The notes beneath the pieces are model-generated. The model did no database searches. It was not told where the DNA came from and saw nothing but the letters and a program-made list of their open reading frames with translations. A stretch of DNA of 64,000 nt from Candidatus Latescibacterota bacterium (lineage in GTDB: Bacteria; Latescibacterota; UBA2968; UBA8231). The position numbers were made by a program, and so were the translations under genes. Of the stretch, positions 1-64,000 are shown one piece after another. The DNA lies in assembly GCA_965223905.1 (NCBI GenBank), contig CBDCXV010000002.1, positions 224,001-288,000 on the forward strand. The letters are read 5' to 3'. Within the stretch, counting starts at the first letter, position 1; each line of letters starts with the position of its first letter.

Positions 1-402
1 CTGCGCGTCGGCCAGTCCTGGCAGATGTTCGCGCCGTATCCGCCTCGCATCATCGGCTGGTACGTAGTCGTCGGCACCCTGGAGGACGGATCGCAGGTCG
101 ATCTCTACCGCCACGTCGTCTTCGGAGAGGAGTCACCCGAGGTGTCCTGGGATCGCCCGAACCGCCTTGTCGAGACCTTCCGCGGTCCGCGCTGGCGCAA
201 GTACATGATGTCGCTGCGCAAGAAGGAGAAGAAGGACTACCGCCCCTTGCTGTGTAAGTACCTGGCGCGCGAATGGAAACGGGAGTTCGGCGACGCGGCG
301 CCGCTGACGCTGGTCGAGCTCTTCTTCAACGAGGAGCGGGTCAGGGCGTACGAGCCCAACACCGAACCGAAGAAGCGCCGCCTCTGGTATTACACTCCGT
401 AG
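1..402 (+). CDS. HTTM-domain membrane protein, C-terminal part (5' truncated by window)
   Basis: Frame open from base 1: LRVGQSWQMFAPYP...GWYVVVGTLEDG...RWRKYM, typical of HTTM-family C-termini. Confidence 0.6.
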   Translation: MRVGQSWQMFAPYPPRIIGWYVVVGTLEDGSQVDLYRHVVFGEESPEVSWDRPNRLVETFRGPRWRKYMMSLRKKEKKDYRPLLCKYLAREWKREFGDAAPLTLVELFFNEERVRAYEPNTEPKKRRLWYYTP

Positions 403-423
403 CCTTCGAATCCAGGGGGGACT

Positions 424-696
424 TCAGCTACGACCCTTACGGTGCTTCAGCATCAGGGCCATTGCTACAAGCAGCGCAACAAGGATGGCCAGACCGCCAA
501 GGACGGCACCTTTGAGCAAACGTCTGTCTGCCTCCAGGGAGGGCACTTCCGTCAGGATGAACAAGACCGCGGTAGCCGCCAGGAAGATCCATGCTGCCAG
601 CCGCAGCCGATGAACCGGTTTGGGAAGGTTGCTCCTGAAGAGCGAGGGAATGCCGTCGGAAGCTATTTCCATGACACCGTCCAATATTGGATTCAT
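424..696 (-). CDS. Small hypothetical membrane protein (2 TM)
   Basis: C-terminal 90 aa of ORF 424..999 with two hydrophobic helices; ATG at 696 (alternative 672). Confidence 0.5.
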   Translation of the reverse strand: MNPILDGVMEIASDGIPSLFRSNLPKPVHRLRLAAWIFLAATAVLFILTEVPSLEADRRLLKGAVLGGLAILVALLVAMALMLKHRKGRS

Positions 697-757
697 TCCA
701 TTCCTGTACGAGGGCGCGTGCCGTCCCGGGAGCGGGTCGAGTCCCTGAACGGACGGC

Positions 758-1936
758 TCACCCGGTTCCGGCCGCGGTCCGGCCTTCCCAGCTGGCGGTG
801 AATCCGTCGACGTCGATGCCGGGCATCTCCTGGAACCTGTACCTCGACGGCTGCTTGCCCTGGAAGCCGGGAACGAGGTGCGGCTCCTCGACCTGAAGGA
901 GGCGGTCGAAGCTCTCGAAACGCCGCCACAGCAGCCCGGCTTCGGCGGCAGTGAACCGGCTGCCCACCGGGCCTCTTCCCCGCAGGGCCGCCCTGGCAAT
1001 CTTGGACAGTTGAATCAGGCAGGAAACGCGGCCCACCTCCCCTGAGTGGAGCTCGTGGAGTGCCTCGCAAAAGGCCGCGGCATCCCGGCCGCTCATGGCG
1101 CGGAAGGCTCGCTCCATGGCGTCGCATTCCCTGTCGCGCAGATCGAGCAACCTCCGGAACCTCGAGGCGTGGCGCGGGGGCAGGACATCGACCAGCCGCG
1201 GGGTCCAGTGGAATATATAAGCGTGGGTCAGGCTGCCGTTGTTGAACGCGCGGTAGCCGAAGTGGAGGGTGCGCCGGTGCTTCGCGCTGTAGTTGCTGCC
1301 CCAGTGGAGGATCGGCGTCAGGTAGACGATGCCGTCTCCGGCAGCCAGCTCGATCTGCACGCCGCCGTCGATTTCCCGGTGCTCGCTGACGGCGAGCTGC
1401 CGGTTTTCCGCCTCGGTGTTGAAGCGGCGATGGCTCCCCGGAACGAGCCAGAGGACGTCGTCGTCGTAGAGCGGGATGTTCCACTGCGTGTAGTTCGGAG
1501 GGTTGGCCAGGAAGTCGGTGTAGAACGCCTCAACCGGGCCATGGGACTCCGGGCGGATGTCGCGGTGCCAGTCCGCCGGCCCGCGATCCCTTCGCGGGTT
1601 GCACAACATCCCGAACTGGGTCGGGGCGACATCTTCGGTGCCCATGACCTGCCGGCAGATTCCGTGCGTGTTCTCGTGGAAGACGAAATCGACAATTTCG
1701 CAGGCTTCGCGATCGACGACGCGGTCGAACAGCACCCGCGGCTGAATGCCGGTCTCCCACTCGCCACCCGGCGGCTCCCCCGTCTCGCGGTGGTCCGCCC
1801 ACCATGTCCTGTGGCGCGCGAGCATCTCTTCGCAATGCGCCCGCAGCGAGTCGAGCTGCTGCGGAGGAACGCAGTTGCGAAGGATGCAGTACCCTTTCTC
1901 CAGCAGCTCGCGTCGACCCGGAGCGCCTGAAATCAC
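758..1936 (-). CDS. Phytanoyl-CoA dioxygenase (PhyH) family Fe(II)/2OG dioxygenase
   Basis: GYCILRN start, WHRD (HxD), LVPGSH, GD...HWG...RRTLH motifs. Confidence 0.85.
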   Translation of the reverse strand: MISGAPGRRELLEKGYCILRNCVPPQQLDSLRAHCEEMLARHRTWWADHRETGEPPGGEWETGIQPRVLFDRVVDREACEIVDFVFHENTHGICRQVMGTEDVAPTQFGMLCNPRRDRGPADWHRDIRPESHGPVEAFYTDFLANPPNYTQWNIPLYDDDVLWLVPGSHRRFNTEAENRQLAVSEHREIDGGVQIELAAGDGIVYLTPILHWGSNYSAKHRRTLHFGYRAFNNGSLTHAYIFHWTPRLVDVLPPRHASRFRRLLDLRDRECDAMERAFRAMSGRDAAAFCEALHELHSGEVGRVSCLIQLSKIARAALRGRGPVGSRFTAAEAGLLWRRFESFDRLLQVEEPHLVPGFQGKQPSRYRFQEMPGIDVDGFTASWEGRTAAGTG

Positions 1937-2166
1937 TCGTCCGGGATCTCGACGGAGGCCCGGCGGTCGCCTTCGCGGCGACTGGGCACCGGGAGCCGAT
2001 CAACACCCCCTTCGAGATCGTCCGGCCTCAAGGGAGGGTGGTGCTCGGCCAGCACGCCCGGCAGCAGGGAAGTCGATGGCTCAGCAACCGGGACCCGTCC
2101 CTGGTGGGTGTACTGCTCGAGTGGGGGGATGTGGGGCGATTTGAAACGGGCTCCCTCCCCGGGATA

Positions 2167-2448
2167 CTACCCTTCCCGTGAAGGTTGCTTCAACCCCAAC
2201 TCACCGATCGGGATCGCCTCGTCGATGAGCATGATCGGGATGCCGTCCTCGACCGGGTAGAGAAAGGCGCCGTCCTCCCGGACCAGCCCGCCGTCCAGCT
2301 TCTTCTCCAGCTTTTCGCCTCTCCGGTTGGAGACCTGTCCCTGTTCTATCAGGGCGTTCAGCCCGTCGATCAGTCCGGCGTCGGCCAGATGCACCGGTTC
2401 CTTGGTCTCCGGGCAGGCCAGGATGTCGAGCAACTCCTTGTCTATCAT
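2167..2448 (-). CDS. Trm112/UPF0434 family protein
   Basis: MIDKELLDILACPETK...YPVEDGIPIMLIDEA. Confidence 0.9.
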   Translation of the reverse strand: MIDKELLDILACPETKEPVHLADAGLIDGLNALIEQGQVSNRRGEKLEKKLDGGLVREDGAFLYPVEDGIPIMLIDEAIPIGELGLKQPSREG

Positions 2449-2815
2449 GACGTTGCAAATTCTCCGCAAGAAACTGGGTCAGGGGCTTGGGGATGGGTGT
2501 GAAGATAGAAGGGCCCATCCCGGGGAACAAGCAACGGAAAATCCTTCCCCGAGGGGGGGTTGGAATTTCCCCCTTGAGGGGATAGCGCTGCAAACAAAGG
2601 CTCCCCTGCAAAGGCAACCCGGCCACTGGAGGATATTGCTTATATATAAGTAAAAACAACTAGTTAAAGTAAAAAACCAGATCGGGATCCCCCGTTTTTG
2701 GATCGAATCGACGTCTTCGGTCCGAACCTTGCTGGCCTCCTTGCCGCGGAGGTCGCGGTCAGGCCGCGGCTTCCGCCGAAACACAGCCAATCCACTCGTT
2801 GGAAAGGGGCCCGCG

Positions 2816-3121
2816 GTGGAACCGGTCGACCAGGATGCAGCGGAGGTTCGCAAGGAGCGCCTGGCGCTCATCGTCGATCGCTGTCTGGAAAGCGAGGCGG
2901 CCTACAAGCTTTTCGACATGCTCGGATCGATTTGCCGGCTGGACGCCGGCGCGAGGCGCGAGTACATGAAACTGGTACGGGAGTCGGGGCTGTACTCCGA
3001 GGAAGAGATTTTGGCTGTCGAACGCCTTATCGCCACCGGGGCGGCGCAGTGTTTCAAGGAGGTGATCGACCAGGTCCGCGAGGAGCGGATTGAGCGCGAG
3101 ATCACGGACTTGGTTTCCTGA
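2816..3121 (+). CDS. Hypothetical helical protein (~101 aa)
   Basis: GTG at 2816 after GGAAAGGGG; protein-like composition. Confidence 0.6.
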   Translation: MEPVDQDAAEVRKERLALIVDRCLESEAAYKLFDMLGSICRLDAGARREYMKLVRESGLYSEEEILAVERLIATGAAQCFKEVIDQVREERIEREITDLVS

Positions 3122-3262
3122 GGATGGGAAGAAGGTGCCCCGCGGTCACGCCGCGGCCTCGAGGTTCCCGATTTCATGGAATATTCGGGTGCCGGCGACG
3201 AGACCGAGCCTGCGCGGGGTACCCGAATACGCGGGAGCGTCCCATCGCGGCGTGCGAGACGC

Positions 3263-3300
3263 AAAAAAAAGCGGCCCGAGAACCGGTATCCTCGGGCCGC
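3263..3300 (-). terminator. Rho-independent terminator of rpmB
   Basis: Perfect 10-bp stem GCGGCCCGAG/CTCGGGCCGC followed by T8 on the minus strand. Confidence 0.9.
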
Positions 3301-3339
3301 AGACAATTTCAGAGACGAGCCGGAACCGACCCGCCGCAG

Positions 3340-3567
3340 TCACACTTTGATTCCATTCTCCTCGAGATACCGCAGAGCTCCCTTCTTGTTCATCGTCCGC
3401 AGCGCCCGGGCCGAGAGCTTGAGGGTGACGGTGCGGTTCAGCTCAGGTATGTAGATCCGCTTCTTTAAGAGATTCGGTTGCTGAACGCGCTTTGTCTTGC
3501 GCTGGGAGTGGCTGACGTGGTTGCCAACCATTCTCTTCTTGCCGGTTACCTGGCACACACGAGCCAT
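3340..3567 (-). CDS. rpmB: 50S ribosomal protein L28
   Basis: MARVCQVTGKKRMVGNHVSHSQRKTKR..PNL; AGGAGG RBS. Confidence 0.97.
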   Translation of the reverse strand: MARVCQVTGKKRMVGNHVSHSQRKTKRVQQPNLLKKRIYIPELNRTVTLKLSARALRTMNKKGALRYLEENGIKV

Positions 3568-3591
3568 GATCGACCTCCTGAATGGGGCAGA

Positions 3592-3620
3592 AACATAGAG
3601 CAGACAAGAAGATACGTCAA
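3592..3620 (-). promoter_or_regulatory. Sigma70-type promoter of rpmB
   Basis: TTGACG-17nt-TATGTT on the minus strand. Confidence 0.65.
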
Positions 3621-3874
3621 GGAGGCGACTTGACAGGCCGTGTCTTCTGGACATACGTATTCAAGGCGCAAACAGCCGTGCACGGGCAGGCTGGAAGCCC
3701 CGCGGCGAGCCGCTTCGAGGCGGAAACCTTTCGGGCTGTCGACGCGATCGGACCCCGGCGGAATCTGCCTTTTCCGGAGGCGAGCCGGCAACTGAGGATC
3801 CCGCGCAAGGCTCGAGCGTCCTGTCGAGGATGCATACCGGCAACTCTCCCCCAGACATCTGAATTCCAACGCAA

Positions 3875-6800
3875 GTGATCTTCAACCGTACCCCGTGGGT
3901 CGGGATTGCGCTCCCCCTCTCCGTCGCGGGGCTGGCTGTGGCCGCGGGAGCGCAGACCCCTTGGGCCGTTGCGGACCCGCCCGGTCTCGGTGCGCCCCGC
4001 ATTCACGCGGAGTTTGCCGCTCAGCTGGCACAGGCCCGCGCCGACCTGGCGAATTCCTGGACGGCGACTGCGGAAATGGTTGGGCAGACTTCCAACAGCG
4101 TGCGCCTTGTGTACGAGGCCGGACCGGCGACACCGTCCGGTCGCGCTTCCGTTGAGTCGATCGCCTTGGATCATCTCCGCGACCTCAACCGCAGTTGCAC
4201 CGTCGGGATTCCCCCGGACAGTGAAGTCGAGATGGAAGTCGTCGAGGCCCGAGTGGCCGCCCGAGTGAACGCCCCGGAAGCCGCCGAGTTGTTCGCGGGC
4301 ATGGCGCATGGCCCGGTGGAGCTCGGGGAACGCGGCCTCCTGCGCAGGCAGGAAGTGGTGGCTCTCGGGTTCGGGCCGCGGCTGGACGGGGAGGAGCTCA
4401 TTGTGTTCGACCGCATCGAGGTCGAGCTGCGTTTTTCATCGCCCTCGACATCGAAACGGCGTTCCCGGGCTGACAGGTGGGGGGAGGTGCTGTATCGCAA
4501 CACCCTGGTCAACTACGAGCAGGCGAAATCCTGGCGTCTTCCTGCCATCGGTCCCGCGGCCGGAAAGATGGCCGATGGCTCGGCGCTGAATGGCGAGATG
4601 CTGAGGGTCACGGTTCGAAAGAACGGCATGTACAAGGTCACAGGGGCCGACCTTGTCGACGCAGGCATCGCCCTCCAGACAATCGCCCCGGAGCATCTCC
4701 GCATGCTCTACGGAGGAGGCAGGGTTCTCGGTCTCCAGCGCGCGGTCATTCCAGGTTTCTACCGCCGCGAAATACCGTTCGTGGTCGAAGACGGGGGCGA
4801 CGGCCGCTTCGACGCCGGCGACTTTCTCCTCTTCTACGGCGAGGCGACTCAACGCTGGGACTACCACCGCGGCGATGGCCGCTATTTCTGGCGGGCGAAC
4901 CCCTTCACCGAGGAGAACGTCTACTTCCTCGATACCGGCGCCGAAGTGCAGGGACGCAGGATGCGTCAACGCAGCGGGTCCCGCGATCACGGTTCGCCGC
5001 GACTTGTCGACAGCTACCGCCAGCGGCTCCATCTCGAGGACGATCGCCTGATCCGGAACCAGTCATACGGCATCAAGTCGGGTTACGACTGGTACTGGGA
5101 GGACTTCGGGGGGAACGCGCGCAACTTTTCCGCCATCGTGCGCGACGCGGTTTCCGGAATTCCCGTCGACATCCGGGTCCGCTTCTGGGGCTCGAGGAGA
5201 GAGATCCACAGGTTCGATCTGTACTGGAACGAGGAGCTGGTGGGGGAGGTCTCGATGGATAGCATGTTCGTTGCCACCCTCAAGGCGCAGGCTCCGCAGG
5301 GCGCGAAGGAGGGCCTGAATCAGCTCGGGGTTTTCCACCGCGACGACAAGGCGACGCGGCTCGACTGGATCGAGCTCGAATTCGATCGCCGGCTGTCGGC
5401 CGAGGGTGGGGAGCTGGCCTTCGCCTGGCCTCCGTCGGCCATTTCCGGGGAGGGAGACGGGGTAACGGCGGAGTTCGTGCTGACCGGGTTCGCCGAAGAG
5501 GGGAAACCGCGGATCTTCGAGATCTCGGCTATCGACGAGGCAAGTGAAATCGTCGGATTCGACTACGACGAGACCACCGGAACCGCGGTCTTTCAGGACC
5601 GGTTCGACGGCCGCGGGGTTCCTCCGCGATACATCGCCAGCGTGCCGTCCCGCTGGAAGCGGCCGGCGAAAATGGAGCTCGGTACCCCGAGCCGGCTGCG
5701 CACCCCGGACAACGGGGCGGAGTACGTCGTGCTCACCCATGCCGATTTCCGCGCAGCTGCCGACCGTCTGGCGGCGTGGCGCGCCGCCGGCGACCGTTTC
5801 GGACCGATGCGGACGATTTCCGTCGACGTCCAGGATGTGTACGACGAGTTCTCCGGGGGCCTCGTCGACCCGATGGCGATCCGGTCGTTCGTCAACTACG
5901 CGGTCGACAACTGGGATCCGGCGCCCTTCTTCATCTGCCTGATGGGTGACGGAACGTACGATTACAAGAACAACACCGGCACCAGCCACCCGAACTGGAT
6001 GCCTGCGTACCAGGAAGGCATCAGCATGTTCGACGAATGGTACGTGCGCGTAGAGGGAGAGGACCGGATTCCCGACCTGGCGATCGGCAGATTGGCGGTG
6101 CAGTCGGCTGCCGAGGCGGAGGGGGTGGTCGACAAGCTGATCTCGTACGACGCAGATCCGGAGGTCGGTCCCTGGCAGAGCCGGGTGCTGCTGGTGGCGG
6201 ACGATCTGCGCCATCCGTCGAAACTGGAATTGAGGGAATCCTATTTCATTCGCGACGCCGAGTCGCTTGCGAGTTACTACCTCCCCACCGACCTCGATCT
6301 CGTCAAGCTCTACATCGCCCAGTTTCCGCTCGAGGGGAGTACCAAGCCGCAGGCCAGGGATGCCTTCGTTCGCCGATTCAACGAGGGGGCGCTGGTCCTC
6401 ACCTACATCGGGCACGGGAGCTTCAACGTGCTCGCCCACGAGAGTATGTTCCTTCTCTCCAGGGACGCCGACAAGATCGACAACGGCAGGAGGCTGCCGT
6501 TCATGTACACGGCTGCGAGCCAGGTGGGGGTGTTCGACAAGCCGGACCAGCAGTCGATCCCGGAGGTCCTGATGAACCGTCCCGACGGCGGGGTGATCGG
6601 GTTCATCTCGGCGGCCCGGGTAGGCTTCCACGTCAGCAACATGTACCTCGCCCAGGAATTTCACAGGCTGATGTACCGGTCGGAAGAGGATCACATTCCA
6701 CTGGGACTGGCGCTGACGATTGCCAAGCAGAACGTCACCGGTCACAAGGATGACCGCACCAACATGCAGCGCTATTGCCTTATCGGCGACCCGGCCATGC

Positions 6801-7813
6801 GCCTCGCCAGACCGCGGTACGCCGTCGCCTTGGAGGTTCCGGACTCGATGCGGGCGCTCGAGGAGATCCGCGTGGCCGGCCGCATCCTGGACTCCGAGCG
6901 GAGGCCGGTGGAGGACTTTACCGGTACCGCCCTCGTGCAGGCGTTCGACTCCAGTACGGAGAGCAAGTTGGATCATATCACCTACACCCGCCTCGGGGCT
7001 CCGATTTTCCGCGGCCGGGTGGAGGTCGCCGCCGGCCGCTTCGAAACCGCCTTTCGCGTTCCCAAGGACATCAGCTACAAGGAAGACAAGGGCAGGGTCA
7101 GTGCCTATGTTTGGAGTGACGACGCCCCGGCCGCTTTCGGGGCCGTCGGCAGCCGGGTGCTCGCCGGCACGGCTTCCGGCGTCGCAGCGGACGAGACCGG
7201 CCCGGAGATCAGGGTCCGATTCAAGGGGCAGGATGGTTTCAGCAGCGGTGACTTCGTCCCCAGCGAAGCGGTCCTCGAAGCTGTGATCAACGATCAGAAC
7301 GGCATCAACATTACCGGGGAAACCGGGCACGAAATGGAGCTTCGGGTGGACGACCGCCTATTCATCGTCACCGAGTTCTTCCACAATACAGGCGACTACC
7401 GCAGGGGCCTTCTCGAGTTTCCCCTGCCCGCCATGGAACCAGGTACCCACACCTTGCGTCTCAAGGCCTGGGACACGTTCAACAATTCGTCGCAGGTCGA
7501 GGCGGAAGCGCGCGTCTCCGAGGGAGACGACTCGGGGCTCTCCCAGCTGCTGTTCCACCCCAACCCGATGCGGGACGGGGGAGACTTCACATACACTCTC
7601 GAGATCGCTACGGAGTACGTTCATATCAGGGTGTTCTCTCTCGCCGGAAGGCTCGTCGACGAGCTATCCGGTACGGGAAATGCCGACTTCAACCAGGTCG
7701 CCTGGACCCCGCCGAGCGAGCTCGCCAACGGCACCTACCTGTACCAGGTCGAGGTCGAGCTCGCCGATGGACGGCGCGTCGAAAGGAAGGCGGCCATCCA
7801 GGTGATGAAATGA
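3875..7813 (+). CDS. porU: PorU-like C25 (gingipain-family) T9SS sortase homologue with C-terminal CTD
   Basis: Signal peptide; VYDEFSGG..DP.AIRSF, GDGTYDYKN, DLAIGRL, YIGHGS, LIGDPAMRL, LKAWDTFNNSS, HPNPM...LANGTYLY; adjacent to porV-like gene. Confidence 0.85.
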   Translation: MIFNRTPWVGIALPLSVAGLAVAAGAQTPWAVADPPGLGAPRIHAEFAAQLAQARADLANSWTATAEMVGQTSNSVRLVYEAGPATPSGRASVESIALDHLRDLNRSCTVGIPPDSEVEMEVVEARVAARVNAPEAAELFAGMAHGPVELGERGLLRRQEVVALGFGPRLDGEELIVFDRIEVELRFSSPSTSKRRSRADRWGEVLYRNTLVNYEQAKSWRLPAIGPAAGKMADGSALNGEMLRVTVRKNGMYKVTGADLVDAGIALQTIAPEHLRMLYGGGRVLGLQRAVIPGFYRREIPFVVEDGGDGRFDAGDFLLFYGEATQRWDYHRGDGRYFWRANPFTEENVYFLDTGAEVQGRRMRQRSGSRDHGSPRLVDSYRQRLHLEDDRLIRNQSYGIKSGYDWYWEDFGGNARNFSAIVRDAVSGIPVDIRVRFWGSRREIHRFDLYWNEELVGEVSMDSMFVATLKAQAPQGAKEGLNQLGVFHRDDKATRLDWIELEFDRRLSAEGGELAFAWPPSAISGEGDGVTAEFVLTGFAEEGKPRIFEISAIDEASEIVGFDYDETTGTAVFQDRFDGRGVPPRYIASVPSRWKRPAKMELGTPSRLRTPDNGAEYVVLTHADFRAAADRLAAWRAAGDRFGPMRTISVDVQDVYDEFSGGLVDPMAIRSFVNYAVDNWDPAPFFICLMGDGTYDYKNNTGTSHPNWMPAYQEGISMFDEWYVRVEGEDRIPDLAIGRLAVQSAAEAEGVVDKLISYDADPEVGPWQSRVLLVADDLRHPSKLELRESYFIRDAESLASYYLPTDLDLVKLYIAQFPLEGSTKPQARDAFVRRFNEGALVLTYIGHGSFNVLAHESMFLLSRDADKIDNGRRLPFMYTAASQVGVFDKPDQQSIPEVLMNRPDGGVIGFISAARVGFHVSNMYLAQEFHRLMYRSEEDHIPLGLALTIAKQNVTGHKDDRTNMQRYCLIGDPAMRLARPRYAVALEVPDSMRALEEIRVAGRILDSERRPVEDFTGTALVQAFDSSTESKLDHITYTRLGAPIFRGRVEVAAGRFETAFRVPKDISYKEDKGRVSAYVWSDDAPAAFGAVGSRVLAGTASGVAADETGPEIRVRFKGQDGFSSGDFVPSEAVLEAVINDQNGINITGETGHEMELRVDDRLFIVTEFFHNTGDYRRGLLEFPLPAMEPGTHTLRLKAWDTFNNSSQVEAEARVSEGDDSGLSQLLFHPNPMRDGGDFTYTLEIATEYVHIRVFSLAGRLVDELSGTGNADFNQVAWTPPSELANGTYLYQVEVELADGRRVERKAAIQVMK

Positions 7814-7974
7814 CCGCTTCGCCGGGGCGGAAGCCCGGAGCGCACGGCAGCAGGAGTGAAAGGAACGCGGAGTCCGCCCTGCTGCGGGCTGCAGGCAACG
7901 AATGCGTCGCCGTCGCCGGGCCGAAACGAAGCGGCAGCAGATTCTCGAAGTGAAACCTCAGGAGGTAACGACAA

Positions 7975-9027
7975 ATGCTTGACAAACTCACCGCCTGGTG
8001 CGTGACCGCGGCCCTGCTGGCCGGGGCCGTCGGGCCCACCTCGGCAACCTCGGAGAGCCGCGCCACCGTCATTTTTCTTTTGATCAAGCCGGATGCGCGC
8101 GCCATCGCGATGGGGGAGTCGTACGTCGCCGTCGCCGACAATGCCAGCTACTTCAACCCCGCCTCGCTGGCAGGACAGACCGAGCGCAAGCTTCACCTGA
8201 CCCATGCGAAGTGGCTTCCCGGTCTCGCCGACGACATGTCGTACGAGTTTGTCGCCTACTCGCAACCGGTCGAGGGATGGGGGAACGTCGGTCTCAACGG
8301 AGTCTGGATGAATCTCGGAGAGCAGACGCGAATGGGGGAGCGGCCGGACGACGTTCTCGGGACCTTCTCGAGCAACGAGTTCGCGATCAGCGTCGCCTAC
8401 GGGGCCGACGTCGCCGACAACATGAAGGCAGGCGTCGGCCTGAAGTTCATCCACAGTCGCCTCTCCCCCGAACAGGGTGCGGGCATCGAGCGCGGCAAGG
8501 GAGTCGGAAGCAGCTTTGCCGCCGACCTCGGTATCCTGTGGGACCTCACACCGGCGCTTACATTCGGCTCGGCACTCCGCTATCTCGGTCCGAAGATGGC
8601 CTACATCGACCCCAGTCAGGCCGATCCGCTTCCGCAGCATATCGTCGCCGGCTTCGCGTATGAGCTCCTCGACGCCGAGTACCACGATGTCCTGCTCGCA
8701 TTCGATCTCTACAAACCCCTGATCGCGGACGGCTCGTTCGCGGGCAACCTTGTGAAGGCGTGGGCGGACGAGAGCATGGCGAACGAACTCAAGGAGATGG
8801 ACTTTCACGCCGGCGGGGAGTACCGGTACGGCCTGTCGGCCCAGCAGGACCAGTCGTTTCTGGCGCTGCGGGCCGGATACAGGTGGGACCACGACGGCGA
8901 GCTGAAATTCCCCACCTTCGGGATGGGTCTGAAATACGACATGTTCCAGGTCGACGTGGCGTACGTAACGGGTGACGACACCCCGATGGAGGACAACACC
9001 CGTTTTTCCCTGAACCTGACGTTCTGA
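7975..9027 (+). CDS. porV: PorV/PorQ-family outer-membrane beta-barrel
   Basis: FLLIKPDARAIAMGE...YFNPASL, KWLPGLADDM, ALRAGY, terminal Phe; AGGAGG RBS. Confidence 0.85.
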   Translation: MLDKLTAWCVTAALLAGAVGPTSATSESRATVIFLLIKPDARAIAMGESYVAVADNASYFNPASLAGQTERKLHLTHAKWLPGLADDMSYEFVAYSQPVEGWGNVGLNGVWMNLGEQTRMGERPDDVLGTFSSNEFAISVAYGADVADNMKAGVGLKFIHSRLSPEQGAGIERGKGVGSSFAADLGILWDLTPALTFGSALRYLGPKMAYIDPSQADPLPQHIVAGFAYELLDAEYHDVLLAFDLYKPLIADGSFAGNLVKAWADESMANELKEMDFHAGGEYRYGLSAQQDQSFLALRAGYRWDHDGELKFPTFGMGLKYDMFQVDVAYVTGDDTPMEDNTRFSLNLTF

Positions 9028-12000
9028 GGAGGCTCCGAGGACATTCGGGCGGACGCGCGTCTGCCCTGGCCCTGGCGGCTGCCCTTCTCCTCGCGGTAGG
9101 GGCCGGGGGACAGGAGGCCGGGACGTGGCGCGTTCTGGCGATCCGGGTCGATTTCCCGCTCGAGGAGCCGGACGAGCCTTCGACTTCAGGCAGGGGGAAA
9201 TTCGACCTCCGTACGAGCGCTGAAGCGCTCACCGACTACACCTTTCCCTACGATCTTCCGCCTCACGATCGCCTCTATTTCGAGCGCCATCTCGACGCTC
9301 TCGGCCGCTACTACCGGACCGTTTCCGAGGGCCGCGTCGACATCGAGCACGAAGTTTTCCCGACCGGCCTGAACGACGCCTACACCCTGCCCGAGCCGGC
9401 GCTGCAGTACGGCAACGGCCGCTCGCCGCAAGAGATAACCGAAAAGTGGGTACAGCTGGTGCGCGACGCGGTCGAGCTGGCCCGGGCGGAGGCCGGCGGT
9501 CCGGATTTTTCGCAATTCGAAAGCTACCTGTTCCTGCACGCCGGCTACGGGCACGAGACCGGCCAGCTGAACGACATCCGCTCGGTGTTCCTGCCAGCGG
9601 CAGACTTCACGCGTGAGGCAGGCGGCCCCGTCCTCGCCGACGGCGTCGAGATTCGCGAGGCGTGGATCCTTCCCGAGGCGGTCGACAGCAGCGGCCGCGC
9701 CGGGCTCAACGGCCTGATGGCGAAGTTCTTCGGCCACCAGCTCGGGCTCCCCGGGCTGTCGAACTTTGCCGCCCACCTGCCGGGGGCCGGCGGCTGGAGC
9801 CTGATGGACGTCGGTCCCAACCGGATCGGTTTCCTGCTGCAGGGAGGGGAACTGCAGACGCTGTTCGGGTTCGTGCCTCCCCACCCCATCTCATGGAGCA
9901 AGGCCCGCCTCGGTTGGATCGAACCGCTCGTCGTGCGCAGGGATACCTCGGTGGCGGTCGCGGCGACCGACCGCACGCCTGCGCCGGGGCAGCACAAGGC
10001 GGTGCGGGTGCCGGTCTCGGCGACGGAGTATTTCCTGATCGAGAATCGCCAGCGCCGCGGCAACGCCGCGCTTCCGGAAGGGGTGGAGCCGCCGTTTCAG
10101 GGGATCGACGTAACCTGGATCGAACCCGACGAGGTGGAATTTTCCGGGTCCGGGGACCCCGGCAGCGATCCGGATGCCGCACCCGAGACCGGGGTCTGGC
10201 TCGAGGTCGAGGAGTACGACGCTTTCGTTCCCGGTTCCGGGATCCTGATCTGGCACGTCGACGAGGCCGTCATCGCGGCCGGGGAAGCGGAGGGAGGAAT
10301 CAACAACGATCGCATCAACCCCGGAATCGCGCTGGAGGAGGCGGATGGCGAGCGCGACATCGGCAACGCCTTTTTCGATCGTCAGGACGTCACCGAGGGC
10401 AGCCCTTCCGATCCCTTCTTCGCCGGGGAAGGGCGCGGAGGCATCCTTTCGAAGACCCTGTTCGGGCCCGGCACGGCGCCGAGCACCGAGGCCAACACAG
10501 GGGTTGCCAGCGGCATTCGCGTCGAAGTGCTCTCCAACCTTGCGGACGTGATGACGGTCGGCATCCGCTTCGACGGCCCCCTCCCGGGCTGGCCGGCCAG
10601 CCTGCCGGCGGGGGCGCGGCTGCAGGCGGTAGATCTCGAGGGCGACGGGGCCGCGGAGCTGCTGGCGGAAAATGACGGTGGCGTTCACCTGTTCGCAGGC
10701 GGCGAGCCAACCCTTTCCGGTTCCTTTTCCGGCACCTACCTCGCCGCGGCTGCCGGGGGACCGGCGGAATCCGGCCTGGTTTTCGTTGCCGTGGGACGGG
10801 ACGTCGCGGCCTACCTCCCGGATGGGGACGCGCCGTTTTGGTCGGCGAGCCTTGCCGGGGAGGCGGTTCTCGGGCTCCACGGCGGTCCGGGAGACCTTGC
10901 GCAGGAAGCGGCCCTCGCCGTGGCCACCGCCTCGAGAATCGAGCTGCTGAACGCCGGCACCGGGGAGGTGCTGGCCGGTTCCGACCTTCCCGGAACCATC
11001 GCCCTCGGCCTGCTGCCGGACGCCGGGGGGGGGGGATCGCAGCTGCTGGTCACCACGTCAGACGCGGTCGCGGTTCTGGGGCCTGACGGCCCCCGCATGC
11101 TCTGGGAACACACCGGGGAAGGCCCGCTTTTGGCGAGCATCTCCGGGGACCTGGGCGGCGGCCGCGGCAGCGAGATCGTCTCCGTCTCCACCGACGGCAC
11201 GGTTTCCGTCCTGAACGGGGAAGGGGAAGTTCTCTGGCAGGTGATGCTGCCGGAGGGAGCCGCCGCCCCTGCGGCCATCGGGGACGTCGACGGCGACGGT
11301 TCCCTGGAGATTGCGGTCGCCACCGGGGCCGCGGTCGATCTGCTGCGGGAGAACGGCAATCGAATGCCGTCGTTTCCGGTGGAGTTCCGGGAACACCGGA
11401 AGCTCGGGAGGACAGCGGGAGAGCCGCTGCTGGCCGACCTCGACGGCGACGGCAGGCAGGAGATCCTCGTTGCGGCCAGCGCCGGCGGGATCGCCGGCAT
11501 CGACGACGACGGCAGTCAGCTCGGCGGCTTTCCGGTTCTGACCGCAGCCGCGGTCGGTTCGACGCCGGTCGCCGCGGACCTGGACGGCGACGGGGGGCTG
11601 GAGGTCGCGGTCCTTGCCGGAGACTTGGCCTACGCCTGGGATGCCGGGAGCCTGTCTCCGGGGCTGGGCGGGAGCGGAGTCGCCGCCTGGGGCCAGGGCG
11701 CCGCCGATGCACAGGGGAGCCGCGCCTACCGGGGGGAACGCCTTCCCGCCCCGCCGCGGGTCGCCCTGCTGCCGGCCGACAGGGCCTACTGTTACCCCAA
11801 TCCCGTCGGCCCGCGGCAGCGCGCCCACCTGCGCTACTACCTGAGCGGTTCGGCCGCCATCGAGCTCGAGGTGTTCGACGCCATCGGAAGGCGGGTCGAA
11901 AGGCGCCGGTGGAGCGCCGGCTCGCCGCAGTCGGAGCCGGGGGAGAACGAGATCACCTGGGCGACCGGCGACTACGACAGCGGGCTCTACCTCTGCCGGC

Positions 12001-12065
12001 TCGAGGCGAGCGGCGCCGACGGCAGCCGCGGCCACGTCATCGTGCGCATGGCGGTCGCCCAATGA
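9024..12065 (+). CDS. Secreted M6 (immune inhibitor A)-like protein with degenerate zinc motif, FG-GAP repeats and T9SS-type CTD
   Basis: Frame of ORF 9459..12065 is open back to CTG 9024 with a signal peptide and RVLAIRVDF; WSLMD, EYFLIENRQ, GILIWHVDE, LEEADG; DLDGDG repeats; YPNP...SGLYLCRLEA. Confidence 0.8.
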   Translation: MRRLRGHSGGRASALALAAALLLAVGAGGQEAGTWRVLAIRVDFPLEEPDEPSTSGRGKFDLRTSAEALTDYTFPYDLPPHDRLYFERHLDALGRYYRTVSEGRVDIEHEVFPTGLNDAYTLPEPALQYGNGRSPQEITEKWVQLVRDAVELARAEAGGPDFSQFESYLFLHAGYGHETGQLNDIRSVFLPAADFTREAGGPVLADGVEIREAWILPEAVDSSGRAGLNGLMAKFFGHQLGLPGLSNFAAHLPGAGGWSLMDVGPNRIGFLLQGGELQTLFGFVPPHPISWSKARLGWIEPLVVRRDTSVAVAATDRTPAPGQHKAVRVPVSATEYFLIENRQRRGNAALPEGVEPPFQGIDVTWIEPDEVEFSGSGDPGSDPDAAPETGVWLEVEEYDAFVPGSGILIWHVDEAVIAAGEAEGGINNDRINPGIALEEADGERDIGNAFFDRQDVTEGSPSDPFFAGEGRGGILSKTLFGPGTAPSTEANTGVASGIRVEVLSNLADVMTVGIRFDGPLPGWPASLPAGARLQAVDLEGDGAAELLAENDGGVHLFAGGEPTLSGSFSGTYLAAAAGGPAESGLVFVAVGRDVAAYLPDGDAPFWSASLAGEAVLGLHGGPGDLAQEAALAVATASRIELLNAGTGEVLAGSDLPGTIALGLLPDAGGGGSQLLVTTSDAVAVLGPDGPRMLWEHTGEGPLLASISGDLGGGRGSEIVSVSTDGTVSVLNGEGEVLWQVMLPEGAAAPAAIGDVDGDGSLEIAVATGAAVDLLRENGNRMPSFPVEFREHRKLGRTAGEPLLADLDGDGRQEILVAASAGGIAGIDDDGSQLGGFPVLTAAAVGSTPVAADLDGDGGLEVAVLAGDLAYAWDAGSLSPGLGGSGVAAWGQGAADAQGSRAYRGERLPAPPRVALLPADRAYCYPNPVGPRQRAHLRYYLSGSAAIELEVFDAIGRRVERRRWSAGSPQSEPGENEITWATGDYDSGLYLCRLEASGADGSRGHVIVRMAVAQ

Positions 12066-15000
12066 AGCCGGCGGCGCCGGCCCTCCTCATACTGCTCTTC
12101 TGGCAGGGAGCTACCCAGGCGCAGAACCACCCCGAGCTTCAGTGGGAGGTCCTGCAGACCCCCCACTTCGATGTCTTCTACCACGACGGGCTGCGCCGGG
12201 CTGCCGAGAGAGCCGCCGAGATCGCCGAGGCGGCGTACGGTCCGGTGACCGAGCTCTACCGCTACCGCCCCGGCGGCAGGGTGCGCATCGTCCTCAAGGA
12301 TTACGACGACTACGCCAACGGGGCCGCCTTCTTCTATCACGACGCGATCGAGATATGGACCACCCCTCTCGATCACGACTTCGACCTGCGCGGCACCTGC
12401 GACTGGCTGGCCAACGTCATCACCCACGAGTTCGTGCACATCGTCTCCCTCGGGGCCGCGCGCAAGGCATGGCAGCGCACACCGGCGCTGTATCTCCAGC
12501 ATTTCGGCTACCAGCGCGAGCGCAACCGCCCCGATATCCTGACCGGGTTTCCCGACCTGGTGGTGTCGTATCCCCTGGCGGCCACGGTCTTCCCGATGTG
12601 GTTCGCCGAGGGGGTGGCCCAGTACCAGGTGGCCGCGGCCAGGCACGACCGCTGGGACGCCCACCGCGACATGGTGCTGCGCGTTGCCGCGCTCGAGGAG
12701 GAGTTGCTGTCCTTCGATCAGATGGGGGTGTTCGCCAAGGCCGGTTTCGGCAACGAGTTCGTCTACGACCACGGCTACGCCCTGGTCCGCCACATCGCCG
12801 CCGAGCACGGCGACGACGCACTGCAGCAGCTATGCGCCGCCCTGTCCGACTGGCGCACCCTCGAGATCGACGGCGCCGTTGAGGAGGTTCTCGGCATCAC
12901 CGCCGACCAGCTCTACGAGGGGTGGCGGGGACAGCTGCGGGAGCGCTACGGCAGACAGCTCGCCGGTATCGGAGAGCTGCGGCAGGGTGAGGAGATCACC
13001 GATGCGGGGTTCTCCAACATCCACCCGGTGTACGCGCCCGGAGGGGACCGGCTCGCCTTCCTCTCCACCGGAACCAGGGAATACGGACCCCACCGGCTCG
13101 TCATCCGCGACTTGGAGACCGGCGAAGACGAGGTCATCGCCGCCGGCGTCGTGTCGCGGCCGGCATGGTCGCCGGACGGACGCAGGATCGCCTACGTGCG
13201 CAAGCATAGCGCCGACAAGTACGGCTCGCGCCAGGCCGACGTGTTCATCTGCGACCTCGACGGCGACGAGCCGGGGTTGCTGTCGAAACTGGCCTGGGCG
13301 CTGCCGGGGATGGTGGTCTCCTACGCCCCGGAACCGGAGCGGGTGAAGCAGCTTTCGGCCGGACTGCGGGCGCTCTACCCTGTCTGGTCCCCGGACGGCG
13401 AGTGGCTGGCGTTCGTCAGCAACCAGGGCGGCTCCAACAACCTCGGCCTGCTCAGCGCCGACGGGAATGTCGTCCTCCACCTCACCGACTTCGCCGACGG
13501 TACGGAGCTCTACACGCCGAGCTGGTCCCCGGACGGCGGGACCCTGGCCCTGTCCGTCTCCCGCAAGGGGCAGCGGGACCTCGTCATGGTCGACCTCGAG
13601 CGCGGCCGGATCGACGCCGTTGCCGGGGAGCTGAGGAGCGGCAGCGGGGAGCAGGGGAGCGGTCCGGTAGTTCATACCGATACGAGCCTCGCCGGCTCCA
13701 TGCGGCCCCTGGTGGCCACGGATGCCACCGAGCGGGATCCGGCCTGGACGCCCGGGGGTGAGATCCTCTTCGCCTCCGACGCCACCGGCATTTTCAACAT
13801 CTACGCGATCCCGGCCGGGAAGGGGGAGATCCGCCGCATCACCAACGTCGTGGGCGGGGCGATCCATCCCGCGGCCGGTCCCGAGGGCAGCGTGGTCTTC
13901 TCCGCCTACGGAGCGGACGGGTTCCGTCTGCGCTCCATGGCGGACCGCGGCGGGAACCAGGCGGAGTTCATGCTGGCCAGCACCGAGGCGGCGACCGCTT
14001 CGAAGCTCTGGGCAGCTGCACCGGAATCCCTGCCAGAGCCGGCAGCCCGCCCGGACCGGACGGACGGGGGTGTCCTTGCGGAGCGGACCTCCGCCGCGGC
14101 CGCTCCGGCAGGGATTTCCGCCCCGCGGGCGTACGGAGGGGAGCTGCTCAGGACGATGGTTCTGCCGCGCCTGATGTGGGACGAGGGCCGCTTCAAGGGG
14201 GGAGCGTACGCCGCGTCATCCGACGTCCTGCGGAAGCAGAGCCTCTTCGGGGGCTTCGGCATCTCCCCGGGCAACGGCGACCGCGAGCTCTTCGCCCTGT
14301 ACGAGCACCGCGGCTGGCGGCCGACGGTGTTTCTCGAGTACTACCACCAGAAACGCCACACCAGCCGCGGCGACAGCAGCGACGCCAGGGACGCCATCGT
14401 CACGGGGATGAACTTCAGCCTCAACCAGGTCTCGGCAGGCCTGAGGATCGGGGACGAGCTGCCCTCCCTGAGGCGCCAGCTCACCCTGTCGCTGACCTAC
14501 GACCGCTACGACGCCGGCCTCGACTGGGAAGCCTTCGTGACCCGCAACGACGGCGCCCCCGGTTTCGAGCGCCGCCGCATGAAACCGATCGGCTACACCT
14601 ATCTCAACGGGTTCACCCTCGGGGCCCGCTACGATTACGAAACGGTGGAGCGCCGCCGCGACAGGCAGATCAGCCCTCGCGGAGGGCGCCGCATCCGCTT
14701 CCGCTACGACCGGGCGTTCAACTTCTTCCTCGAGGAATTCAACCGCAACAACGCCTCCTTCCTCGAGGAGGTGTACCTCAAGCTGTTCTACAACCAGTGG
14801 ACCCTCGACTGGAGGGAATACCTCGGCGCGCCGTTCGACACCGCCCTGGAGCTGCGTTTCTACGGAGGTTGGATCGACAGCGACAAGGTCGACCGGGACG
14901 ACGTCAACGACTTCTTCGACTACCACCTCGGGGGCCTGCAATACATGAAGGGGTACACCTTTTACAGCATCGAGGGCCGCAAGGCGGCGATGGGATCGGC

Positions 15001-15304
15001 GCTGTTTCGCTTTCCGCTGCTGCCCGACATGCGAAGGCGGCTCTTTCACATCTACCTCGACAAGCTGTACGGAGCGGTCTACGGAAGCATGGGCAAAGCC
15101 TGGGACGAGGAGTTCGGGGATCCCGACCGCTTCTACGGCCGCTCCGGACCGTTGCGCGACATCGGCGTTCAGTTGCGCCTCGATTCGATCTCGTATTACA
15201 GTTTGCCGACCCGGGCACAGGCCGATCTCGCGCGCGGGATCGACGAGCTGCCCGGCCGCTCCCACTGGAAATTCTACCTCACCGTGCTGTTCGGATATCT
15301 GTAG
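12062..15304 (+). CDS. Omp85-like protein: gluzincin/MA-like domain + TolB/PD40 propeller + C-terminal barrel
   Basis: ATGA overlap with upstream stop; signal peptide; HEFVH...WFAEGVAQY; repeated PxWSPDG; LGG..MKGY loop and beta-rich C-terminus. Confidence 0.75.
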   Translation: MKPAAPALLILLFWQGATQAQNHPELQWEVLQTPHFDVFYHDGLRRAAERAAEIAEAAYGPVTELYRYRPGGRVRIVLKDYDDYANGAAFFYHDAIEIWTTPLDHDFDLRGTCDWLANVITHEFVHIVSLGAARKAWQRTPALYLQHFGYQRERNRPDILTGFPDLVVSYPLAATVFPMWFAEGVAQYQVAAARHDRWDAHRDMVLRVAALEEELLSFDQMGVFAKAGFGNEFVYDHGYALVRHIAAEHGDDALQQLCAALSDWRTLEIDGAVEEVLGITADQLYEGWRGQLRERYGRQLAGIGELRQGEEITDAGFSNIHPVYAPGGDRLAFLSTGTREYGPHRLVIRDLETGEDEVIAAGVVSRPAWSPDGRRIAYVRKHSADKYGSRQADVFICDLDGDEPGLLSKLAWALPGMVVSYAPEPERVKQLSAGLRALYPVWSPDGEWLAFVSNQGGSNNLGLLSADGNVVLHLTDFADGTELYTPSWSPDGGTLALSVSRKGQRDLVMVDLERGRIDAVAGELRSGSGEQGSGPVVHTDTSLAGSMRPLVATDATERDPAWTPGGEILFASDATGIFNIYAIPAGKGEIRRITNVVGGAIHPAAGPEGSVVFSAYGADGFRLRSMADRGGNQAEFMLASTEAATASKLWAAAPESLPEPAARPDRTDGGVLAERTSAAAAPAGISAPRAYGGELLRTMVLPRLMWDEGRFKGGAYAASSDVLRKQSLFGGFGISPGNGDRELFALYEHRGWRPTVFLEYYHQKRHTSRGDSSDARDAIVTGMNFSLNQVSAGLRIGDELPSLRRQLTLSLTYDRYDAGLDWEAFVTRNDGAPGFERRRMKPIGYTYLNGFTLGARYDYETVERRRDRQISPRGGRRIRFRYDRAFNFFLEEFNRNNASFLEEVYLKLFYNQWTLDWREYLGAPFDTALELRFYGGWIDSDKVDRDDVNDFFDYHLGGLQYMKGYTFYSIEGRKAAMGSALFRFPLLPDMRRRLFHIYLDKLYGAVYGSMGKAWDEEFGDPDRFYGRSGPLRDIGVQLRLDSISYYSLPTRAQADLARGIDELPGRSHWKFYLTVLFGYL

Positions 15305-15317
15305 AAAGGATGTCGCG

Positions 15318-16277
15318 ATGCTGATGTTTCCGAGTACCGGAGTAGATGCCATTCGCAGAAGCGTCCCGGTTCTGGCGATCTGCTGCGTCCTCGCCAGCGC
15401 CGCCCGGGCGCAGGAAGGGACCGCGAGCCCCACTCCGTCGCAGCCCGCGCAGTCCTCCCTGACCGTGGACGGCCAGCTGCCGCGGCTGTTCGAGTACACT
15501 TCGGACGGGAGCCTCGGGCCGCGGATGCTGGCGCAGGCGGACAGCGCAGCCGGTGCCGAGGGAGTGTCCCCGCCGGCGCCGCAGCCGCTGAAGTCGCCCG
15601 GGCGGGCGCTGCTCTATTCCGCCCTGCTGCCCGGAATGGGGGAGTTTTACGCCGGGGCCAGGAAAAGGGCGGTCCTGTTCCTGGGTCTGGAAGCGGCCGC
15701 CTGGGGCCTTTACTTCAGCTGGAACGGCCAGGGGAAGGAGATCGAGGAGGATTTCAGGGGGGTAGCCGACGAGCAGTGGGACGTGCTCAGGTACGTGGAC
15801 TGGAGGGGGTCGGCGATCTCGCGCAATTCGTCGATCACGCACGCCCTGCCGTGCAGCACGTTCGTCGTCGGCGGGGAGGGCATTTCCGGGTGCCCGGAGA
15901 CCGAGAAGCAGCAGTACTACGAGCTGATCGGGAAGTACGACCAGTTCGTCTCGGGATGGGAGGACGCCAGGGACCAGGACGGCAACCTCGTTCAGCCGAC
16001 CGAGATCGACTCGGCCGAGAACTTCGTTTCCAAGCAGCGCTTCGCCTACGAAGATCAGCGCAACGACAGCAACAGGTTTCTCAAGAGAGCGACCAACGTC
16101 GCCGGCCTGATTCTGGTCAACCATGTCATCAGCGCCATCGACGCCGCCCGGGCGGCTCGCGCCACGGCAGGCGGTGCCGACCAGGCGATGCTTCAACGAC
16201 GGACGCGGTTCGCCTTCGTCCGCGGCGGCCCCTCCGGAAAAACCCCGATGATCCTGGCCTGGAGGCCGTTTTACTAA
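15318..16277 (+). CDS. DUF5683-like membrane protein
   Basis: KSPGRALLYSALLPGMGEFY...EAAAWG; QQYYELIGKYDQF; NHVISAIDA. Confidence 0.7.
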   Translation: MLMFPSTGVDAIRRSVPVLAICCVLASAARAQEGTASPTPSQPAQSSLTVDGQLPRLFEYTSDGSLGPRMLAQADSAAGAEGVSPPAPQPLKSPGRALLYSALLPGMGEFYAGARKRAVLFLGLEAAAWGLYFSWNGQGKEIEEDFRGVADEQWDVLRYVDWRGSAISRNSSITHALPCSTFVVGGEGISGCPETEKQQYYELIGKYDQFVSGWEDARDQDGNLVQPTEIDSAENFVSKQRFAYEDQRNDSNRFLKRATNVAGLILVNHVISAIDAARAARATAGGADQAMLQRRTRFAFVRGGPSGKTPMILAWRPFY

Positions 16278-16279
16278 AG

Positions 16280-16930
16280 ATGGGGCTGCGCACCCTGGTT
16301 CCCGGCGGCCTGGCGCTGCTGCTGCTTGCAGGCCCCGCGGTTGCCGGGACATCCGCGGCCAGGGCCTTCTGGTCGTCGCTGCTGCTCCCGGGAGCCGGCC
16401 AGTACCTCAACGGCCACGCGACCGCGGCCGCTCGCTTTCTCGGTTTCGAGGCGGCGCTGTGGGGGAGCTACCTGGGATTTCGAGGGATCGCCGATATCCG
16501 CGAGCGGAACTTCCGAACCCACGCCGCGGTTCACGCCGGAGCCAGTACGCCGGGAAAGTCGAAGCAGTACTTCGACGACCTCGGATTTTACCAGAGTTTC
16601 CATCAGCACAACCGCTACGCGGCAGTGGAAGAGGGGGCGTCCGCCGAGCTGTATCCCGACAGCGAGGAGTTCTTCTGGGAGTGGGACCGGAAGGAGTCGC
16701 GACTGCGTTTCCGCGAGCTGCGGAATTCCGCCCGGGGCGCCGATCGCAACGCCGTCATGGCTACCGGGCTGATCATCGCCAACCACCTCGTCGCCGCGGT
16801 CCACGCCGCCCGCCGGGTAATGGCGCCGCCTGAGGCGGAGGCTGCCGCCGCGGGGCAGGAGCGAGCCCTGCAGCTTCAACTGGTCGCCCTCCCGCAGCGG
16901 ACGACCGTGGCCCTCCTCCACCGCTTCTGA
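16280..16930 (+). CDS. DUF5683-like membrane protein (paralogue)
   Basis: ATG 16280; SLLLPGAGQYLNG...EAALWG; FFWEWD; NHLVAAVHA. Confidence 0.7.
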   Translation: MGLRTLVPGGLALLLLAGPAVAGTSAARAFWSSLLLPGAGQYLNGHATAAARFLGFEAALWGSYLGFRGIADIRERNFRTHAAVHAGASTPGKSKQYFDDLGFYQSFHQHNRYAAVEEGASAELYPDSEEFFWEWDRKESRLRFRELRNSARGADRNAVMATGLIIANHLVAAVHAARRVMAPPEAEAAAAGQERALQLQLVALPQRTTVALLHRF

Positions 16931-16942
16931 CCCATCCCCGCA

Positions 16943-18631
16943 ATGCCGGCCGCGACGGACCGACCAGGAGTCATTTTCACATTCGCGGTTGTCCTGTGCG
17001 CCATCGGCATGAGCCCGGATCCCGGGGCCGCCGCGGCGCCGTACCTGTGCGGCACGCGTCTGATCGAACGGCATGCCGGGGAGCTCCCGTTGCCGGACCC
17101 GCCGCTACAGGCGGCCAAACCCTCGTCCGGCGCGGACGTCGAACAGGATCCCCCCGCAATCGGCGTCGGGACCCGGCAGGAGTTCGCAGTCGCAGGCAAC
17201 CCGCAGCTGATGCCGGCGACCTGCCGTTACGCCGGAGAGCGGGTGTTCGTGTTCGTCGAGGATCGCCAGTGGGATACCAACGGCGGCTCGATACTGCAAT
17301 CGCACGTCGACGGTCTCGGGGACCTGTTCGAGCGCTCCACCCCGGCCGATCCCGGGCTCGGGATCCACGACCTCTGCACCGAGGCCTTCGGTGTGGTCCC
17401 CGACGTCGACGGTTACCCCCAGGTGTTCCTGCTGATTCTCGACATCCCCGATTCCCGGCTGGTCGGCTATTTCGACGCCCGTGTCGCAGGGCACGAAGTG
17501 CCCGAGCTGCGCAAGGACATCCTCTACGTCGACGAGTGGTTCGTGCGCCGTCAGACCTACCTGGCGCGCGGCACCCTGGCGCACGAGTTCCAGCACCTCA
17601 TCCACTGGGGCCACGACAAGGACGAGGAGACCTGGCTGAACGAGGGGATGTCGGGGTACGCCGAGGCCCTGACCGGGTTTCCCGAGGCGGACACAACCGT
17701 CGTCGGGGCGTTTCTGCAGCGCCCGGGGGCCGGCCTGACGGGGTGGGAAAACCAGGCCTGGAACTACGGATCTACCTACCTGTTCTCGGCCTTTCTCGCC
17801 GAGCGCTACGGCGGCGATATGATCCGCTCCATAGTCGCAGAGCTCGAAAACGGCAGCGACGGCATCGACGCCGCCTTTGCCGGTCTCGGCCTCGAAGGGG
17901 ACTTTGAGGAGGCCTGGTCGCGCTGGATAATCGGCAATTACGCCGCCGATGAGGATGGATTCTCCTACGGGGCGCTCCAGGGGCGGCGGGCCCTCTGGTA
18001 CCCGACGGAAGGCCTGCCGCTGGAGAATCTCGGCGGCCGCGTCGAGGACCAGTGGGGGACGATCGCCATCCTGTTGCGAACCCCGGGGAGTGTCGAGGTG
18101 GAGTTCGCCGGAGAGGAGGGGGGACGGCACCGGGTCTGGGCCTGGTCTATGCGTGCCCGCGGGAGCGAGCTTCGCGAGCTCGAGCTCGATGCCTCGAACC
18201 GCGGCTCCGCGGTGGCCACGGAGATCGACAGCATGGCGCTGATCGTCGGCAGAACCTCCATCGAAAAGGGGGGATTCGAGGTCTCGGCGCGCCACGTCGA
18301 CCCGGAGACTGCGGTCGAGCAGCCGGTCGCCGCGGCCAGCCCGGTCTTCCGGCTCGGGGCCGCGTACCCCAATCCCTTCAACGCCGCGGTGCGCATCCCC
18401 TTTTCCGGGGGTGCCGCAGGGCTGGAGGTCTTCTTGTACAACGCCGCGGGCCAGCGCCTCAGGAGACTGACCCCGCTGTCCGGCTCGCGCGAGATATCCT
18501 GGGACGGTCGCGACAGCCGAGGACGGCGGGCGGCGAGCGGAGTCTACTGGATCGTCGCGCGAACGAAGGGCACAGGAGACCGCGGCGGCACTGCGACTGG
18601 CCGCCGCACCGCGGTGACGCTCATCAGATAG
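16943..18631 (+). CDS. Secreted M30-like zinc metallopeptidase with FlgD-Ig/T9SS-type CTD
   Basis: TLAHEFQHLIH...WLNEGMS; TAVE..AYPNPFN...WDGRD..G...ASGVY. Confidence 0.8.
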   Translation: MPAATDRPGVIFTFAVVLCAIGMSPDPGAAAAPYLCGTRLIERHAGELPLPDPPLQAAKPSSGADVEQDPPAIGVGTRQEFAVAGNPQLMPATCRYAGERVFVFVEDRQWDTNGGSILQSHVDGLGDLFERSTPADPGLGIHDLCTEAFGVVPDVDGYPQVFLLILDIPDSRLVGYFDARVAGHEVPELRKDILYVDEWFVRRQTYLARGTLAHEFQHLIHWGHDKDEETWLNEGMSGYAEALTGFPEADTTVVGAFLQRPGAGLTGWENQAWNYGSTYLFSAFLAERYGGDMIRSIVAELENGSDGIDAAFAGLGLEGDFEEAWSRWIIGNYAADEDGFSYGALQGRRALWYPTEGLPLENLGGRVEDQWGTIAILLRTPGSVEVEFAGEEGGRHRVWAWSMRARGSELRELELDASNRGSAVATEIDSMALIVGRTSIEKGGFEVSARHVDPETAVEQPVAAASPVFRLGAAYPNPFNAAVRIPFSGGAAGLEVFLYNAAGQRLRRLTPLSGSREISWDGRDSRGRRAASGVYWIVARTKGTGDRGGTATGRRTAVTLIR

Positions 18632-19196
18632 GGAGAGAGCCGGCCTCCGGGATGCCCCCGGCCACGGCTCCCCTGCGCGGAAGTCTTCCCGCCGGGCGGA
18701 CCCCGGAACAGTCGCACCTGCCGAGGCAGTCGGAGAGCCGTTCCCCGGTCTCGGGATGCACGAGCCCGGGTGCCAGCTCCAGCATGGGCCTGAGCACGAA
18801 GCAGCGCCCGGTCATGCGGGGATGGGGAACCTGCAGGTCGGTATCGGCGACGATCCGGCTGCCGTACAGCAGCAGGTCGAGATCGAGGGTGCGCGGACCA
18901 TCGGGGATCAGCCGCTGCCTTCCGTGCTCCCGCTCGATGGCCAGCAGGGACCGCAGCAGCCGGGAAGGAGGGAGGCTGGTGCGCACGAGGGCCACTGCAT
19001 TGAGGAAGCGGGGCTGGTCCACGAGGCCGACCGGGTCTGTTTCGTATAGCGATGAGGGCTTACAGAGCTCGACCCCGCGCAGCCTGCAGATCGCCGCCAC
19101 CCCGGAGGCGATGAACCCGCGCCGGTCTCCCATGTTGGAGCCGAGACCGACGAAAACGTCCTCAGGCAAAGGATTTCGAGATCTCGACTTCGACAC
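18624..19196 (-). CDS. folK: 2-amino-4-hydroxy-6-hydroxymethyldihydropteridine diphosphokinase (start may be TTG 19169)
   Basis: VGLGSNMGD, SSLYET, FLNAV, GPRTLDLDLL, PHPRM..R.FVL.P. Confidence 0.95.
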   Translation of the reverse strand: MSKSRSRNPLPEDVFVGLGSNMGDRRGFIASGVAAICRLRGVELCKPSSLYETDPVGLVDQPRFLNAVALVRTSLPPSRLLRSLLAIEREHGRQRLIPDGPRTLDLDLLLYGSRIVADTDLQVPHPRMTGRCFVLRPMLELAPGLVHPETGERLSDCLGRCDCSGVRPAGRLPRRGAVAGGIPEAGSLPI

Positions 19197-19518
19197 TGTC
19201 GAGCTGTCCGGCGATCGGCGGGTGCGGCTTGCGCACCCGCACCGTCACCAGCGGGGGGGTGAAACGCTTGCCGATGCGGCGGACGATCTCCGCGGCCAGG
19301 GCCTCGATAAGTTTGAAGCGCTCCTCTTCCACGGTTTCCTCGACCAGCCTGAAAACCTCGACGTAATCCAGGGTGCTCTCCGGCGAATCCGGATCCGCAG
19401 GCAGCGGCAGTTTCAGCTCGACGTCGACCTGGAACTCCTGGCCGAGCACCTGCTCCTCGGGATGGACCCCGTGATGGCCGAAGAACCGCAGGTCGTGCAG
19501 ACGCAGGAAGTAGGTCAT
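19162..19518 (-). CDS. folB: Dihydroneopterin aldolase
   Basis: FFGHHGVHPEEQ..GQEFQVDV, TLDY, LIEALA, VRKP. Confidence 0.95.
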   Translation of the reverse strand: MTYFLRLHDLRFFGHHGVHPEEQVLGQEFQVDVELKLPLPADPDSPESTLDYVEVFRLVEETVEEERFKLIEALAAEIVRRIGKRFTPPLVTVRVRKPHPPIAGQLDSVEVEISKSFA

Positions 19519-19846
19519 GAATCGCGACGTGCCGGTTTCGGTTTCGAGTGCGTTTTGAATCGTGGAGGAGTCGTTCACCAAGCCGTTGCCGCCCAGAGAC
19601 TCAACGACATTCTGAAGCGGCACGAAGGACCATGCTTCATTCCGATATCCATGGTTCAGGCCGTGAAAGGATAAGGAAGGCAGCCATCGTCGACAGGGTG
19701 ATGGGTACGGGTACAGCCAGGAAGTGGCAAATCCTTGGGGAACCGCTTGCCCATGAAGTCCGTATCCGAGGAAGGCGCAGCGACGATGCGCAGGCGGAAT
19801 GGTGCCCCCCTGAGGGGAAGCGGTGGAAGCCTGCGGCGGTCAACCG

Positions 19847-21229
19847 CTACAGCGAGTTGAGAAAGGCGATCAGAGCCCGGCGTTCCTCCGCGCTCATCTC
19901 CCTCACCGCCTCCCTCGCCTGTTCAGCTTCGCCTCCGTGGAACATGACCGCTTCCATCAGGGTGGCGGCGCGGCCGTCGTGTAGGTAGGCGGGGACGCCG
20001 TTCACCGTTGCCGTCAGGCCGATGCCCCAAAGAGGCGGGGTTCGCCACTCGCGGCCGTCCGCCTCGTAGTCGGGGCGGTGATCGGCCAGCTCTTCCCCCA
20101 TGTCGTGCAGCAGCAGGTCGGTGTAGGGATGGATGACCTGGTTCGACAGAGCGGCTACCTCGTGCGGCCCGGTGTGCAGCGTGGGGACGTGGCAGGCGGC
20201 GCAGCCTGCGTCCGCGAACAGCTTTTCCCCCTTCAGCGCGACGGGGTCGTCGAGGTCGCGCCGCGCCGGAACGGCAAGGGTGACGACGTAGAAGACCGCG
20301 TCGTCGAGAATCTCCTGCGAGAGCTCGGGATCGTCGGCGAGGCCGTCGGCCTGCGGCTGGCCGGCCGTGGACTCGCGGGGGAAATAGGGGGTGGTGACGC
20401 CGATGTCCTCCCTGTAGGCCGCGGCCACCTGCTGCAGCAGGGTGGGGTTGTTCGCCTTCCAGCCGAAGCGGCCGAGCACCGTGCGCCCGGCCCGGACATC
20501 AAAAACGTGGTTGGGCCTTCCGGAGATGCCGTCCCCGTCGGCGTCCCCCGGGTCGGCGAGGGCGAGAATCTCCGACTCGTCCACCGCCTCGAGTAGACCG
20601 CGGCCGAACGCGGGGGGTGCCATGCGAACCGAGGTGAGAACCCCCGCCGGCAGGTCGATGTAGGTGTCGGTCAGTTCGTAGGTCGGATGCCGGAGGGTGT
20701 AGGTCCCGCCATCGGCGAAGCGGCCTTCCTCCTCGAACCAGCTCGTCTCCACCCGCCCCTCGGGGGCCACCCCGAAAATCGCCCGGTCCCCGATCTGAAG
20801 GCCGAACCCGGGAACCGGCGCCGGTGCCCCGGGATGCTCGCCGGCGCCCGGCAGGCTGACCTGCATCAGGGAAGACCCGAGGAAGGGCGCCGCTTCGCCG
20901 AACCCGGAGCGGCCGCGGCCGTCGCGCCCGTGGCAGCCGACGCAGGAGGTCTGGTTGAAGACCGGACCGAGCCCGCCGTTGACCTCGGCAGGGGCGCTGA
21001 CGAACACCGCTTCGAAGTCGGCGTCGCCGGCGAGGAAGCGGGCCATCTGACCCGCCTCCAGGCCGGGTACCGGATTCTCGAAGGCGGTGCTGGCGGCGTC
21101 GAAAACCGTCGCGTCGCCGCCTGAAAGCGCCTTGTCGTCCAGGGGGCCCGGGGGCGCGGTTGGGCCGCCGTCGCCGCAGCCGCAGAGAAGGAGCGCGGCG
21201 ATGGCGCCGGCGTACTGACCGCGGTTCAT
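19847..21229 (-). CDS. Di-heme oxidoredictase (DHOR) family lipoprotein
   Basis: GLGPVFN..SCVGCH, GRFGWKA, CAACH, DLLLHDMG, WRTPPLWG, YLHDGRA. Confidence 0.9.
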   Translation of the reverse strand: MNRGQYAGAIAALLLCGCGDGGPTAPPGPLDDKALSGGDATVFDAASTAFENPVPGLEAGQMARFLAGDADFEAVFVSAPAEVNGGLGPVFNQTSCVGCHGRDGRGRSGFGEAAPFLGSSLMQVSLPGAGEHPGAPAPVPGFGLQIGDRAIFGVAPEGRVETSWFEEEGRFADGGTYTLRHPTYELTDTYIDLPAGVLTSVRMAPPAFGRGLLEAVDESEILALADPGDADGDGISGRPNHVFDVRAGRTVLGRFGWKANNPTLLQQVAAAYREDIGVTTPYFPRESTAGQPQADGLADDPELSQEILDDAVFYVVTLAVPARRDLDDPVALKGEKLFADAGCAACHVPTLHTGPHEVAALSNQVIHPYTDLLLHDMGEELADHRPDYEADGREWRTPPLWGIGLTATVNGVPAYLHDGRAATLMEAVMFHGGEAEQAREAVREMSAEERRALIAFLNSL

Positions 21230-21260
21230 GTCACCTGAGCCCGGTACCTACTCCCACCTC

Positions 21261-22334
21261 TTACTGTCGGAGCACCAGCGGTAGGACGTCCCCCTCGAGA
21301 GTCTGCTGCACCCTGGCGATCGCCTGCTGCGCCTTCTCGATCTGGTCGGCGTCGCTGGCGATGGCGTCGCGGAAGGGGTTGCTGATCATGCCGATCTCGT
21401 CGATGGCGGCCTGGATCTCCCTCTTCAGCCGGCTGTCGAGGTCCGGGTTCAGGGAAGCGATGAACTCGTCGAGGCCGCGCCCCTCGCTGCCCCCGTAGTC
21501 ACCGGTGTAGGCGTTCCAGACGCTGCGCAGGTTGTTCTGGAAATCCTCGAGGGAGTTGAAGCTGAACTGGGATTCCACGAGCCGCGGGTCCTGTTCGCTG
21601 AAGGGGTCGGCGATCTTGCCGTTGGCCACTTCGTCGCAGATCCCGACCATGCCGTTGACGATCTCCTGGACCGCGGACTGCTGAGAGGGGTAGATGTCGC
21701 TGCCGCTGCCCGCCTCGACGACCTTGGAGACGAAGTTCCCGCCCGAGGGGACCCAGCTGTCGTGCAGGTCCGAGGCCGTCTGTTCGAGGACGCGCGTGCT
21801 GGCGACGAGGTAGTCGAACTGGCGATCGGAAAAGTCCGCCGGGGACTTGCCGCCCCCCTCGCCGAACAGCAGGTACTCGATGGTGTGGAACCCCTTCAGG
21901 GTCCCGTCCAGGCCGTTGACGTACTCGGCCAGGAGATCGTTGTCGCTGGCCATCACTCCGTCGAGGTCGGTGCGGTTGACGGGCCAGCTGTCCAGGGCGG
22001 GATCGTAGCCGTTGAAGTCGACCGGACCGAAAAGGAACCCTTCGCTCGCCTCCCAGGGGACGCGGGCGGCGACCCATGCGTCGCGCGCCGCTTTCAAGGT
22101 GGGGTCGGTCGGATTATCCCGCAGGGCGGCCACGGCGTCGGCCAGAGCCCCCGCCGCGGCATCCAGATCCCGGTAGGTGGGGATGACGACGTTGTTGCCG
22201 AAGTCCTCCAGGATCGGTCCGAAGTCGAAGGACTCGCTGCCGGGGCCGGTGACGCTGTCGTCGTCGTCTCCGCAGGCCGCCAGGCCGAGCATGGAGGCCA
22301 GAAGGGCGGGAAGGAGTTTCGTACGGTGTGGCAT
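21261..22334 (-). CDS. Imelysin-like (M75) iron-regulated lipoprotein
   Basis: Lipobox LAAC; WE..E.FLFGP; DSWP; GFHTIEYLLF; ESQFS.NS..DF. Confidence 0.9.
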   Translation of the reverse strand: MPHRTKLLPALLASMLGLAACGDDDDSVTGPGSESFDFGPILEDFGNNVVIPTYRDLDAAAGALADAVAALRDNPTDPTLKAARDAWVAARVPWEASEGFLFGPVDFNGYDPALDSWPVNRTDLDGVMASDNDLLAEYVNGLDGTLKGFHTIEYLLFGEGGGKSPADFSDRQFDYLVASTRVLEQTASDLHDSWVPSGGNFVSKVVEAGSGSDIYPSQQSAVQEIVNGMVGICDEVANGKIADPFSEQDPRLVESQFSFNSLEDFQNNLRSVWNAYTGDYGGSEGRGLDEFIASLNPDLDSRLKREIQAAIDEIGMISNPFRDAIASDADQIEKAQQAIARVQQTLEGDVLPLVLRQ

Positions 22335-22365
22335 GGGATACTCTCCGGTTGAGGGGAAGCCAAAT

Positions 22366-23595
22366 TCAGAACTGGAATCCAAGGGCCAGTCCGAGGGTGT
22401 TTTCGTCGTTGAAGCGCGCCGCTCCGAGCCGGCGCATGGCGTAGTCGGCCTTTACCACGAGCTTGCCGGCAACGGCGTAGTTGAGGCCCAGCGTGTATAC
22501 CCGACGGTCGAATCGGGGATTGTCGAAAAACCCGTCCGGCACCTCTGCCATGGTGTCGTAGTCGTCGTAGCGGGCGAACAGGTCGAGCCGCTCCCACGGC
22601 CGGGTGGCCAGCCACGGAAGGATGTCGTAGCCCGCCTCGAGGTAGAGGGCGTTCGCGGCGCTTGCCACGGGGCTGCGCAGCACGTCGAGGTTGTTGGAAA
22701 GGGTGCGGTTGCGGGCGCTGACCGCGGCGGCGTTCCCGAGCCTGCCGTAGAGGAAGAGGCCGCGGGCGCGCAGACGACTGCCGGTGAAGTGGGCGTGGAT
22801 GTCGGAGATGGTGACGTGAGCGGAGGTCCCCTTCATGTCCGGCTTGGGGCGGTTGCCGGCGCTGTCGCCGCGATACAGGGAGAGCCCGATCAGGGCTCCC
22901 GGGGCCGGTTCGAAATCGACTCGACCGGCGAGGGCGAGGTCGTCGGCCCTGACCTGCTCGAAACGCAGCTGATGCCCCCCGGCGACCCACCTCTGGGAGC
23001 TGAAACCGGTGGCGTCGAGTCCGTTGATCACCTGCAGGCGCCAGCGCCAGAGCCGAACCCGGCCCGAAGCCTCGATCCCGGTTTCGTGCCACAAGGCGGG
23101 GATCATCGAGGTTTCCGCCTCCGAGCGCACGGTGCCGTAGAAGTCGAGGGGATGGTAGAGGCTGGAGAGCAGGCCGACGGCGACGTAGAAGTGGCCGGCA
23201 CTGACGTTCAGGGTCTCGCCGAAGGAGCGCTTGATGAACAGCTCCTCAACGATCACCTCGCCTCCTTTCTCGACCTCCTGCTCGAACTCGCCGAACTCCT
23301 CGTACTCCAGCTCCAGGGCGCCCCCGGTTCCCCCGTGCTCGAACTCCACTTCCGCTTCCAGCTCCAGGTGGGGCAACAGCTCCGCCTCGAGCTCCAGTGC
23401 CAGCCTGGTGACGTCGATCAGGGCGCGGCTGTCGGGAGCCGAACCCTCGGGCAGGCTCTTCTGATCGGGTCCGTAGTCGAAGCGCCAGTAGTTGATCTCT
23501 CCGTAGCCGCTCAACCGCATCGGCGTCTCCCCCGCGGCCGCAAGCACCGGCAACAGGAAAAAAAGACAGGCGGTGGCGGCGCCCCGGGCTCCCAT
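22366..23595 (-). CDS. Outer-membrane porin of the iron-uptake locus
   Basis: Signal peptide; GYGEINY, EVEFEHGG, IPALWHETG; terminal GFQF; directly upstream of imelysin. Confidence 0.75.
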   Translation of the reverse strand: MGARGAATACLFFLLPVLAAAGETPMRLSGYGEINYWRFDYGPDQKSLPEGSAPDSRALIDVTRLALELEAELLPHLELEAEVEFEHGGTGGALELEYEEFGEFEQEVEKGGEVIVEELFIKRSFGETLNVSAGHFYVAVGLLSSLYHPLDFYGTVRSEAETSMIPALWHETGIEASGRVRLWRWRLQVINGLDATGFSSQRWVAGGHQLRFEQVRADDLALAGRVDFEPAPGALIGLSLYRGDSAGNRPKPDMKGTSAHVTISDIHAHFTGSRLRARGLFLYGRLGNAAAVSARNRTLSNNLDVLRSPVASAANALYLEAGYDILPWLATRPWERLDLFARYDDYDTMAEVPDGFFDNPRFDRRVYTLGLNYAVAGKLVVKADYAMRRLGAARFNDENTLGLALGFQF

Positions 23596-23770
23596 TGACC
23601 TGTGATCTCGTCTCATCGATCGCCTGACATCCGGCCGCGGATCCTTCCCAGTCTCTCCAGTGCCCGTACATCCCGCCCAGCGGCGTTGCCTTTGCGCAGT
23701 ACGTCCTTCGGATTGCCTTCTTCCGGCAGCCCAGGCCCGCGGCGGTCCCGTTCGGTCGATCGAACGGCGG

Positions 23771-24130
23771 TCAATTGAGCCGTACGTGCGGGATGGGATG
23801 GTGCACATGCCGGTCCTCATCCTGGTCGGACTCCTCCAACTGGGCCAGGCACTCGATGCGCGCCGCGGCGTCGCTCAGGGTAAGGGCGATCTCCCGCAAA
23901 TGATCCGCCCTGATGGCTACGGTGGTGCTGCGATAGTGGAGAGACACGCAGGCCGGGAACTGTTCGCCGCCATCGCTTCGCGCCGCGACCTCCTGCACGC
24001 TCCGGTTCAAGGCGAGGAACTCCGGGCGTGTCATGCCGATGTTGACGTTCTGGTACACCAGGTGGATACCGCCCGCTTCACAGCGGTAGATCGCTATCCA
24101 GCGACGGGCGTTTTCGCAGATGACATTCAT
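23771..24130 (-). CDS. Small Cys/His protein, DUF6686-like
   Basis: RCEAGGIHLVYQNV...EF pattern; first gene of the iron operon. Confidence 0.5.
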   Translation of the reverse strand: MNVICENARRWIAIYRCEAGGIHLVYQNVNIGMTRPEFLALNRSVQEVAARSDGGEQFPACVSLHYRSTTVAIRADHLREIALTLSDAAARIECLAQLEESDQDEDRHVHHPIPHVRLN

Positions 24131-24483
24131 CCCAGCGGACCTTTTGTCCGGGCGGTCGGTGCGCAAGCGTTCCATACAGGGCGCTCCCGGCGGTCGGCAT
24201 TCGCAAGAAGCCTGGGGTGAGGTGGAGGATTCCGGGATGAAACGGGAAAGCGGGGGAACCGGAGGGCGTTTCCCACAGGGGCGGGAGGCATTATGTTGCT
24301 CACGAGAGCATGAAGGGGCTGTCTGAAAAATTGCAGGCGCACGGCTCCTGGTCGTTCTCCGGGGCTATCGGTGGTTCGCTGGCAGGCTGCAACCGATAGC
24401 CCTTTTTCGTTCTGGCGATCAGCCGGTGAATCCGTTCGTCGACGGACTCCTGCAACCGGGAGGGAGTGGCTCGCTCCCAAACC

Positions 24484-24560
24484 GGTTGCCTTCCCAATCA
24501 CTTGATTCGTATGCCAAATATACGATTGGGAAGGCAATCGTAAGAATTGGTATGCAATCA
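24484..24560. promoter_or_regulatory. Inverted-repeat operator candidate upstream of the iron operon
   Basis: GGTTGCCTTCCCAATC (24484-99) and GATTGGGAAGGCAATC (24524-39) are 15/16 inverted; third related box AATTGGTATGCAATC; AT-rich context. Confidence 0.45.
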
Positions 24561-24736
24561 AAAGTTTGGCAAGTCAAACAAACGGATGTCAAATGAAACC
24601 CCGCCCGGCGGGATTGTCAAGTCAATTTTGCGGCCTGTCGCCGCTCGATGCTGCTTTCTGGTTTGGTTTACAACCGGGCGAGCGCCCGGTGTGCGATGTC
24701 GCGGCGGTAGTACTTTCCCAAACTGGCGGCTCGGCG

Positions 24737-26245
24737 TCAGTCGATCCAGAAACCGTAGAGCGAGGCATTGCGAAGGTGGAATCTAAAGGCGAGAAGGCGA
24801 TCGCTGAGCCCGGCAATGTCGGTGCCGTGAGTCCATCGCACGGCGTGGTCGGTCGAGTCAGCTGTCAAGGGCAGACTCGAAGAGAGGTCGAACCCCGCGA
24901 GCGGCTCTCCGTACTGGATGCCCCAATCCTGCAGCTGGGCGTCGGGATCTTCCGTGACGGTGATGATTTCAACCTGAAGCGAACCGCGTGACGCATCGAC
25001 ATTGACGCGCAGTTCGCGTCCGGCTGGAAAGATTACCGGTCTCGTCCGCAGCACGCCCACCTCGTCGCCCGCACCATACGACACAAAGCCATCCCGTCGC
25101 AAGGTCGCCAGTCCGATAGCCGCCCGCACCTCGTCGTTTCCGGTCGCGAAAAAGCCTTCCTGAAAGTTGTGGTGCTTCTGGCGGCCGCCGTAATAGAACC
25201 ACAGCTCATCACCCTTTTCAAAAGGACCGTTGGAAGGGGTATCGATCATGAACGCGTCCCATGTTCCGGGTCCACCGATCGGTATGAACGTCTCCCGGTT
25301 GCCCGCCCGAAACCAGTGCTCACCGTCTCGACTGGAGACGAGCTGGGTGTCGCGACACATCGGCATGGTCGGGTTGTGACGGGAGCTGTAGTAAGGCTCG
25401 ACGAGGCCCAGGTACATGCCCTCGTAGGCCCACCCATTCTGGCGGTAGAGCTGCATGTCCGCCGGATCGAATTCGTCCGCATACAGACAGGTGACGGGGT
25501 TGCTCCACTTCACGAAGTCTTCACTGAAGGAAACGCCACGGGCGCGGTGGTGGATATCCTGGTCGCCTATGCTGTCGCCGCGGGGGATGTGACGCTTTGT
25601 AAAGGCGATGAAGCGGTTGCCGAGGGGATCGTACATGCACGTGTTGCAATCGCTCATGCGCGGGTCGTTGTCGCGTTTCGAGAGCACCGGCGTATCGGCG
25701 CAGCACCAGTGGATGCCGTCGGCTGAGGTGGCGGTGTAATAGCCGTATTCGCACCGCCCGCCGAGCTCCTCCTGCACCTGGATGGGAGCCGTGCAGAACG
25801 TGAAGAGCTTGAAGCGCTCATGCGCAACCAAGGCATGCTCGTCGAGGATGACGGAAACGCCCTGGATGATCACCTCGTGCGCGGCGTACTGCTGCGGCCA
25901 AGCCCCCCGAAAAACCGCATTGTCGGGGTGACGGCGGTCGCCGAAGACACCGAGGTCCGGTTTCTCCCAGGTCAGGCCGTCCTTGCTGGCGGCGTAGTGA
26001 TAACCCTGGTCCCCCATGTACCAGATTTTGTAGAGGTCATCCTCGGGATCGTGGAGGACGGTTCCATGGAGGACGACGTAGTCCCCTTCGTCACCTTCTC
26101 CAACGAGAAGTGGATTGCCTTCGTGTTTCGTCGGTTGATGCAGCTGTTTCGATAGATTCAGCGCTTCCCCCACGTAGTAGTCGTCGACGAAGAGGGCGCG
26201 ATAGGTGCCGAGGGTTCGTTTGAAATGTTCGTGCAGAGAGATCAT
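24737..26245 (-). CDS. Five-bladed beta-propeller glycoside-hydrolase-like protein (GH32/43/130-like)
   Basis: LFVDDY, SKDGLTWEKP, SADGIHW, SRDGEHW, LATLRRDGF. Confidence 0.7.
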   Translation of the reverse strand: MISLHEHFKRTLGTYRALFVDDYYVGEALNLSKQLHQPTKHEGNPLLVGEGDEGDYVVLHGTVLHDPEDDLYKIWYMGDQGYHYAASKDGLTWEKPDLGVFGDRRHPDNAVFRGAWPQQYAAHEVIIQGVSVILDEHALVAHERFKLFTFCTAPIQVQEELGGRCEYGYYTATSADGIHWCCADTPVLSKRDNDPRMSDCNTCMYDPLGNRFIAFTKRHIPRGDSIGDQDIHHRARGVSFSEDFVKWSNPVTCLYADEFDPADMQLYRQNGWAYEGMYLGLVEPYYSSRHNPTMPMCRDTQLVSSRDGEHWFRAGNRETFIPIGGPGTWDAFMIDTPSNGPFEKGDELWFYYGGRQKHHNFQEGFFATGNDEVRAAIGLATLRRDGFVSYGAGDEVGVLRTRPVIFPAGRELRVNVDASRGSLQVEIITVTEDPDAQLQDWGIQYGEPLAGFDLSSSLPLTADSTDHAVRWTHGTDIAGLSDRLLAFRFHLRNASLYGFWID

Positions 26246-26278
26246 GGATTCCTGAAGAGAGAGACCGCCGCTCGATCT

Positions 26279-27963
26279 CTATTCGGGCAGTACCCAGAAG
26301 GTGCCGCCGACGTAGTAGCGGCTGAACATCTGATAGTAGTACGTCGTGAAGATGGTAGTGCCAGCCATTTCCACTGACGAGGCATAGCCGTTGTCCCAGT
26401 TCGGAAAGTCCTGGCGCAGGACCAGCGGCGTGCCCCAGGTCTCTCCGTCGTCCTCGCTGAGCACAGCCCGGATACCGCCCGGGTCGGTGCGCCGCCTGAA
26501 GCGAGGCGCAGGAAATTCGGCGGATTGTGAGCGTAGATGTCGGTCCGCCACGGCGGCCGCCAGGTGTGACCGCCATCCTCAGAGATCGACTGCCAGAAAT
26601 GACCGTCGGGAGGATCGGTGCGCATAAGCATGACGAGACGGCCCGATCCCGTGTGCACGAGAGCCGGCTCCGTCGGTCCTTTCTCCAGCAGTGTGGCGGG
26701 ATCGCGCCCGTCCATGACGGTGGCGCGGTGGTCCCAGACGCGCCCACCGTCCGTCGATGCGTATACGGCTGCCACCGCGTCGCGGTCGCCGTAGTTGAAG
26801 TAAACAGGCATCAAGAGCTCACCGCCCGGCAGTTCAACGATCTTTTCGGTCGAACAGGCACAGCCGCCTCCCGATGCGTCACCTGGGTCGAGCACTGCCG
26901 GCTCGGACTCCCAGGTATGGGCGAAGTCGTCGGAGCGCAGGGTCTTGACGTAGAACAGGCGCCCTTCTGGTGGATTGAGCATGCCCGAGCTGTCGTAGCG
27001 GTCGGAGTGAATCCAGTGCAGCAATACGGTCCCACCCCCGAGTTGGGTGATCGTCGGGTCCAGGTTGTCTTCCGCTTCCCGTTCGTAGACGATGGTCGGC
27101 TGGCTCCAGCTGCGCGCATCATCGGTCGAACGCACCAGGGTGATCCGACCGTTGATCTCGGGAGAGAAGCCGACCGTATGCTCGGGACCCTCTCGAAAGC
27201 TGACGACGAGGTCGCCGTTTGCCAGGCGCGCCATGTCCTGGGGCAGGACCGAGTGGTGTCGGCTCGAGTACACCACAGTGTGCTGAGTCCGCCCACGTTC
27301 GGGGTAGTGGTTGGCGTAGGCGATCTCCGACAGGGTGTTTACAGTGTCCTTGAGCCTCGCCAGGTCCGACTGCAGCGTTCGGACTTCGTCATTCAGCGTG
27401 TCGACGGTGAGTGACAGCGTATTCGTGCGCCCGACGACCATGAACCAGGCCCGATGGTCCGCGGCCTGATCCAGGAGCTTCACCTCGACGCGCTGGCGGC
27501 CGTCGCCTACCCGATCGGCCGGCACTGTCAGGCGGTAGAGGCCGCTGTTGCCGTTCGCCTCGAAGAAACGGTGGTATCCCTCGAAGGGCGTCTGGGTCCG
27601 CAGCGGCGTGAACGCGAGCTTCACATCCCCGGCGCGCCATGTGACAGGGCGACGCACGCCGAGCTCGAAGACGATCGCCGGCTCGCCATTCAGGATGAGC
27701 TCGGCCTCGCTGCCGTGGGGAACGCCATAGGGGAGATTGGTGCTCGTCCCCATGAAAGCGAAGGCCGTCCTTACCGAGCGCGTACACCTGGCGGTGAACC
27801 ACGCGAGCGTTTCCTGCGAGCCGACTTTCCAGTACAGCTCCGTGCTGAACGCCTGCACCATCCCGCGAGCATCGATGATGCTGGGAGAACTCTCCGCGGA
27901 TATGATCTCGTCGAAGCCCTCGACGGTCTGGGTTGGCGCCGGTTCCGAAGCTTCACTGCTCAT
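26279..27963 (-). pseudogene. Sialidase/BNR-repeat protein with frameshift near 26490
   Basis: Asp-box repeats SxDxGxxW; the homologous C-terminus (GIRAVLSEDDGETW...DNGYASSVE...TTYYY) lies in a different frame (26279..26551). Confidence 0.7.
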
Positions 27964-28258
27964 GGGTCGGCTCTGTGTCCATCAGTGGCGGCGGGGTGCG
28001 AAAGTTGTGTGAGCAGGATGAAGTGGCTGTCGAGGGGCGGGAAAAGCATGTAACGGCGGTGCTATCGTGGCGGGGGGTGCAGGGCTGTTACATTGTATGG
28101 AGACAGAAAGAATGGCGGGAGGTTTTGAGGAAAAAGTTCTCCGGGGACAGCCTCGGCAAAATGCTGGTCAAGCTCGCAGGACGGACGGAAATGCAGTTTG
28201 GCCAGTCATGATCGTCGCATGACGGACTTTCTGAACCGACCAGGACACCTTTCAGATT

Positions 28259-30055
28259 TCACCCCTGCACGGGTTCAAGCCCCAGCATCACCAGCAACCA
28301 GGTGCGATGCCAGTCCGCCGTATTGATGTACGCATTCTCTTCCGTAGGCCAGCCCTTCCAATACGTCTCATTCGTCGGGATCCGGTGATACCAGTGCACG
28401 ATCGGTATGGCCGGCAGGTCGTGCAACCATATTCTCATCGCCTCCCGGAACAGCGACACCAGGTGCGGATCATCTGGCGAGATCTGGCTCATCTGGTCGA
28501 CGACCTCGTCGAATTCTGGATTCTTCCAGCGCCAGAAGTTCGTCGCTGCAGTACCGGTGGGCTGGACGTAGCGGCCGTGATACAACCGCAGGGTGAAGTA
28601 GGGATCACGCACCGAGCCTCCGTTCCCCATCATGTAAGCCTTGGCGATGCCCTGGGTCATGCGGGAGTACGAGTCGCTTGTCATGCGAAAATCAGCGTCG
28701 AAGCCCGCCCGCTTCAACTGAGTCACGAGCACGGGGGTCAGGTCCTGGAAGCTGGGGAAGACATCGATTACGGTGGACAAGTGTTTCCCGTCTTTCGTCC
28801 ACAGCCCTTCAGAGTCGAGTTCCCATCCCTTGCGGGTCATGATTTTTGCTGATCGTGCCGGATCGTGCAGTCCGACGGGGAATTCATCCAGCAAGTCCTG
28901 TATCTGGCTGGTATACTTGCGCAGTGGCGGGAAATCCGGAAAAGGCAGCAGCGTGTAGCGCCCCGCCCCCTGCCATCCGACATCGACGAGCTGCTCGCGG
29001 TCGATGGCGTAGTTGATAGCCCAGCGGATCTCCGGGTCATTAAACGGCTCTTCTAGATCGTTGAAGCCAAGGGATATGGGCCACCAGTCGAGATAGCCGT
29101 AGGGCGGCTCTTTGCCGGTCCAGGTCGTGACATTGGGGTTCGCCTCCATCACCACCTCGATATTCGGCGGTCTCAGCTCGACGCAGGAGTCGATGTCGTT
29201 GGCGATCAGGTGCTGCACCCGTTTGTTCTCTTCAAACCACGGCAGGTAAATCAGACGCTCGACTTTCGGGAGTGCTTTGAAACCAATCTTGGCTGCCCAC
29301 CAATCCTGGCGCAGGTCCCAGATTCTCTGCTCCGGAACCGAATAAGCGAGCTCGTACGGACCGCTCACCACTGGCCAGCCTTTGGAGGCATCCAGGTTGG
29401 CGAAGGTGGTCGGATCCTTGCCCTCCCAGATATGTTTGGGCACGATCGGAATGCCGTTGTCGAAGTTGTGCGTGAAGTAGTTGAACACGAAGCGTGGATT
29501 CCGCTCTTTCAGGCGAATGCGAAGGTGCAGATCGTCGATGACGATGGTCTCGTCCACCCACATATCGACATCAGTCGAAAAAGTCAGTTCCGGGGCATGC
29601 GCCTTGAGCATCTCGAGCGTGAACGCGATGTCGGCTGCGGTCCAGGGAGTGCCATCGCTCCACTCAACCCCCTCGCGAATGTCGATTTCGACTTCGGTGA
29701 AATCCTCGTTGTAGCGGTAACCCGTACCGATCCATGGTATCAGCGTATCCTTGTAAGCGTTGTAAAAATAGAGGGGCTCATAGAGGAATTGATATCCTGT
29801 GCGGGATACCCCTCCCGGTATGTATGGATTGAAGGAACCATAGTCGACAATCTGCCCGAGGCAGTTTTGCCGATCGACGCAGTCCGTTATGAGCGTGCGG
29901 TTTCGCGGAACGATCTTCAGGCCTCCTTCGGCACCGTCGCCATCCTCCGGACCTGAGCCGCAGGCGCCGGCAAAGAACATCGCCATGACGAGTGTTGAAG
30001 TGCGGGATACAATGACCGCTTTGAACCATAGTGGAATCACGGTTAGGATAGCCAT
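28259..30055 (-). CDS. ABC transporter substrate-binding lipoprotein, family 5
   Basis: YEPL, IREGVEWSDGTPWTAADIAFT, GPY, IRWAINYAIDR; lipobox-like AGAC. Confidence 0.9.
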   Translation of the reverse strand: MAILTVIPLWFKAVIVSRTSTLVMAMFFAGACGSGPEDGDGAEGGLKIVPRNRTLITDCVDRQNCLGQIVDYGSFNPYIPGGVSRTGYQFLYEPLYFYNAYKDTLIPWIGTGYRYNEDFTEVEIDIREGVEWSDGTPWTAADIAFTLEMLKAHAPELTFSTDVDMWVDETIVIDDLHLRIRLKERNPRFVFNYFTHNFDNGIPIVPKHIWEGKDPTTFANLDASKGWPVVSGPYELAYSVPEQRIWDLRQDWWAAKIGFKALPKVERLIYLPWFEENKRVQHLIANDIDSCVELRPPNIEVVMEANPNVTTWTGKEPPYGYLDWWPISLGFNDLEEPFNDPEIRWAINYAIDREQLVDVGWQGAGRYTLLPFPDFPPLRKYTSQIQDLLDEFPVGLHDPARSAKIMTRKGWELDSEGLWTKDGKHLSTVIDVFPSFQDLTPVLVTQLKRAGFDADFRMTSDSYSRMTQGIAKAYMMGNGGSVRDPYFTLRLYHGRYVQPTGTAATNFWRWKNPEFDEVVDQMSQISPDDPHLVSLFREAMRIWLHDLPAIPIVHWYHRIPTNETYWKGWPTEENAYINTADWHRTWLLVMLGLEPVQG

Positions 30056-30063
30056 CCTGTTTT

Positions 30064-30936
30064 TCAGTCAACGATTTCGTACTCGATACGCGTTATGTCC
30101 CGGAGGGCGCTTCGCGCTGCTTCACCGTCCGCGCCCTGGGAACGCGTCATCAGGTCGATCAGCGCCACCTCGGCATCTTCAGCCTGCCTCTTTCCCAGCG
30201 CCATGGCGGCCTGCTCTCTGACCCCGGCGTGTGAATCCTGGAGCGCGGCGATAAGTGGCTGGACAACAACCGCGTCGTCGCCATGGCGGCCGAGCAACTG
30301 TACGGCGATGAAACGCACGGTGTCATCTTCATCGCCGACGACACGCAGCAGAAGACTGTCCAGCCTGTCGTACTGCAACCGCACGAGAGCGACGAGCGCT
30401 TCCTTGCGCACGTCCGGCGACCAGTCTTCGAGGGCTCGCAGGAACGGGCGCGGGCCGATGGAATCCACCTTCAGTGCATCCATATCGTCGTAGCGTATGT
30501 TCGCCAGCGCGCGAACGGCAGATCTGCGCACCGTCACCTCGGCATCTGCGCAGGCTTTTGCCAACGGGTGCAGCGCCTTTTGGTCGGCGAGCTTCCCCAG
30601 GGCTACAACCGCCTCCTCGCGAATGGCGACCTCCTGGTCGCTCTCCAACACCCTGATAAGAGGTTCTGTCGCCCGCCGGTCGCCGATCTTGCCCAGCAAC
30701 TGCGCGGCGATAAAACGAGCCTGATCGGGCCCATCTTCGAGGACCTGCAGCAGCTCTGGAACGGCGGATTTTCCGAGGAGGAGGAGCTTGTGTGCGGCGC
30801 TTCTGCGGACCTCGCCGTCGGCATCATCCAACAGCTCGACGTAGCGTTCGCTCCGGTCGCAGCCCGGCGCGCAAAGACCGGCGCAGGCGAGGAAGAAGAT
30901 GAGTGCTCTTGAACTGCCGCTCGGCGACGTCGTCAT
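30064..30936 (-). CDS. HEAT-repeat lipoprotein
   Basis: Repeated L.D.d..VR..A..AL units; PGC lipobox. Confidence 0.8.
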   Translation of the reverse strand: MTTSPSGSSRALIFFLACAGLCAPGCDRSERYVELLDDADGEVRRSAAHKLLLLGKSAVPELLQVLEDGPDQARFIAAQLLGKIGDRRATEPLIRVLESDQEVAIREEAVVALGKLADQKALHPLAKACADAEVTVRRSAVRALANIRYDDMDALKVDSIGPRPFLRALEDWSPDVRKEALVALVRLQYDRLDSLLLRVVGDEDDTVRFIAVQLLGRHGDDAVVVQPLIAALQDSHAGVREQAAMALGKRQAEDAEVALIDLMTRSQGADGEAARSALRDITRIEYEIVD

Positions 30937-30964
30937 AGCGCTGTCCCCTTGATCGAGCGGGTGT

Positions 30965-31906
30965 TCAGTATCCCCGGCTCTGATCGAAGCGGCTGAGCAC
31001 AACCTCTCCCCCCGCCATGTAGCTCTTCAGATTCTCGCAGAACGTGTCCATCCACCGCGAACCGCGCATTGACGAGTTGCCGGCGCTGTGGGGGGTGATG
31101 CAGACGTTCGGCATGTCCCACAGTGGATGGTCATCCGGCACCGGCTCCACCGGCACCGCGTCCAGTCCGGCGCCGGCGATCTGGCCTGTCTCCAGTGCCT
31201 CCATCAGCGCTTCCATGTCGATGATCTTGCCGCGGCTGACGCTGATCAGCAGGGATTCCGGCTTCATGTGGCTGAAGGCCTCCCTGTTGAACATCCCCTT
31301 GGTCTCCGGTGTAAGGGGCGCGCAGATGACGACGAACTCGGCCTCTGCGAGCAGATCGTGGAAGCGATCGATTCCCCAACACGCTTCTACAAAGTCGGGA
31401 ACTTCAGCCGGCGTCGGGTCGATCGCCAGCACCCGCATGCCGAAGGCGTGCGCCCGTTTCGCGGTTTCACGACCTGACCCACCCAGGCCGATGATCCCCA
31501 TGGTGTGATCCATGAGCTCCCGGCACATGAGACGGTTGTCTGTCCAGCTGCGATTGCGGGTCACGAGCGCGATATCGCGCGTCAATCCCAGGATGAGCGC
31601 GAATGCGTGCTCGGCCAGATGGACACCGACAAAGCCCTTGGCACACGTGATGATGAGGTTGCTTTCCAGAATCTCCGGACTGATGAGATGGTCGATCCCG
31701 GCAGAGTGGTAGGCGACCCAGCGCGCGTTTTTCGCCTTCGCGAACTGCTGCGGTGGCAGCTCGCCGATGATGATTTCTGCCTCAGGGAGTTTTGCAGCGA
31801 ATTCCTCCTCGGAGTCGACTATCACGAGCTCGACCTGGTCTGACAGGGAACGGATCCGCCTGGCTTCCTTATCGTCCATTCCCTGTACGAGTACTCTTGT
31901 TGTCAC
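30965..31906 (-). CDS. D-2-hydroxyacid dehydrogenase
   Basis: GIIGLGGSG, APLTPET, SRGKII, GLDA...EP, ITPH. Confidence 0.92.
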   Translation of the reverse strand: MTTRVLVQGMDDKEARRIRSLSDQVELVIVDSEEEFAAKLPEAEIIIGELPPQQFAKAKNARWVAYHSAGIDHLISPEILESNLIITCAKGFVGVHLAEHAFALILGLTRDIALVTRNRSWTDNRLMCRELMDHTMGIIGLGGSGRETAKRAHAFGMRVLAIDPTPAEVPDFVEACWGIDRFHDLLAEAEFVVICAPLTPETKGMFNREAFSHMKPESLLISVSRGKIIDMEALMEALETGQIAGAGLDAVPVEPVPDDHPLWDMPNVCITPHSAGNSSMRGSRWMDTFCENLKSYMAGGEVVLSRFDQSRGY

Positions 31907-31997
31907 GATCCCAGATTGAATCCTCGCTGCCCGCTAGTGGGACTTGTCGCCTCGCGGCGCATCATCCGATGTGCGTTCCCTTCGCGAATTCCCTGCA

Positions 31998-32861
31998 CTA
32001 TGCCGGCATGGTGCGCTTGGTGTATTTCCGGCACAACTCTGCGACTTCGGGTCCGCCGCCGCTGATCAGAATATTGTTGTCAATCTGCTCTTTGTAGTTG
32101 TCGACGCTGATCATGTCGCAGAAATCGATCCCCGCTGCGGTGCGGGCGGCATCTACTCGAGCTCGGGCCTCGACCATCTCGGGCGAGTACGGGGGATCGT
32201 GTCCATCTGGATCGCCGAAGGAGAATGCCATGTCGCCCGGGCCCCACTCGGCGTAGGTCACTCCAGGCACTTTGCAGCTCGCATCAGCCTCCTCTACGGC
32301 GCGATGGTTTTCGATTTTCAACCCCACCATCAGCTCCCCTTCCGGGTTCAGCGGCCAAACATCAGCCTTCCTGAGATATTCCTGATGCTCGATTCCCCAG
32401 ATTTGCCCTGCGCCTCCACCATTGCCCCTGCGCCCCTGATCCAACCCCTCGCCGACGCCAATCCTGTTGAACGGAAACCTCATGAATTCGACCAGAGTTT
32501 TCACCGCCCTGGCCGTTTCGGCGTGACAGAGCACAAAGCCGTGAACGCCGCAGGTCAGGTAGTGGATCATCAGCCACGCGTTTGCCCTCACCGTGGCCTC
32601 GTCAACTCCGTGAAAGGGTAGTGTCACCAGCACAGGTGGCGTCGGGTGTCCACTTTTCGTCGGCCCCGCCGCGCGCATGCCTCTCATGGCTTCCCGCACC
32701 CCCTTGATATCCAGCGGGTGATGCTCCTGCTCGAGCAGGATGAAGTCGCTGTTGGTGTGACAGGCCTCGACGCCGCCCTGGTATGAGAGCTCGCCAATAC
32801 CGCCGTAAATCAGGGTATGCCTGCCCTCGAGAAGCTCGATCGCACGGTTGACTCTTCCCAT
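31998..32861 (-). CDS. HpcH/HpaI aldolase family protein
   Basis: DFILLEQEH, GLKIEN, WGPGDMAFSFG. Confidence 0.8.
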   Translation of the reverse strand: MGRVNRAIELLEGRHTLIYGGIGELSYQGGVEACHTNSDFILLEQEHHPLDIKGVREAMRGMRAAGPTKSGHPTPPVLVTLPFHGVDEATVRANAWLMIHYLTCGVHGFVLCHAETARAVKTLVEFMRFPFNRIGVGEGLDQGRRGNGGGAGQIWGIEHQEYLRKADVWPLNPEGELMVGLKIENHRAVEEADASCKVPGVTYAEWGPGDMAFSFGDPDGHDPPYSPEMVEARARVDAARTAAGIDFCDMISVDNYKEQIDNNILISGGGPEVAELCRKYTKRTMPA

Positions 32862-32974
32862 GGAGTTATCCTCTTTCCTGCTCGCAATGGGAATTAAAAA
32901 TTCGGCCGCAAGTTATCGCCTCCTCGGGGAGCCGTCAAGAATGATAGAACAGGGGTAGATGGTCCAATTTCAGC

Positions 32975-33897
32975 ATGAGAATGCCATATAGAGGTGCAGT
33001 TCTCTACGAACGGAACAAGCCCCTCGTCATCGAGGAATTCGAGCTCGACGATCCGGGGGATGGCGAGGTGCGGGTGAAGATGATGGCCAGCGGCGTCTGT
33101 CACTCCGACTGGCACGTGATCAAGGGCGATTGGAGTCATCTGCCTCTGCCAATGGTGATTGGCCACGAGGGCGCCGGGTTGGTGGAGGCCGTCGGGCCCG
33201 GCGTTACGACGCTCCAGCCGGGCGACCGCGTCATCCTCTCCTGGAAGACGAGCTGCGGTCTTTGTGAGTACTGCCAGCAGGGCTGGCCGAACATCTGTGA
33301 ACGAGCCCCTGTCTACGGGCAGCGAGGACGGCGCCAGGATGGTGGGTGATCTGTACCAGATGGGCAACCTCGGCACCTTTGCAACCCATGCTGTCGTCCC
33401 GGAGGTCGCCGCTATTGCCATCGACCCCGACATCCCCTGGGCGCAGGCCTCTCTCGTCGGCTGCGGTGTCACTACGGGCGTGGGAGCAGTGACGAACACC
33501 GCCAGGGTTCGTCCTGGCAGCAGCGTCGCTGTTCTCGGATGCGGGGGTGTGGGCCTGAATGTCGTCCAGGGCGCTCGGCCTTGTCGGCGAGTCCTATGTC
33601 CAGAGTATTTAGTGCACCCGCCGCCGGGGTATGACCGTCTGGGTTGGCAACGCGCCGGTGAATACGACGGTCAGTTTCGATTCACGCGAACTAATGGCCG
33701 AAAAGACCGTCATCGGATGCATGTACGGCAGCGCTGTTCCGAGAATCGAATTTCCCAGGTTGCTCGACCTCTATCGCTGTGGGCAACTCATGCTGGATGA
33801 GCTGGTGACGCGCCAGCTCAGGTTGGAAGAGGTGAATGAGGCCTTCGACCTGCTCGCCAGAGGGGAAGTCGCCCGCAGCGTGCTGACCTACGAATAG
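32975..33897 (+). pseudogene. Zn-dependent alcohol dehydrogenase, frameshifted and internally deleted
   Basis: GVCHSD/GHEGAG/CGLCEYC in one frame, GCGVTTG/GCGGVG in a second, C-terminus in a third; part of the NAD-binding domain is missing. Confidence 0.85.
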
Positions 33898-33911
33898 CTG
33901 GAATCGCAGGA

Positions 33912-35597
33912 TCAGTCCGCCACCAGCCTGTTCTTGAGTATAAGCAGAGACGGCGCGGCTTCCTGCCATCTCTGCTTCAGGTGTTGGGGCACCTTGCCTG
34001 CACCCAGTACCGATCCTCCAAGGGCGATATCGGCGTCGCCGTCGCCATCCACGTCGCCAGCATCCATCGTCAGCCATCTCGCTTCGAGTGCCTCGGGAAA
34101 CGTCGAGGCCGCGAACACCATCTCTCCCTGATTCTCGAGGTAGACGAACGACTCCAATCCTCCCGACCCGTCGTAGTCGGGGAAAAAGGAAATCGCCGCT
34201 ATGTCCCGGTCGCCATCCTTGTCGAAATCGACTGCCAGTGCCTTGTACGCTCCATGCTGGGGATAGAAAAAGACCTGCTCGAAATGATCGCCGCCATCGT
34301 TGAGGTAGAGGCGCACGCCGTGATACCTCTTCGGAATCAAAGCGTAGTCGGCATTGTCTCCGTTGGCAGTGAGCACATCCATGTCACCGTCCCCGTCGAA
34401 ATCAAGCAGACTCATGTGCGCGGCGCCGAATGTTGGGGGCCACTGTATTTCGTACGACTCCTGGAATTCGCCGTTCCCCAGATTGTAGTAGATGAACACG
34501 CCCTCCCGGGCTTGCCCCATCAGTACGACGATGTCGAGCCACCCGTCGTCGTTGAAATCGTGCACGTAATGACTGAGCGCCCCCGGATGGTCGTTGAGAA
34601 GCCGCTCCGTGTAAGATCCGTCTCCATCGTTTTCGAACCACGACAGATGGCCTACGAGATTGCCGAATTCGGACATGATGACGTCGTCGTGGCCGTCATT
34701 GTTTAAATCGGCATAACTGGTAAAGGATGGTCGAGCCAGCCCGCGCAACACGTCGTCAGGCTCGGTTAGAGTCCCGCTCGAGTCTCTCTTCGCTACCACC
34801 AGCCTACCTTGGGGATGATCGGAGGGATAGATGAAGCCGATCGCCGTGATCCACAGTTCCCCGGGGCGAATGTCGATGGCCGTCGGTTGCAGGCCCAACT
34901 CCATCTTTTCCACGACAACACCATCCCCGTCAAGGATGGTCAGCGACCGCTCCGCCGAGTCACCGAGATAAATGCGCTGATTGAGCGCATCGATCTTGGT
35001 CATCGTCGTAAAAGGTGCAGCAGTGCGATGGCCTGGATTCAGCACCTCGAACTGAGTTGTCGTCGGCGAGACAGGCTCTGTCTCGCGAGAAATCGGCTCG
35101 TCCGGCGCCATCTGCAAGTAGTAGGTGACAATCTCCGTCCACGCCTGGAGCGGCAGGATTGGCTGCGCGGGATATACTTCCGCTTCCCACAGAATCTCGA
35201 GGGCAACTGTCCCTTTCTGCCTGGGAATCCTGTTGGGTGGCAGTCCCGCCGTTCCCGGCGGTACACCCAGATATTCACCGACCATCGGGAAGACCCATTC
35301 CCGCAGGATCTCCTTGGTCAGCATATCCGGTTCAGGAAGGACATGGCAGCTCTGACAGTACAGTTTTGCGAGCTTTCGTCCGTGCGGATCGGACGTACGG
35401 GGAGAATTGACCTCTTGAGTCCGGATCCTTGAGGCGTCGATGGAGGCCGGCAACCTTGCGGTTGCCCCAGCCTCTGCGATCTGGCTTGCGTCAGTCGCTT
35501 CTCCTGTGTGCGTCAGGTCAGCGCACACAATGGCCAGCCACCCGGCCGAGAGCCGGTGAAACCAACCTGCCCGATGGTTTGACACTGATGAATCCAC
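33912..35597 (-). CDS. FG-GAP/VCBS repeat protein with N-terminal c-type heme motif
   Basis: CQSCH...W...M; several D[LF]x[DN]DG.D motifs. Confidence 0.8.
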   Translation of the reverse strand: MDSSVSNHRAGWFHRLSAGWLAIVCADLTHTGEATDASQIAEAGATARLPASIDASRIRTQEVNSPRTSDPHGRKLAKLYCQSCHVLPEPDMLTKEILREWVFPMVGEYLGVPPGTAGLPPNRIPRQKGTVALEILWEAEVYPAQPILPLQAWTEIVTYYLQMAPDEPISRETEPVSPTTTQFEVLNPGHRTAAPFTTMTKIDALNQRIYLGDSAERSLTILDGDGVVVEKMELGLQPTAIDIRPGELWITAIGFIYPSDHPQGRLVVAKRDSSGTLTEPDDVLRGLARPSFTSYADLNNDGHDDVIMSEFGNLVGHLSWFENDGDGSYTERLLNDHPGALSHYVHDFNDDGWLDIVVLMGQAREGVFIYYNLGNGEFQESYEIQWPPTFGAAHMSLLDFDGDGDMDVLTANGDNADYALIPKRYHGVRLYLNDGGDHFEQVFFYPQHGAYKALAVDFDKDGDRDIAAISFFPDYDGSGGLESFVYLENQGEMVFAASTFPEALEARWLTMDAGDVDGDGDADIALGGSVLGAGKVPQHLKQRWQEAAPSLLILKNRLVAD

Positions 35598-35602
35598 TCA
35601 GT

Positions 35603-36661
35603 TCAGAACTCCGGGTAGAAACGGACGGTTCCGGAGAAGGTTTCCCCTGTTTTCAATACAATGACGCCGGCATCAATTCCCTTCGCTTCGAGGTTGATGG
35701 CGTCGGTCGGACACGTGTAAGGCTCGAAGCAAATGGCGGGACGACCGTCCGGCGTGTAGAGGACGAGCTCGCTGAACTGCTTGTCGGACTCGACCACCGT
35801 TTTGATTCCGGCGCCTCGATCGTCGATAACGCTCCTGCTGAACCCCTTTGTCGTCGTCAGCCCGGTGTAAACATCATCCGATTTGAACCCGGCGAGCAGC
35901 TTGCCCTGGCGCAAGTCGTTGGAATCGTCCACGCCCGAAACCACCCCTGTCGGCACGAATTCATCGAGCACCCAGTATTTTGACGCCGGAACCGTGATCC
36001 AGATGTTTTCTCGGGACGAGTCTGCTGCCAGAGGCACGCGGAAATAAGGATGGAACCCCACTCCCATAGGCAGGTCATCTGCTCCGAGATTTTCAACCGC
36101 TACGTGACAGGTCAGACCCGATGCGGCGAGGGTGTATCTGACCCGCATTTCGAAGGGCAGGGGAAACTGCCGCATGATCTCGGGAAACTGGCGCGAATCG
36201 AGCATCGAAAGCACGGTGGCACTCTCATTCGACGTCACCTTCGTCTCCACGACCGCGAACGCTTTGTCCCACACGAGGCCGTGCAGGTGCATGGGATTGT
36301 CCGGCCACTTGTCGAACTGGTACTCCTTTCCCTGAAACGTGAAGCGGCCGCCATTGCTGATGCGGTTCGGGAATGGAAACAGGATGGGATTGCCAAATCC
36401 GATCGGGAACTTCTCGAATTGGGCGAAGGTTGCAGGCGGATCGAGAATGTCCGTCCACTGACCTTTGACCGGGAGTCCGTAGATATAGCAGTTAGCTCCC
36501 CGGCTGGGCGCGACATGGGCTTCGGCTCCGGTCGTGTTGTCGCGGAGCACATACACCTGCGTACTCCCGATCTCAATCTGCTCGATGGAAAATCTGGATG
36601 TCCGGGCGAACACGGCCGTGGCCATTAGGGTTGAGAGTGTGAGTCGAAAAATCATTGTCAT
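35603..36661 (-). CDS. Aldose 1-epimerase family protein with signal-like N-terminus
   Basis: LFPFPNRI, LHG, GFHPYF, CFEPYT; start MTMIF. Confidence 0.85.
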   Translation of the reverse strand: MTMIFRLTLSTLMATAVFARTSRFSIEQIEIGSTQVYVLRDNTTGAEAHVAPSRGANCYIYGLPVKGQWTDILDPPATFAQFEKFPIGFGNPILFPFPNRISNGGRFTFQGKEYQFDKWPDNPMHLHGLVWDKAFAVVETKVTSNESATVLSMLDSRQFPEIMRQFPLPFEMRVRYTLAASGLTCHVAVENLGADDLPMGVGFHPYFRVPLAADSSRENIWITVPASKYWVLDEFVPTGVVSGVDDSNDLRQGKLLAGFKSDDVYTGLTTTKGFSRSVIDDRGAGIKTVVESDKQFSELVLYTPDGRPAICFEPYTCPTDAINLEAKGIDAGVIVLKTGETFSGTVRFYPEF

Positions 36662-36759
36662 ACTTTCGTTCGAAGAGGTGAGGCTCGCCGCGGCGAACCG
36701 ACCACAATCTATGGCATGAAAGTGGTCGCCGCTCCACTGCACTTATCCGCTGGCGCTAT

Positions 36760-36870
36760 CGCCGAGAAGATCCGCTGGGGGGCTGGGGCAGCCCGAAGAC
36801 GTCGCACCTGCCGCCGTCTTTCTGGCCTCCAACGAGGCGCGCCACGCCACTGGAGAACGTCTTGCCCAGC
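36760..36870 (+). pseudogene. SDR oxidoreductase C-terminal remnant
   Basis: Reads LGQPEDVAPAAVFLASNEARHATGERL from 36783, with no upstream domain. Confidence 0.65.
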
Positions 36871-37048
36871 TGTGCCCATGTCGCGCCACGAACCGGCTGT
36901 CTCGATGGAAAGCATCTACACCCACCACCTCTGTGACTCCTGTCGCATTGACTCCATTGTGCCCTGATCAGCACCGCGACAGCGCTTGACCATATAGCCG
37001 AAAACCCGCTTTATCAGTTCGATTTCCGCATCTCGAGAGAGTCGTGTC

Positions 37049-39091
37049 ATGCCTCGAGCAAGCCCATGCGCGGCTCTGGATTGGGCTTCACCGAGCACGA
37101 GGAAGACTGGAAAGACACCCTTTCGAGTGAGCTTGGACGATTCAGCAGCGCGCGCCATCTCTCCCAATCCTTCGGAATCGCGGGTATCTCTCCGAGCGGT
37201 CCTGCTGGGGCTCCTGTTCTCTTTCGGCATATCCGCCGGCGAACCCTTCGGCGTCCTCGTGCTGCAGGGGTCGCCTATGGGCGCCGACTTCTCCACCGGC
37301 GCCGCCCTCTTCCTGTTTTTCCTTCTAACTTTTCTGCTCAACCCGATTGCCAGGCTGCTGACCGGTTCCGGACTGCGGCGCGGCGAGCTGGCGACCATCT
37401 ACATCATGATGATCGTCGCCACGGCGATCCCCTCCTGGGGTCTGACCATGAACCTGATCCCGCTGATCAGCGGGATTTTCTACTACGCCACCCCTTGGAA
37501 CAGTTGGAGCTCCCTCATCCATCCCCATCTGCCGGCGTGGTTGGTGGCGGGTGATCACGAAGCCAACTGGAAGCTCTTCGAAGGAGCAGCTCCCGGCGAA
37601 TCGGTTCCCTGGGAGACCTGGCTCACGCCCTTTCTGGCGTGGAGCCTCTTCATGGTCACGGTCTACTTCGTAACGCTGTGCCTGCTGGTCATCCTGCGAA
37701 AACAATGGGTCGAGCGTGAGAAGCTGCTTTTTCCGCTGGCCGTTCTGCCGCTGGAAATGAGTGCCGTTGAGGAGCAAAAACTTCTGCCGCCGATTTTTCG
37801 CAACCCCGTGATGTGGCTGGGCTTCCTCATCCCCGCCGTCATCAACAGCCTCAACGGACTGCATTCGTATCATAACTGGGTTCCCGGCATTGACCTCACG
37901 AACTCTATTCCGATCCTGCAAGGTCCTTTCGCGATTCAGGCCACCCCCCGATTCGAAGCGATTGGCCTCTCGTACCTGCTCAGCCTCGACGTATCCTTTG
38001 GCGTCTGGTTCTTCTCACTCGCGGCGCTTTTGGCTACGAGTGTGCAGAACAGACTCGGGTGGAGTATCGGCGCTGTCCAACCCGCCTCCGACCCGGCAGG
38101 ACCGGCCGTCGCTCACCTCGCCCTGGGCGCGCTTTTCGTTCTTGTCGCCTTCAGCTTCTGGAACGGTCGCCGCCACGTCGGCGAGGTGTTTCGCAAAGCC
38201 CTCGGCCGGGCACCCGACGTCGATGACAGCAACGAGCTCATGTCCTACCGGACCGCCGTATTCGGCACCATCCTCGGCATCCTGCTCGCCACCTGCTGGC
38301 TCATGGCCATCGGCATGAATCTTCTGACCATCTTCGTCTTCCTGGTTTCAGCCCTCGTCATCTTCATCGGCCTGTCGCGCATCGTCTCGCAAACCGGACT
38401 GGCGTACTGCCGCGCCCCCGTGGCCGCACCGATGTTTACGGTCAACGTGCTCGGCACCTCCGTGCTCGGAGCAGCCGGTATCACTGCGCTGAGTCTCAGC
38501 TTCCCGTGGTCACTCGACGTTCGCACCTTCGTCATGGCCTCGGCGGCGACTGGCCTGAAGCTGGCATCGGAATTGCGGCTCGAAACCCGGCGTCTGTTCG
38601 TCGCCATCCTGGCGACCATCGGCGTGGCCATGATCGGCTCGTTCTGGGCGATCATCCAGCTCGGCTATTCGTATGGCGCCATCAATCTCACGAGCTGGCA
38701 ATTCAGCGGCCTGCCGCTGATGGCTGGAAACTGGATAACCCGCAACATCAGCAATCTCGAACCGACCCGAGTCTGGCACCTTGCCTTCACCGGAGTCGGC
38801 GCCGTGGTCATGACCGTGTTGATGTCAATCAAAGCCAGGTTCACCGGATTTCCCATCCACCCCATCGGCATGACCCTCGGCCTCACCCACCCCGTCTATT
38901 ACGTCTGGTTCTCCGTCTTCATCGCCTGGATCTTCAAGGCGGCAGCCCTCAAGTGCGGCGGTCCCAAGGCTTATCTGTACATGCGGCCTTTCTTTCTGGG
39001 CTTGGCGCTGGGCGGTTTCGCCTCCGCCGGGATCTGGCTCTTCGTCGACTACATGACGGGAATGTCCGGCAACAACTTCACCGTCGGCTAG
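37049..39091 (+). CDS. DUF6785/DUF6784 polytopic membrane protein (putative transporter)
   Basis: ILRKQWVEREKLLFPL, FPIHPIG, RPFFLGL; many TM helices; start uncertain. Confidence 0.8.
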   Translation: MPRASPCAALDWASPSTRKTGKTPFRVSLDDSAARAISPNPSESRVSLRAVLLGLLFSFGISAGEPFGVLVLQGSPMGADFSTGAALFLFFLLTFLLNPIARLLTGSGLRRGELATIYIMMIVATAIPSWGLTMNLIPLISGIFYYATPWNSWSSLIHPHLPAWLVAGDHEANWKLFEGAAPGESVPWETWLTPFLAWSLFMVTVYFVTLCLLVILRKQWVEREKLLFPLAVLPLEMSAVEEQKLLPPIFRNPVMWLGFLIPAVINSLNGLHSYHNWVPGIDLTNSIPILQGPFAIQATPRFEAIGLSYLLSLDVSFGVWFFSLAALLATSVQNRLGWSIGAVQPASDPAGPAVAHLALGALFVLVAFSFWNGRRHVGEVFRKALGRAPDVDDSNELMSYRTAVFGTILGILLATCWLMAIGMNLLTIFVFLVSALVIFIGLSRIVSQTGLAYCRAPVAAPMFTVNVLGTSVLGAAGITALSLSFPWSLDVRTFVMASAATGLKLASELRLETRRLFVAILATIGVAMIGSFWAIIQLGYSYGAINLTSWQFSGLPLMAGNWITRNISNLEPTRVWHLAFTGVGAVVMTVLMSIKARFTGFPIHPIGMTLGLTHPVYYVWFSVFIAWIFKAAALKCGGPKAYLYMRPFFLGLALGGFASAGIWLFVDYMTGMSGNNFTVG

Positions 39092-39139
39092 TGAGCCCGC
39101 CGAGCCCCCCGCTCTCGTTCAAACTGGCAGTGGGTACGA

Positions 39140-40219
39140 TCAAAATTTTGGGAACACCCGCACCGTCCCCGACCATACCTCTCCCGGCCTCAGGACGACA
39201 ATCCCGGCGTCGATTCCCCTCGATTGGATGTTGATACCATCGGTGGGACAGGAATACGGCTCGAGACAGAGCGCCGGTCGGTTTGCTGGTACGTAGAGTT
39301 GCAACTCCGGCCAGGCGGCGTCAGTCTCGAGTATTGTGCTGATTCCGGCATCGCGATCGTCGATCGTAGAGCGGCTGACGCCGCCAACCATGTTGAAATC
39401 GGAATAGAGGGCGTGCTCCAGCAGGTCGGTAAAGGGTCTACCTGCGCGCAGATCGTTCACCTCGTCGACGTCCAGCTTCGCACCGTTCGGCAGCCCGCCC
39501 TCGTGTTTCCAGGTTTTGTCCGCGGCGACCGTGATGTAGACGTTTTCTGCCTGCGATTCAGGTGACAGCGGCACAGAGAAGTAATGATGCAGGCCGATCC
39601 CGGTCGGCATATTCCTGTCACCGACGTTGGTGATGTCCGTTGTCATGGTCAGGATCGTCTCTCGCAGGTTGTGGGTAATGCGGATGATGAAAGGAAAGGG
39701 GAACTGCCGTCCCATCTGCGGAAATTGGCGCGAGTCGAGACTGCAGACGATGGAGGCCCCTTCTTCGGGATCGGCCGTTGTACTCTCGACCATAAAAGGC
39801 TGGTCCCAGACGAATCCGTGGATGGAGTGATCTTCCTCGAGCGTCTTGTCGAAGGTGTACTCCACGCCCTCGAAGGTGAATCTGCCGTCCCGAATGCGAC
39901 TGGGGAATGGGAACAGCAGGGGAATTCCCCAGCCGATGGGAAAATTGGCAAAGGTCTCGAAGTCCGGAGGGGGATCCAATAGTTCGATCCACTCGCCGTT
40001 CACCGACAGTCCGAAGAGATAGCAGTTGTCACCCAGACTCGGCGCAATCATTGCTTTTGCATCAGTCGTGTTGTCATGCAGAATGTAAATGGGGATACCT
40101 TCCACCGTGGTCTCATTGACCGCGTAACGGGGTGACGCCTCGACTCTACACACAGTCGATACCAGCAGCAAGACAGCCGCGGGTATGAGTAGCGTTCGAA
40201 CGAATCGGAGCATGAGCAA
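39140..40219 (-). CDS. Aldose 1-epimerase family protein with signal peptide (paralogue)
   Basis: LFPFPSRI, IHG, GLHHYF, CLEPYS; AxA signal. Confidence 0.85.
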   Translation of the reverse strand: MLMLRFVRTLLIPAAVLLLVSTVCRVEASPRYAVNETTVEGIPIYILHDNTTDAKAMIAPSLGDNCYLFGLSVNGEWIELLDPPPDFETFANFPIGWGIPLLFPFPSRIRDGRFTFEGVEYTFDKTLEEDHSIHGFVWDQPFMVESTTADPEEGASIVCSLDSRQFPQMGRQFPFPFIIRITHNLRETILTMTTDITNVGDRNMPTGIGLHHYFSVPLSPESQAENVYITVAADKTWKHEGGLPNGAKLDVDEVNDLRAGRPFTDLLEHALYSDFNMVGGVSRSTIDDRDAGISTILETDAAWPELQLYVPANRPALCLEPYSCPTDGINIQSRGIDAGIVVLRPGEVWSGTVRVFPKF

Positions 40220-40484
40220 CGAACCTCCTGAGTAAAGTTGCCGTGCTGCGACAGAGCGTTATGGGCTTGGGCTGTCGAAAAAAGCGGTTCCATCCTGCGG
40301 TTCGTAACCGAGGAGCCCGTACGTCTCTTCCATGTCCAGAAAATTGCGCCGGTGCCGGGAGAACCCGTGGACGATGGCGAACGGCACGTCCTCCACGTCG
40401 ATGCAGCGTGCGAAGAGCTGACCCGCGTCCCGGTGACTGAGGGAGACGCACGGCACGTCGGGGTCGACTTCTCCCTCTCGGATA

Positions 40485-41948
40485 GGGTCTATCCGGGTTT
40501 TTCAACGCCGAAACGTAAGTACGGAAAGTACCTGAGCCCTTGCTGTCCATCTGAGTACATGACAAGGCCATAGGTCGTTCCCTATGCTTGGTGTATCCCC
40601 ATCAAGCACTCCCCAAGAAAGGGAAGGGAAGGCGACCTATGACCGCTATGAAGTTCGTCTCCAAGCTGTTCCAATTCAAGGGATTTCGCGCGGTGGGCGT
40701 GTGCTTCGAAGGACACGGGGAAGAAGCGGCCGTCGTGGTCGCGGTGAAGCCCCAAAGGAACGGGTGCCGGTGTCCCGAGTGTGGGCGCCGCGGCAAGATC
40801 GTACAGGTCATGGAGTTCCGCCGCTGGCGCGACGTCCGCGTTTGCGGCCGTACCCTCTGGTTGCACCACGCCCCTCGGGAGATCCGCTGCCCGACCCACG
40901 GCCGTCGCGTCGAGGAGGTGCCCTGGGCGGCGCCCTCGGCCCAGGTCAGCTACCGCTTCGAATACCTGCTGCTGAGGTACTGCCAGTGGATGACGCAGGC
41001 CGCCGCCGCGCGCCTGCTGGGTCTGGCCCCGTCGACCCTGTCCGACCAGCTGCACCGGCTCATCGAGCGCCGGCGTACGGGGCACCGCATCCGCCGGCTG
41101 AAGACCCTCGGCATCGACGAGATCTCCTACGCCAAGGGCCATAAATACGCTACCCTGGTCTACGACCTGGAACGCTCCCGTGTCGTCTGGGTCGGCAAGG
41201 GCAAGGCACGGAAGACCATCGACGCGTTTTTCCGGGACCATCTCAGCGCCTTCCAGAAGGACCGCATCCGCTGGGCCTGCTGCGACCTGAGCGAGACCTT
41301 CATCGGCGCCATCCGGCAGCATTGTCCCAACGCCGAGTTGGTCCTGGACCGATTCCACGTCGTCAAGGCCCTCAACGAAGCCGTCGACGAGGTGCGCAAG
41401 GAGCAGTGGCGGCAAGCCTGTGGCGAGGACCGCAAGCTGCTCAAGGGCCTGCGCTGGGTGCTGCTGCATCACTCCGCCCAGCGCTCGCGAAAGGATCGGC
41501 GCACGCTCCAAACCCTGGAGAAGGCCAACCGCCGCATCTACCGCGCCTGGCGCCTGAAGGACGAGTTCGAGCACTTCTGGCGCTACAAGGCGCGCTGGGC
41601 CGCCGAACGCTTCCTCAAGAAGTGGACGACGGCGGCCCTGCGCAGCCGCCTGCAGCCCCTGCGCAAGTTCGTCAACACGGTGCGCAAGCAGGCGGCCGGC
41701 ATCACCGCCTTCGTCGACACGCACCTGACCAACGCCGCCGCCGAAGGGCTCAATCGCATTATCCGCATGGTCAAGAATCGAGCCAGTGGATTTAAAACTC
41801 TGGATGCCTTTGCCGACCTGATTTACCTGTGCGTCGGAGACCTCGATATCCCTGCGCAGATTCCGGCCCGATTCCGTACAGTATGAAACCCTAAAAATCT
41901 CATTGGGGAAACGCTATAAATACCACGTTGAAAAACCCGTATATAGCC
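40485..41948 (+). mobile_element. ISL3-family insertion sequence
   Basis: IRs GGGTCTATCCGGGTTTTTCAACG and GGCTATATACGGGTTTTTCAACG (20/23); TCGGATA direct repeat on both flanks. Confidence 0.93.
40588..41886 (+). CDS. ISL3-family transposase
   Basis: CPECG zinc finger, GIDE, DRFHV, TNAAAEGLN; likely start ATG 40639 or 40648. Confidence 0.95.
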   Translation: MVYPHQALPKKGKGRRPMTAMKFVSKLFQFKGFRAVGVCFEGHGEEAAVVVAVKPQRNGCRCPECGRRGKIVQVMEFRRWRDVRVCGRTLWLHHAPREIRCPTHGRRVEEVPWAAPSAQVSYRFEYLLLRYCQWMTQAAAARLLGLAPSTLSDQLHRLIERRRTGHRIRRLKTLGIDEISYAKGHKYATLVYDLERSRVVWVGKGKARKTIDAFFRDHLSAFQKDRIRWACCDLSETFIGAIRQHCPNAELVLDRFHVVKALNEAVDEVRKEQWRQACGEDRKLLKGLRWVLLHHSAQRSRKDRRTLQTLEKANRRIYRAWRLKDEFEHFWRYKARWAAERFLKKWTTAALRSRLQPLRKFVNTVRKQAAGITAFVDTHLTNAAAEGLNRIIRMVKNRASGFKTLDAFADLIYLCVGDLDIPAQIPARFRTV

Positions 41949-42466
41949 TCGGATATCTCGCGGATTTCCCAGACGCACGCAGATGCAGGAAAGCCCCTGA
42001 TCTGCATAAACCCGCGCCAGTGCCTCCCCCCAACATTTCGTGGCGCCGTAGACATTCAGCGGATAAACCGGCCGGTCCCAGCGCACATCTAGCTGCCGAT
42101 TCTGATACCCGAGCATCGACTGGCCGCTGCTGGCAAACACGATCCGTCTGCACTTGGCTTCGTGCGCAGCCTGGAAGGCGTTGTAGGCGCCGATAACATT
42201 GAGGGGTAGCAAAGTTTCAAAGAACTTGGCGGTGGGGTCGGGGTCTGCTGCCAGGTGGACGACGACATCGATGCCCTGACACGCCTCCAGCATCTGGTCG
42301 TATTCGGTGATATCAATACTCACGGACCGCTCATGGGTCGCCAGGTCCTGAACCGGCTGAACATCTGCCAGTCGGAGCGCGTAGCGATCACCCCACTGCG
42401 TTCGCAGGATGGTTCCGTAACGTCCGGCAGCACCGGTGATGAGAACCGTGCCCATATCCCGCGCCT

Positions 42467-43705
42467 TCAGCGCACGACCTCCATGACGCGATTCGTGATC
42501 GACCCCTCCTGAGTCAGGGCGAAGACGATGATATTTATGCCGAACTGAAGATGGCGGCTGCCCTCGTTGACCCCGGTGAGGCCGCTGTTTCCACCGTTCC
42601 AACCCGCCGAAATACCCTGATAGGAAAAGACTGCAACGAGCCGACCGTCCATTTCGACGCCGACAATGTAGTCGATGGTGCTGCGATCCTCCCCGGTCCT
42701 GGCCCCCACCGGTTTCGGAGGCCGGTCAAAATCGAAGTAACAGTGAAAGATGGGATGGTCGTTTGGCAATCGTTTGAACTGGGCGTGATGGCCTACCGTG
42801 GCCAGGGCGTCGCTGATCATCAGCCGCAGGAACTGATCCGCTTCGCCGTCGCGAGTTCCCGCATCGGCGAGAATGAACCCTCCCCCCTGCAAGTACCTGC
42901 CCAGATTGTTAAGTTCGCCCTCCGTGAGGGTGAAAAGCATGCTCGGTACGAATACCCAGGGCACGTCGAGAAGTTCCCTTGAGCTGAGCGAGAGCCGGTT
43001 GGAAAAGTCAGCGTGAATGCCGGTGAACTCGTTGAGCGCACTCACCAGATTGCCCATAGCAAAGGGGGACTGGAGAAGCTCGGTCTGGAAATTGCCGGAT
43101 CCCTGGACGACCATGCGCTCGACCATTCGCGCAGAATAGACCTGGGCGATGTGAAGATATCCTTTGATGTTGCGTTTGTTGTCCGGGTCCTGGATGACCA
43201 TCGCCTGATACTTGCCAGTGTCCAGGAAGTCCAGGTTGAGGAGCTGTTCCTTCAGGTCGATCTTGTTGTCTGGCTCCTTCGAAGTCGACACTCCGATGTC
43301 CGTCACTCCACCACCCAGATCGATGGCGACGAGCTCTGCCCCGGCGTCCAGATTTACCTGCGGTGCGGTCAACGAGCGCAGCGAGATGCCACCCGTCCCG
43401 GCGGTCACCAGCTGTGAAGTCCGCGCCTTCAGCTCGATCTGCTGCCGCACCATTTTGCGCTGGCGCGGCCGCGGTTTCTTGCGCAGCTCCATCGGCTTGG
43501 TCATGCGCGGTTGCCGCTGAATGAACCGCGTTGTCAGAGGACGAAACTCAGCTTCCCCGCCAAGCTCCATCGCGCGCATCATTATCCCAACATGAGCCAG
43601 CATGGCGAGGACAACACAGCCCACCAGCAACGGCAGCCCTCGGTTGAGCAGGCGCGTCAGATCGACGTCGGACGCCGGTCCTGTGAATCGGGAACTCACC
43701 CCCAT
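42467..43705 (-). CDS. DUF4159-domain protein with N-terminal TM anchor
   Basis: TM containing His, Pro/basic linker, L.RYL.GGGFILAD, LP.DHPIFHCYFDF, QFGINIIVFALTQ. Confidence 0.8.
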   Translation of the reverse strand: MGVSSRFTGPASDVDLTRLLNRGLPLLVGCVVLAMLAHVGIMMRAMELGGEAEFRPLTTRFIQRQPRMTKPMELRKKPRPRQRKMVRQQIELKARTSQLVTAGTGGISLRSLTAPQVNLDAGAELVAIDLGGGVTDIGVSTSKEPDNKIDLKEQLLNLDFLDTGKYQAMVIQDPDNKRNIKGYLHIAQVYSARMVERMVVQGSGNFQTELLQSPFAMGNLVSALNEFTGIHADFSNRLSLSSRELLDVPWVFVPSMLFTLTEGELNNLGRYLQGGGFILADAGTRDGEADQFLRLMISDALATVGHHAQFKRLPNDHPIFHCYFDFDRPPKPVGARTGEDRSTIDYIVGVEMDGRLVAVFSYQGISAGWNGGNSGLTGVNEGSRHLQFGINIIVFALTQEGSITNRVMEVVR

Positions 43706-43899
43706 GGCTTTGACCAACCTGCACGCGAGTAGAGAGGATTCGGGCGCGCACACCCACAGCCTTGCTACAAACGCAGCGCGAACACGAAGGGCACTTCAAT
43801 CTACACTATTCAGAACGCTGGAAGTCTCCGTAGATGGGCGCATCTCCAGCTTGCCACAGAAGTTCTCTATATCCATTTCGAGCGAATTGATATAACCCG

Positions 43900-44158
43900 G
43901 GGACCAGGGTCTTTGCCCGCAGCCCCGGGTTGCACTCGAGGGCTCGCTCACTCCCGGCCACACGGGCTCGAAAGGATCCACTCGCATGCGCCGTCTGTGG
44001 GCGATCTTTGGCTTGGCTTGGCTGGGCAGTCGTCCTGCCCGCCGGTATTTACGGGAGGTCTTCTCGTCCATATCCCCCTTGGCCGCGGCCAAGGCGAGGA
44101 GGTCTCTGCTGTGCAGGTGCTTCATCAGCCTTCTCACCTGGGTATCGGAATCATCCAA
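43900..44158 (-). mobile_element. IS21-family istA N-terminal remnant
   Basis: QVRRLMK...AAAKGDMDEKTSRKYRRAGRLPSQ...R.DPFEPVWP, then the sequence degenerates. Confidence 0.75.
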
Positions 44159-44234
44159 CCTCCATAGGATACAAGTGGTATCAATAATACCACCTGCGCC
44201 AGAAACGGGAAGTTCTGACGCGGACCGCCTCCGT

Positions 44235-45470
44235 CTACCAGCGCATGACCGAGCCGTCCAAACGCCGCATGTTGCCGAACATCTCTGGCACCTCGGCCGT
44301 GAGCGGGTACTTCGAGGCCAGATCTCCGTTCACTTCGATCCCCCACCCTGGCGCTTCGTTAGCCCACAGGTAGCCGTCTCTTGTTTCGGGCGTGCCCGGA
44401 AAGATGTCGAGCATCTGCTCATTGAAGGCGGTGCGCTCCTGAATTCCGAAATTGTGACACGCCAGATCGAGGGCGACATTTGCGGCGTGACCCACGGGTG
44501 AGACATCGGCGGGACCATGCCAAGCGGTTTTCACCGCGAACTGCTCTCCCAGGGTCGCGATCTTGCGGGCAACACTCAACCCTCCGACGAGGGAGATGTG
44601 CACGCGGATATAGTCGATGAGCCGACCTGTGATCAGGGGCACCCATTCGTGTGGACTGTGGAATTTCTCCCCAACGGCGATCGGCGTCGAACACTGCTGA
44701 CGGAGAATCTCGAAGTGGCCGATCTCTTCTGCCGGCAGGGGATCCTCGACAAAAAAGAGGTTGTACGGCTCCAGTTGCTTGCAGAGAACGACCGCTTCTG
44801 CCGGAGGAACGACTTCGTGTATGTCGTGCAGCAGATTGATTTCCTCTCCGCAGCGTTTCCGCACCGTGTCGCAGACCTTGACGATGGCCCGCATGTAAGG
44901 CCGGGGCTCGAACAGCCAGGACCCTTCGACACTGGCCGTCGTCTTCAGGACCTCTTCGCCGCTCGACTGGATGCGTACGTTGCGATAGCCCTCTTCCATG
45001 AACCGCAGCACTTCGTCGGCCGTCTCTTCCGGAGTTGATCCGCCGGCGTGGACGTAGACGTCGGCGGCGTTGCGGCACTTGCCGCCCAGCAACTGGTACA
45101 CAGGCATGTTGGCGCGCCGTCCTTTGATATCCCACAACGCCTGATCCACCCCGCTGAGTGAATTGTTCAATACCGGGCCGCTGCGGTAGACGCTGCTCAT
45201 GTAGGAAGATTGCCAGATATCCTCGATCTGATCGACGTCCCGGCCAATCAGAAAGGGCCGCAAGAACTCCTCGACCGAGGTCCTGACCGCGAGTGCACGC
45301 AGGGTCATCGAGGCGCAGCCGTATCCGTAAAGGCCTGGTTGATCCGTCTCGATTTTTACGATACCTAGGGAGACGCCCTGCAAAGTGATGCCGATAAACT
45401 TCACATCACGTATCCTCGCGAGGGGAAGACCTGTGTCGGTTGCGGTGCTGGCAACTCCGTCATCATTCAC
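44235..45470 (-). CDS. Enolase-superfamily sugar-acid dehydratase (ManD/RspA-like)
   Basis: DQALWDIKG, HDIHE, FVEDP, GE, TAWHGPADVSPVG. Confidence 0.88.
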   Translation of the reverse strand: MNDDGVASTATDTGLPLARIRDVKFIGITLQGVSLGIVKIETDQPGLYGYGCASMTLRALAVRTSVEEFLRPFLIGRDVDQIEDIWQSSYMSSVYRSGPVLNNSLSGVDQALWDIKGRRANMPVYQLLGGKCRNAADVYVHAGGSTPEETADEVLRFMEEGYRNVRIQSSGEEVLKTTASVEGSWLFEPRPYMRAIVKVCDTVRKRCGEEINLLHDIHEVVPPAEAVVLCKQLEPYNLFFVEDPLPAEEIGHFEILRQQCSTPIAVGEKFHSPHEWVPLITGRLIDYIRVHISLVGGLSVARKIATLGEQFAVKTAWHGPADVSPVGHAANVALDLACHNFGIQERTAFNEQMLDIFPGTPETRDGYLWANEAPGWGIEVNGDLASKYPLTAEVPEMFGNMRRLDGSVMRW

Positions 45471-45562
45471 AGCTTGTTTCCTGTCCTGATATGGGCGGGA
45501 ATATAGCCGGCGGCGACTCCTCTGCGCTGTTACGACCGTACGGAGAGCGCCGTCCTGCTTTC

Positions 45563-45690
45563 TCAGGCGAAGCGGTCAATGCCGCCGATGATGCGATACA
45601 CGGTTTGCACCGGTGGGCACGGGGACGCCCTGCCCAGGCTTTGGCCACGACGTAACCGAGCGTCTCTTCGATCTCCATTTGCGCCGTTCC
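45563..45690 (-). pseudogene. Ketopantoate reductase (PanE/ApbA) C-terminal remnant
   Basis: MEIEETLGYVVAKA / GVPVPT / TVYRIIGGIDRFA* across frameshifts. Confidence 0.5.
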
Positions 45691-45836
45691 AAGTCCTGTA
45701 ATGCGGACATCCGGTGGGAGCGGCTGGGCTCCCCGGGGAAGGGCGCAGTCGAGGTTTATAAACGATCCGTTACGTTTCCGACCGCCCCGCGGACCAGAAG
45801 GTAGCGATCTCGAGAGCATGCACCAATCGACCTCGT

Positions 45837-46277
45837 ATGCTTGAACGCCGCCGCCGTCGGTCCGCAAGGCCGGTTCAGGGCTGGAACGAAAACGAACAAG
45901 CGGCCGAGCACGTCGTAGTCGTATACGACTATGACGTCGCAACCGGGTCGATCGAAAACCGCCAGGTTTTCGCCGAGTTACCGGAGGAAGGTGGAGCACC
46001 CGATGGACTGACCGTAGACTCCGATGGGTTCGTCTGGAGCGCCCGCTGGCCGGCTGGAGAGTGGGGAGACTGGACCCCGGTGACAAAGGAGAGCGCGACC
46101 CCAAGCTGCCGCAGCCGGTGGCCAGCAGTTGCTGCTTCGGCGGCGAGAATCTCGATGAGCTCTACATCACCTCAGGCGGGGAGCGACGAGGCTCGGAAAA
46201 AGCATCCCGGTACAGGAGACCTGTTCTGGGCGCATGTCGGGATCGTGGGTCAGGTGGAGCCGAAGTTCGCCGGCTGA
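45837..46277 (+). pseudogene. SMP-30/gluconolactonase C-terminal remnant, frameshifted
   Basis: YDYDVATGSIENRQVF..PDGLTVDSDG.VWSA; SCCFGGENLDELYITS lies in another frame. Confidence 0.85.
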
Positions 46278-46357
46278 AGGAGCAGGCAAAGCGTTCGCAC
46301 ACTCGTCCAGCCAATCTGCTCGACCCGTCGAATAGACTGGATATTCGCCGCCTTCCG

Positions 46358-48049
46358 TCAGTCCCCTTCGCCTTCGCGCAGCGTCACCATCCGGTTTACG
46401 GGGAGATCTTCCCACGAGTCGGCCTGCCCACTTGGCCAGTGCACCTTCACCCGCTCGACGAGCTTCTCTGCTCCGAGACCGAAGTGAATCCGCGGATCGT
46501 TCGAGGCCAGGTAACTGGCGCCGGAGACCACCTCCTTTACCTGACGGCGACCTCCCGACCACAACTCGATGCGAGCGCCGATGCCGTCGCGGTTGCTGCG
46601 CGTGCCAGTCAGGTGCACTGTCAGCCAGCGACCCGAGTTGTCATTGTTGCCGCCGTCGTTGCGCAGCAGTTCCGCGGGCCCATTGTTGTTATTCACCAGA
46701 ATGTCGACGTCGCCGTCGTCGTCGTAGTCTGCGAAGGCGGCTCCGCGACTCACCCAGGGAACCGCCGATGCCAACCCAGCGGCGGAGCTCACATCCGCGA
46801 AATGCCCGTCGTCATTGCGAAACAGCTGGTTGGGCTGTTTGTAAGTCAGCACCTTCTCCATCTGGTCGATGTTGTGGAGCACATGGCCGTTGGCGCAGAA
46901 CAGATCGAGGTCACCGTCGTTGTCGAAGTCGAGGAACCGGGCCCCCCAGGCCAGGGGCAGCAGGGTCGGCCCGGTCAGACCGGCAATGGAAGTGACGTCG
47001 CTGAAAAAACCATTCGCCAGATTGCGGTAGAGCGTATGGGTCTCGAATGAGAAATTGACGACGAACAGATCCTGGTAGCCATCCAGGTCGAAATCCCCGA
47101 AATCAACGCCCATTCCGGCTTCCACCTCACCACCGCCGTTGTGACTGACGCCGCGCATCATACCCGCCTCTTCGAATCGTCCGTCACTGCCGTTGATCAA
47201 CAACTGGTTCGCCACGCGGTCGTTGGCCACGAACAGATCGACATCGCCGTCCAAATCGTAGTCGGAGCAGGCCACACCGAGACCCTTGCCCTGGGCAATT
47301 TCGGTCATACCCGTTGCCGCGGTTACATCCCTGAAATGTCCTTCTCCTTCGTTGTGGTAGAGGCGGTCGGGGACGCTGTCGTAAGAATCCGGCCCGCAGT
47401 AGGCGCGCAGATTCCAGTCGTAGCAGGGGATGTGATATTCGACCTCAAAGTCGACGTAGTTGGCCACGAACAAATCGAGCTGGCCATCGTTGTCGTAATC
47501 GATCCAGGCTGCGGCGGTGCTCCACAGAGAGTCCCCGACGCCCGCCGTTGCCGTGATCTCGGCGAAGCGGCCGGTTTCGTTTCGATAGAGCGTGTTGGCC
47601 CCGAAGTTGGTTACGTAGAGATCGGCGTCTCCGTCGTTGTCGTAGTCTGCTGCCGCGCAACCCATTCCATAAGCCGTATCCCCTGCGCTGGTAGCGGCGG
47701 TTACATCGGTGAACAGTCCCTGTGAGTTGTTGCGGTAAAGCCTGTTGGCAGGAGGCACTTCATATCTGTACCCAGGAAGAGGGGCGCCGTTGACGAGATA
47801 AATGTCGAGAGAGCCGTCCCCGTCGTAGTCGAGGAAGCCTCCTCCCGAACCGACCGTTTCCACGTAGTAGAGTTCGCCGCTGCCGCCGTGGGTGTGGGTG
47901 AAGTCCACACCGGAGGCGCTCCCGACCTCTGCAAACCGAACGGATCGCCCCGGCGGCTCCGCCGTTGTGGGATCAGTCAGGCTTGCAGCAGCGAGACCGG
48001 CGCACAGCAGGAGTGGCGATCCTGCTCTATTGCGCATCCGCCGGAGCAA
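46358..48049 (-). CDS. CRTAC1-family protein (FG-GAP repeats + ASPIC/UnbV)
   Basis: DYDNDGDxDL repeats; SNRDGIGARI...IHFGLG...V.WPSG. Confidence 0.9.
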   Translation of the reverse strand: MLRRMRNRAGSPLLLCAGLAAASLTDPTTAEPPGRSVRFAEVGSASGVDFTHTHGGSGELYYVETVGSGGGFLDYDGDGSLDIYLVNGAPLPGYRYEVPPANRLYRNNSQGLFTDVTAATSAGDTAYGMGCAAADYDNDGDADLYVTNFGANTLYRNETGRFAEITATAGVGDSLWSTAAAWIDYDNDGQLDLFVANYVDFEVEYHIPCYDWNLRAYCGPDSYDSVPDRLYHNEGEGHFRDVTAATGMTEIAQGKGLGVACSDYDLDGDVDLFVANDRVANQLLINGSDGRFEEAGMMRGVSHNGGGEVEAGMGVDFGDFDLDGYQDLFVVNFSFETHTLYRNLANGFFSDVTSIAGLTGPTLLPLAWGARFLDFDNDGDLDLFCANGHVLHNIDQMEKVLTYKQPNQLFRNDDGHFADVSSAAGLASAVPWVSRGAAFADYDDDGDVDILVNNNNGPAELLRNDGGNNDNSGRWLTVHLTGTRSNRDGIGARIELWSGGRRQVKEVVSGASYLASNDPRIHFGLGAEKLVERVKVHWPSGQADSWEDLPVNRMVTLREGEGD

Positions 48050-49769
48050 AGAAGATCAGCTGTGGCTTGGGGTGTACCGGAAGCTCCTCGAAGCGGCGCA
48101 GAGCGGCGCGCGCCTCGTCGGCCAACCCCAGCTTGAAGTCGGCCTGGGCGAGACCGTAATGGGCGTATTTGTGCTCCGGATTCCTTTTTATGGTCTCCTC
48201 GTACATCGCTGCTGACTCTTGTGAGCGCCCCTGCCCGTCGTATACCTTGCCAAGCTCGAAGTAGGCCTCCGCATATTCGGGATTGCGTTCAATCGCCCTC
48301 ACCAGGCTTTTCTCTGCAGCGGCCAGCAAACCGTGTCGCGATTTCGTCACACCGAGGCTATAGTAGGTCAGTGCTGAGTTTGGGTCGCGGACGGACACCG
48401 CTTCAAACTCGCCGGCAGCGCGCTCGTACTGACCTATGTTCAGATAGACGTGGGCGAGATTGTACTGATACAGTATCTCCTCTCTGCCGCCCTCGTCCAC
48501 CGCCCACTGCAGAAACTGGATCGCTTCGTCGTACTCACCGTGCTCTTTGAACAGGATCAGGGCGAGGTCGTTATAGGCTGGCGCAAATCCCGGATCGATC
48601 TGGATGGCGGTCCGGAGGGCAACCATGGACTCGTCGAAGCGCTCGAGTTGTGCCAATGCCAATCCGAGACCGCGATAGTTCGCGGCGTTGTCAGCATCCA
48701 GCTCGATGGCCGCCCGGTAGTGGGACAATGCAAGGGCGTGGCTGCGGTGGGCTATCGCTTCCTGGGCGGCCCTGCGTTCGATCCGCGAAGCTTTTGCCGG
48801 CTCAGTACCCAGAACCTTGTCTCGCGCGTGGAGCTCGAGGCCAAGTCTGGCCGATCGGTACAGGCGCGCTTCGCCGGCAGCGGGCCAGCCGCGGCTTTTG
48901 TACAGCCGGCCCAGATCGTACTGATCCCTGGCGATATCGGGGTGGATCATTTTCAGGGCGCCCCGTTCGATGTACTCCGGTCTGTTCTCCTTGAGGTCGT
49001 GGAGGCGCTCCATGGCAGCCTCGGCTTCCGAGGTCCTGCCGGCCTTGCGATAGAGTCGACTCAGTTGGTAGTACACTTCGAGGAAATCTTCGTCCAGGTC
49101 TCGGGCCCGCTCAAGCGAAGCGATGGCGAGAGAATCCTGTCCCAGGCGCGCTCGCGCCTTGCCCAAGCCATACCAGCACTCCGCCTGATCCGGATCGAGC
49201 CGGCTGGCCAATGCGTACTCTTCCAGTGCCTCTCGTGGTTTGTTTTTACGCAGAAGGATTGAACCGAGGTAGCGGCGGGACAGGCTGCTCATGGGATCGA
49301 TCTGCAGCGACGCTTGAAAGGCGAGCCGGGCGCGGTCGAGAATTCCTCGGAATTCATAGACGATGCCGGCGTTGTAGTGGTAAGCCGGATGACCTGGATC
49401 CAGTTCGATTGCCCGCTCGAAGGCGGCGCAGGCCTCGTCGTACTGTCGCTTGCGGGTTTGGGCGATCGCCAGACCGTGGTGTGCCTGCGCCAGCGTCGTG
49501 TCGAGCGCCGTGGCCATGGCGAAGTAGGTCCTGGCACTGTCCGTCTGACCTCTGGCGAGGAACAGGACGCCCAGTTCATAAGGCCAGAGTGCGTCGGCCG
49601 ATCGAGTGGCGATCCCAAGGCGCAGAAGCTGCTCAGCCTGTTTGAATCGCCTCGCCTCCATCAAGTGAATGGCCTGACGAAGATCTCGCTGCCCGATCGC
49701 CTCGAGGCCGGAGCTCACGAAAATGGTGAGGGCCACCACACCGGCAAAGGTAGTCCTCCTCCCCCTCAT
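48027..49769 (-). CDS. Tetratricopeptide repeat protein
   Basis: Multiple TPR units; signal-like N-terminus. Confidence 0.85.
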   Translation of the reverse strand: MRGRRTTFAGVVALTIFVSSGLEAIGQRDLRQAIHLMEARRFKQAEQLLRLGIATRSADALWPYELGVLFLARGQTDSARTYFAMATALDTTLAQAHHGLAIAQTRKRQYDEACAAFERAIELDPGHPAYHYNAGIVYEFRGILDRARLAFQASLQIDPMSSLSRRYLGSILLRKNKPREALEEYALASRLDPDQAECWYGLGKARARLGQDSLAIASLERARDLDEDFLEVYYQLSRLYRKAGRTSEAEAAMERLHDLKENRPEYIERGALKMIHPDIARDQYDLGRLYKSRGWPAAGEARLYRSARLGLELHARDKVLGTEPAKASRIERRAAQEAIAHRSHALALSHYRAAIELDADNAANYRGLGLALAQLERFDESMVALRTAIQIDPGFAPAYNDLALILFKEHGEYDEAIQFLQWAVDEGGREEILYQYNLAHVYLNIGQYERAAGEFEAVSVRDPNSALTYYSLGVTKSRHGLLAAAEKSLVRAIERNPEYAEAYFELGKVYDGQGRSQESAAMYEETIKRNPEHKYAHYGLAQADFKLGLADEARAALRRFEELPVHPKPQLIFFAPADAQ

Positions 49770-52078
49770 TGAGCCCCGCTGCTTCCCTCCACGAGCATGT
49801 GTCGCTCGTTCACCGACAAGCCGGTGAACACCTCCACGCGCCCACTGGACCAGCGGACTTCGGCCTCTTCGATGGAGTCCGCTTCACCCAAGCCGATTTC
49901 CAGTTGCCGGCTGTCATTGACACCAAAGCCACCGCCACCGCTCACAACATGGTGGTAGTTCCGGGCGCCGGCTCGTACCCGCACCCGCGCGCCAATGGCG
50001 TCGCGATTGCTCAGCGTGCCGACCAGGCTCAGCGTTACCCAGTTATGCCCCTCCGTGTCGTTGCGTAACAACCGGTTGTTGCGGCGCTCACCGGGGAAAA
50101 AACCGCCGATTGGAACGTAGATATCCTGGTCGCCGTCCCCGTCGTAGTCGGCGAGCGTCACTCCGTGCCCCTTCTCAAGCTGTTCCATGCCAATCTGTGC
50201 AGCTATGTCAACGAAGGTGCCGTCGCCGCGGTTGCGCAGGAGTGCGTCCGGTTCGAGCCGCCCCATCTCGGCGCCGCCGTTGGCCAGGTAGATGTCGAGG
50301 TGGCCGTCGTTGTCGAAATCTCCGTGGGCGGCTCCTGTAGAGCCGTAGGCGTGTCCCAGGCCGGCCTTGTAAGTGACGTCTGCGTAGCCGCCATCTCCTT
50401 CGTTGTGATACAGGGCGGGACGGTTGACGTTGTGCAGGGTGCCCCCGCGAATCCTGCTGTCGGCGACTGCCGTGTAGGCGCTCATCTGACTGCAGAACAA
50501 ATCCAGGTAGCCGTCATTGTCGTAGTCGAAGAAGAAGGTGAAGTACCCCTGCACCGGGAGTTGTGTCCGCGTCTGTTTGGTCACATCGACAAAACGCACC
50601 GTTCCCGTCGTCCCGTCCGTGTCGTTGCGATAGAAGCTGTTGAGGCCAACGAAATGAGCGAGGTACAAATCCAGATCGCCGTCGTTGTCGTAGTCGCCGA
50701 GAGCGCTGCCGATCGTGCGGCCGGGCATGATCCCGGCTGTGGCGGCGATGTCTTCGAAGCGGTTTCCCCCGTCGCTCAGAAACAAGCGATTCCTCGACTC
50801 ACCGCCGGTGACTCCGTTGGTGACGACGAGATCGACACAGCCGTCGTTGTCGATGTCTCCCCATGTAGCGCCGAAGCTGCTTCCACCGTCCTCGACGCCC
50901 ACCTCGTGGGCAACATCGACGAAGGACCCGTCTCCGCCGTTCGCGTAGAGACTGTTTTGACCCCTTCCCCACCAACCTTTGCGGGTCAGGTACAGGTCAG
51001 GATCACCGTCGTTGTCGTAGTCGGCAAATACCGACCCGAGTCCCCACTCTCCGTCCAGCCCTGCCGCCTTCGCCCGATCGACGAACCCCTCCCCACCATC
51101 GTTGCGAAACAGGGCGTTGGCTTCGTAGGCGCCCGTGGCAAACAGATCGAGATCCCCGTCCCCGTCGTAGTCGGCCCAGGCGCTGCCCATACCACCGTCC
51201 CATTTCGTCGCGCCCATCTCGGCGCCAACGTCGACAAACCTGATGGCATCCGATTCTGGCGCTTCATGCGGAAATTGCAGCCGCATGGTGTCGTCAAAAT
51301 CGTCGGGATAGCCCCCAAGCTGCTTGTACCCCAGGTATAGACTCCAGCGCCCGATCGGGTTTTTTGGGCTCCCCTCGGCCGCTCTACGCAGTTCCCTCGC
51401 GGCCGTCTCGAAGTCGCCTTTCAGATAGAAAGTCATGCCCAGGCGGTGCCTGGTTCGAAAGTTGGTTGGTTTCTCGCTCAAAACATCCCGGTAGCACTCG
51501 ATGGCTTCATCCAGTTTTCCCTGCTGCAAGAAGACGTCGCCCAGGTTCAGCAATGCCTCCTGGTTCGCGGGATCCAGCGTGCGGACTCGGGCAAATGCAT
51601 CCTCCGCCTCCTCCAGATCCATCATCTGGTTGGCGCGCATGCGCATGGACCCCACTCCCATCAACGCCCCGGCCGATTCTGGCTCGAGCTTGAGGACACG
51701 TTGCAACAGCGCATAGGCCTCTTCGAGTCTTCCCAGCCGTCCCACTACCTTGGAGAGGTGAAAGGGGGCTCGCGGGCGTTCAGGATCGAGGCGAATTGCC
51801 TTTCGCAACAACGACTCGGCTTTGGTCAGCTCATTGTTGGCCAACCAGATCCAGGCCAGTGAGACGTGTGCATCGTAGTGAGTGGAGTCGATGGCGATGC
51901 AGCGGACGAAGAGTTGCTCGGCGCGCTTGGTGAGGCGCTGGTCCAGTGCCTCCATACCCTTCGTGTACAACTCGCTGATATTCTCCTCCTCGCTCGCCCA
52001 GGCTCGCGAGCCGAGGTTGGTAGCGTTGAGTGAGGCGAGGCAGATCCAGAGGGGAATAAGGCGGGGTGTCCTGTTCAC
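49766..52078 (-). CDS. TPR + FG-GAP + ASPIC/UnbV protein
   Basis: N-terminal TPRs, DYDNDG repeats, SNRDAIGARV...IGLG. Confidence 0.88.
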   Translation of the reverse strand: MNRTPRLIPLWICLASLNATNLGSRAWASEEENISELYTKGMEALDQRLTKRAEQLFVRCIAIDSTHYDAHVSLAWIWLANNELTKAESLLRKAIRLDPERPRAPFHLSKVVGRLGRLEEAYALLQRVLKLEPESAGALMGVGSMRMRANQMMDLEEAEDAFARVRTLDPANQEALLNLGDVFLQQGKLDEAIECYRDVLSEKPTNFRTRHRLGMTFYLKGDFETAARELRRAAEGSPKNPIGRWSLYLGYKQLGGYPDDFDDTMRLQFPHEAPESDAIRFVDVGAEMGATKWDGGMGSAWADYDGDGDLDLFATGAYEANALFRNDGGEGFVDRAKAAGLDGEWGLGSVFADYDNDGDPDLYLTRKGWWGRGQNSLYANGGDGSFVDVAHEVGVEDGGSSFGATWGDIDNDGCVDLVVTNGVTGGESRNRLFLSDGGNRFEDIAATAGIMPGRTIGSALGDYDNDGDLDLYLAHFVGLNSFYRNDTDGTTGTVRFVDVTKQTRTQLPVQGYFTFFFDYDNDGYLDLFCSQMSAYTAVADSRIRGGTLHNVNRPALYHNEGDGGYADVTYKAGLGHAYGSTGAAHGDFDNDGHLDIYLANGGAEMGRLEPDALLRNRGDGTFVDIAAQIGMEQLEKGHGVTLADYDGDGDQDIYVPIGGFFPGERRNNRLLRNDTEGHNWVTLSLVGTLSNRDAIGARVRVRAGARNYHHVVSGGGGFGVNDSRQLEIGLGEADSIEEAEVRWSSGRVEVFTGLSVNERHMLVEGSSGAQ

Positions 52079-52123
52079 GATTGCTGTCGCTTACCTGTCC
52101 GATAGATGTTCGCAAGCGCTGAC

Positions 52124-52168
52124 AAAAAAAGGAAACCCCCGCCGACTTTGTGGAGCCGACGGGGGTTT
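52124..52168 (-). terminator. Rho-independent terminator
   Basis: AAACCCCCG..CGGGGGTTT stem followed by CCT7 on the minus strand, just after the stop at 52196. Confidence 0.85.
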
Positions 52169-52195
52169 GTTGAACGTCCTGAAGACAGTGTCGTT

Positions 52196-53374
52196 TTACC
52201 GAACGTTGTTCTTGACCGCGCCCCAGGAATTCTCTTCGACAGCGGACGGAACGCCGCCGAGACCCAGACCGAAGACCTTGGGATCGTAGATCGTCACTGT
52301 GTTTTCCCAGGCGGCTGGGGCGTGCCACGCTTCGCCAATGAAGGCATCCTGGCCCCAGAAGGGCTGACCCTGACGGCCACCAGCAGGATCATCCTGGTCG
52401 TTGACGGCAATAGTCGCGGGGCTGATGTTGCCGATCGCGGGGTTCCAGCGGACCGCTCGATCAATAACCAGGCCATCGTGGGGGATACTGGCCTCTATGC
52501 GCCAGTCGTCATCGGCCAGATCCTCACCAGAGGCGACCAGATCGACGCCGGTGCCGATCAGCATACCGGAGTTGAAATTGTCAGCGCAGGTCTCTCCACC
52601 GTCGCCGAAGGGCGCGCGATTGCCATCAACCGCGTTGTAAGCGATGACAAACTGCCAGTCCGTCTCCGCCCCGCACTGAGACTCGACGTGGCGCGGTGTG
52701 CTCGGGCGAATATCGTAGTAGCCGATGTACCATTCGCAACCGTCGCCCTGCCAGACACCGGGACCGTCTTCGAGCGCGTTGCTGCGAATGTCGTCGGTGA
52801 CGTCGCATTGCATGTACAGCGCACCGGAGTCGATACCCATGGCGGCTGTGAACGACAGATCGTCGTCACCGTCCGACTCGCCGTTGACGAAGTTCGCTGA
52901 TGAGAGGACCGTGAGGCTCTCGTGCGTCCAGTCACTCAAGTCGCCGTCAATGAAAGGCGCATCCAAGAACCAGAAAAGCGGCTCGTTGTGGGTCGCATCA
53001 CCGCCGGTGGCGCTGGAGGTTGCGGTCAAGCCACCGCCCGAGACGGCGTAGAAATTGTTGACGGAACCGGCGGCGAAAGGCGTGTGAAGCGGGTACTCGT
53101 ACTGCTGCTGGCCTTCCGGAATGCCGGTGCCGATGACGAACACATTGTCCGCGCCGACGTCCGTGATCTGCGAGTCGGAAACCCAGACGGTGTACGGTCC
53201 ACTGCCGTCGTCCGTCCACTGAATATTGTGGACGTAATTCACATCTGGAACCACCTGGCCTTCGACCAGCGGCCGCTCGACGATTCCAACGTCCTCGACG
53301 TTGATATCCGACTGGGCGACGACTAGGACCGGAACCAGAAGAGTTCCTGCTACGGCTGCAATTGCTTTCTTCAT
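52196..53374 (-). CDS. Acidic secreted protein with CBM9/DOMON-like domain and C-terminal SAVEENSWGAVK tail
   Basis: MKK signal peptide; IDGDLSDW, LY...VTDD, WQGDG.E, WRIEASIP, VND.D. Confidence 0.8.
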   Translation of the reverse strand: MKKAIAAVAGTLLVPVLVVAQSDINVEDVGIVERPLVEGQVVPDVNYVHNIQWTDDGSGPYTVWVSDSQITDVGADNVFVIGTGIPEGQQQYEYPLHTPFAAGSVNNFYAVSGGGLTATSSATGGDATHNEPLFWFLDAPFIDGDLSDWTHESLTVLSSANFVNGESDGDDDLSFTAAMGIDSGALYMQCDVTDDIRSNALEDGPGVWQGDGCEWYIGYYDIRPSTPRHVESQCGAETDWQFVIAYNAVDGNRAPFGDGGETCADNFNSGMLIGTGVDLVASGEDLADDDWRIEASIPHDGLVIDRAVRWNPAIGNISPATIAVNDQDDPAGGRQGQPFWGQDAFIGEAWHAPAAWENTVTIYDPKVFGLGLGGVPSAVEENSWGAVKNNVR

Positions 53375-53476
53375 TTCCCACAATCTCCGTGGATATGGGT
53401 AGAGGAATGACAACGAGTACATCATCTGATCGCACCGCTATTTAGAATCCGCAATTCTTAACGAATTTGAGCCGGA

Positions 53477-53505
53477 AATATAGTCAGACACCAGGATAAA
53501 ACCAA
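53477..53505 (-). promoter_or_regulatory. Sigma70-like promoter of the SWGxxK gene
   Basis: TTGGTT-17nt-TATATT on the minus strand in an AT-rich gap. Confidence 0.45.
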
Positions 53506-53548
53506 GAGAATTCTCGCTTCCGCGAAAGAAGGTTACCGGCCATTTGCC

Positions 53549-53920
53549 CTATCTCACCGTCTCATCACGATTCGTGATCGAGCCCTCCTGGGTGAGGGCG
53601 AAGACGACGATGTTGACGCCGAACTAAAGTGGCGCGTGGGGTCGAGTTCGGTGCCTGGCGTAGAAATCTCCATGCGGGGACGGTTGTCCCTGGCAAAAAG
53701 GCAGTGCCTGATAGCCAATCAAGCCAGCCAGGCGGCCACCCAACTCGACGACGACCATGTAGTCGGCGGACGCGGGTCGGCAAGTCAAGTTCTATCTTGC
53801 TTGCGCACAAATATGCCCCGCCGCCGCCAGACAGACCGCCAGCACCGGCAGTCAGCCTCCAGCAGGCCGCGTCAGGTCGACGTCGGATGCCGGTCTTCTG
53901 AATCGTGCGCTGATCGCCAT
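53549..53920 (-). pseudogene. Internally deleted third DUF4159 paralogue
   Basis: MAISARFRRPASDVDLTR, DYMVVVELGGRL..IGYQAL and FGVNIVVFALTQEGSITNRDETVR* match both ends of the other two copies. Confidence 0.85.
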
Positions 53921-53978
53921 TGGTGCTCTCAGCCGCGAATGGAGCAGAGTTCGGTGTCGGCACGCTGAGGCGGAAACT

Positions 53979-54830
53979 TCAGCGTGCGCCCATGATCCAA
54001 TCGCGGCGACGCGCCAGGCGCGCTTCTTCCCCCTTCAACTTCCTCTTTTCCACCTTGTGGAGGAAGTGAAAGACGATGTCGATACTGCGGGACGTATTGT
54101 TGGCTTCGTCGAATTCGAGGGCGAACTTGCGCAGGTGCAGCTCGACGTTCTCGACTCGCTCGGTGAGGGGACCGAAGACGAGATAACCCGAGTAGTCCTG
54201 GCCTCTGAAGATCTGGTGGTCCGGCCGGTAGAGCCGCTCCCGGACGATACCCATGCGCTGGTCAAAGCGATATTGTTCGTTTCCCCCGGCCCCACGGACA
54301 TAGGTGAAATAGTCTTCGAAGCTGTTCCGAGACTCTTCCCGGTTGACGGAGTAGAAGATGAACTCCTCTCCCAGATTCGTACGCAGCCGCGCCTCTTCGG
54401 GCAACATCTCTACTTTGGGCTCTACGGGATTGAAGACGGCGACCTCGAAGACGGTGAAACGATTGGGTGTGTAACCCAGTTTGGGATCGCGCCAGTTGCC
54501 GTATGTGAAGGGGTTGGCTGAAAAGCGATCCTGGCTCGACACGTCCGGATAGAGCTGGTTGAGCTCCTTGTCGCCGAGAGCCCGGATTGTGACTCGCAGA
54601 CCCTCGCGATCGAAGGTTATGGAGCCGTCCGGATTGACGACGTACTCCGCGTCGGTTCCGGAGAGCTCCAATGGCACCAGGTAGGAGTTGTAGTCGTAAA
54701 GGGGCGGCAGCATGCGATAGACGATCTCTGGAGTGCTGCAACCCGTGGACGCAACCAGCAGCCCCAGGGTCAACGTCAGTCCGGTATGCAAAGTAGAGAT
54801 TCCCATGGTAACTGCTCTTTCTCCGATCAT
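53979..54830 (-). CDS. Hypothetical lipoprotein
   Basis: ATGA overlap with upstream stop; LLVASTGC lipobox; NPFTYGNW.DP. Confidence 0.75.
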   Translation of the reverse strand: MIGERAVTMGISTLHTGLTLTLGLLVASTGCSTPEIVYRMLPPLYDYNSYLVPLELSGTDAEYVVNPDGSITFDREGLRVTIRALGDKELNQLYPDVSSQDRFSANPFTYGNWRDPKLGYTPNRFTVFEVAVFNPVEPKVEMLPEEARLRTNLGEEFIFYSVNREESRNSFEDYFTYVRGAGGNEQYRFDQRMGIVRERLYRPDHQIFRGQDYSGYLVFGPLTERVENVELHLRKFALEFDEANNTSRSIDIVFHFLHKVEKRKLKGEEARLARRRDWIMGAR

Positions 54831-57559
54831 TCGGAAGCCGCCAGGATCTGCTCGCCCACGAACACCTGGACGTAGCTGCGGACGAAACTGCCGGACGCCA
54901 AGCCAGGCTCGTCGAACTTCTGTTTGGTGTATTGCAGACCAGTGGTGATGAAGACGTTGAAGCCGCTGCTGCGCCCTTTCATCTTGACCTGACCGAGGTA
55001 GGTCTGGGATTTGAAATCCGCCAGCTCGTCGTCGCGGTCGATGAAGCGCTCCTTGAAGAAGGGGAAGCCTTCTGCTCCGAGCTCGAGGGCGGTACGCTCG
55101 GTAAAGGTGTAACTCAGTTGGAGGATCGGCGTGATTTGTGTGACGTCCCGTTTGGCGGGCAAACCACCCGGGGCAAATCCGGCAAGCTGATTCTGTTTCA
55201 GCAGGGTGTGCTTGATTTTGGGCTGTACGGTGAGACCGCGCCAGATCCACGTGTAATCCGCCTTGTTCACCAGTGCCCACGTATTGATGTCATCTTTCAC
55301 CTGGGCCGTCCCGTCTGCAAACTGAGCCTCATTCTGGTAGTTGAGTTCGTAGCGCAGATTGTTGTGTAGATTCACGTTGCGTCCCGGCGTCCACGAAGTG
55401 CCCACGTAGCCTCGATGAACTCTGCTGTTGCGCATGGTCAGTGCATCCTCGACAAAAACCGATTCGTAGACGCCCCCGGTTCCGACTTTCACTTCGTTGG
55501 TGAGGAAGTACTGAAAGCCGTTATTGGGGATGTTGTCTTTCACACTCTTGAACTGGTGTTCCCACCGTAGCCGGGCTCGTCCGGGAAAAATGCGCCGGTA
55601 TGAAGCGGTGAGATAATTCTCATTGCTCTCACCGAAAGCGGCTATCTGCTCGATGCGAACCAGACCGGCTCCAAGGCGCAAACTTGGCAGCGGCGTGGCC
55701 AGATCCACGAAATAATGGCCGCCGCGTTCGTCTTTGTAGTAGGGATAATCGGGCAGGGAGTCATCCTCGAAGTAGTCGAGAACACCGTTATGGTTGAAAT
55801 CGTCCCCCCAGTAAAACACCTGTTCTTCCTGCCAGTACTTGAAAAAAGGCTCGGCGAAGTCCGGGATATGATTGCGATTGCGGTTGTAGTCGGGAGTGCC
55901 ATCCTGATCGAGATCCCAACCAGGATACACTCCTGAGTAGAGTGGAGCGGTGCGGACCGCTACGGGCACGTCGTTCTGGCCCTGATCCAGGTACTGATCG
56001 TCGTCGTCATTGTCCTCCACCAGTTGGAAGACTTTGAGGCGTCTGTTGGTGCCGTTCTTGACGTCGTTGGCTTGGCGTTCGTTGAAAAAGAAATCGAAAT
56101 TGTTGCCCACGTAGTCGGCGTCGATGATGTCCTTATCTCCACTCCCTATCTTCGGATCCCCGAGTCTGAAATCGCCGTTGTCGAGCTCATATGAATTGTA
56201 CTTCGGGCTGATGGAGAATCGCTCTCCTCCAAGGATGATCTTGCTCCAGTCCTGGGTTGCCCGGACGTAATAAGCATCGCCGCTGTAGGAGCTGCGCTCA
56301 CCGATTTGCTCCTCGGGGAACTGGAAATGGGCCGTTGAGCGGGCGTACTCCCAATCCAGGAGGAGGTTGCCCAGGGCCAGCTTGCCGTTGAGGCCGCTGA
56401 CGTTCAACGCCGAGGAGAGGCCGTAGGCGAGATCGACAACACGCATCTGATCCACTCCGTTGCCGCTGGCACGGCCGAGGGTCACCACCGGCGTTTGGCG
56501 GACTTCCTGCTGGTAGAAGGTGTTGTTCGGGTTCAGGGCGCGGTGGGACTGGCGCGTTCCCAGCCGGTAGTCCTGGCCTACAGCGGGACTGCTCTGCACG
56601 CTCACAGTCGAGACGGGGATTGGCACGACCTGTTCCACGTAGGAATCTCCGCTCACTTCCAGGTGATCCTCCTCCCACTGCACACCGTCGGTAGCTACCA
56701 TAACCGGCCGGATTCCCTGAATCACCCGGTTCTGGTTGGCGCCGCGGCGCACGGTCAGGGTTGAGCTGCCGCCGTACACGGCGGCGCCCCACTGTCCTCC
56801 AGCGGGTGAATCATCCGTTATCCGCACCACGACAAAGTCCGGATTCATCGCTCTGGGCATGGTGCCCTTCAAGAAGTTGCCATCTCGTTGCATGCTGTCA
56901 AAGCGATGGTGGTTGATGAGGGTCGCGCCGAGGAACATGGCCCCCTCGAGAAAGCGGCCCTGCCAGTGCAAGCCGTTCAACAGGGTGCCGTCTTCGTGTT
57001 CAGCTGTGCCCGACCCCTGGGCGCGAAATGATTTCTGCGGATCCGAGGCGCGTGTCGTCAGACCGACGAGCTCGTGGTTCTGGCCGATGATGGCGTCAGC
57101 GCGCACGCCGGTAAAGCGGGCGATATCGAGGGTGAGGGACGTAAAGGTTGTGCGCACAGCGTCACCGATCAGTACCCGCGCTGCTCCGTTGGTGAAGTTC
57201 TCTTTGGCAACTACAACTCCGTTGTGTCGGCCGAGCCGTCTGAAAAGAAGGCTGCCGAAGTCCGGATCCCGGGTTCGATCCTCCTCCCAGCGGAAGACCT
57301 CCTGGGCCTCTATCAGCCAGGGTTCGCCCATGCGGTCGTAGGCTGCAAACCAGTCAAAGCCGCGGCCTCGCTCCCGATACCGGCGCCAGCCGAAGTTTTC
57401 GTACTCCATCTGCGTGTTGGGACGCAGCAGGAACTGGCTCTTCGGTGTCCAGCCGGTTTCCACTTCGGTGTCGGGGACAACCGGCCCGGAGAGCCCGAGA
57501 CCTGCGGCGGCAGGAGCACTCAGTAGCCCGACGGCGATGACTGGAATGAGTGTCCTCAT
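54827..57559 (-). CDS. 910-aa exported, probably outer-membrane, protein of unknown function
   Basis: Signal peptide; amphipathic beta segments; DxDxDG-type motifs. Confidence 0.75.
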   Translation of the reverse strand: MRTLIPVIAVGLLSAPAAAGLGLSGPVVPDTEVETGWTPKSQFLLRPNTQMEYENFGWRRYRERGRGFDWFAAYDRMGEPWLIEAQEVFRWEEDRTRDPDFGSLLFRRLGRHNGVVVAKENFTNGAARVLIGDAVRTTFTSLTLDIARFTGVRADAIIGQNHELVGLTTRASDPQKSFRAQGSGTAEHEDGTLLNGLHWQGRFLEGAMFLGATLINHHRFDSMQRDGNFLKGTMPRAMNPDFVVVRITDDSPAGGQWGAAVYGGSSTLTVRRGANQNRVIQGIRPVMVATDGVQWEEDHLEVSGDSYVEQVVPIPVSTVSVQSSPAVGQDYRLGTRQSHRALNPNNTFYQQEVRQTPVVTLGRASGNGVDQMRVVDLAYGLSSALNVSGLNGKLALGNLLLDWEYARSTAHFQFPEEQIGERSSYSGDAYYVRATQDWSKIILGGERFSISPKYNSYELDNGDFRLGDPKIGSGDKDIIDADYVGNNFDFFFNERQANDVKNGTNRRLKVFQLVEDNDDDDQYLDQGQNDVPVAVRTAPLYSGVYPGWDLDQDGTPDYNRNRNHIPDFAEPFFKYWQEEQVFYWGDDFNHNGVLDYFEDDSLPDYPYYKDERGGHYFVDLATPLPSLRLGAGLVRIEQIAAFGESNENYLTASYRRIFPGRARLRWEHQFKSVKDNIPNNGFQYFLTNEVKVGTGGVYESVFVEDALTMRNSRVHRGYVGTSWTPGRNVNLHNNLRYELNYQNEAQFADGTAQVKDDINTWALVNKADYTWIWRGLTVQPKIKHTLLKQNQLAGFAPGGLPAKRDVTQITPILQLSYTFTERTALELGAEGFPFFKERFIDRDDELADFKSQTYLGQVKMKGRSSGFNVFITTGLQYTKQKFDEPGLASGSFVRSYVQVFVGEQILAASE

Positions 57560-57560
57560 T

Positions 57561-58835
57561 TCAGCGCACGTTCTCCATCACGCGATTCGTGATCGAACCC
57601 TCTTGAGTGAGGGCAAAGACGATGGTGTTGATGCCGAACTGCAGGTGTCGGCTGTTGTCCAGGTATGCGTTTCTGTTGTTGCGGAATCCCACGTTCTCCC
57701 AGGCGATCCCCAGGGCCTGATAGGAAATAACCGTGACCAGGCGACCGTCCAGCTCGACGCCGACGAGGTAGTCCACGTTGTCGCGCCCTTCCCCCGGCAC
57801 GAGTTCCGAGTAGCTCGCCGGGGTTCCGGCGAGTGCCTTCGGCGGGTGGTCGAAATCAAAATAGGAGTGGTAAATAGGGTGGTCGTGCGGAAGTCTGATG
57901 AACCGGGCCTGCCGGTTCACGGTGGCCAGAGCATCCCGGACCATCTGCCGTATGAAGATGTCGGTGTCACTGCCGACTCTCCTGCCGGCGTCCGCCAGGA
58001 TAAATCCACCTCCCGCCAGGTAGGCGCCCACATTGACCAACTCGCCCTCAGTGAGGGTAAAGGTCACCTGCGGCACGAAGATCCACGGAGTCTCCATGAG
58101 CTCCTGGGAGCTGAGAGACAGGCGGGTGGAAAAGTCGGCCCGGATATCCGTGAACTCGTTGAGGGCGTCTACCAGATTCGTCACGGCGAACGGGCTCTGC
58201 AGAAGCGCGGCGCCTGCGTCGCTGGTCACCGTGCTCTGAACGCGGCCTTCGATCATGCGCGACGAGTATGCCTGGGCGACGTGGAAGTACCCCTTGATGT
58301 TGCGCTTGTCGTCTGGATCCTGGATGATCATCGCCTGGTACTTGCCGGTGTCCAGGAAATTGAGGTCGAGGAGCTGTTCCTTCATGTCGATCTTGTTGTC
58401 TGGCTCCTTCGAGGTCGATACGCCGATGTCCGTCACGCCTCCACCCGGGTCGATGGAGACGAGTTCGGCTCCCGCATCCAGACTCACCTGTGGCGCGCCC
58501 AACGAGCGCAGCGAAATGCCGCCAACCTGGCTTGTCAATAAGCGCGAAGTCCGGGCCTGAAGCTGGACTTGCTGTCGCACCATCTTGCGCTGCCGCGGCT
58601 TGGGTTTCTTGCGCAGCTCCATCGGTTTGGTCATACGTGGCTGACGCTGGATGAAGCGCGTCGTCAGCGGTCGCGAATCAGCCTCGCCTCCAAACTCCGC
58701 CGAGCGCAGCATCATCCCCACGTGAGCCAGCACGGCGACCACAAGGGAGCCGACCAGAATTGGCAGTCCCCTGTTGAGAAGGCGCGTCAGATCGACGTCC
58801 GATGCCGGACCCCTGAACCGTGGACTTACCGCCAC
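57561..58835 (-). CDS. DUF4159-domain protein with TonB-like TM anchor
   Basis: Close paralogue of 42467..43705; abuts exbD. Confidence 0.8.
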   Translation of the reverse strand: MAVSPRFRGPASDVDLTRLLNRGLPILVGSLVVAVLAHVGMMLRSAEFGGEADSRPLTTRFIQRQPRMTKPMELRKKPKPRQRKMVRQQVQLQARTSRLLTSQVGGISLRSLGAPQVSLDAGAELVSIDPGGGVTDIGVSTSKEPDNKIDMKEQLLDLNFLDTGKYQAMIIQDPDDKRNIKGYFHVAQAYSSRMIEGRVQSTVTSDAGAALLQSPFAVTNLVDALNEFTDIRADFSTRLSLSSQELMETPWIFVPQVTFTLTEGELVNVGAYLAGGGFILADAGRRVGSDTDIFIRQMVRDALATVNRQARFIRLPHDHPIYHSYFDFDHPPKALAGTPASYSELVPGEGRDNVDYLVGVELDGRLVTVISYQALGIAWENVGFRNNRNAYLDNSRHLQFGINTIVFALTQEGSITNRVMENVR

Positions 58836-59264
58836 TTATTCCCCTTTCGCCGCGCTCTCAGTGTCCTCGGGTTTGTCTACCGCCAGGGAGATCGTCTCTA
58901 CCCCCAGACTCTTGGCTATCTCCATGATGTCGAGGGTGTATTCATGCCGGGCCTCGCGATCTGCCTTGACGATGAGGGTGACACTCCGTGTGCGTCTTTT
59001 TTCGTTCGACAGCATGCTGGCCAGGGATGTCTTTGTGACCACCCTGCTATTAAGTTCCATGCGCCCATCTTCGTCGATGGAAAGGAACATTTTCGTCTCC
59101 GAAATCTGCTGCCAGTTCTCGGCTTCCGGAAGCTCGATCTGCAAACCCACCGAGGACGTGAAGATCGTCGTCACCATGAAGAAGACCAGCAACAGGAAGA
59201 CGCAGTCGATGAGCGGAGTGAGGTTGAGCTCTACCCCTTCGGATCCTTCAAAGCCTTGAGCCAT
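58836..59264 (-). CDS. exbD: ExbD/TolR family protein
   Basis: LNLTPLIDCVFLLLVFFMV, I.LP.A, KAD. Confidence 0.92.
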   Translation of the reverse strand: MAQGFEGSEGVELNLTPLIDCVFLLLVFFMVTTIFTSSVGLQIELPEAENWQQISETKMFLSIDEDGRMELNSRVVTKTSLASMLSNEKRRTRSVTLIVKADREARHEYTLDIMEIAKSLGVETISLAVDKPEDTESAAKGE

Positions 59265-59270
59265 CGGTCC

Positions 59271-60656
59271 TCACTTGGCGCAGCGAAAGCCGACGTGAGT
59301 GGATCGCTGAGACGGATCCATGGACCCTCGTGTCACCGAGCGCACGCTGGCGGCATCATCAATCCAGCTGCCGCCGCGAATGGCCCTATGTGGCGTCCGG
59401 TCCGCTGCCGCCGGGGTTGCCGGGTCAGCCCTGGCAATGGTCTCCAGAGCGATCTCCCCAAACGTTGCGTTGTTGCGTTCCGTGGTATTGATAAAGCGAC
59501 CGAGCTCCCTGGCGATGTCGCGCTCGATATCCACGTACAGGCGCTCGTCGTACCAGTCAGATGTCCATTCCCACACATTGCCCGCCATGTCGTAGGCGCC
59601 CACATCGCTGCGGCCCCGCACATAGCTGCCCACATCCACAGTGCGCCGTACGTTGCCGGAAATCTCCCCTCCGAAGTTCAGCCGCGCCGCGTCGGGATCG
59701 TCACTTCCCCAGGGGTAGAGATCTCGTACCCCTGCCGTCAATACGGTTTGGCGGAGAAGATTCAAAATGTCCGCCTCGAACCTCTCCCCAGCATCGGAAT
59801 CCCGCAACTCGGCTTGACTCGCCGCTGAGTCGAAGGCGGAGCGAAAACGCCGGACGATCGTGTCGAAGTTCGAGTTGAAACTTCCGGTGCTTCCCCCCCC
59901 CCGCGCGGCGCGCTCCCACTCTGCTTCTGTCGGCAGGCGCTTTCCAACCGACTCGCAATAGGCCACAGCATCCTCCCAGATCACGCCGACGACCGGTTGC
60001 AGGTCGCCACCGAAATCCTCCAGGTTTCCGAAGTCGTGCGCCCGCTGATCGGCCTGCAGAAACTTCCGGTACTCGGAGTTCGTGACCTCGTAGCGATCAA
60101 TCTCGAAAGCGCTGAGAATGATCACCTGACCGGGGGCTTCACCGACATACCCTGCGGACTCGCGGTGACCGAAGCGGATATCCGGGATCTGGGACGGGTC
60201 GACTCCCAGCACGGAAATACCCGCTGGTACCGAGATCATCGATCCCAGATCTGAGGGCGGGTCAAAAGATTCCTTCACCGTTATGACGACATGGTCCGAG
60301 ACCCAGGTGTCGGCGAAGCGGCTGCTGCTCATCCAGAGAAGGAAAGGAAAGACCCCCGCCTCCCTAGCTGTGAAATGAACCATCGGCGAATTGGCATTCT
60401 CCAGCTGAATGCGCGGCGACAGGCTTTCCCATTCATACCGCAAGGCGCCGCCGCCAGCTGAGGCGCTGCCGTCGAGGCTCACACTCTCTCCCGTCAGGAC
60501 GGACTGATCGGGGCCGGCGTCCGGGCGCAGTTCGTCGGAAGCCTTGCGCGTTGAGATCGAGTCGTCGCTGCCACACGCCACCAGACACAGCACGATCAGA
60601 GCTGGGTGTGACCGGACGAAAGCACGCAGATTGCGGGAACGGTCAGCGGCGCCCAT
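59271..60656 (-). CDS. PKD + FGE/SUMF1-fold lipoprotein
   Basis: LVAC lipobox; DAGPDQ..LDGS; YEVTN, RLPTEAEWE.AARG, DMAGNVWEW, RGGSW, GFRC. Confidence 0.88.
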   Translation of the reverse strand: MGAADRSRNLRAFVRSHPALIVLCLVACGSDDSISTRKASDELRPDAGPDQSVLTGESVSLDGSASAGGGALRYEWESLSPRIQLENANSPMVHFTAREAGVFPFLLWMSSSRFADTWVSDHVVITVKESFDPPSDLGSMISVPAGISVLGVDPSQIPDIRFGHRESAGYVGEAPGQVIILSAFEIDRYEVTNSEYRKFLQADQRAHDFGNLEDFGGDLQPVVGVIWEDAVAYCESVGKRLPTEAEWERAARGGGSTGSFNSNFDTIVRRFRSAFDSAASQAELRDSDAGERFEADILNLLRQTVLTAGVRDLYPWGSDDPDAARLNFGGEISGNVRRTVDVGSYVRGRSDVGAYDMAGNVWEWTSDWYDERLYVDIERDIARELGRFINTTERNNATFGEIALETIARADPATPAAADRTPHRAIRGGSWIDDAASVRSVTRGSMDPSQRSTHVGFRCAK

Positions 60657-60687
60657 GTGCCCCCTGAAACACGATACCCACCTTCTC

Positions 60688-61110
60688 TTATCCCTCCCTG
60701 GCGAAGGCAATGCCCACGATACCCTGACCACGGGCGATGTCGGCAATGGTCACGACCGTGTGATGCAGAGTGCTTGGATGGGCCTGAAGGATCATGTTCT
60801 CCGTCTTCAGTCGTTCCCTGAGCTGTTTGATACCCTCGCCAAGATCGTCCATTGTGACCGGCTCGCCGTTCAACTCCATGGTGCCGTTTTCTTCGACGAT
60901 CAGGTTGATATCCTTGCCCGGTTGGGTCTCTGCAGCCGCCGCTTTGGGCATGTCTACGTTCAACCCCTTCGTGGTGATGAACACCGTTGTCACCATGAAG
61001 AATATCAACAGCATGAAGACGCAGTCGATCAAAGGGGTGAGGTCGACGCTCTCCTCCCGCAACAGGGACAACCCCTTCAAATGCTCCTGTATCTTGCGAC
61101 TGGCTCCCAT
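60688..61110 (-). CDS. exbD: ExbD/TolR family protein (second)
   Basis: VDLTPLIDCVFMLLIFFMVTT, VDMPKA. Confidence 0.92.
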   Translation of the reverse strand: MGASRKIQEHLKGLSLLREESVDLTPLIDCVFMLLIFFMVTTVFITTKGLNVDMPKAAAAETQPGKDINLIVEENGTMELNGEPVTMDDLGEGIKQLRERLKTENMILQAHPSTLHHTVVTIADIARGQGIVGIAFAREG

Positions 61111-61143
61111 GGCTCGCTAGCGCTGACTCGGGTCCATGATTCT

Positions 61144-61782
61144 CTATTGCTGACGGCTCTTGATCAGGGTATTTCCGAAAGCGTGGAAGAAAACCTCCCC
61201 GCGCTCGACAATGCCCTCGGCTCGCGAGGCAAGATAGCGATAGAAGATGATCGACGGGATGGCGATGATGAGACCGCCCGCGGTGGTCAACAGCGCCTTG
61301 GAAATACCGCCCGCAACGACTTGAGGATCGCCGGTTCCGGCGCGGGCGATCGCATCGAAGGCCTCGATCATTCCGACGATGGTTCCCAGAAGTCCCAGGA
61401 GAGGAGCCACCGTACCGATGGTCGACAGAACCAGCAGGAATCGACCCAGGTATTTACGCGACGTTTGGGCTGTGGTCAGAGTCAGCTCGTCCCTCATGTC
61501 CTCCACCCCTCTTTCCTCGAGGACGAGGGTGTCGAACCGTTTCATGAGCGAGGCGAACACGAAGTTCGCGTAGCCTCGTCCCCCAGCGCAGTGATCGGCG
61601 GCCGCCTTCTCTCCCTGCCTGATGACTATGGCCTCGACCTCGCCAAGTTCACTCTCGATTTCTTCTTCACTCGGCGCTCGATGGAGCACGATCAGGCGTT
61701 CCAGCAACACGGCCAGCGCCACGATCGACATGGCGACGAGAATGTACATGATCCCGCCGCCGCTTCGAATCAATTCCAGCAT
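61144..61782 (-). CDS. exbB: MotA/TolQ/ExbB proton channel protein
   Basis: APLLGLLGTIVGMIEAF, AGGISKALLTTAGGLIIAIP. Confidence 0.93.
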   Translation of the reverse strand: MLELIRSGGGIMYILVAMSIVALAVLLERLIVLHRAPSEEEIESELGEVEAIVIRQGEKAAADHCAGGRGYANFVFASLMKRFDTLVLEERGVEDMRDELTLTTAQTSRKYLGRFLLVLSTIGTVAPLLGLLGTIVGMIEAFDAIARAGTGDPQVVAGGISKALLTTAGGLIIAIPSIIFYRYLASRAEGIVERGEVFFHAFGNTLIKSRQQ

Positions 61783-61798
61783 CCTGATCCTTCCTTTC

Positions 61799-64000
61799 TC
61801 ACAGTCTGTTCCTGACGATCCAATTCAGATGTTCCTCTGCAAAGGCCACGGCAGACGCGCTCGTCGAATCCTCCCGATACGACTCCAACAGATTCCGGTA
61901 CACTTTGGCCGCGTCCTTCCACTTGTGCAAGAACTCGTAACTCATGCCGAGATTTGCCATTGCCCCGGCACGCGTCTCGGTCCCCTCATAGATGGAAACC
62001 ACCTCCTCCAGTGCCGCGGCAGCCTGGTCGTACACCTCCTGGTCGAAGAGCGACATGGCGTTCTCGTACTTGATATACGCCTGGATCTCCTCTACCTCGG
62101 CGAGGAGCCCCTGCGCTTCGGTTGCCATCTTCGACTCTGGATGGTCTTCGATTACCTGGCGATACATCTGTGCGGCGGTATCGTAATCCTTCCCGTTGAA
62201 GTAGTAGTCTCCAAGCGTGAACTGTGCACTCGGCGCCAGAGTGCTTGTCGGGAAGCGGTCCAGGAGTTCCTCGAATCGTTTCACCGCATCTTCCTGGCGT
62301 TCCAGCTCGAAATAGCACCAGGCGAGGTTATATATTGAGTTGTCGACGAAGTCGGATTGAGGGTAGTCCGTCACGACACGTTTGTAGGCTGTCGTCGCTT
62401 CTTCGAAACGCCTCAGGTTGAACAGGTTTTCACCGCGCTGGAAGAGCGCTTCGGAGACGACCCCGCTCCTCGGAAAACGTTCGACAAGCAGGCCGAACCA
62501 TTCAGCTGCCGAAGCAAAGTCCGTCTGCTGCAGGTGGGAGTAGGCCAGTAGGTAGTACGCGTTCTCGACGTTCGGATTGTCCGGAAATTCGTCGATGAAA
62601 TCCCGCAGCAGTGGAATCATCTGCTCGGTAGCGCCCAGAGAGAAGGAGGACACCGCCTTGCCGAAGAGCAGATCGGCCCTCAGTGATGATCGCGGAAACC
62701 GCGTCAGCGCTTCGTCGAAGATACGCCGGGCTCCTTCGTGCTCTTCGAGTCGTCCGTGGGAATCTCCCATGACAAACAGGGCGCGTTCTTCGAGCAGGTA
62801 TCCCCGGTCTGCGGAGCTGTCATGAAAGTCCGAATCGACGATGCTCTGACACTGTGCTAGCGCTTCCCGGTAGCGCTCCAGACTGTAATAGAGCTCTGCC
62901 AGCAACAGAGTGAACTCCGCCTTTTCAGTGGAATTGTCGCTGGCTGCGATAATGGCCTGGTAATCCACAATCGCTTCCGCCTTGCGACCGCTTCTCACGT
63001 AACACTGGGCGAGCAGCCGATGGGCTTGATCTTTCATGTCGAGGGGTGGGTTCAGACGAAGCAGCTCTTCCAGATCGGGGATGGCGCTGGCCACGTCCCC
63101 ACCCTGGAAGTACGAGGTCCCCCGACCCAAAAGCGATCCCAGGGTGATGACGACGTCCTCACTGTTTTTCCGGGCGTTGCCGAAAGCGGCGGCGGCGGCG
63201 GCGTGTCGACCCTGCTCGAAGTTGACCCTGGCGAGCACATAGTAAAGCTCTGCGGGGGCCAGATTTCCCAGGGAAACTGCTAACCCAAGCAGCAACAGCT
63301 CCTCGGCTTTTTCGAGGCGGCCGACACGCAGGAGGAATTCGCCACCCATGATCCCGGCCTTCGTCCACATCGCCGATGTGGGCGGGATACGGTCCAGAGA
63401 CGCTGTCGCCTCGTCATAGCGTCTCGCATCTCTGTAGGCAAGTGCCAGCTCGAGCAGTATCTGGTCCCTGCCGGCTCTTTCCGGATAGATTCGCAGATAC
63501 TCTTCGTAGAGCGCTGCCGAGCGTTCGAAATCGGCTTGCAGGTAGTGGATACGCGCGGTCTGCAGCCGAGCCCGTGCCAGCACTTCGGGCCGGTTTGGGT
63601 GTTTCCTGGCGATCGCCTCGAAGAGCTCGAGCGCCATGGCCAGGTCACCTCTCTGCTCCCGCCGCTGGGTGGAAAGGCCGGCACCAAACAGACTTTCTGC
63701 CCCCAGCTCCGTGCCGGGGTGGTCCTCGATTACCTGGAGATAGGACTTTCGGGCATTCCCGTAATTCTCACCAGCGCTCCACGCCCCACCGTTCTCCTCG
63801 GCCCGGTCCGCCTCGGCCAGTTCGAAGTAACACTGAGCAACCTGAAATCGTGCCCGATCCATTCCCAGGTCGCCGCCCACAGGCGCATCGCCGTAAGCGC
63901 TGATATAGATGAGGTACTCTTCCAGAGCATTGCGGAATTGTCGCGCTTGGTAATAGCGCCGGCCGATGCGCGCCTGCATGCGGGCGCGGAACCCGGTCTC
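61799..64000 (-). CDS. Large periplasmic-type TPR protein (CpoB/BamD-like repeats), 5' truncated
   Basis: Many ..FP.S...A.F..G TPR units; frame runs to the window edge. Confidence 0.85.
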   Translation of the reverse strand, partial: ETGFRARMQARIGRRYYQARQFRNALEEYLIYISAYGDAPVGGDLGMDRARFQVAQCYFELAEADRAEENGGAWSAGENYGNARKSYLQVIEDHPGTELGAESLFGAGLSTQRREQRGDLAMALELFEAIARKHPNRPEVLARARLQTARIHYLQADFERSAALYEEYLRIYPERAGRDQILLELALAYRDARRYDEATASLDRIPPTSAMWTKAGIMGGEFLLRVGRLEKAEELLLLGLAVSLGNLAPAELYYVLARVNFEQGRHAAAAAAFGNARKNSEDVVITLGSLLGRGTSYFQGGDVASAIPDLEELLRLNPPLDMKDQAHRLLAQCYVRSGRKAEAIVDYQAIIAASDNSTEKAEFTLLLAELYYSLERYREALAQCQSIVDSDFHDSSADRGYLLEERALFVMGDSHGRLEEHEGARRIFDEALTRFPRSSLRADLLFGKAVSSFSLGATEQMIPLLRDFIDEFPDNPNVENAYYLLAYSHLQQTDFASAAEWFGLLVERFPRSGVVSEALFQRGENLFNLRRFEEATTAYKRVVTDYPQSDFVDNSIYNLAWCYFELERQEDAVKRFEELLDRFPTSTLAPSAQFTLGDYYFNGKDYDTAAQMYRQVIEDHPESKMATEAQGLLAEVEEIQAYIKYENAMSLFDQEVYDQAAAALEEVVSIYEGTETRAGAMANLGMSYEFLHKWKDAAKVYRNLLESYREDSTSASAVAFAEEHLNWIVRNRL

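Follow-up and report, generated by a model that had tools for sequence, protein, structure and literature searches.

The closest published analogues of the system described here are the vWA-headed force transducers (PMC12204202), which carry a non-TonB head on a TMH-SHLS unit and whose genes follow a TPR gene, tolQ and two tolR genes. The window (the whole 64-kb stretch of DNA analysed) contains a cluster that invites comparison with them. Our data support a conserved envelope cluster centred on ExbB and ExbD, for which we found no published description beyond this analogous family. Its domain identities, the fold of a giant barrel, gene order and its conservation, an expansion of paralogues, gene fusions and a membrane-anchor motif are demonstrated below. 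As the best explanation of the whole, we suggest that the cluster encodes a Ton/Tol-type, proton-motive-force-driven, envelope-spanning machine, a reading to which we assign a probability of about one half.

Operon layout and motor subunits

The operon comprises 13 genes over about 21 kb, some 9.5 kb of which lies outside the window; its features located below are all on the minus strand. Gene calls and searches of Pfam and NCBIfam recovered all eight genes of the original prediction, together with the tight spacing (intergenic gaps of 0 to 33 nt) and the ATGA overlap (54830-54827) between the stop of the 910-aa gene and the start of the lipoprotein gene that it had described. Upstream of the TPR gene, outside the window, lie four further co-directional genes: two encode 939-aa and 966-aa paralogues of the 910-aa protein, and the others a 312-aa PorV/PorQ-like protein (E 2.7e-13) and a 582-aa protein in which an F5/8 type C domain is combined with a T9SS-type tail. 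The final gene of the unit (52196..53425) encodes an exported protein of 409 aa that weakly resembles CBM9 (PF06452, E 1.4e-4, under the cut-off) and is found in close relatives only (3 of the 77 related loci). Beyond it is a terminator-like hairpin (52133..52168; 15 pairs and then a T run), the strongest of four such sites in the region (1.4 expected) and likely the 3' end of the operon. Perfectly matching RNA-library contigs span 52169-53427, the region of the 409-aa gene, and two RNA libraries from a single study yielded exactly matching contigs over parts of the operon, the ExbB-TPR junction included; these are assembled contigs for which DNA carry-over is possible, and large stretches of the operon have no cover.

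An ExbB/TolQ-type proton channel subunit of 212 aa (61144..61782; PF01618, E 7e-29) is accompanied by two ExbD/TolR-type subunits of 140 aa (60688..61110; PF02472, E 8.5e-25) and 142 aa (58836..59264; PF02472, E 1.4e-26). The two are distinct, as had been claimed (36% identity), and both keep the transmembrane Asp in the motif TPLIDCVF. The combination of one ExbB with two ExbDs had also been taken as a defining trait, for which we find no support: the 26 related loci that bear an ExbB divide into 13 with one ExbD, 10 with two and 3 with none in range. Since ExbB/ExbD genes are within reach in just 26 of the 77 loci, the motor genes must often lie elsewhere or serve more than one locus. The adjacent gene (61799..64000) encodes an exported TPR protein with matches to TPR_6, TPR_2, TPR_16 and YfiO (E down to 1e-56). 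It is cut by the window end, which leaves the C-terminal 733 residues; the start lies at L002:3039 (window-equivalent 65038) and the full length is 1,079 aa.

The order TPR, Q, R, transducer, lipoprotein resembles that of tol-pal, and one could imagine a tethering or homeostasis system in which the TPR protein is CpoB-like, ExbB and ExbD correspond to TolQ and TolR, and the DUF4159 protein and the lipoprotein take the roles of TolA and Pal. The top NCBIfam matches of the motor subunits are indeed TolQ (94.5 bits) and TolR (67.5 bits), but these scores fall far under the equivalog cut-offs (221 and 127), and for the ExbB subunit the TolQ and ExbB models both remain below theirs. The TPR protein does exceed the YbgF/CpoB cut-off (201 against 90 bits), through six repeat stretches over which the score is spread. 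TolB and an OmpA-like Pal domain were not found in the cluster, and multiple copies per genome with an obligatory link to expanded barrel/CTD pairs ill suit a housekeeping tether. We regard such a role as improbable.

The FGE-sulfatase-fold lipoprotein (59271..60656; PF03781, E 7.9e-46; lipobox LVAC), whose gene is inserted between the two ExbD genes, had been likened to the GldK/PorK ring. It scores 79 bits with the GldK model TIGR03525 (cut-off 350), and an FGE-type gene occurs in 5 of the 77 related loci and is missing from 72; we therefore consider it a lineage-specific accessory.

The giant barrel family and its neighbourhood

The gene at 54827..57559, originally predicted to encode a 910-aa exported protein, is real, but it had been missed that its product is an outer-membrane barrel and that the genome encodes 34 paralogues. 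The protein has no sequence relative in Pfam, NCBIfam or the PDB. Its AF2 model is all-beta (pLDDT 79.4, pTM 0.82), the structural matches of this model are generic outer-membrane barrels only, and the protein is confidently modelled as an outer-membrane beta-barrel of a new family. It does not fold as an ordinary TonB-dependent receptor (TBDR): comparison with TonB-dependent transporters (TBDTs) by Foldseek gives a best TM of 0.18-0.20, hhalign against the host genome's own TBDTs gives a probability of 0.27%, and the barrel shows neither a recognisable plug domain nor a TonB box. An N-terminal motif, FLxR..YxNY, is conserved and modelled at low confidence, as expected of what may be a flexible handle. 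Conservation within the barrel is highest in an Asp-rich insert (approximately residues 451-610).

The 34 paralogues of the host genome lie in 20 loci, compared with about 24 canonical TBDT genes, and proteins with T9SS-type (CTD) tails adjoin barrels at all 20; the TPR, DUF4159 and lipoprotein genes come together at only about six. In the phylum, 94 of 151 sampled genomes have the barrel, with up to 95 first-look candidates in a single genome. The neighbourhood proved to be conserved across several FCB-type phyla: in 77 related loci the core order recurs with a CTD protein, a PorV/Q-like barrel, a giant barrel, the TPR protein, ExbB, ExbD, the DUF4159 protein and the lipoprotein. In 62 of these loci a CTD protein gene immediately precedes the small or the giant barrel; a TPR protein of 700 aa or more is encoded in 58, and its gene directly follows a barrel in 49; TPR and DUF4159 co-occur in 49. 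In the 29 loci where 5 kb or more of sequence follows the TPR gene, DUF4159 is found in 21, the lipoprotein in 21 and ExbB in 13.

It could be argued that a motor operon and a barrel/CTD operon merely stand side by side as independent modules, as 14 of the 20 barrel loci of the host genome are without TPR and DUF4159 genes and a motor cluster without a giant barrel is present at C2:360987-368512. We think this most unlikely given the close gaps and the barrel/lipoprotein start/stop overlap in the window, the location of the DUF4159 gene between the motor and barrel genes, and the adjacency of barrel and TPR genes across several phyla.

Orphan barrel pairs have among their neighbours glycoside-hydrolase-like, BNR, CBM9 and sugar-oxidoreductase genes and DUF6785/6784 proteins; carbohydrate-active enzymes are sparse, and most of the adjacent genes lack a Pfam family. 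Of those that can be named, a SurA-like PPIase is the most frequent (7 loci), with which biogenesis of barrels or surface proteins would fit as well as uptake.

The DUF4159 protein and the lipoprotein

The gene at 57561..58835 encodes a protein with an N-terminal transmembrane helix containing a His (AVLAH), a basic, Pro-containing linker and a C-terminal DUF4159 domain (PF13709, E 3.6e-22). A His inside the single N-terminal transmembrane helix is found in 39 of 51 DUF4159 homologues from related loci and is absent from 12; all 39 carriers have the pattern small residue-x3-H, and 25 of the 51 homologues have S-x3-H. The protein in the window has Ala rather than Ser four residues before the His, and the canonical TonB of the host genome has STAAH at the equivalent site. 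The basic linker that follows the helix is also conserved. The family profile matches PDB 4i66 (E 1.1e-22), and because the DUF4159 domain is fused behind a lipoprotein in other lineages, it must work outside the cytoplasm. With its TonB-like anchor helix and a head domain that has not been studied, the DUF4159 protein is a candidate force transducer. This TonB-like nature had been overlooked in the original prediction.

The lipoprotein (53979..54830), whose ATG overlaps the TGA of the barrel gene, belongs to an unnamed family whose lipobox Cys does not vary across 33 aligned homologues. Of 20 homologues scanned, 10 carry a fused DUF4159 domain above the cut-off and 2 more show it weakly; in a paralogous cluster of the host genome, the lipoprotein is fused instead to TonB_C (26.6 and 29.4 bits, cut-off 24.6). 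The earlier statement that no TonB or TBDR is recognisable is correct by Pfam for the genes of the operon, and we looked for a canonical TonB or TBDR upstream in the operon and found none, but it does not allow for the TonB-like anchor of the DUF4159 protein or the TonB_C domain of the paralogous lipoprotein.

Proposed function and comparison with known systems

The ExbBD-DUF4159 module had been proposed to stand in for the GldLM/PorLM motor and so energise type IX secretion where SprA and CTD cargo are present and GldKLMN are not. A gene search of the host genome found SprA (277 bits, with neighbouring matches) and a canonical TonB, but no match to GldM or GldL and no GldK above the cut-off; five other genomes that hold the cluster have SprA (5/5) and no GldM match (0/5). 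A missing GldM match does not show absence because, in a sample of 201 Bacteroidota genomes, the model finds GldM in only 51 of the 162 that are SprA-positive. The barrel occurs in only 5 genomes of that sample, none with a GldM match, but at least 106 SprA-positive genomes have neither, and there is therefore no complementarity between GldM and the barrel. There are, moreover, about six copies of the module per genome, linked in every case to barrels of their own and not to sprA, and the completeness of the host genome (93.6%) also counts against a replacement, which we judge highly improbable. What stands of the hybrid ExbBD envelope machine originally predicted is the conserved ExbB/ExbD-centred cluster, but not the GldK/PorK ring, the two-ExbD trait or the replacement of GldLM.

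The pairing of barrels with surface proteins has precedents in PorQ-PorZ, PorV-PorU and SprF-SprB. The giant barrels might accordingly be anchors or exit ports for their T9SS-tailed partners, which the motor would move, release, insert or turn over in a gliding-like, adhesin-cycling or secretion process. The strict pairing of CTD proteins and barrels, the PorV/PorQ-like barrel inside the operon, the SurA-like PPIases and the small number of degradative enzymes nearby are consistent with such handling, as is the presence in the lineage's motor block of a lipoprotein with the fold of GldJ and GldK. In Myxococcus, a TonB-dependent transporter is reported to be able to serve protein secretion (PMC6434023), and this offers a further precedent. 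However, 34 barrels with divergent partners in one genome point to diverse substrates more readily than to a single motility apparatus, the FGE gene is missing from nearly all loci, and known CTD anchors are far smaller than these barrels of about 900 aa. Sequence conservation would also place the most conserved part of the barrel in the Asp-rich insert and not in a CTD-binding surface. Overall, we consider surface-protein handling rather unlikely.

We favour a Ton-like force-transducing machine acting on the giant barrels, which we think probable. Counting against it are the homologues that have no transmembrane His, the Ala that precedes the His in the protein of the window, the small share of loci with a motor within reach and the barrel's lack of a recognisable plug or TonB box. 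In the mechanism that follows, all contacts between components are inferred, as are the direction and the substrate of transport. An ExbB pentamer and the pair of ExbDs would form the stator in the inner membrane, on which the DUF4159 protein would dock through its TonB-like helix with the conserved His. Spanning into the periplasm on its basic linker, this protein would replace the C-terminal domain of TonB with DUF4159 as force transducer, and its partners may be the lipoprotein of the same operon and, as a periplasmic scaffold, the 1,079-aa TPR protein. Force would be passed to the dedicated giant barrels (910, 939 and 966 aa), probably by way of their conserved flexible N-terminal handle. 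Each barrel would be paired with lectin-domain surface proteins bearing T9SS-type tails, one of them probably held by the PorV/PorQ-like 312-aa barrel, and a few motors may be shared by many barrel/surface-protein pairs. That the job of the machine is import is a tentative proposal; the function we prefer is that large substrates are captured at the surface and then taken up in an energy-dependent manner. The machine would perform energy-dependent work at the outer membrane in a way that seems not to have been described, and the uptake that we propose for it would be analogous to SusCD-type transport.

Gene content and extent of the operon

All eight minus-strand genes that the original prediction placed between 52196 and 64000 are present in the Pfam and NCBIfam analysis, and both the tight packing (intergenic spacing of 0-33 nt) and the ATGA overlap of the 910-aa stop with the lipoprotein start (54830-54827) are borne out. 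ExbB matches PF01618 (E 7e-29) and falls below the cut-offs of the ExbB and TolQ equivalog models; the two ExbDs match PF02472 (ExbD1, E 8.5e-25; ExbD2, E 1.4e-26). The ExbDs are 36% identical to one another and share the motif TPLIDCVF, the transmembrane aspartate of which we take to be the equivalent of Asp25 in E. coli ExbD. The FGE-fold protein has an LVAC lipobox (PF03781, E 7.9e-46), and the DUF4159 protein has a single transmembrane helix at its N terminus and the DUF4159 domain itself (PF13709, E 3.6e-22) at its C terminus. Neither the 910-aa protein (54827-57559) nor the lipoprotein has a family in Pfam or NCBIfam.

The operon continues into the 18 kb directly beyond the window end. 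With this stretch added, the full TPR gene encodes 1,079 aa, and its product passes the YbgF-type TPR model of NCBIfam (201 bits, cut-off 90). It is the only Tol-Pal-type component to pass; a Tol-Pal system is not supported, the TolQ and TolR models scoring 94.5 bits against 221 and 67.5 against 127, with no TolB or OmpA domain in the operon. Upstream, co-directional and tightly packed, are genes for a 939-aa and a 966-aa protein without a family, then a 312-aa and finally a 582-aa protein. The 939-, 966- and 910-aa proteins are identified by tblastn as paralogues. The 312-aa protein matches the PorV/PorQ model NF033709 below its cut-off (E 2.7e-13, 50.2 bits against 90, profile positions 9-179 of 326). 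The 582-aa protein combines an F5/8 type C domain with a FlgD_ig/CHU_C-like tail. We used TIGR04183 and PF18962 as models for type A, and TIGR04131 and PF13585 for type B, of the type IX secretion (T9SS) C-terminal sorting domain (CTD); the tail scores 36.4 bits for FlgD_ig (cut-off 27) and is below the type A and type B cut-offs (CHU_C 25.1 bits against 27, TIGR04131 23.4 against 35). The 409-aa gene, which has a weak CBM9-like match, forms the downstream end; immediately after it, at 52168-52133, a hairpin of 15 pairs leads into a T run. The transcription unit is thus likely to span about 21 kb and 13 genes.

Exact-match RNA contigs over the operon come from two libraries of one study, labelled sponge metagenome; being assembled contigs, they give neither strand nor level, and DNA carry-over is possible. 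They cover the 409-aa gene (52169-53427, contigs of up to 1,145 nt), and short contigs fall in the DUF4159, FGE, ExbD1/ExbB and TPR genes, one of them spanning the ExbB-TPR junction (61513-61840). Most of the barrel gene, as we call the gene of the 910-aa protein, and the lipoprotein gene have no such cover, which is no sign of silence.

Directly downstream of the operon, at 46358-52078 on the minus strand, are genes for three exported TPR and FG-GAP/ASPIC-UnbV proteins (770, 580 and 563 aa), and the same trio follows the cluster in its closest relatives (loci L003-L005). Sugar-metabolism genes are also nearby at 39140-45470, encoding an aldose 1-epimerase, an NAD-dependent epimerase and an MR/MLE-type enolase-superfamily enzyme.

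A family of giant barrels

The AlphaFold2 model of the 910-aa protein, built from an 84-sequence family alignment (pLDDT 79.4, pTM 0.82), replaces an earlier one from 14 sequences (pLDDT 59). The model consists of beta structure throughout: about 24 strands are 10 residues or longer and some 12 are shorter; counted by secondary structure, there are about 30 strands. The structural matches returned by Foldseek and VIA-align are outer-membrane barrels only, none of them close: Deinococcus SlpA (8ae1; E 2e-9, TMq 0.28), Shewanella MtrB (6r2q; E 2e-8, TMq 0.26, Z 10.5 over 420 residues) and the SusC-like BT1762 (Z 11.9 over 343 residues). The protein does not appear to fold as an ordinary TonB-dependent receptor, the fold that would have counted against the original prediction. 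TonB-dependent transporters (TBDTs) are weak generic barrel matches (TMq 0.18-0.20, Z 9-12), Pfam finds no Plug or TonB_dep_Rec match in the protein, and the barrel family shows no profile similarity to seven of the genome's own TBDTs (hhalign probability 0.27%). Against PDB sequences, the barrel profile has no match at E ≤ 1. Judged by its model, the 910-aa protein is a giant outer-membrane barrel, and its family stands apart from those known.

The best-conserved part of the protein is an Asp-rich insert at about residues 451-610. The most conserved segment of the family, at residues ~513-617, is an Asp/Asn-rich run that is conserved at 90% or more across the 84 sequences, with the consensus LVDDNDDxD ... 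GVFPGxDxDxDGxPDxNRNxNxxPDYxEPF ... NNNGVxDxRENDxxPDYPY; to our eye the repeated DxDxDG-like motifs resemble calcium-binding repeats. In the model, a tight hairpin (438/441) precedes the insert. The periplasmic turns of outer-membrane barrels are usually short, and by this rule the insert, which follows the hairpin, would be an external loop. An N-terminal motif, FLxR..YxNY (residues 43-56), is also conserved in the alignment and is modelled at low confidence.

Among 1.84 billion representatives, a profile search gave 1,268 members of the family at E ≤ 0.001, of which 437 reach E ≤ 1e-30, and 457 relatives were confirmed in species genomes. The window's own genome has 34 barrel paralogues of 849-1,218 aa at 20 loci (HMM on six-frame ORFs, E ≤ 2e-90); classical TBDT barrels give 26 Pfam matches there, about 24 genes. 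Among 151 genomes sampled from the phylum, 94 have the barrel, including every member of the window genome's own family (63/63) and none of two others (0/30 and 0/19), and one genome reaches the maximum of 95 first-look candidates. In some Latescibacterota, the giant barrels appear to outnumber the classical TonB-dependent receptors.

The conserved neighbourhood and a putative transducer

We ran HMMs built from the window's proteins over the ORFs of the best 77 loci of the 457 relatives. These are labelled Latescibacterota, Zixibacteria, KSB1/Zhuqueibacterota, Ignavibacteria, Bacteroidota, Gemmatimonadota and Handelsmanbacteria, with single contigs labelled Chloroflexota and Rhodothermales. 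The loci end 10 kb from the barrel, so where a gene is absent the count is a lower bound. A CTD protein is found in 63 of the 77 loci, and in 62 it lies directly upstream of a small or giant barrel. TPR proteins of at least 700 aa occur in 58 (directly after a barrel in 49), the DUF4159 protein in 51, the lipoprotein in 43, the PorV/Q-like barrel in 29 and ExbB in 26. ExbB is accompanied by one ExbD in 13 loci, by two in 10 and by none within range in three. In the 29 loci that contain the whole TPR gene plus 5 kb or more past its end, DUF4159 and the lipoprotein are each present in 21 and ExbB in 13. From these counts, the core of the system is a CTD protein, one or more giant barrels, the TPR protein, the DUF4159 protein and the lipoprotein, to which a PorV/Q-like barrel and ExbB-ExbD may be added. 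The 409-aa gene is found in three loci and the FGE gene in five; neither the FGE lipoprotein nor a second ExbD is a fixed part of the system. A record labelled Ignavibacterium album (L034) has a partial cluster of CTD protein, PorV/Q-like barrel, giant barrel and TPR protein. I. album has a cultured type strain, and this record makes the question approachable by experiment.

Within the window's own genome, TPR, DUF4159 and lipoprotein genes occur together in about six loci, with or without motor genes. The remaining barrel loci are orphans, that is, they lack TPR and DUF4159 genes; each holds one to three barrels together with CTD-tailed proteins, again one to three, many of which have an F5/8 type C domain. 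CTD-tailed neighbours are found at all 20 barrel loci (19 by BLAST label, one by Pfam). Near the other barrels, many CTD paralogues score above the model cut-offs, with values such as 52.7 bits for CHU_C and 32.3 bits for Por_Secre_tail. We note that a motor cluster without a giant barrel (tblastn) lies about 73 kb past the window end, at 360987-368512 of the same contig, with genes for a lipoprotein, a PorV/Q-like protein, a TPR protein, ExbB, ExbD and a DUF4159 protein.

The neighbours of the orphan loci were scanned as 134 ORFs of at least 230 aa (85 and 49) chosen by a greedy longest-ORF rule, so some antisense or spurious frames are included. SurA-like proteins of 407-657 aa with two PPIase domains occur at seven orphan loci (L094, L099, L101, L102, L106, L108 and L110) and may serve as chaperones specific to the giant barrels or to the surface proteins paired with them. 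Three orphan loci have a neighbouring gene for a protein of about 660 aa that combines DUF6785 and DUF6784 (E ~1e-118; L093, 11934-13937; L094, 15556-17550; L104, 17141-19123); these proteins are possibly membrane-embedded and may supply the orphan loci with a partner in the inner membrane. FG-GAP/ASPIC genes flank several orphan loci, single genes nearby encode GH32/43-like, BNR, CBM9, pectate-lyase-like and GFO/IDH/MocA proteins, and many neighbouring ORFs have no family. The 134 ORFs do not form polysaccharide-utilisation-like neighbourhoods; they hold scattered carbohydrate-related families, too few to name a substrate. Transposase genes of ISL3, IS4/5, IS66, IS21 and IS91 types also adjoin orphan loci (L100, 14927-16120; L102, 83-886, 1924-3429 and 15340-16995; L104, 1997-3439), and transposases may have helped to spread the barrel paralogues.

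The DUF4159 protein has the appearance of a force transducer. Among 51 homologues from the loci, 39 have a histidine within the single N-terminal hydrophobic helix; in all 39 a small residue precedes it in the spacing small-x3-H, and 25 of the 51 have S-x3-H. The window protein reads AVLAH (A-x3-H), and the genome's canonical TonB, encoded behind an ExbB-ExbD pair of its own, reads STAAH. In E. coli TonB, Ser16 and His20 form the motor-binding face. The SHLS motif of another group of transducers is likewise given as a motor-binding face (Williams-Jones et al., Mol Biol Evol 2025, PMC12204202). The helix is followed by a conserved run of basic character, with sequences like KF(V/I)QRAPRLxKPLELxKRP. 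No operon gene has TonB_C (PF03544) by Pfam; the genome has this domain in the canonical TonB and in one lipoprotein homologue. The DUF4159 profile matches one solved structure, PDB 4i66, an uncharacterised Haliangium protein (E 1.1e-22), and a single DUF4159 sequence gives a chance-level match only against PDB sequences. An alignment search found 235 homologues, of which those with names are Latescibacterota or Ignavibacteriaceae. Searched against the ESM Atlas, both this protein and the lipoprotein fall only in clusters of their own that are unnamed or labelled DUF4159. A second, solitary gene with a transmembrane helix and DUF4159 lies at 42467-43753 on the minus strand and is 71% identical to the operon copy; about 600 nt from it is an ISL3-family transposase gene (40588-41886, plus strand; PF01610, E 2.4e-67). 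The solitary gene may have arisen by duplication not long ago, or it may be a copy that has moved.

Fusions connect the DUF4159 protein with the lipoprotein, whose family has an invariant lipobox cysteine. In loci labelled Ignavibacteria and Bacteroidota, the lipoprotein reaches about 490-550 aa and has a second DUF4159 domain at its C-terminal end, which scores above the Pfam cut-off in 10 of 20 scanned and weakly in two more. These fusions argue that the two proteins belong together and that DUF4159 acts outside the cytoplasm. In a paralogous cluster on another contig of the same genome, the lipoprotein homologue (C1, 1488435-1489670) ends in TonB_C (26.6 and 29.4 bits, cut-off 24.6), and a weaker match is found in locus L062; fusion to TonB_C suggests that the system is evolutionarily tied to TonB-type coupling. 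When residues 185-424, which make up the DUF4159 head, were co-folded from alignments with the lipoprotein in its mature form, the score was 0.00, a value that counts neither for nor against binding.

A proposed energised machine and its relation to known systems

The best explanation of these observations is a Ton-like, proton-motive-force-driven machine in which ExbB/ExbD is coupled to giant barrels. The DUF4159-headed TonB analogue, the lipoprotein and the giant TPR protein would act as couplers between motor and barrels, and the barrels would be paired with lectin-type surface proteins delivered by T9SS. We tentatively favour import as its function. Taken further, the machine may add to TonB-dependent receptors and type IX secretion a third way in which transport at the outer membrane is energised. 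This joint reading is tentative, and we give it a probability of roughly 0.3. It would comprise giant barrels of about 30 strands with a calcium-binding-type Asp-rich insert, and a two-piece TonB substitute made of an inner-membrane DUF4159-headed anchor and a lipoprotein adaptor that carries DUF4159 or TonB_C in some lineages. The barrels would be fed by the type IX-delivered lectin-type proteins, giving a SusCD-like logic from unrelated parts.

To our knowledge, Ton and Tol are the only well-understood routes by which inner-membrane energy is spent at the Gram-negative outer membrane. The present system suggests that an ExbB/ExbD motor has been rewired to a different and very large barrel family through another head domain and a lipoprotein partner. 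If true, this would be the first functional setting for DUF4159, would bring in a class of transporters or anchors new to the outer membrane, and would show how uncultured FCB-group bacteria, with transcripts in sponge-labelled RNA libraries, acquire or display material. The scale of the family (1,268 representative clusters, 94 of 151 phylum genomes and 34 copies in a single genome) adds to its significance.

The original prediction was of a hybrid machine for export or surface assembly, in which the motor possibly stands in for GldLM, and it likened the FGE lipoprotein to those of the GldK/PorK ring. The FGE-fold lipoprotein does resemble Flavobacterium GldJ and GldK in kind, but both models score far below their cut-offs (GldK, TIGR03525, 79 bits against 350), and with an FGE gene in so few of the 77 loci, the ring is not supported. 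The genome has SprA and gave no GldM or GldL match and no GldK above cut-off, the GldM and GldL controls having matched 0/14 control genomes; five other carriers of the cluster likewise have SprA and no GldM match. In a sample of 201 Bacteroidota genomes, 162 have SprA, 51 of these have a GldM match, and five genomes have the barrel. The GldM model therefore misses most SprA-positive genomes, which makes a missing match uninformative. At least 106 SprA-positive genomes have neither GldM match nor barrel, so barrel and GldM are not complementary and the GldLM replacement is not supported.

The nearest likeness for the transducer is found in the vWA-headed periplasmic force transducers of unknown function described by Williams-Jones et al. 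(PMC12204202). Those proteins have a transmembrane helix with SHLS, a linker and a vWA-fold head, and their genes follow a TPR gene, tolQ and two tolR genes that differ from each other. The DUF4159 protein shares the single helix, the SHLS-type histidine, a disordered linker, a head other than the TonB/TolA C-terminal domain, and its position after TPR, tolQ and two tolR genes. It differs in its head, in which Pfam finds DUF4159 and no vWA family. The DUF4159 profile aligns with the genome's own vWA domains at an hhalign probability of 1.3%, and on sequence grounds, the head is not vWA. The paper does not contain the term DUF and, in the available text, makes no mention of giant barrels, CTD proteins, a PorV-like barrel or a lipoprotein, and none of the 235 DUF4159 homologues could be linked to its PVC proteins. 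Some of its 'vWA' proteins may nevertheless be DUF4159 proteins. Our literature search found nothing joining DUF4159 and ExbD, and DUF4159, PF13709, 4I66 or Hoch_4089 appeared only in the 2015 Pfam paper.

The barrel itself is most like Deinococcus SlpA and Shewanella MtrB, its best structural matches, and distant family members are weak Pfam SlpA_C matches. However, the TM-scores are 0.26-0.28 with an rmsd of 17-20 Å, and the window protein has neither an SLH domain nor a sequence-level relation to either. Like the Myxococcus Agl-Glt system, the present one has one TolQ-like and two TolR-like subunits, and both include TPR and TonB-like proteins, barrels in the outer membrane and a lipoprotein. 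The present system differs in that two ExbDs are found in only 10 of the 26 ExbB-bearing loci and that it is multi-copy with expanded barrel families; the one Glt match, to GltC, is at chance level (NCBIfam, E 0.0068).

Ton and SusCD systems have a 5:2-type motor, a histidine in the transducer anchor and many barrel paralogues served by few motors, and in the SusCD-type pairs of Bacteroidota, each barrel has a surface-exposed binding protein, the SusD-like lipoprotein. The system described here matches them in its ExbB/ExbD motor, its membrane-anchored transducer with an anchor histidine and its many barrel paralogues, each paired with a surface protein and together probably served by few motors. 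It departs from Ton in that the window transducer lacks TonB_C and in that the barrels have no TBDT profile similarity and are apparently larger. It departs from SusCD in that the surface partners carry T9SS-type tails and that a giant TPR protein and a dedicated lipoprotein have been added.
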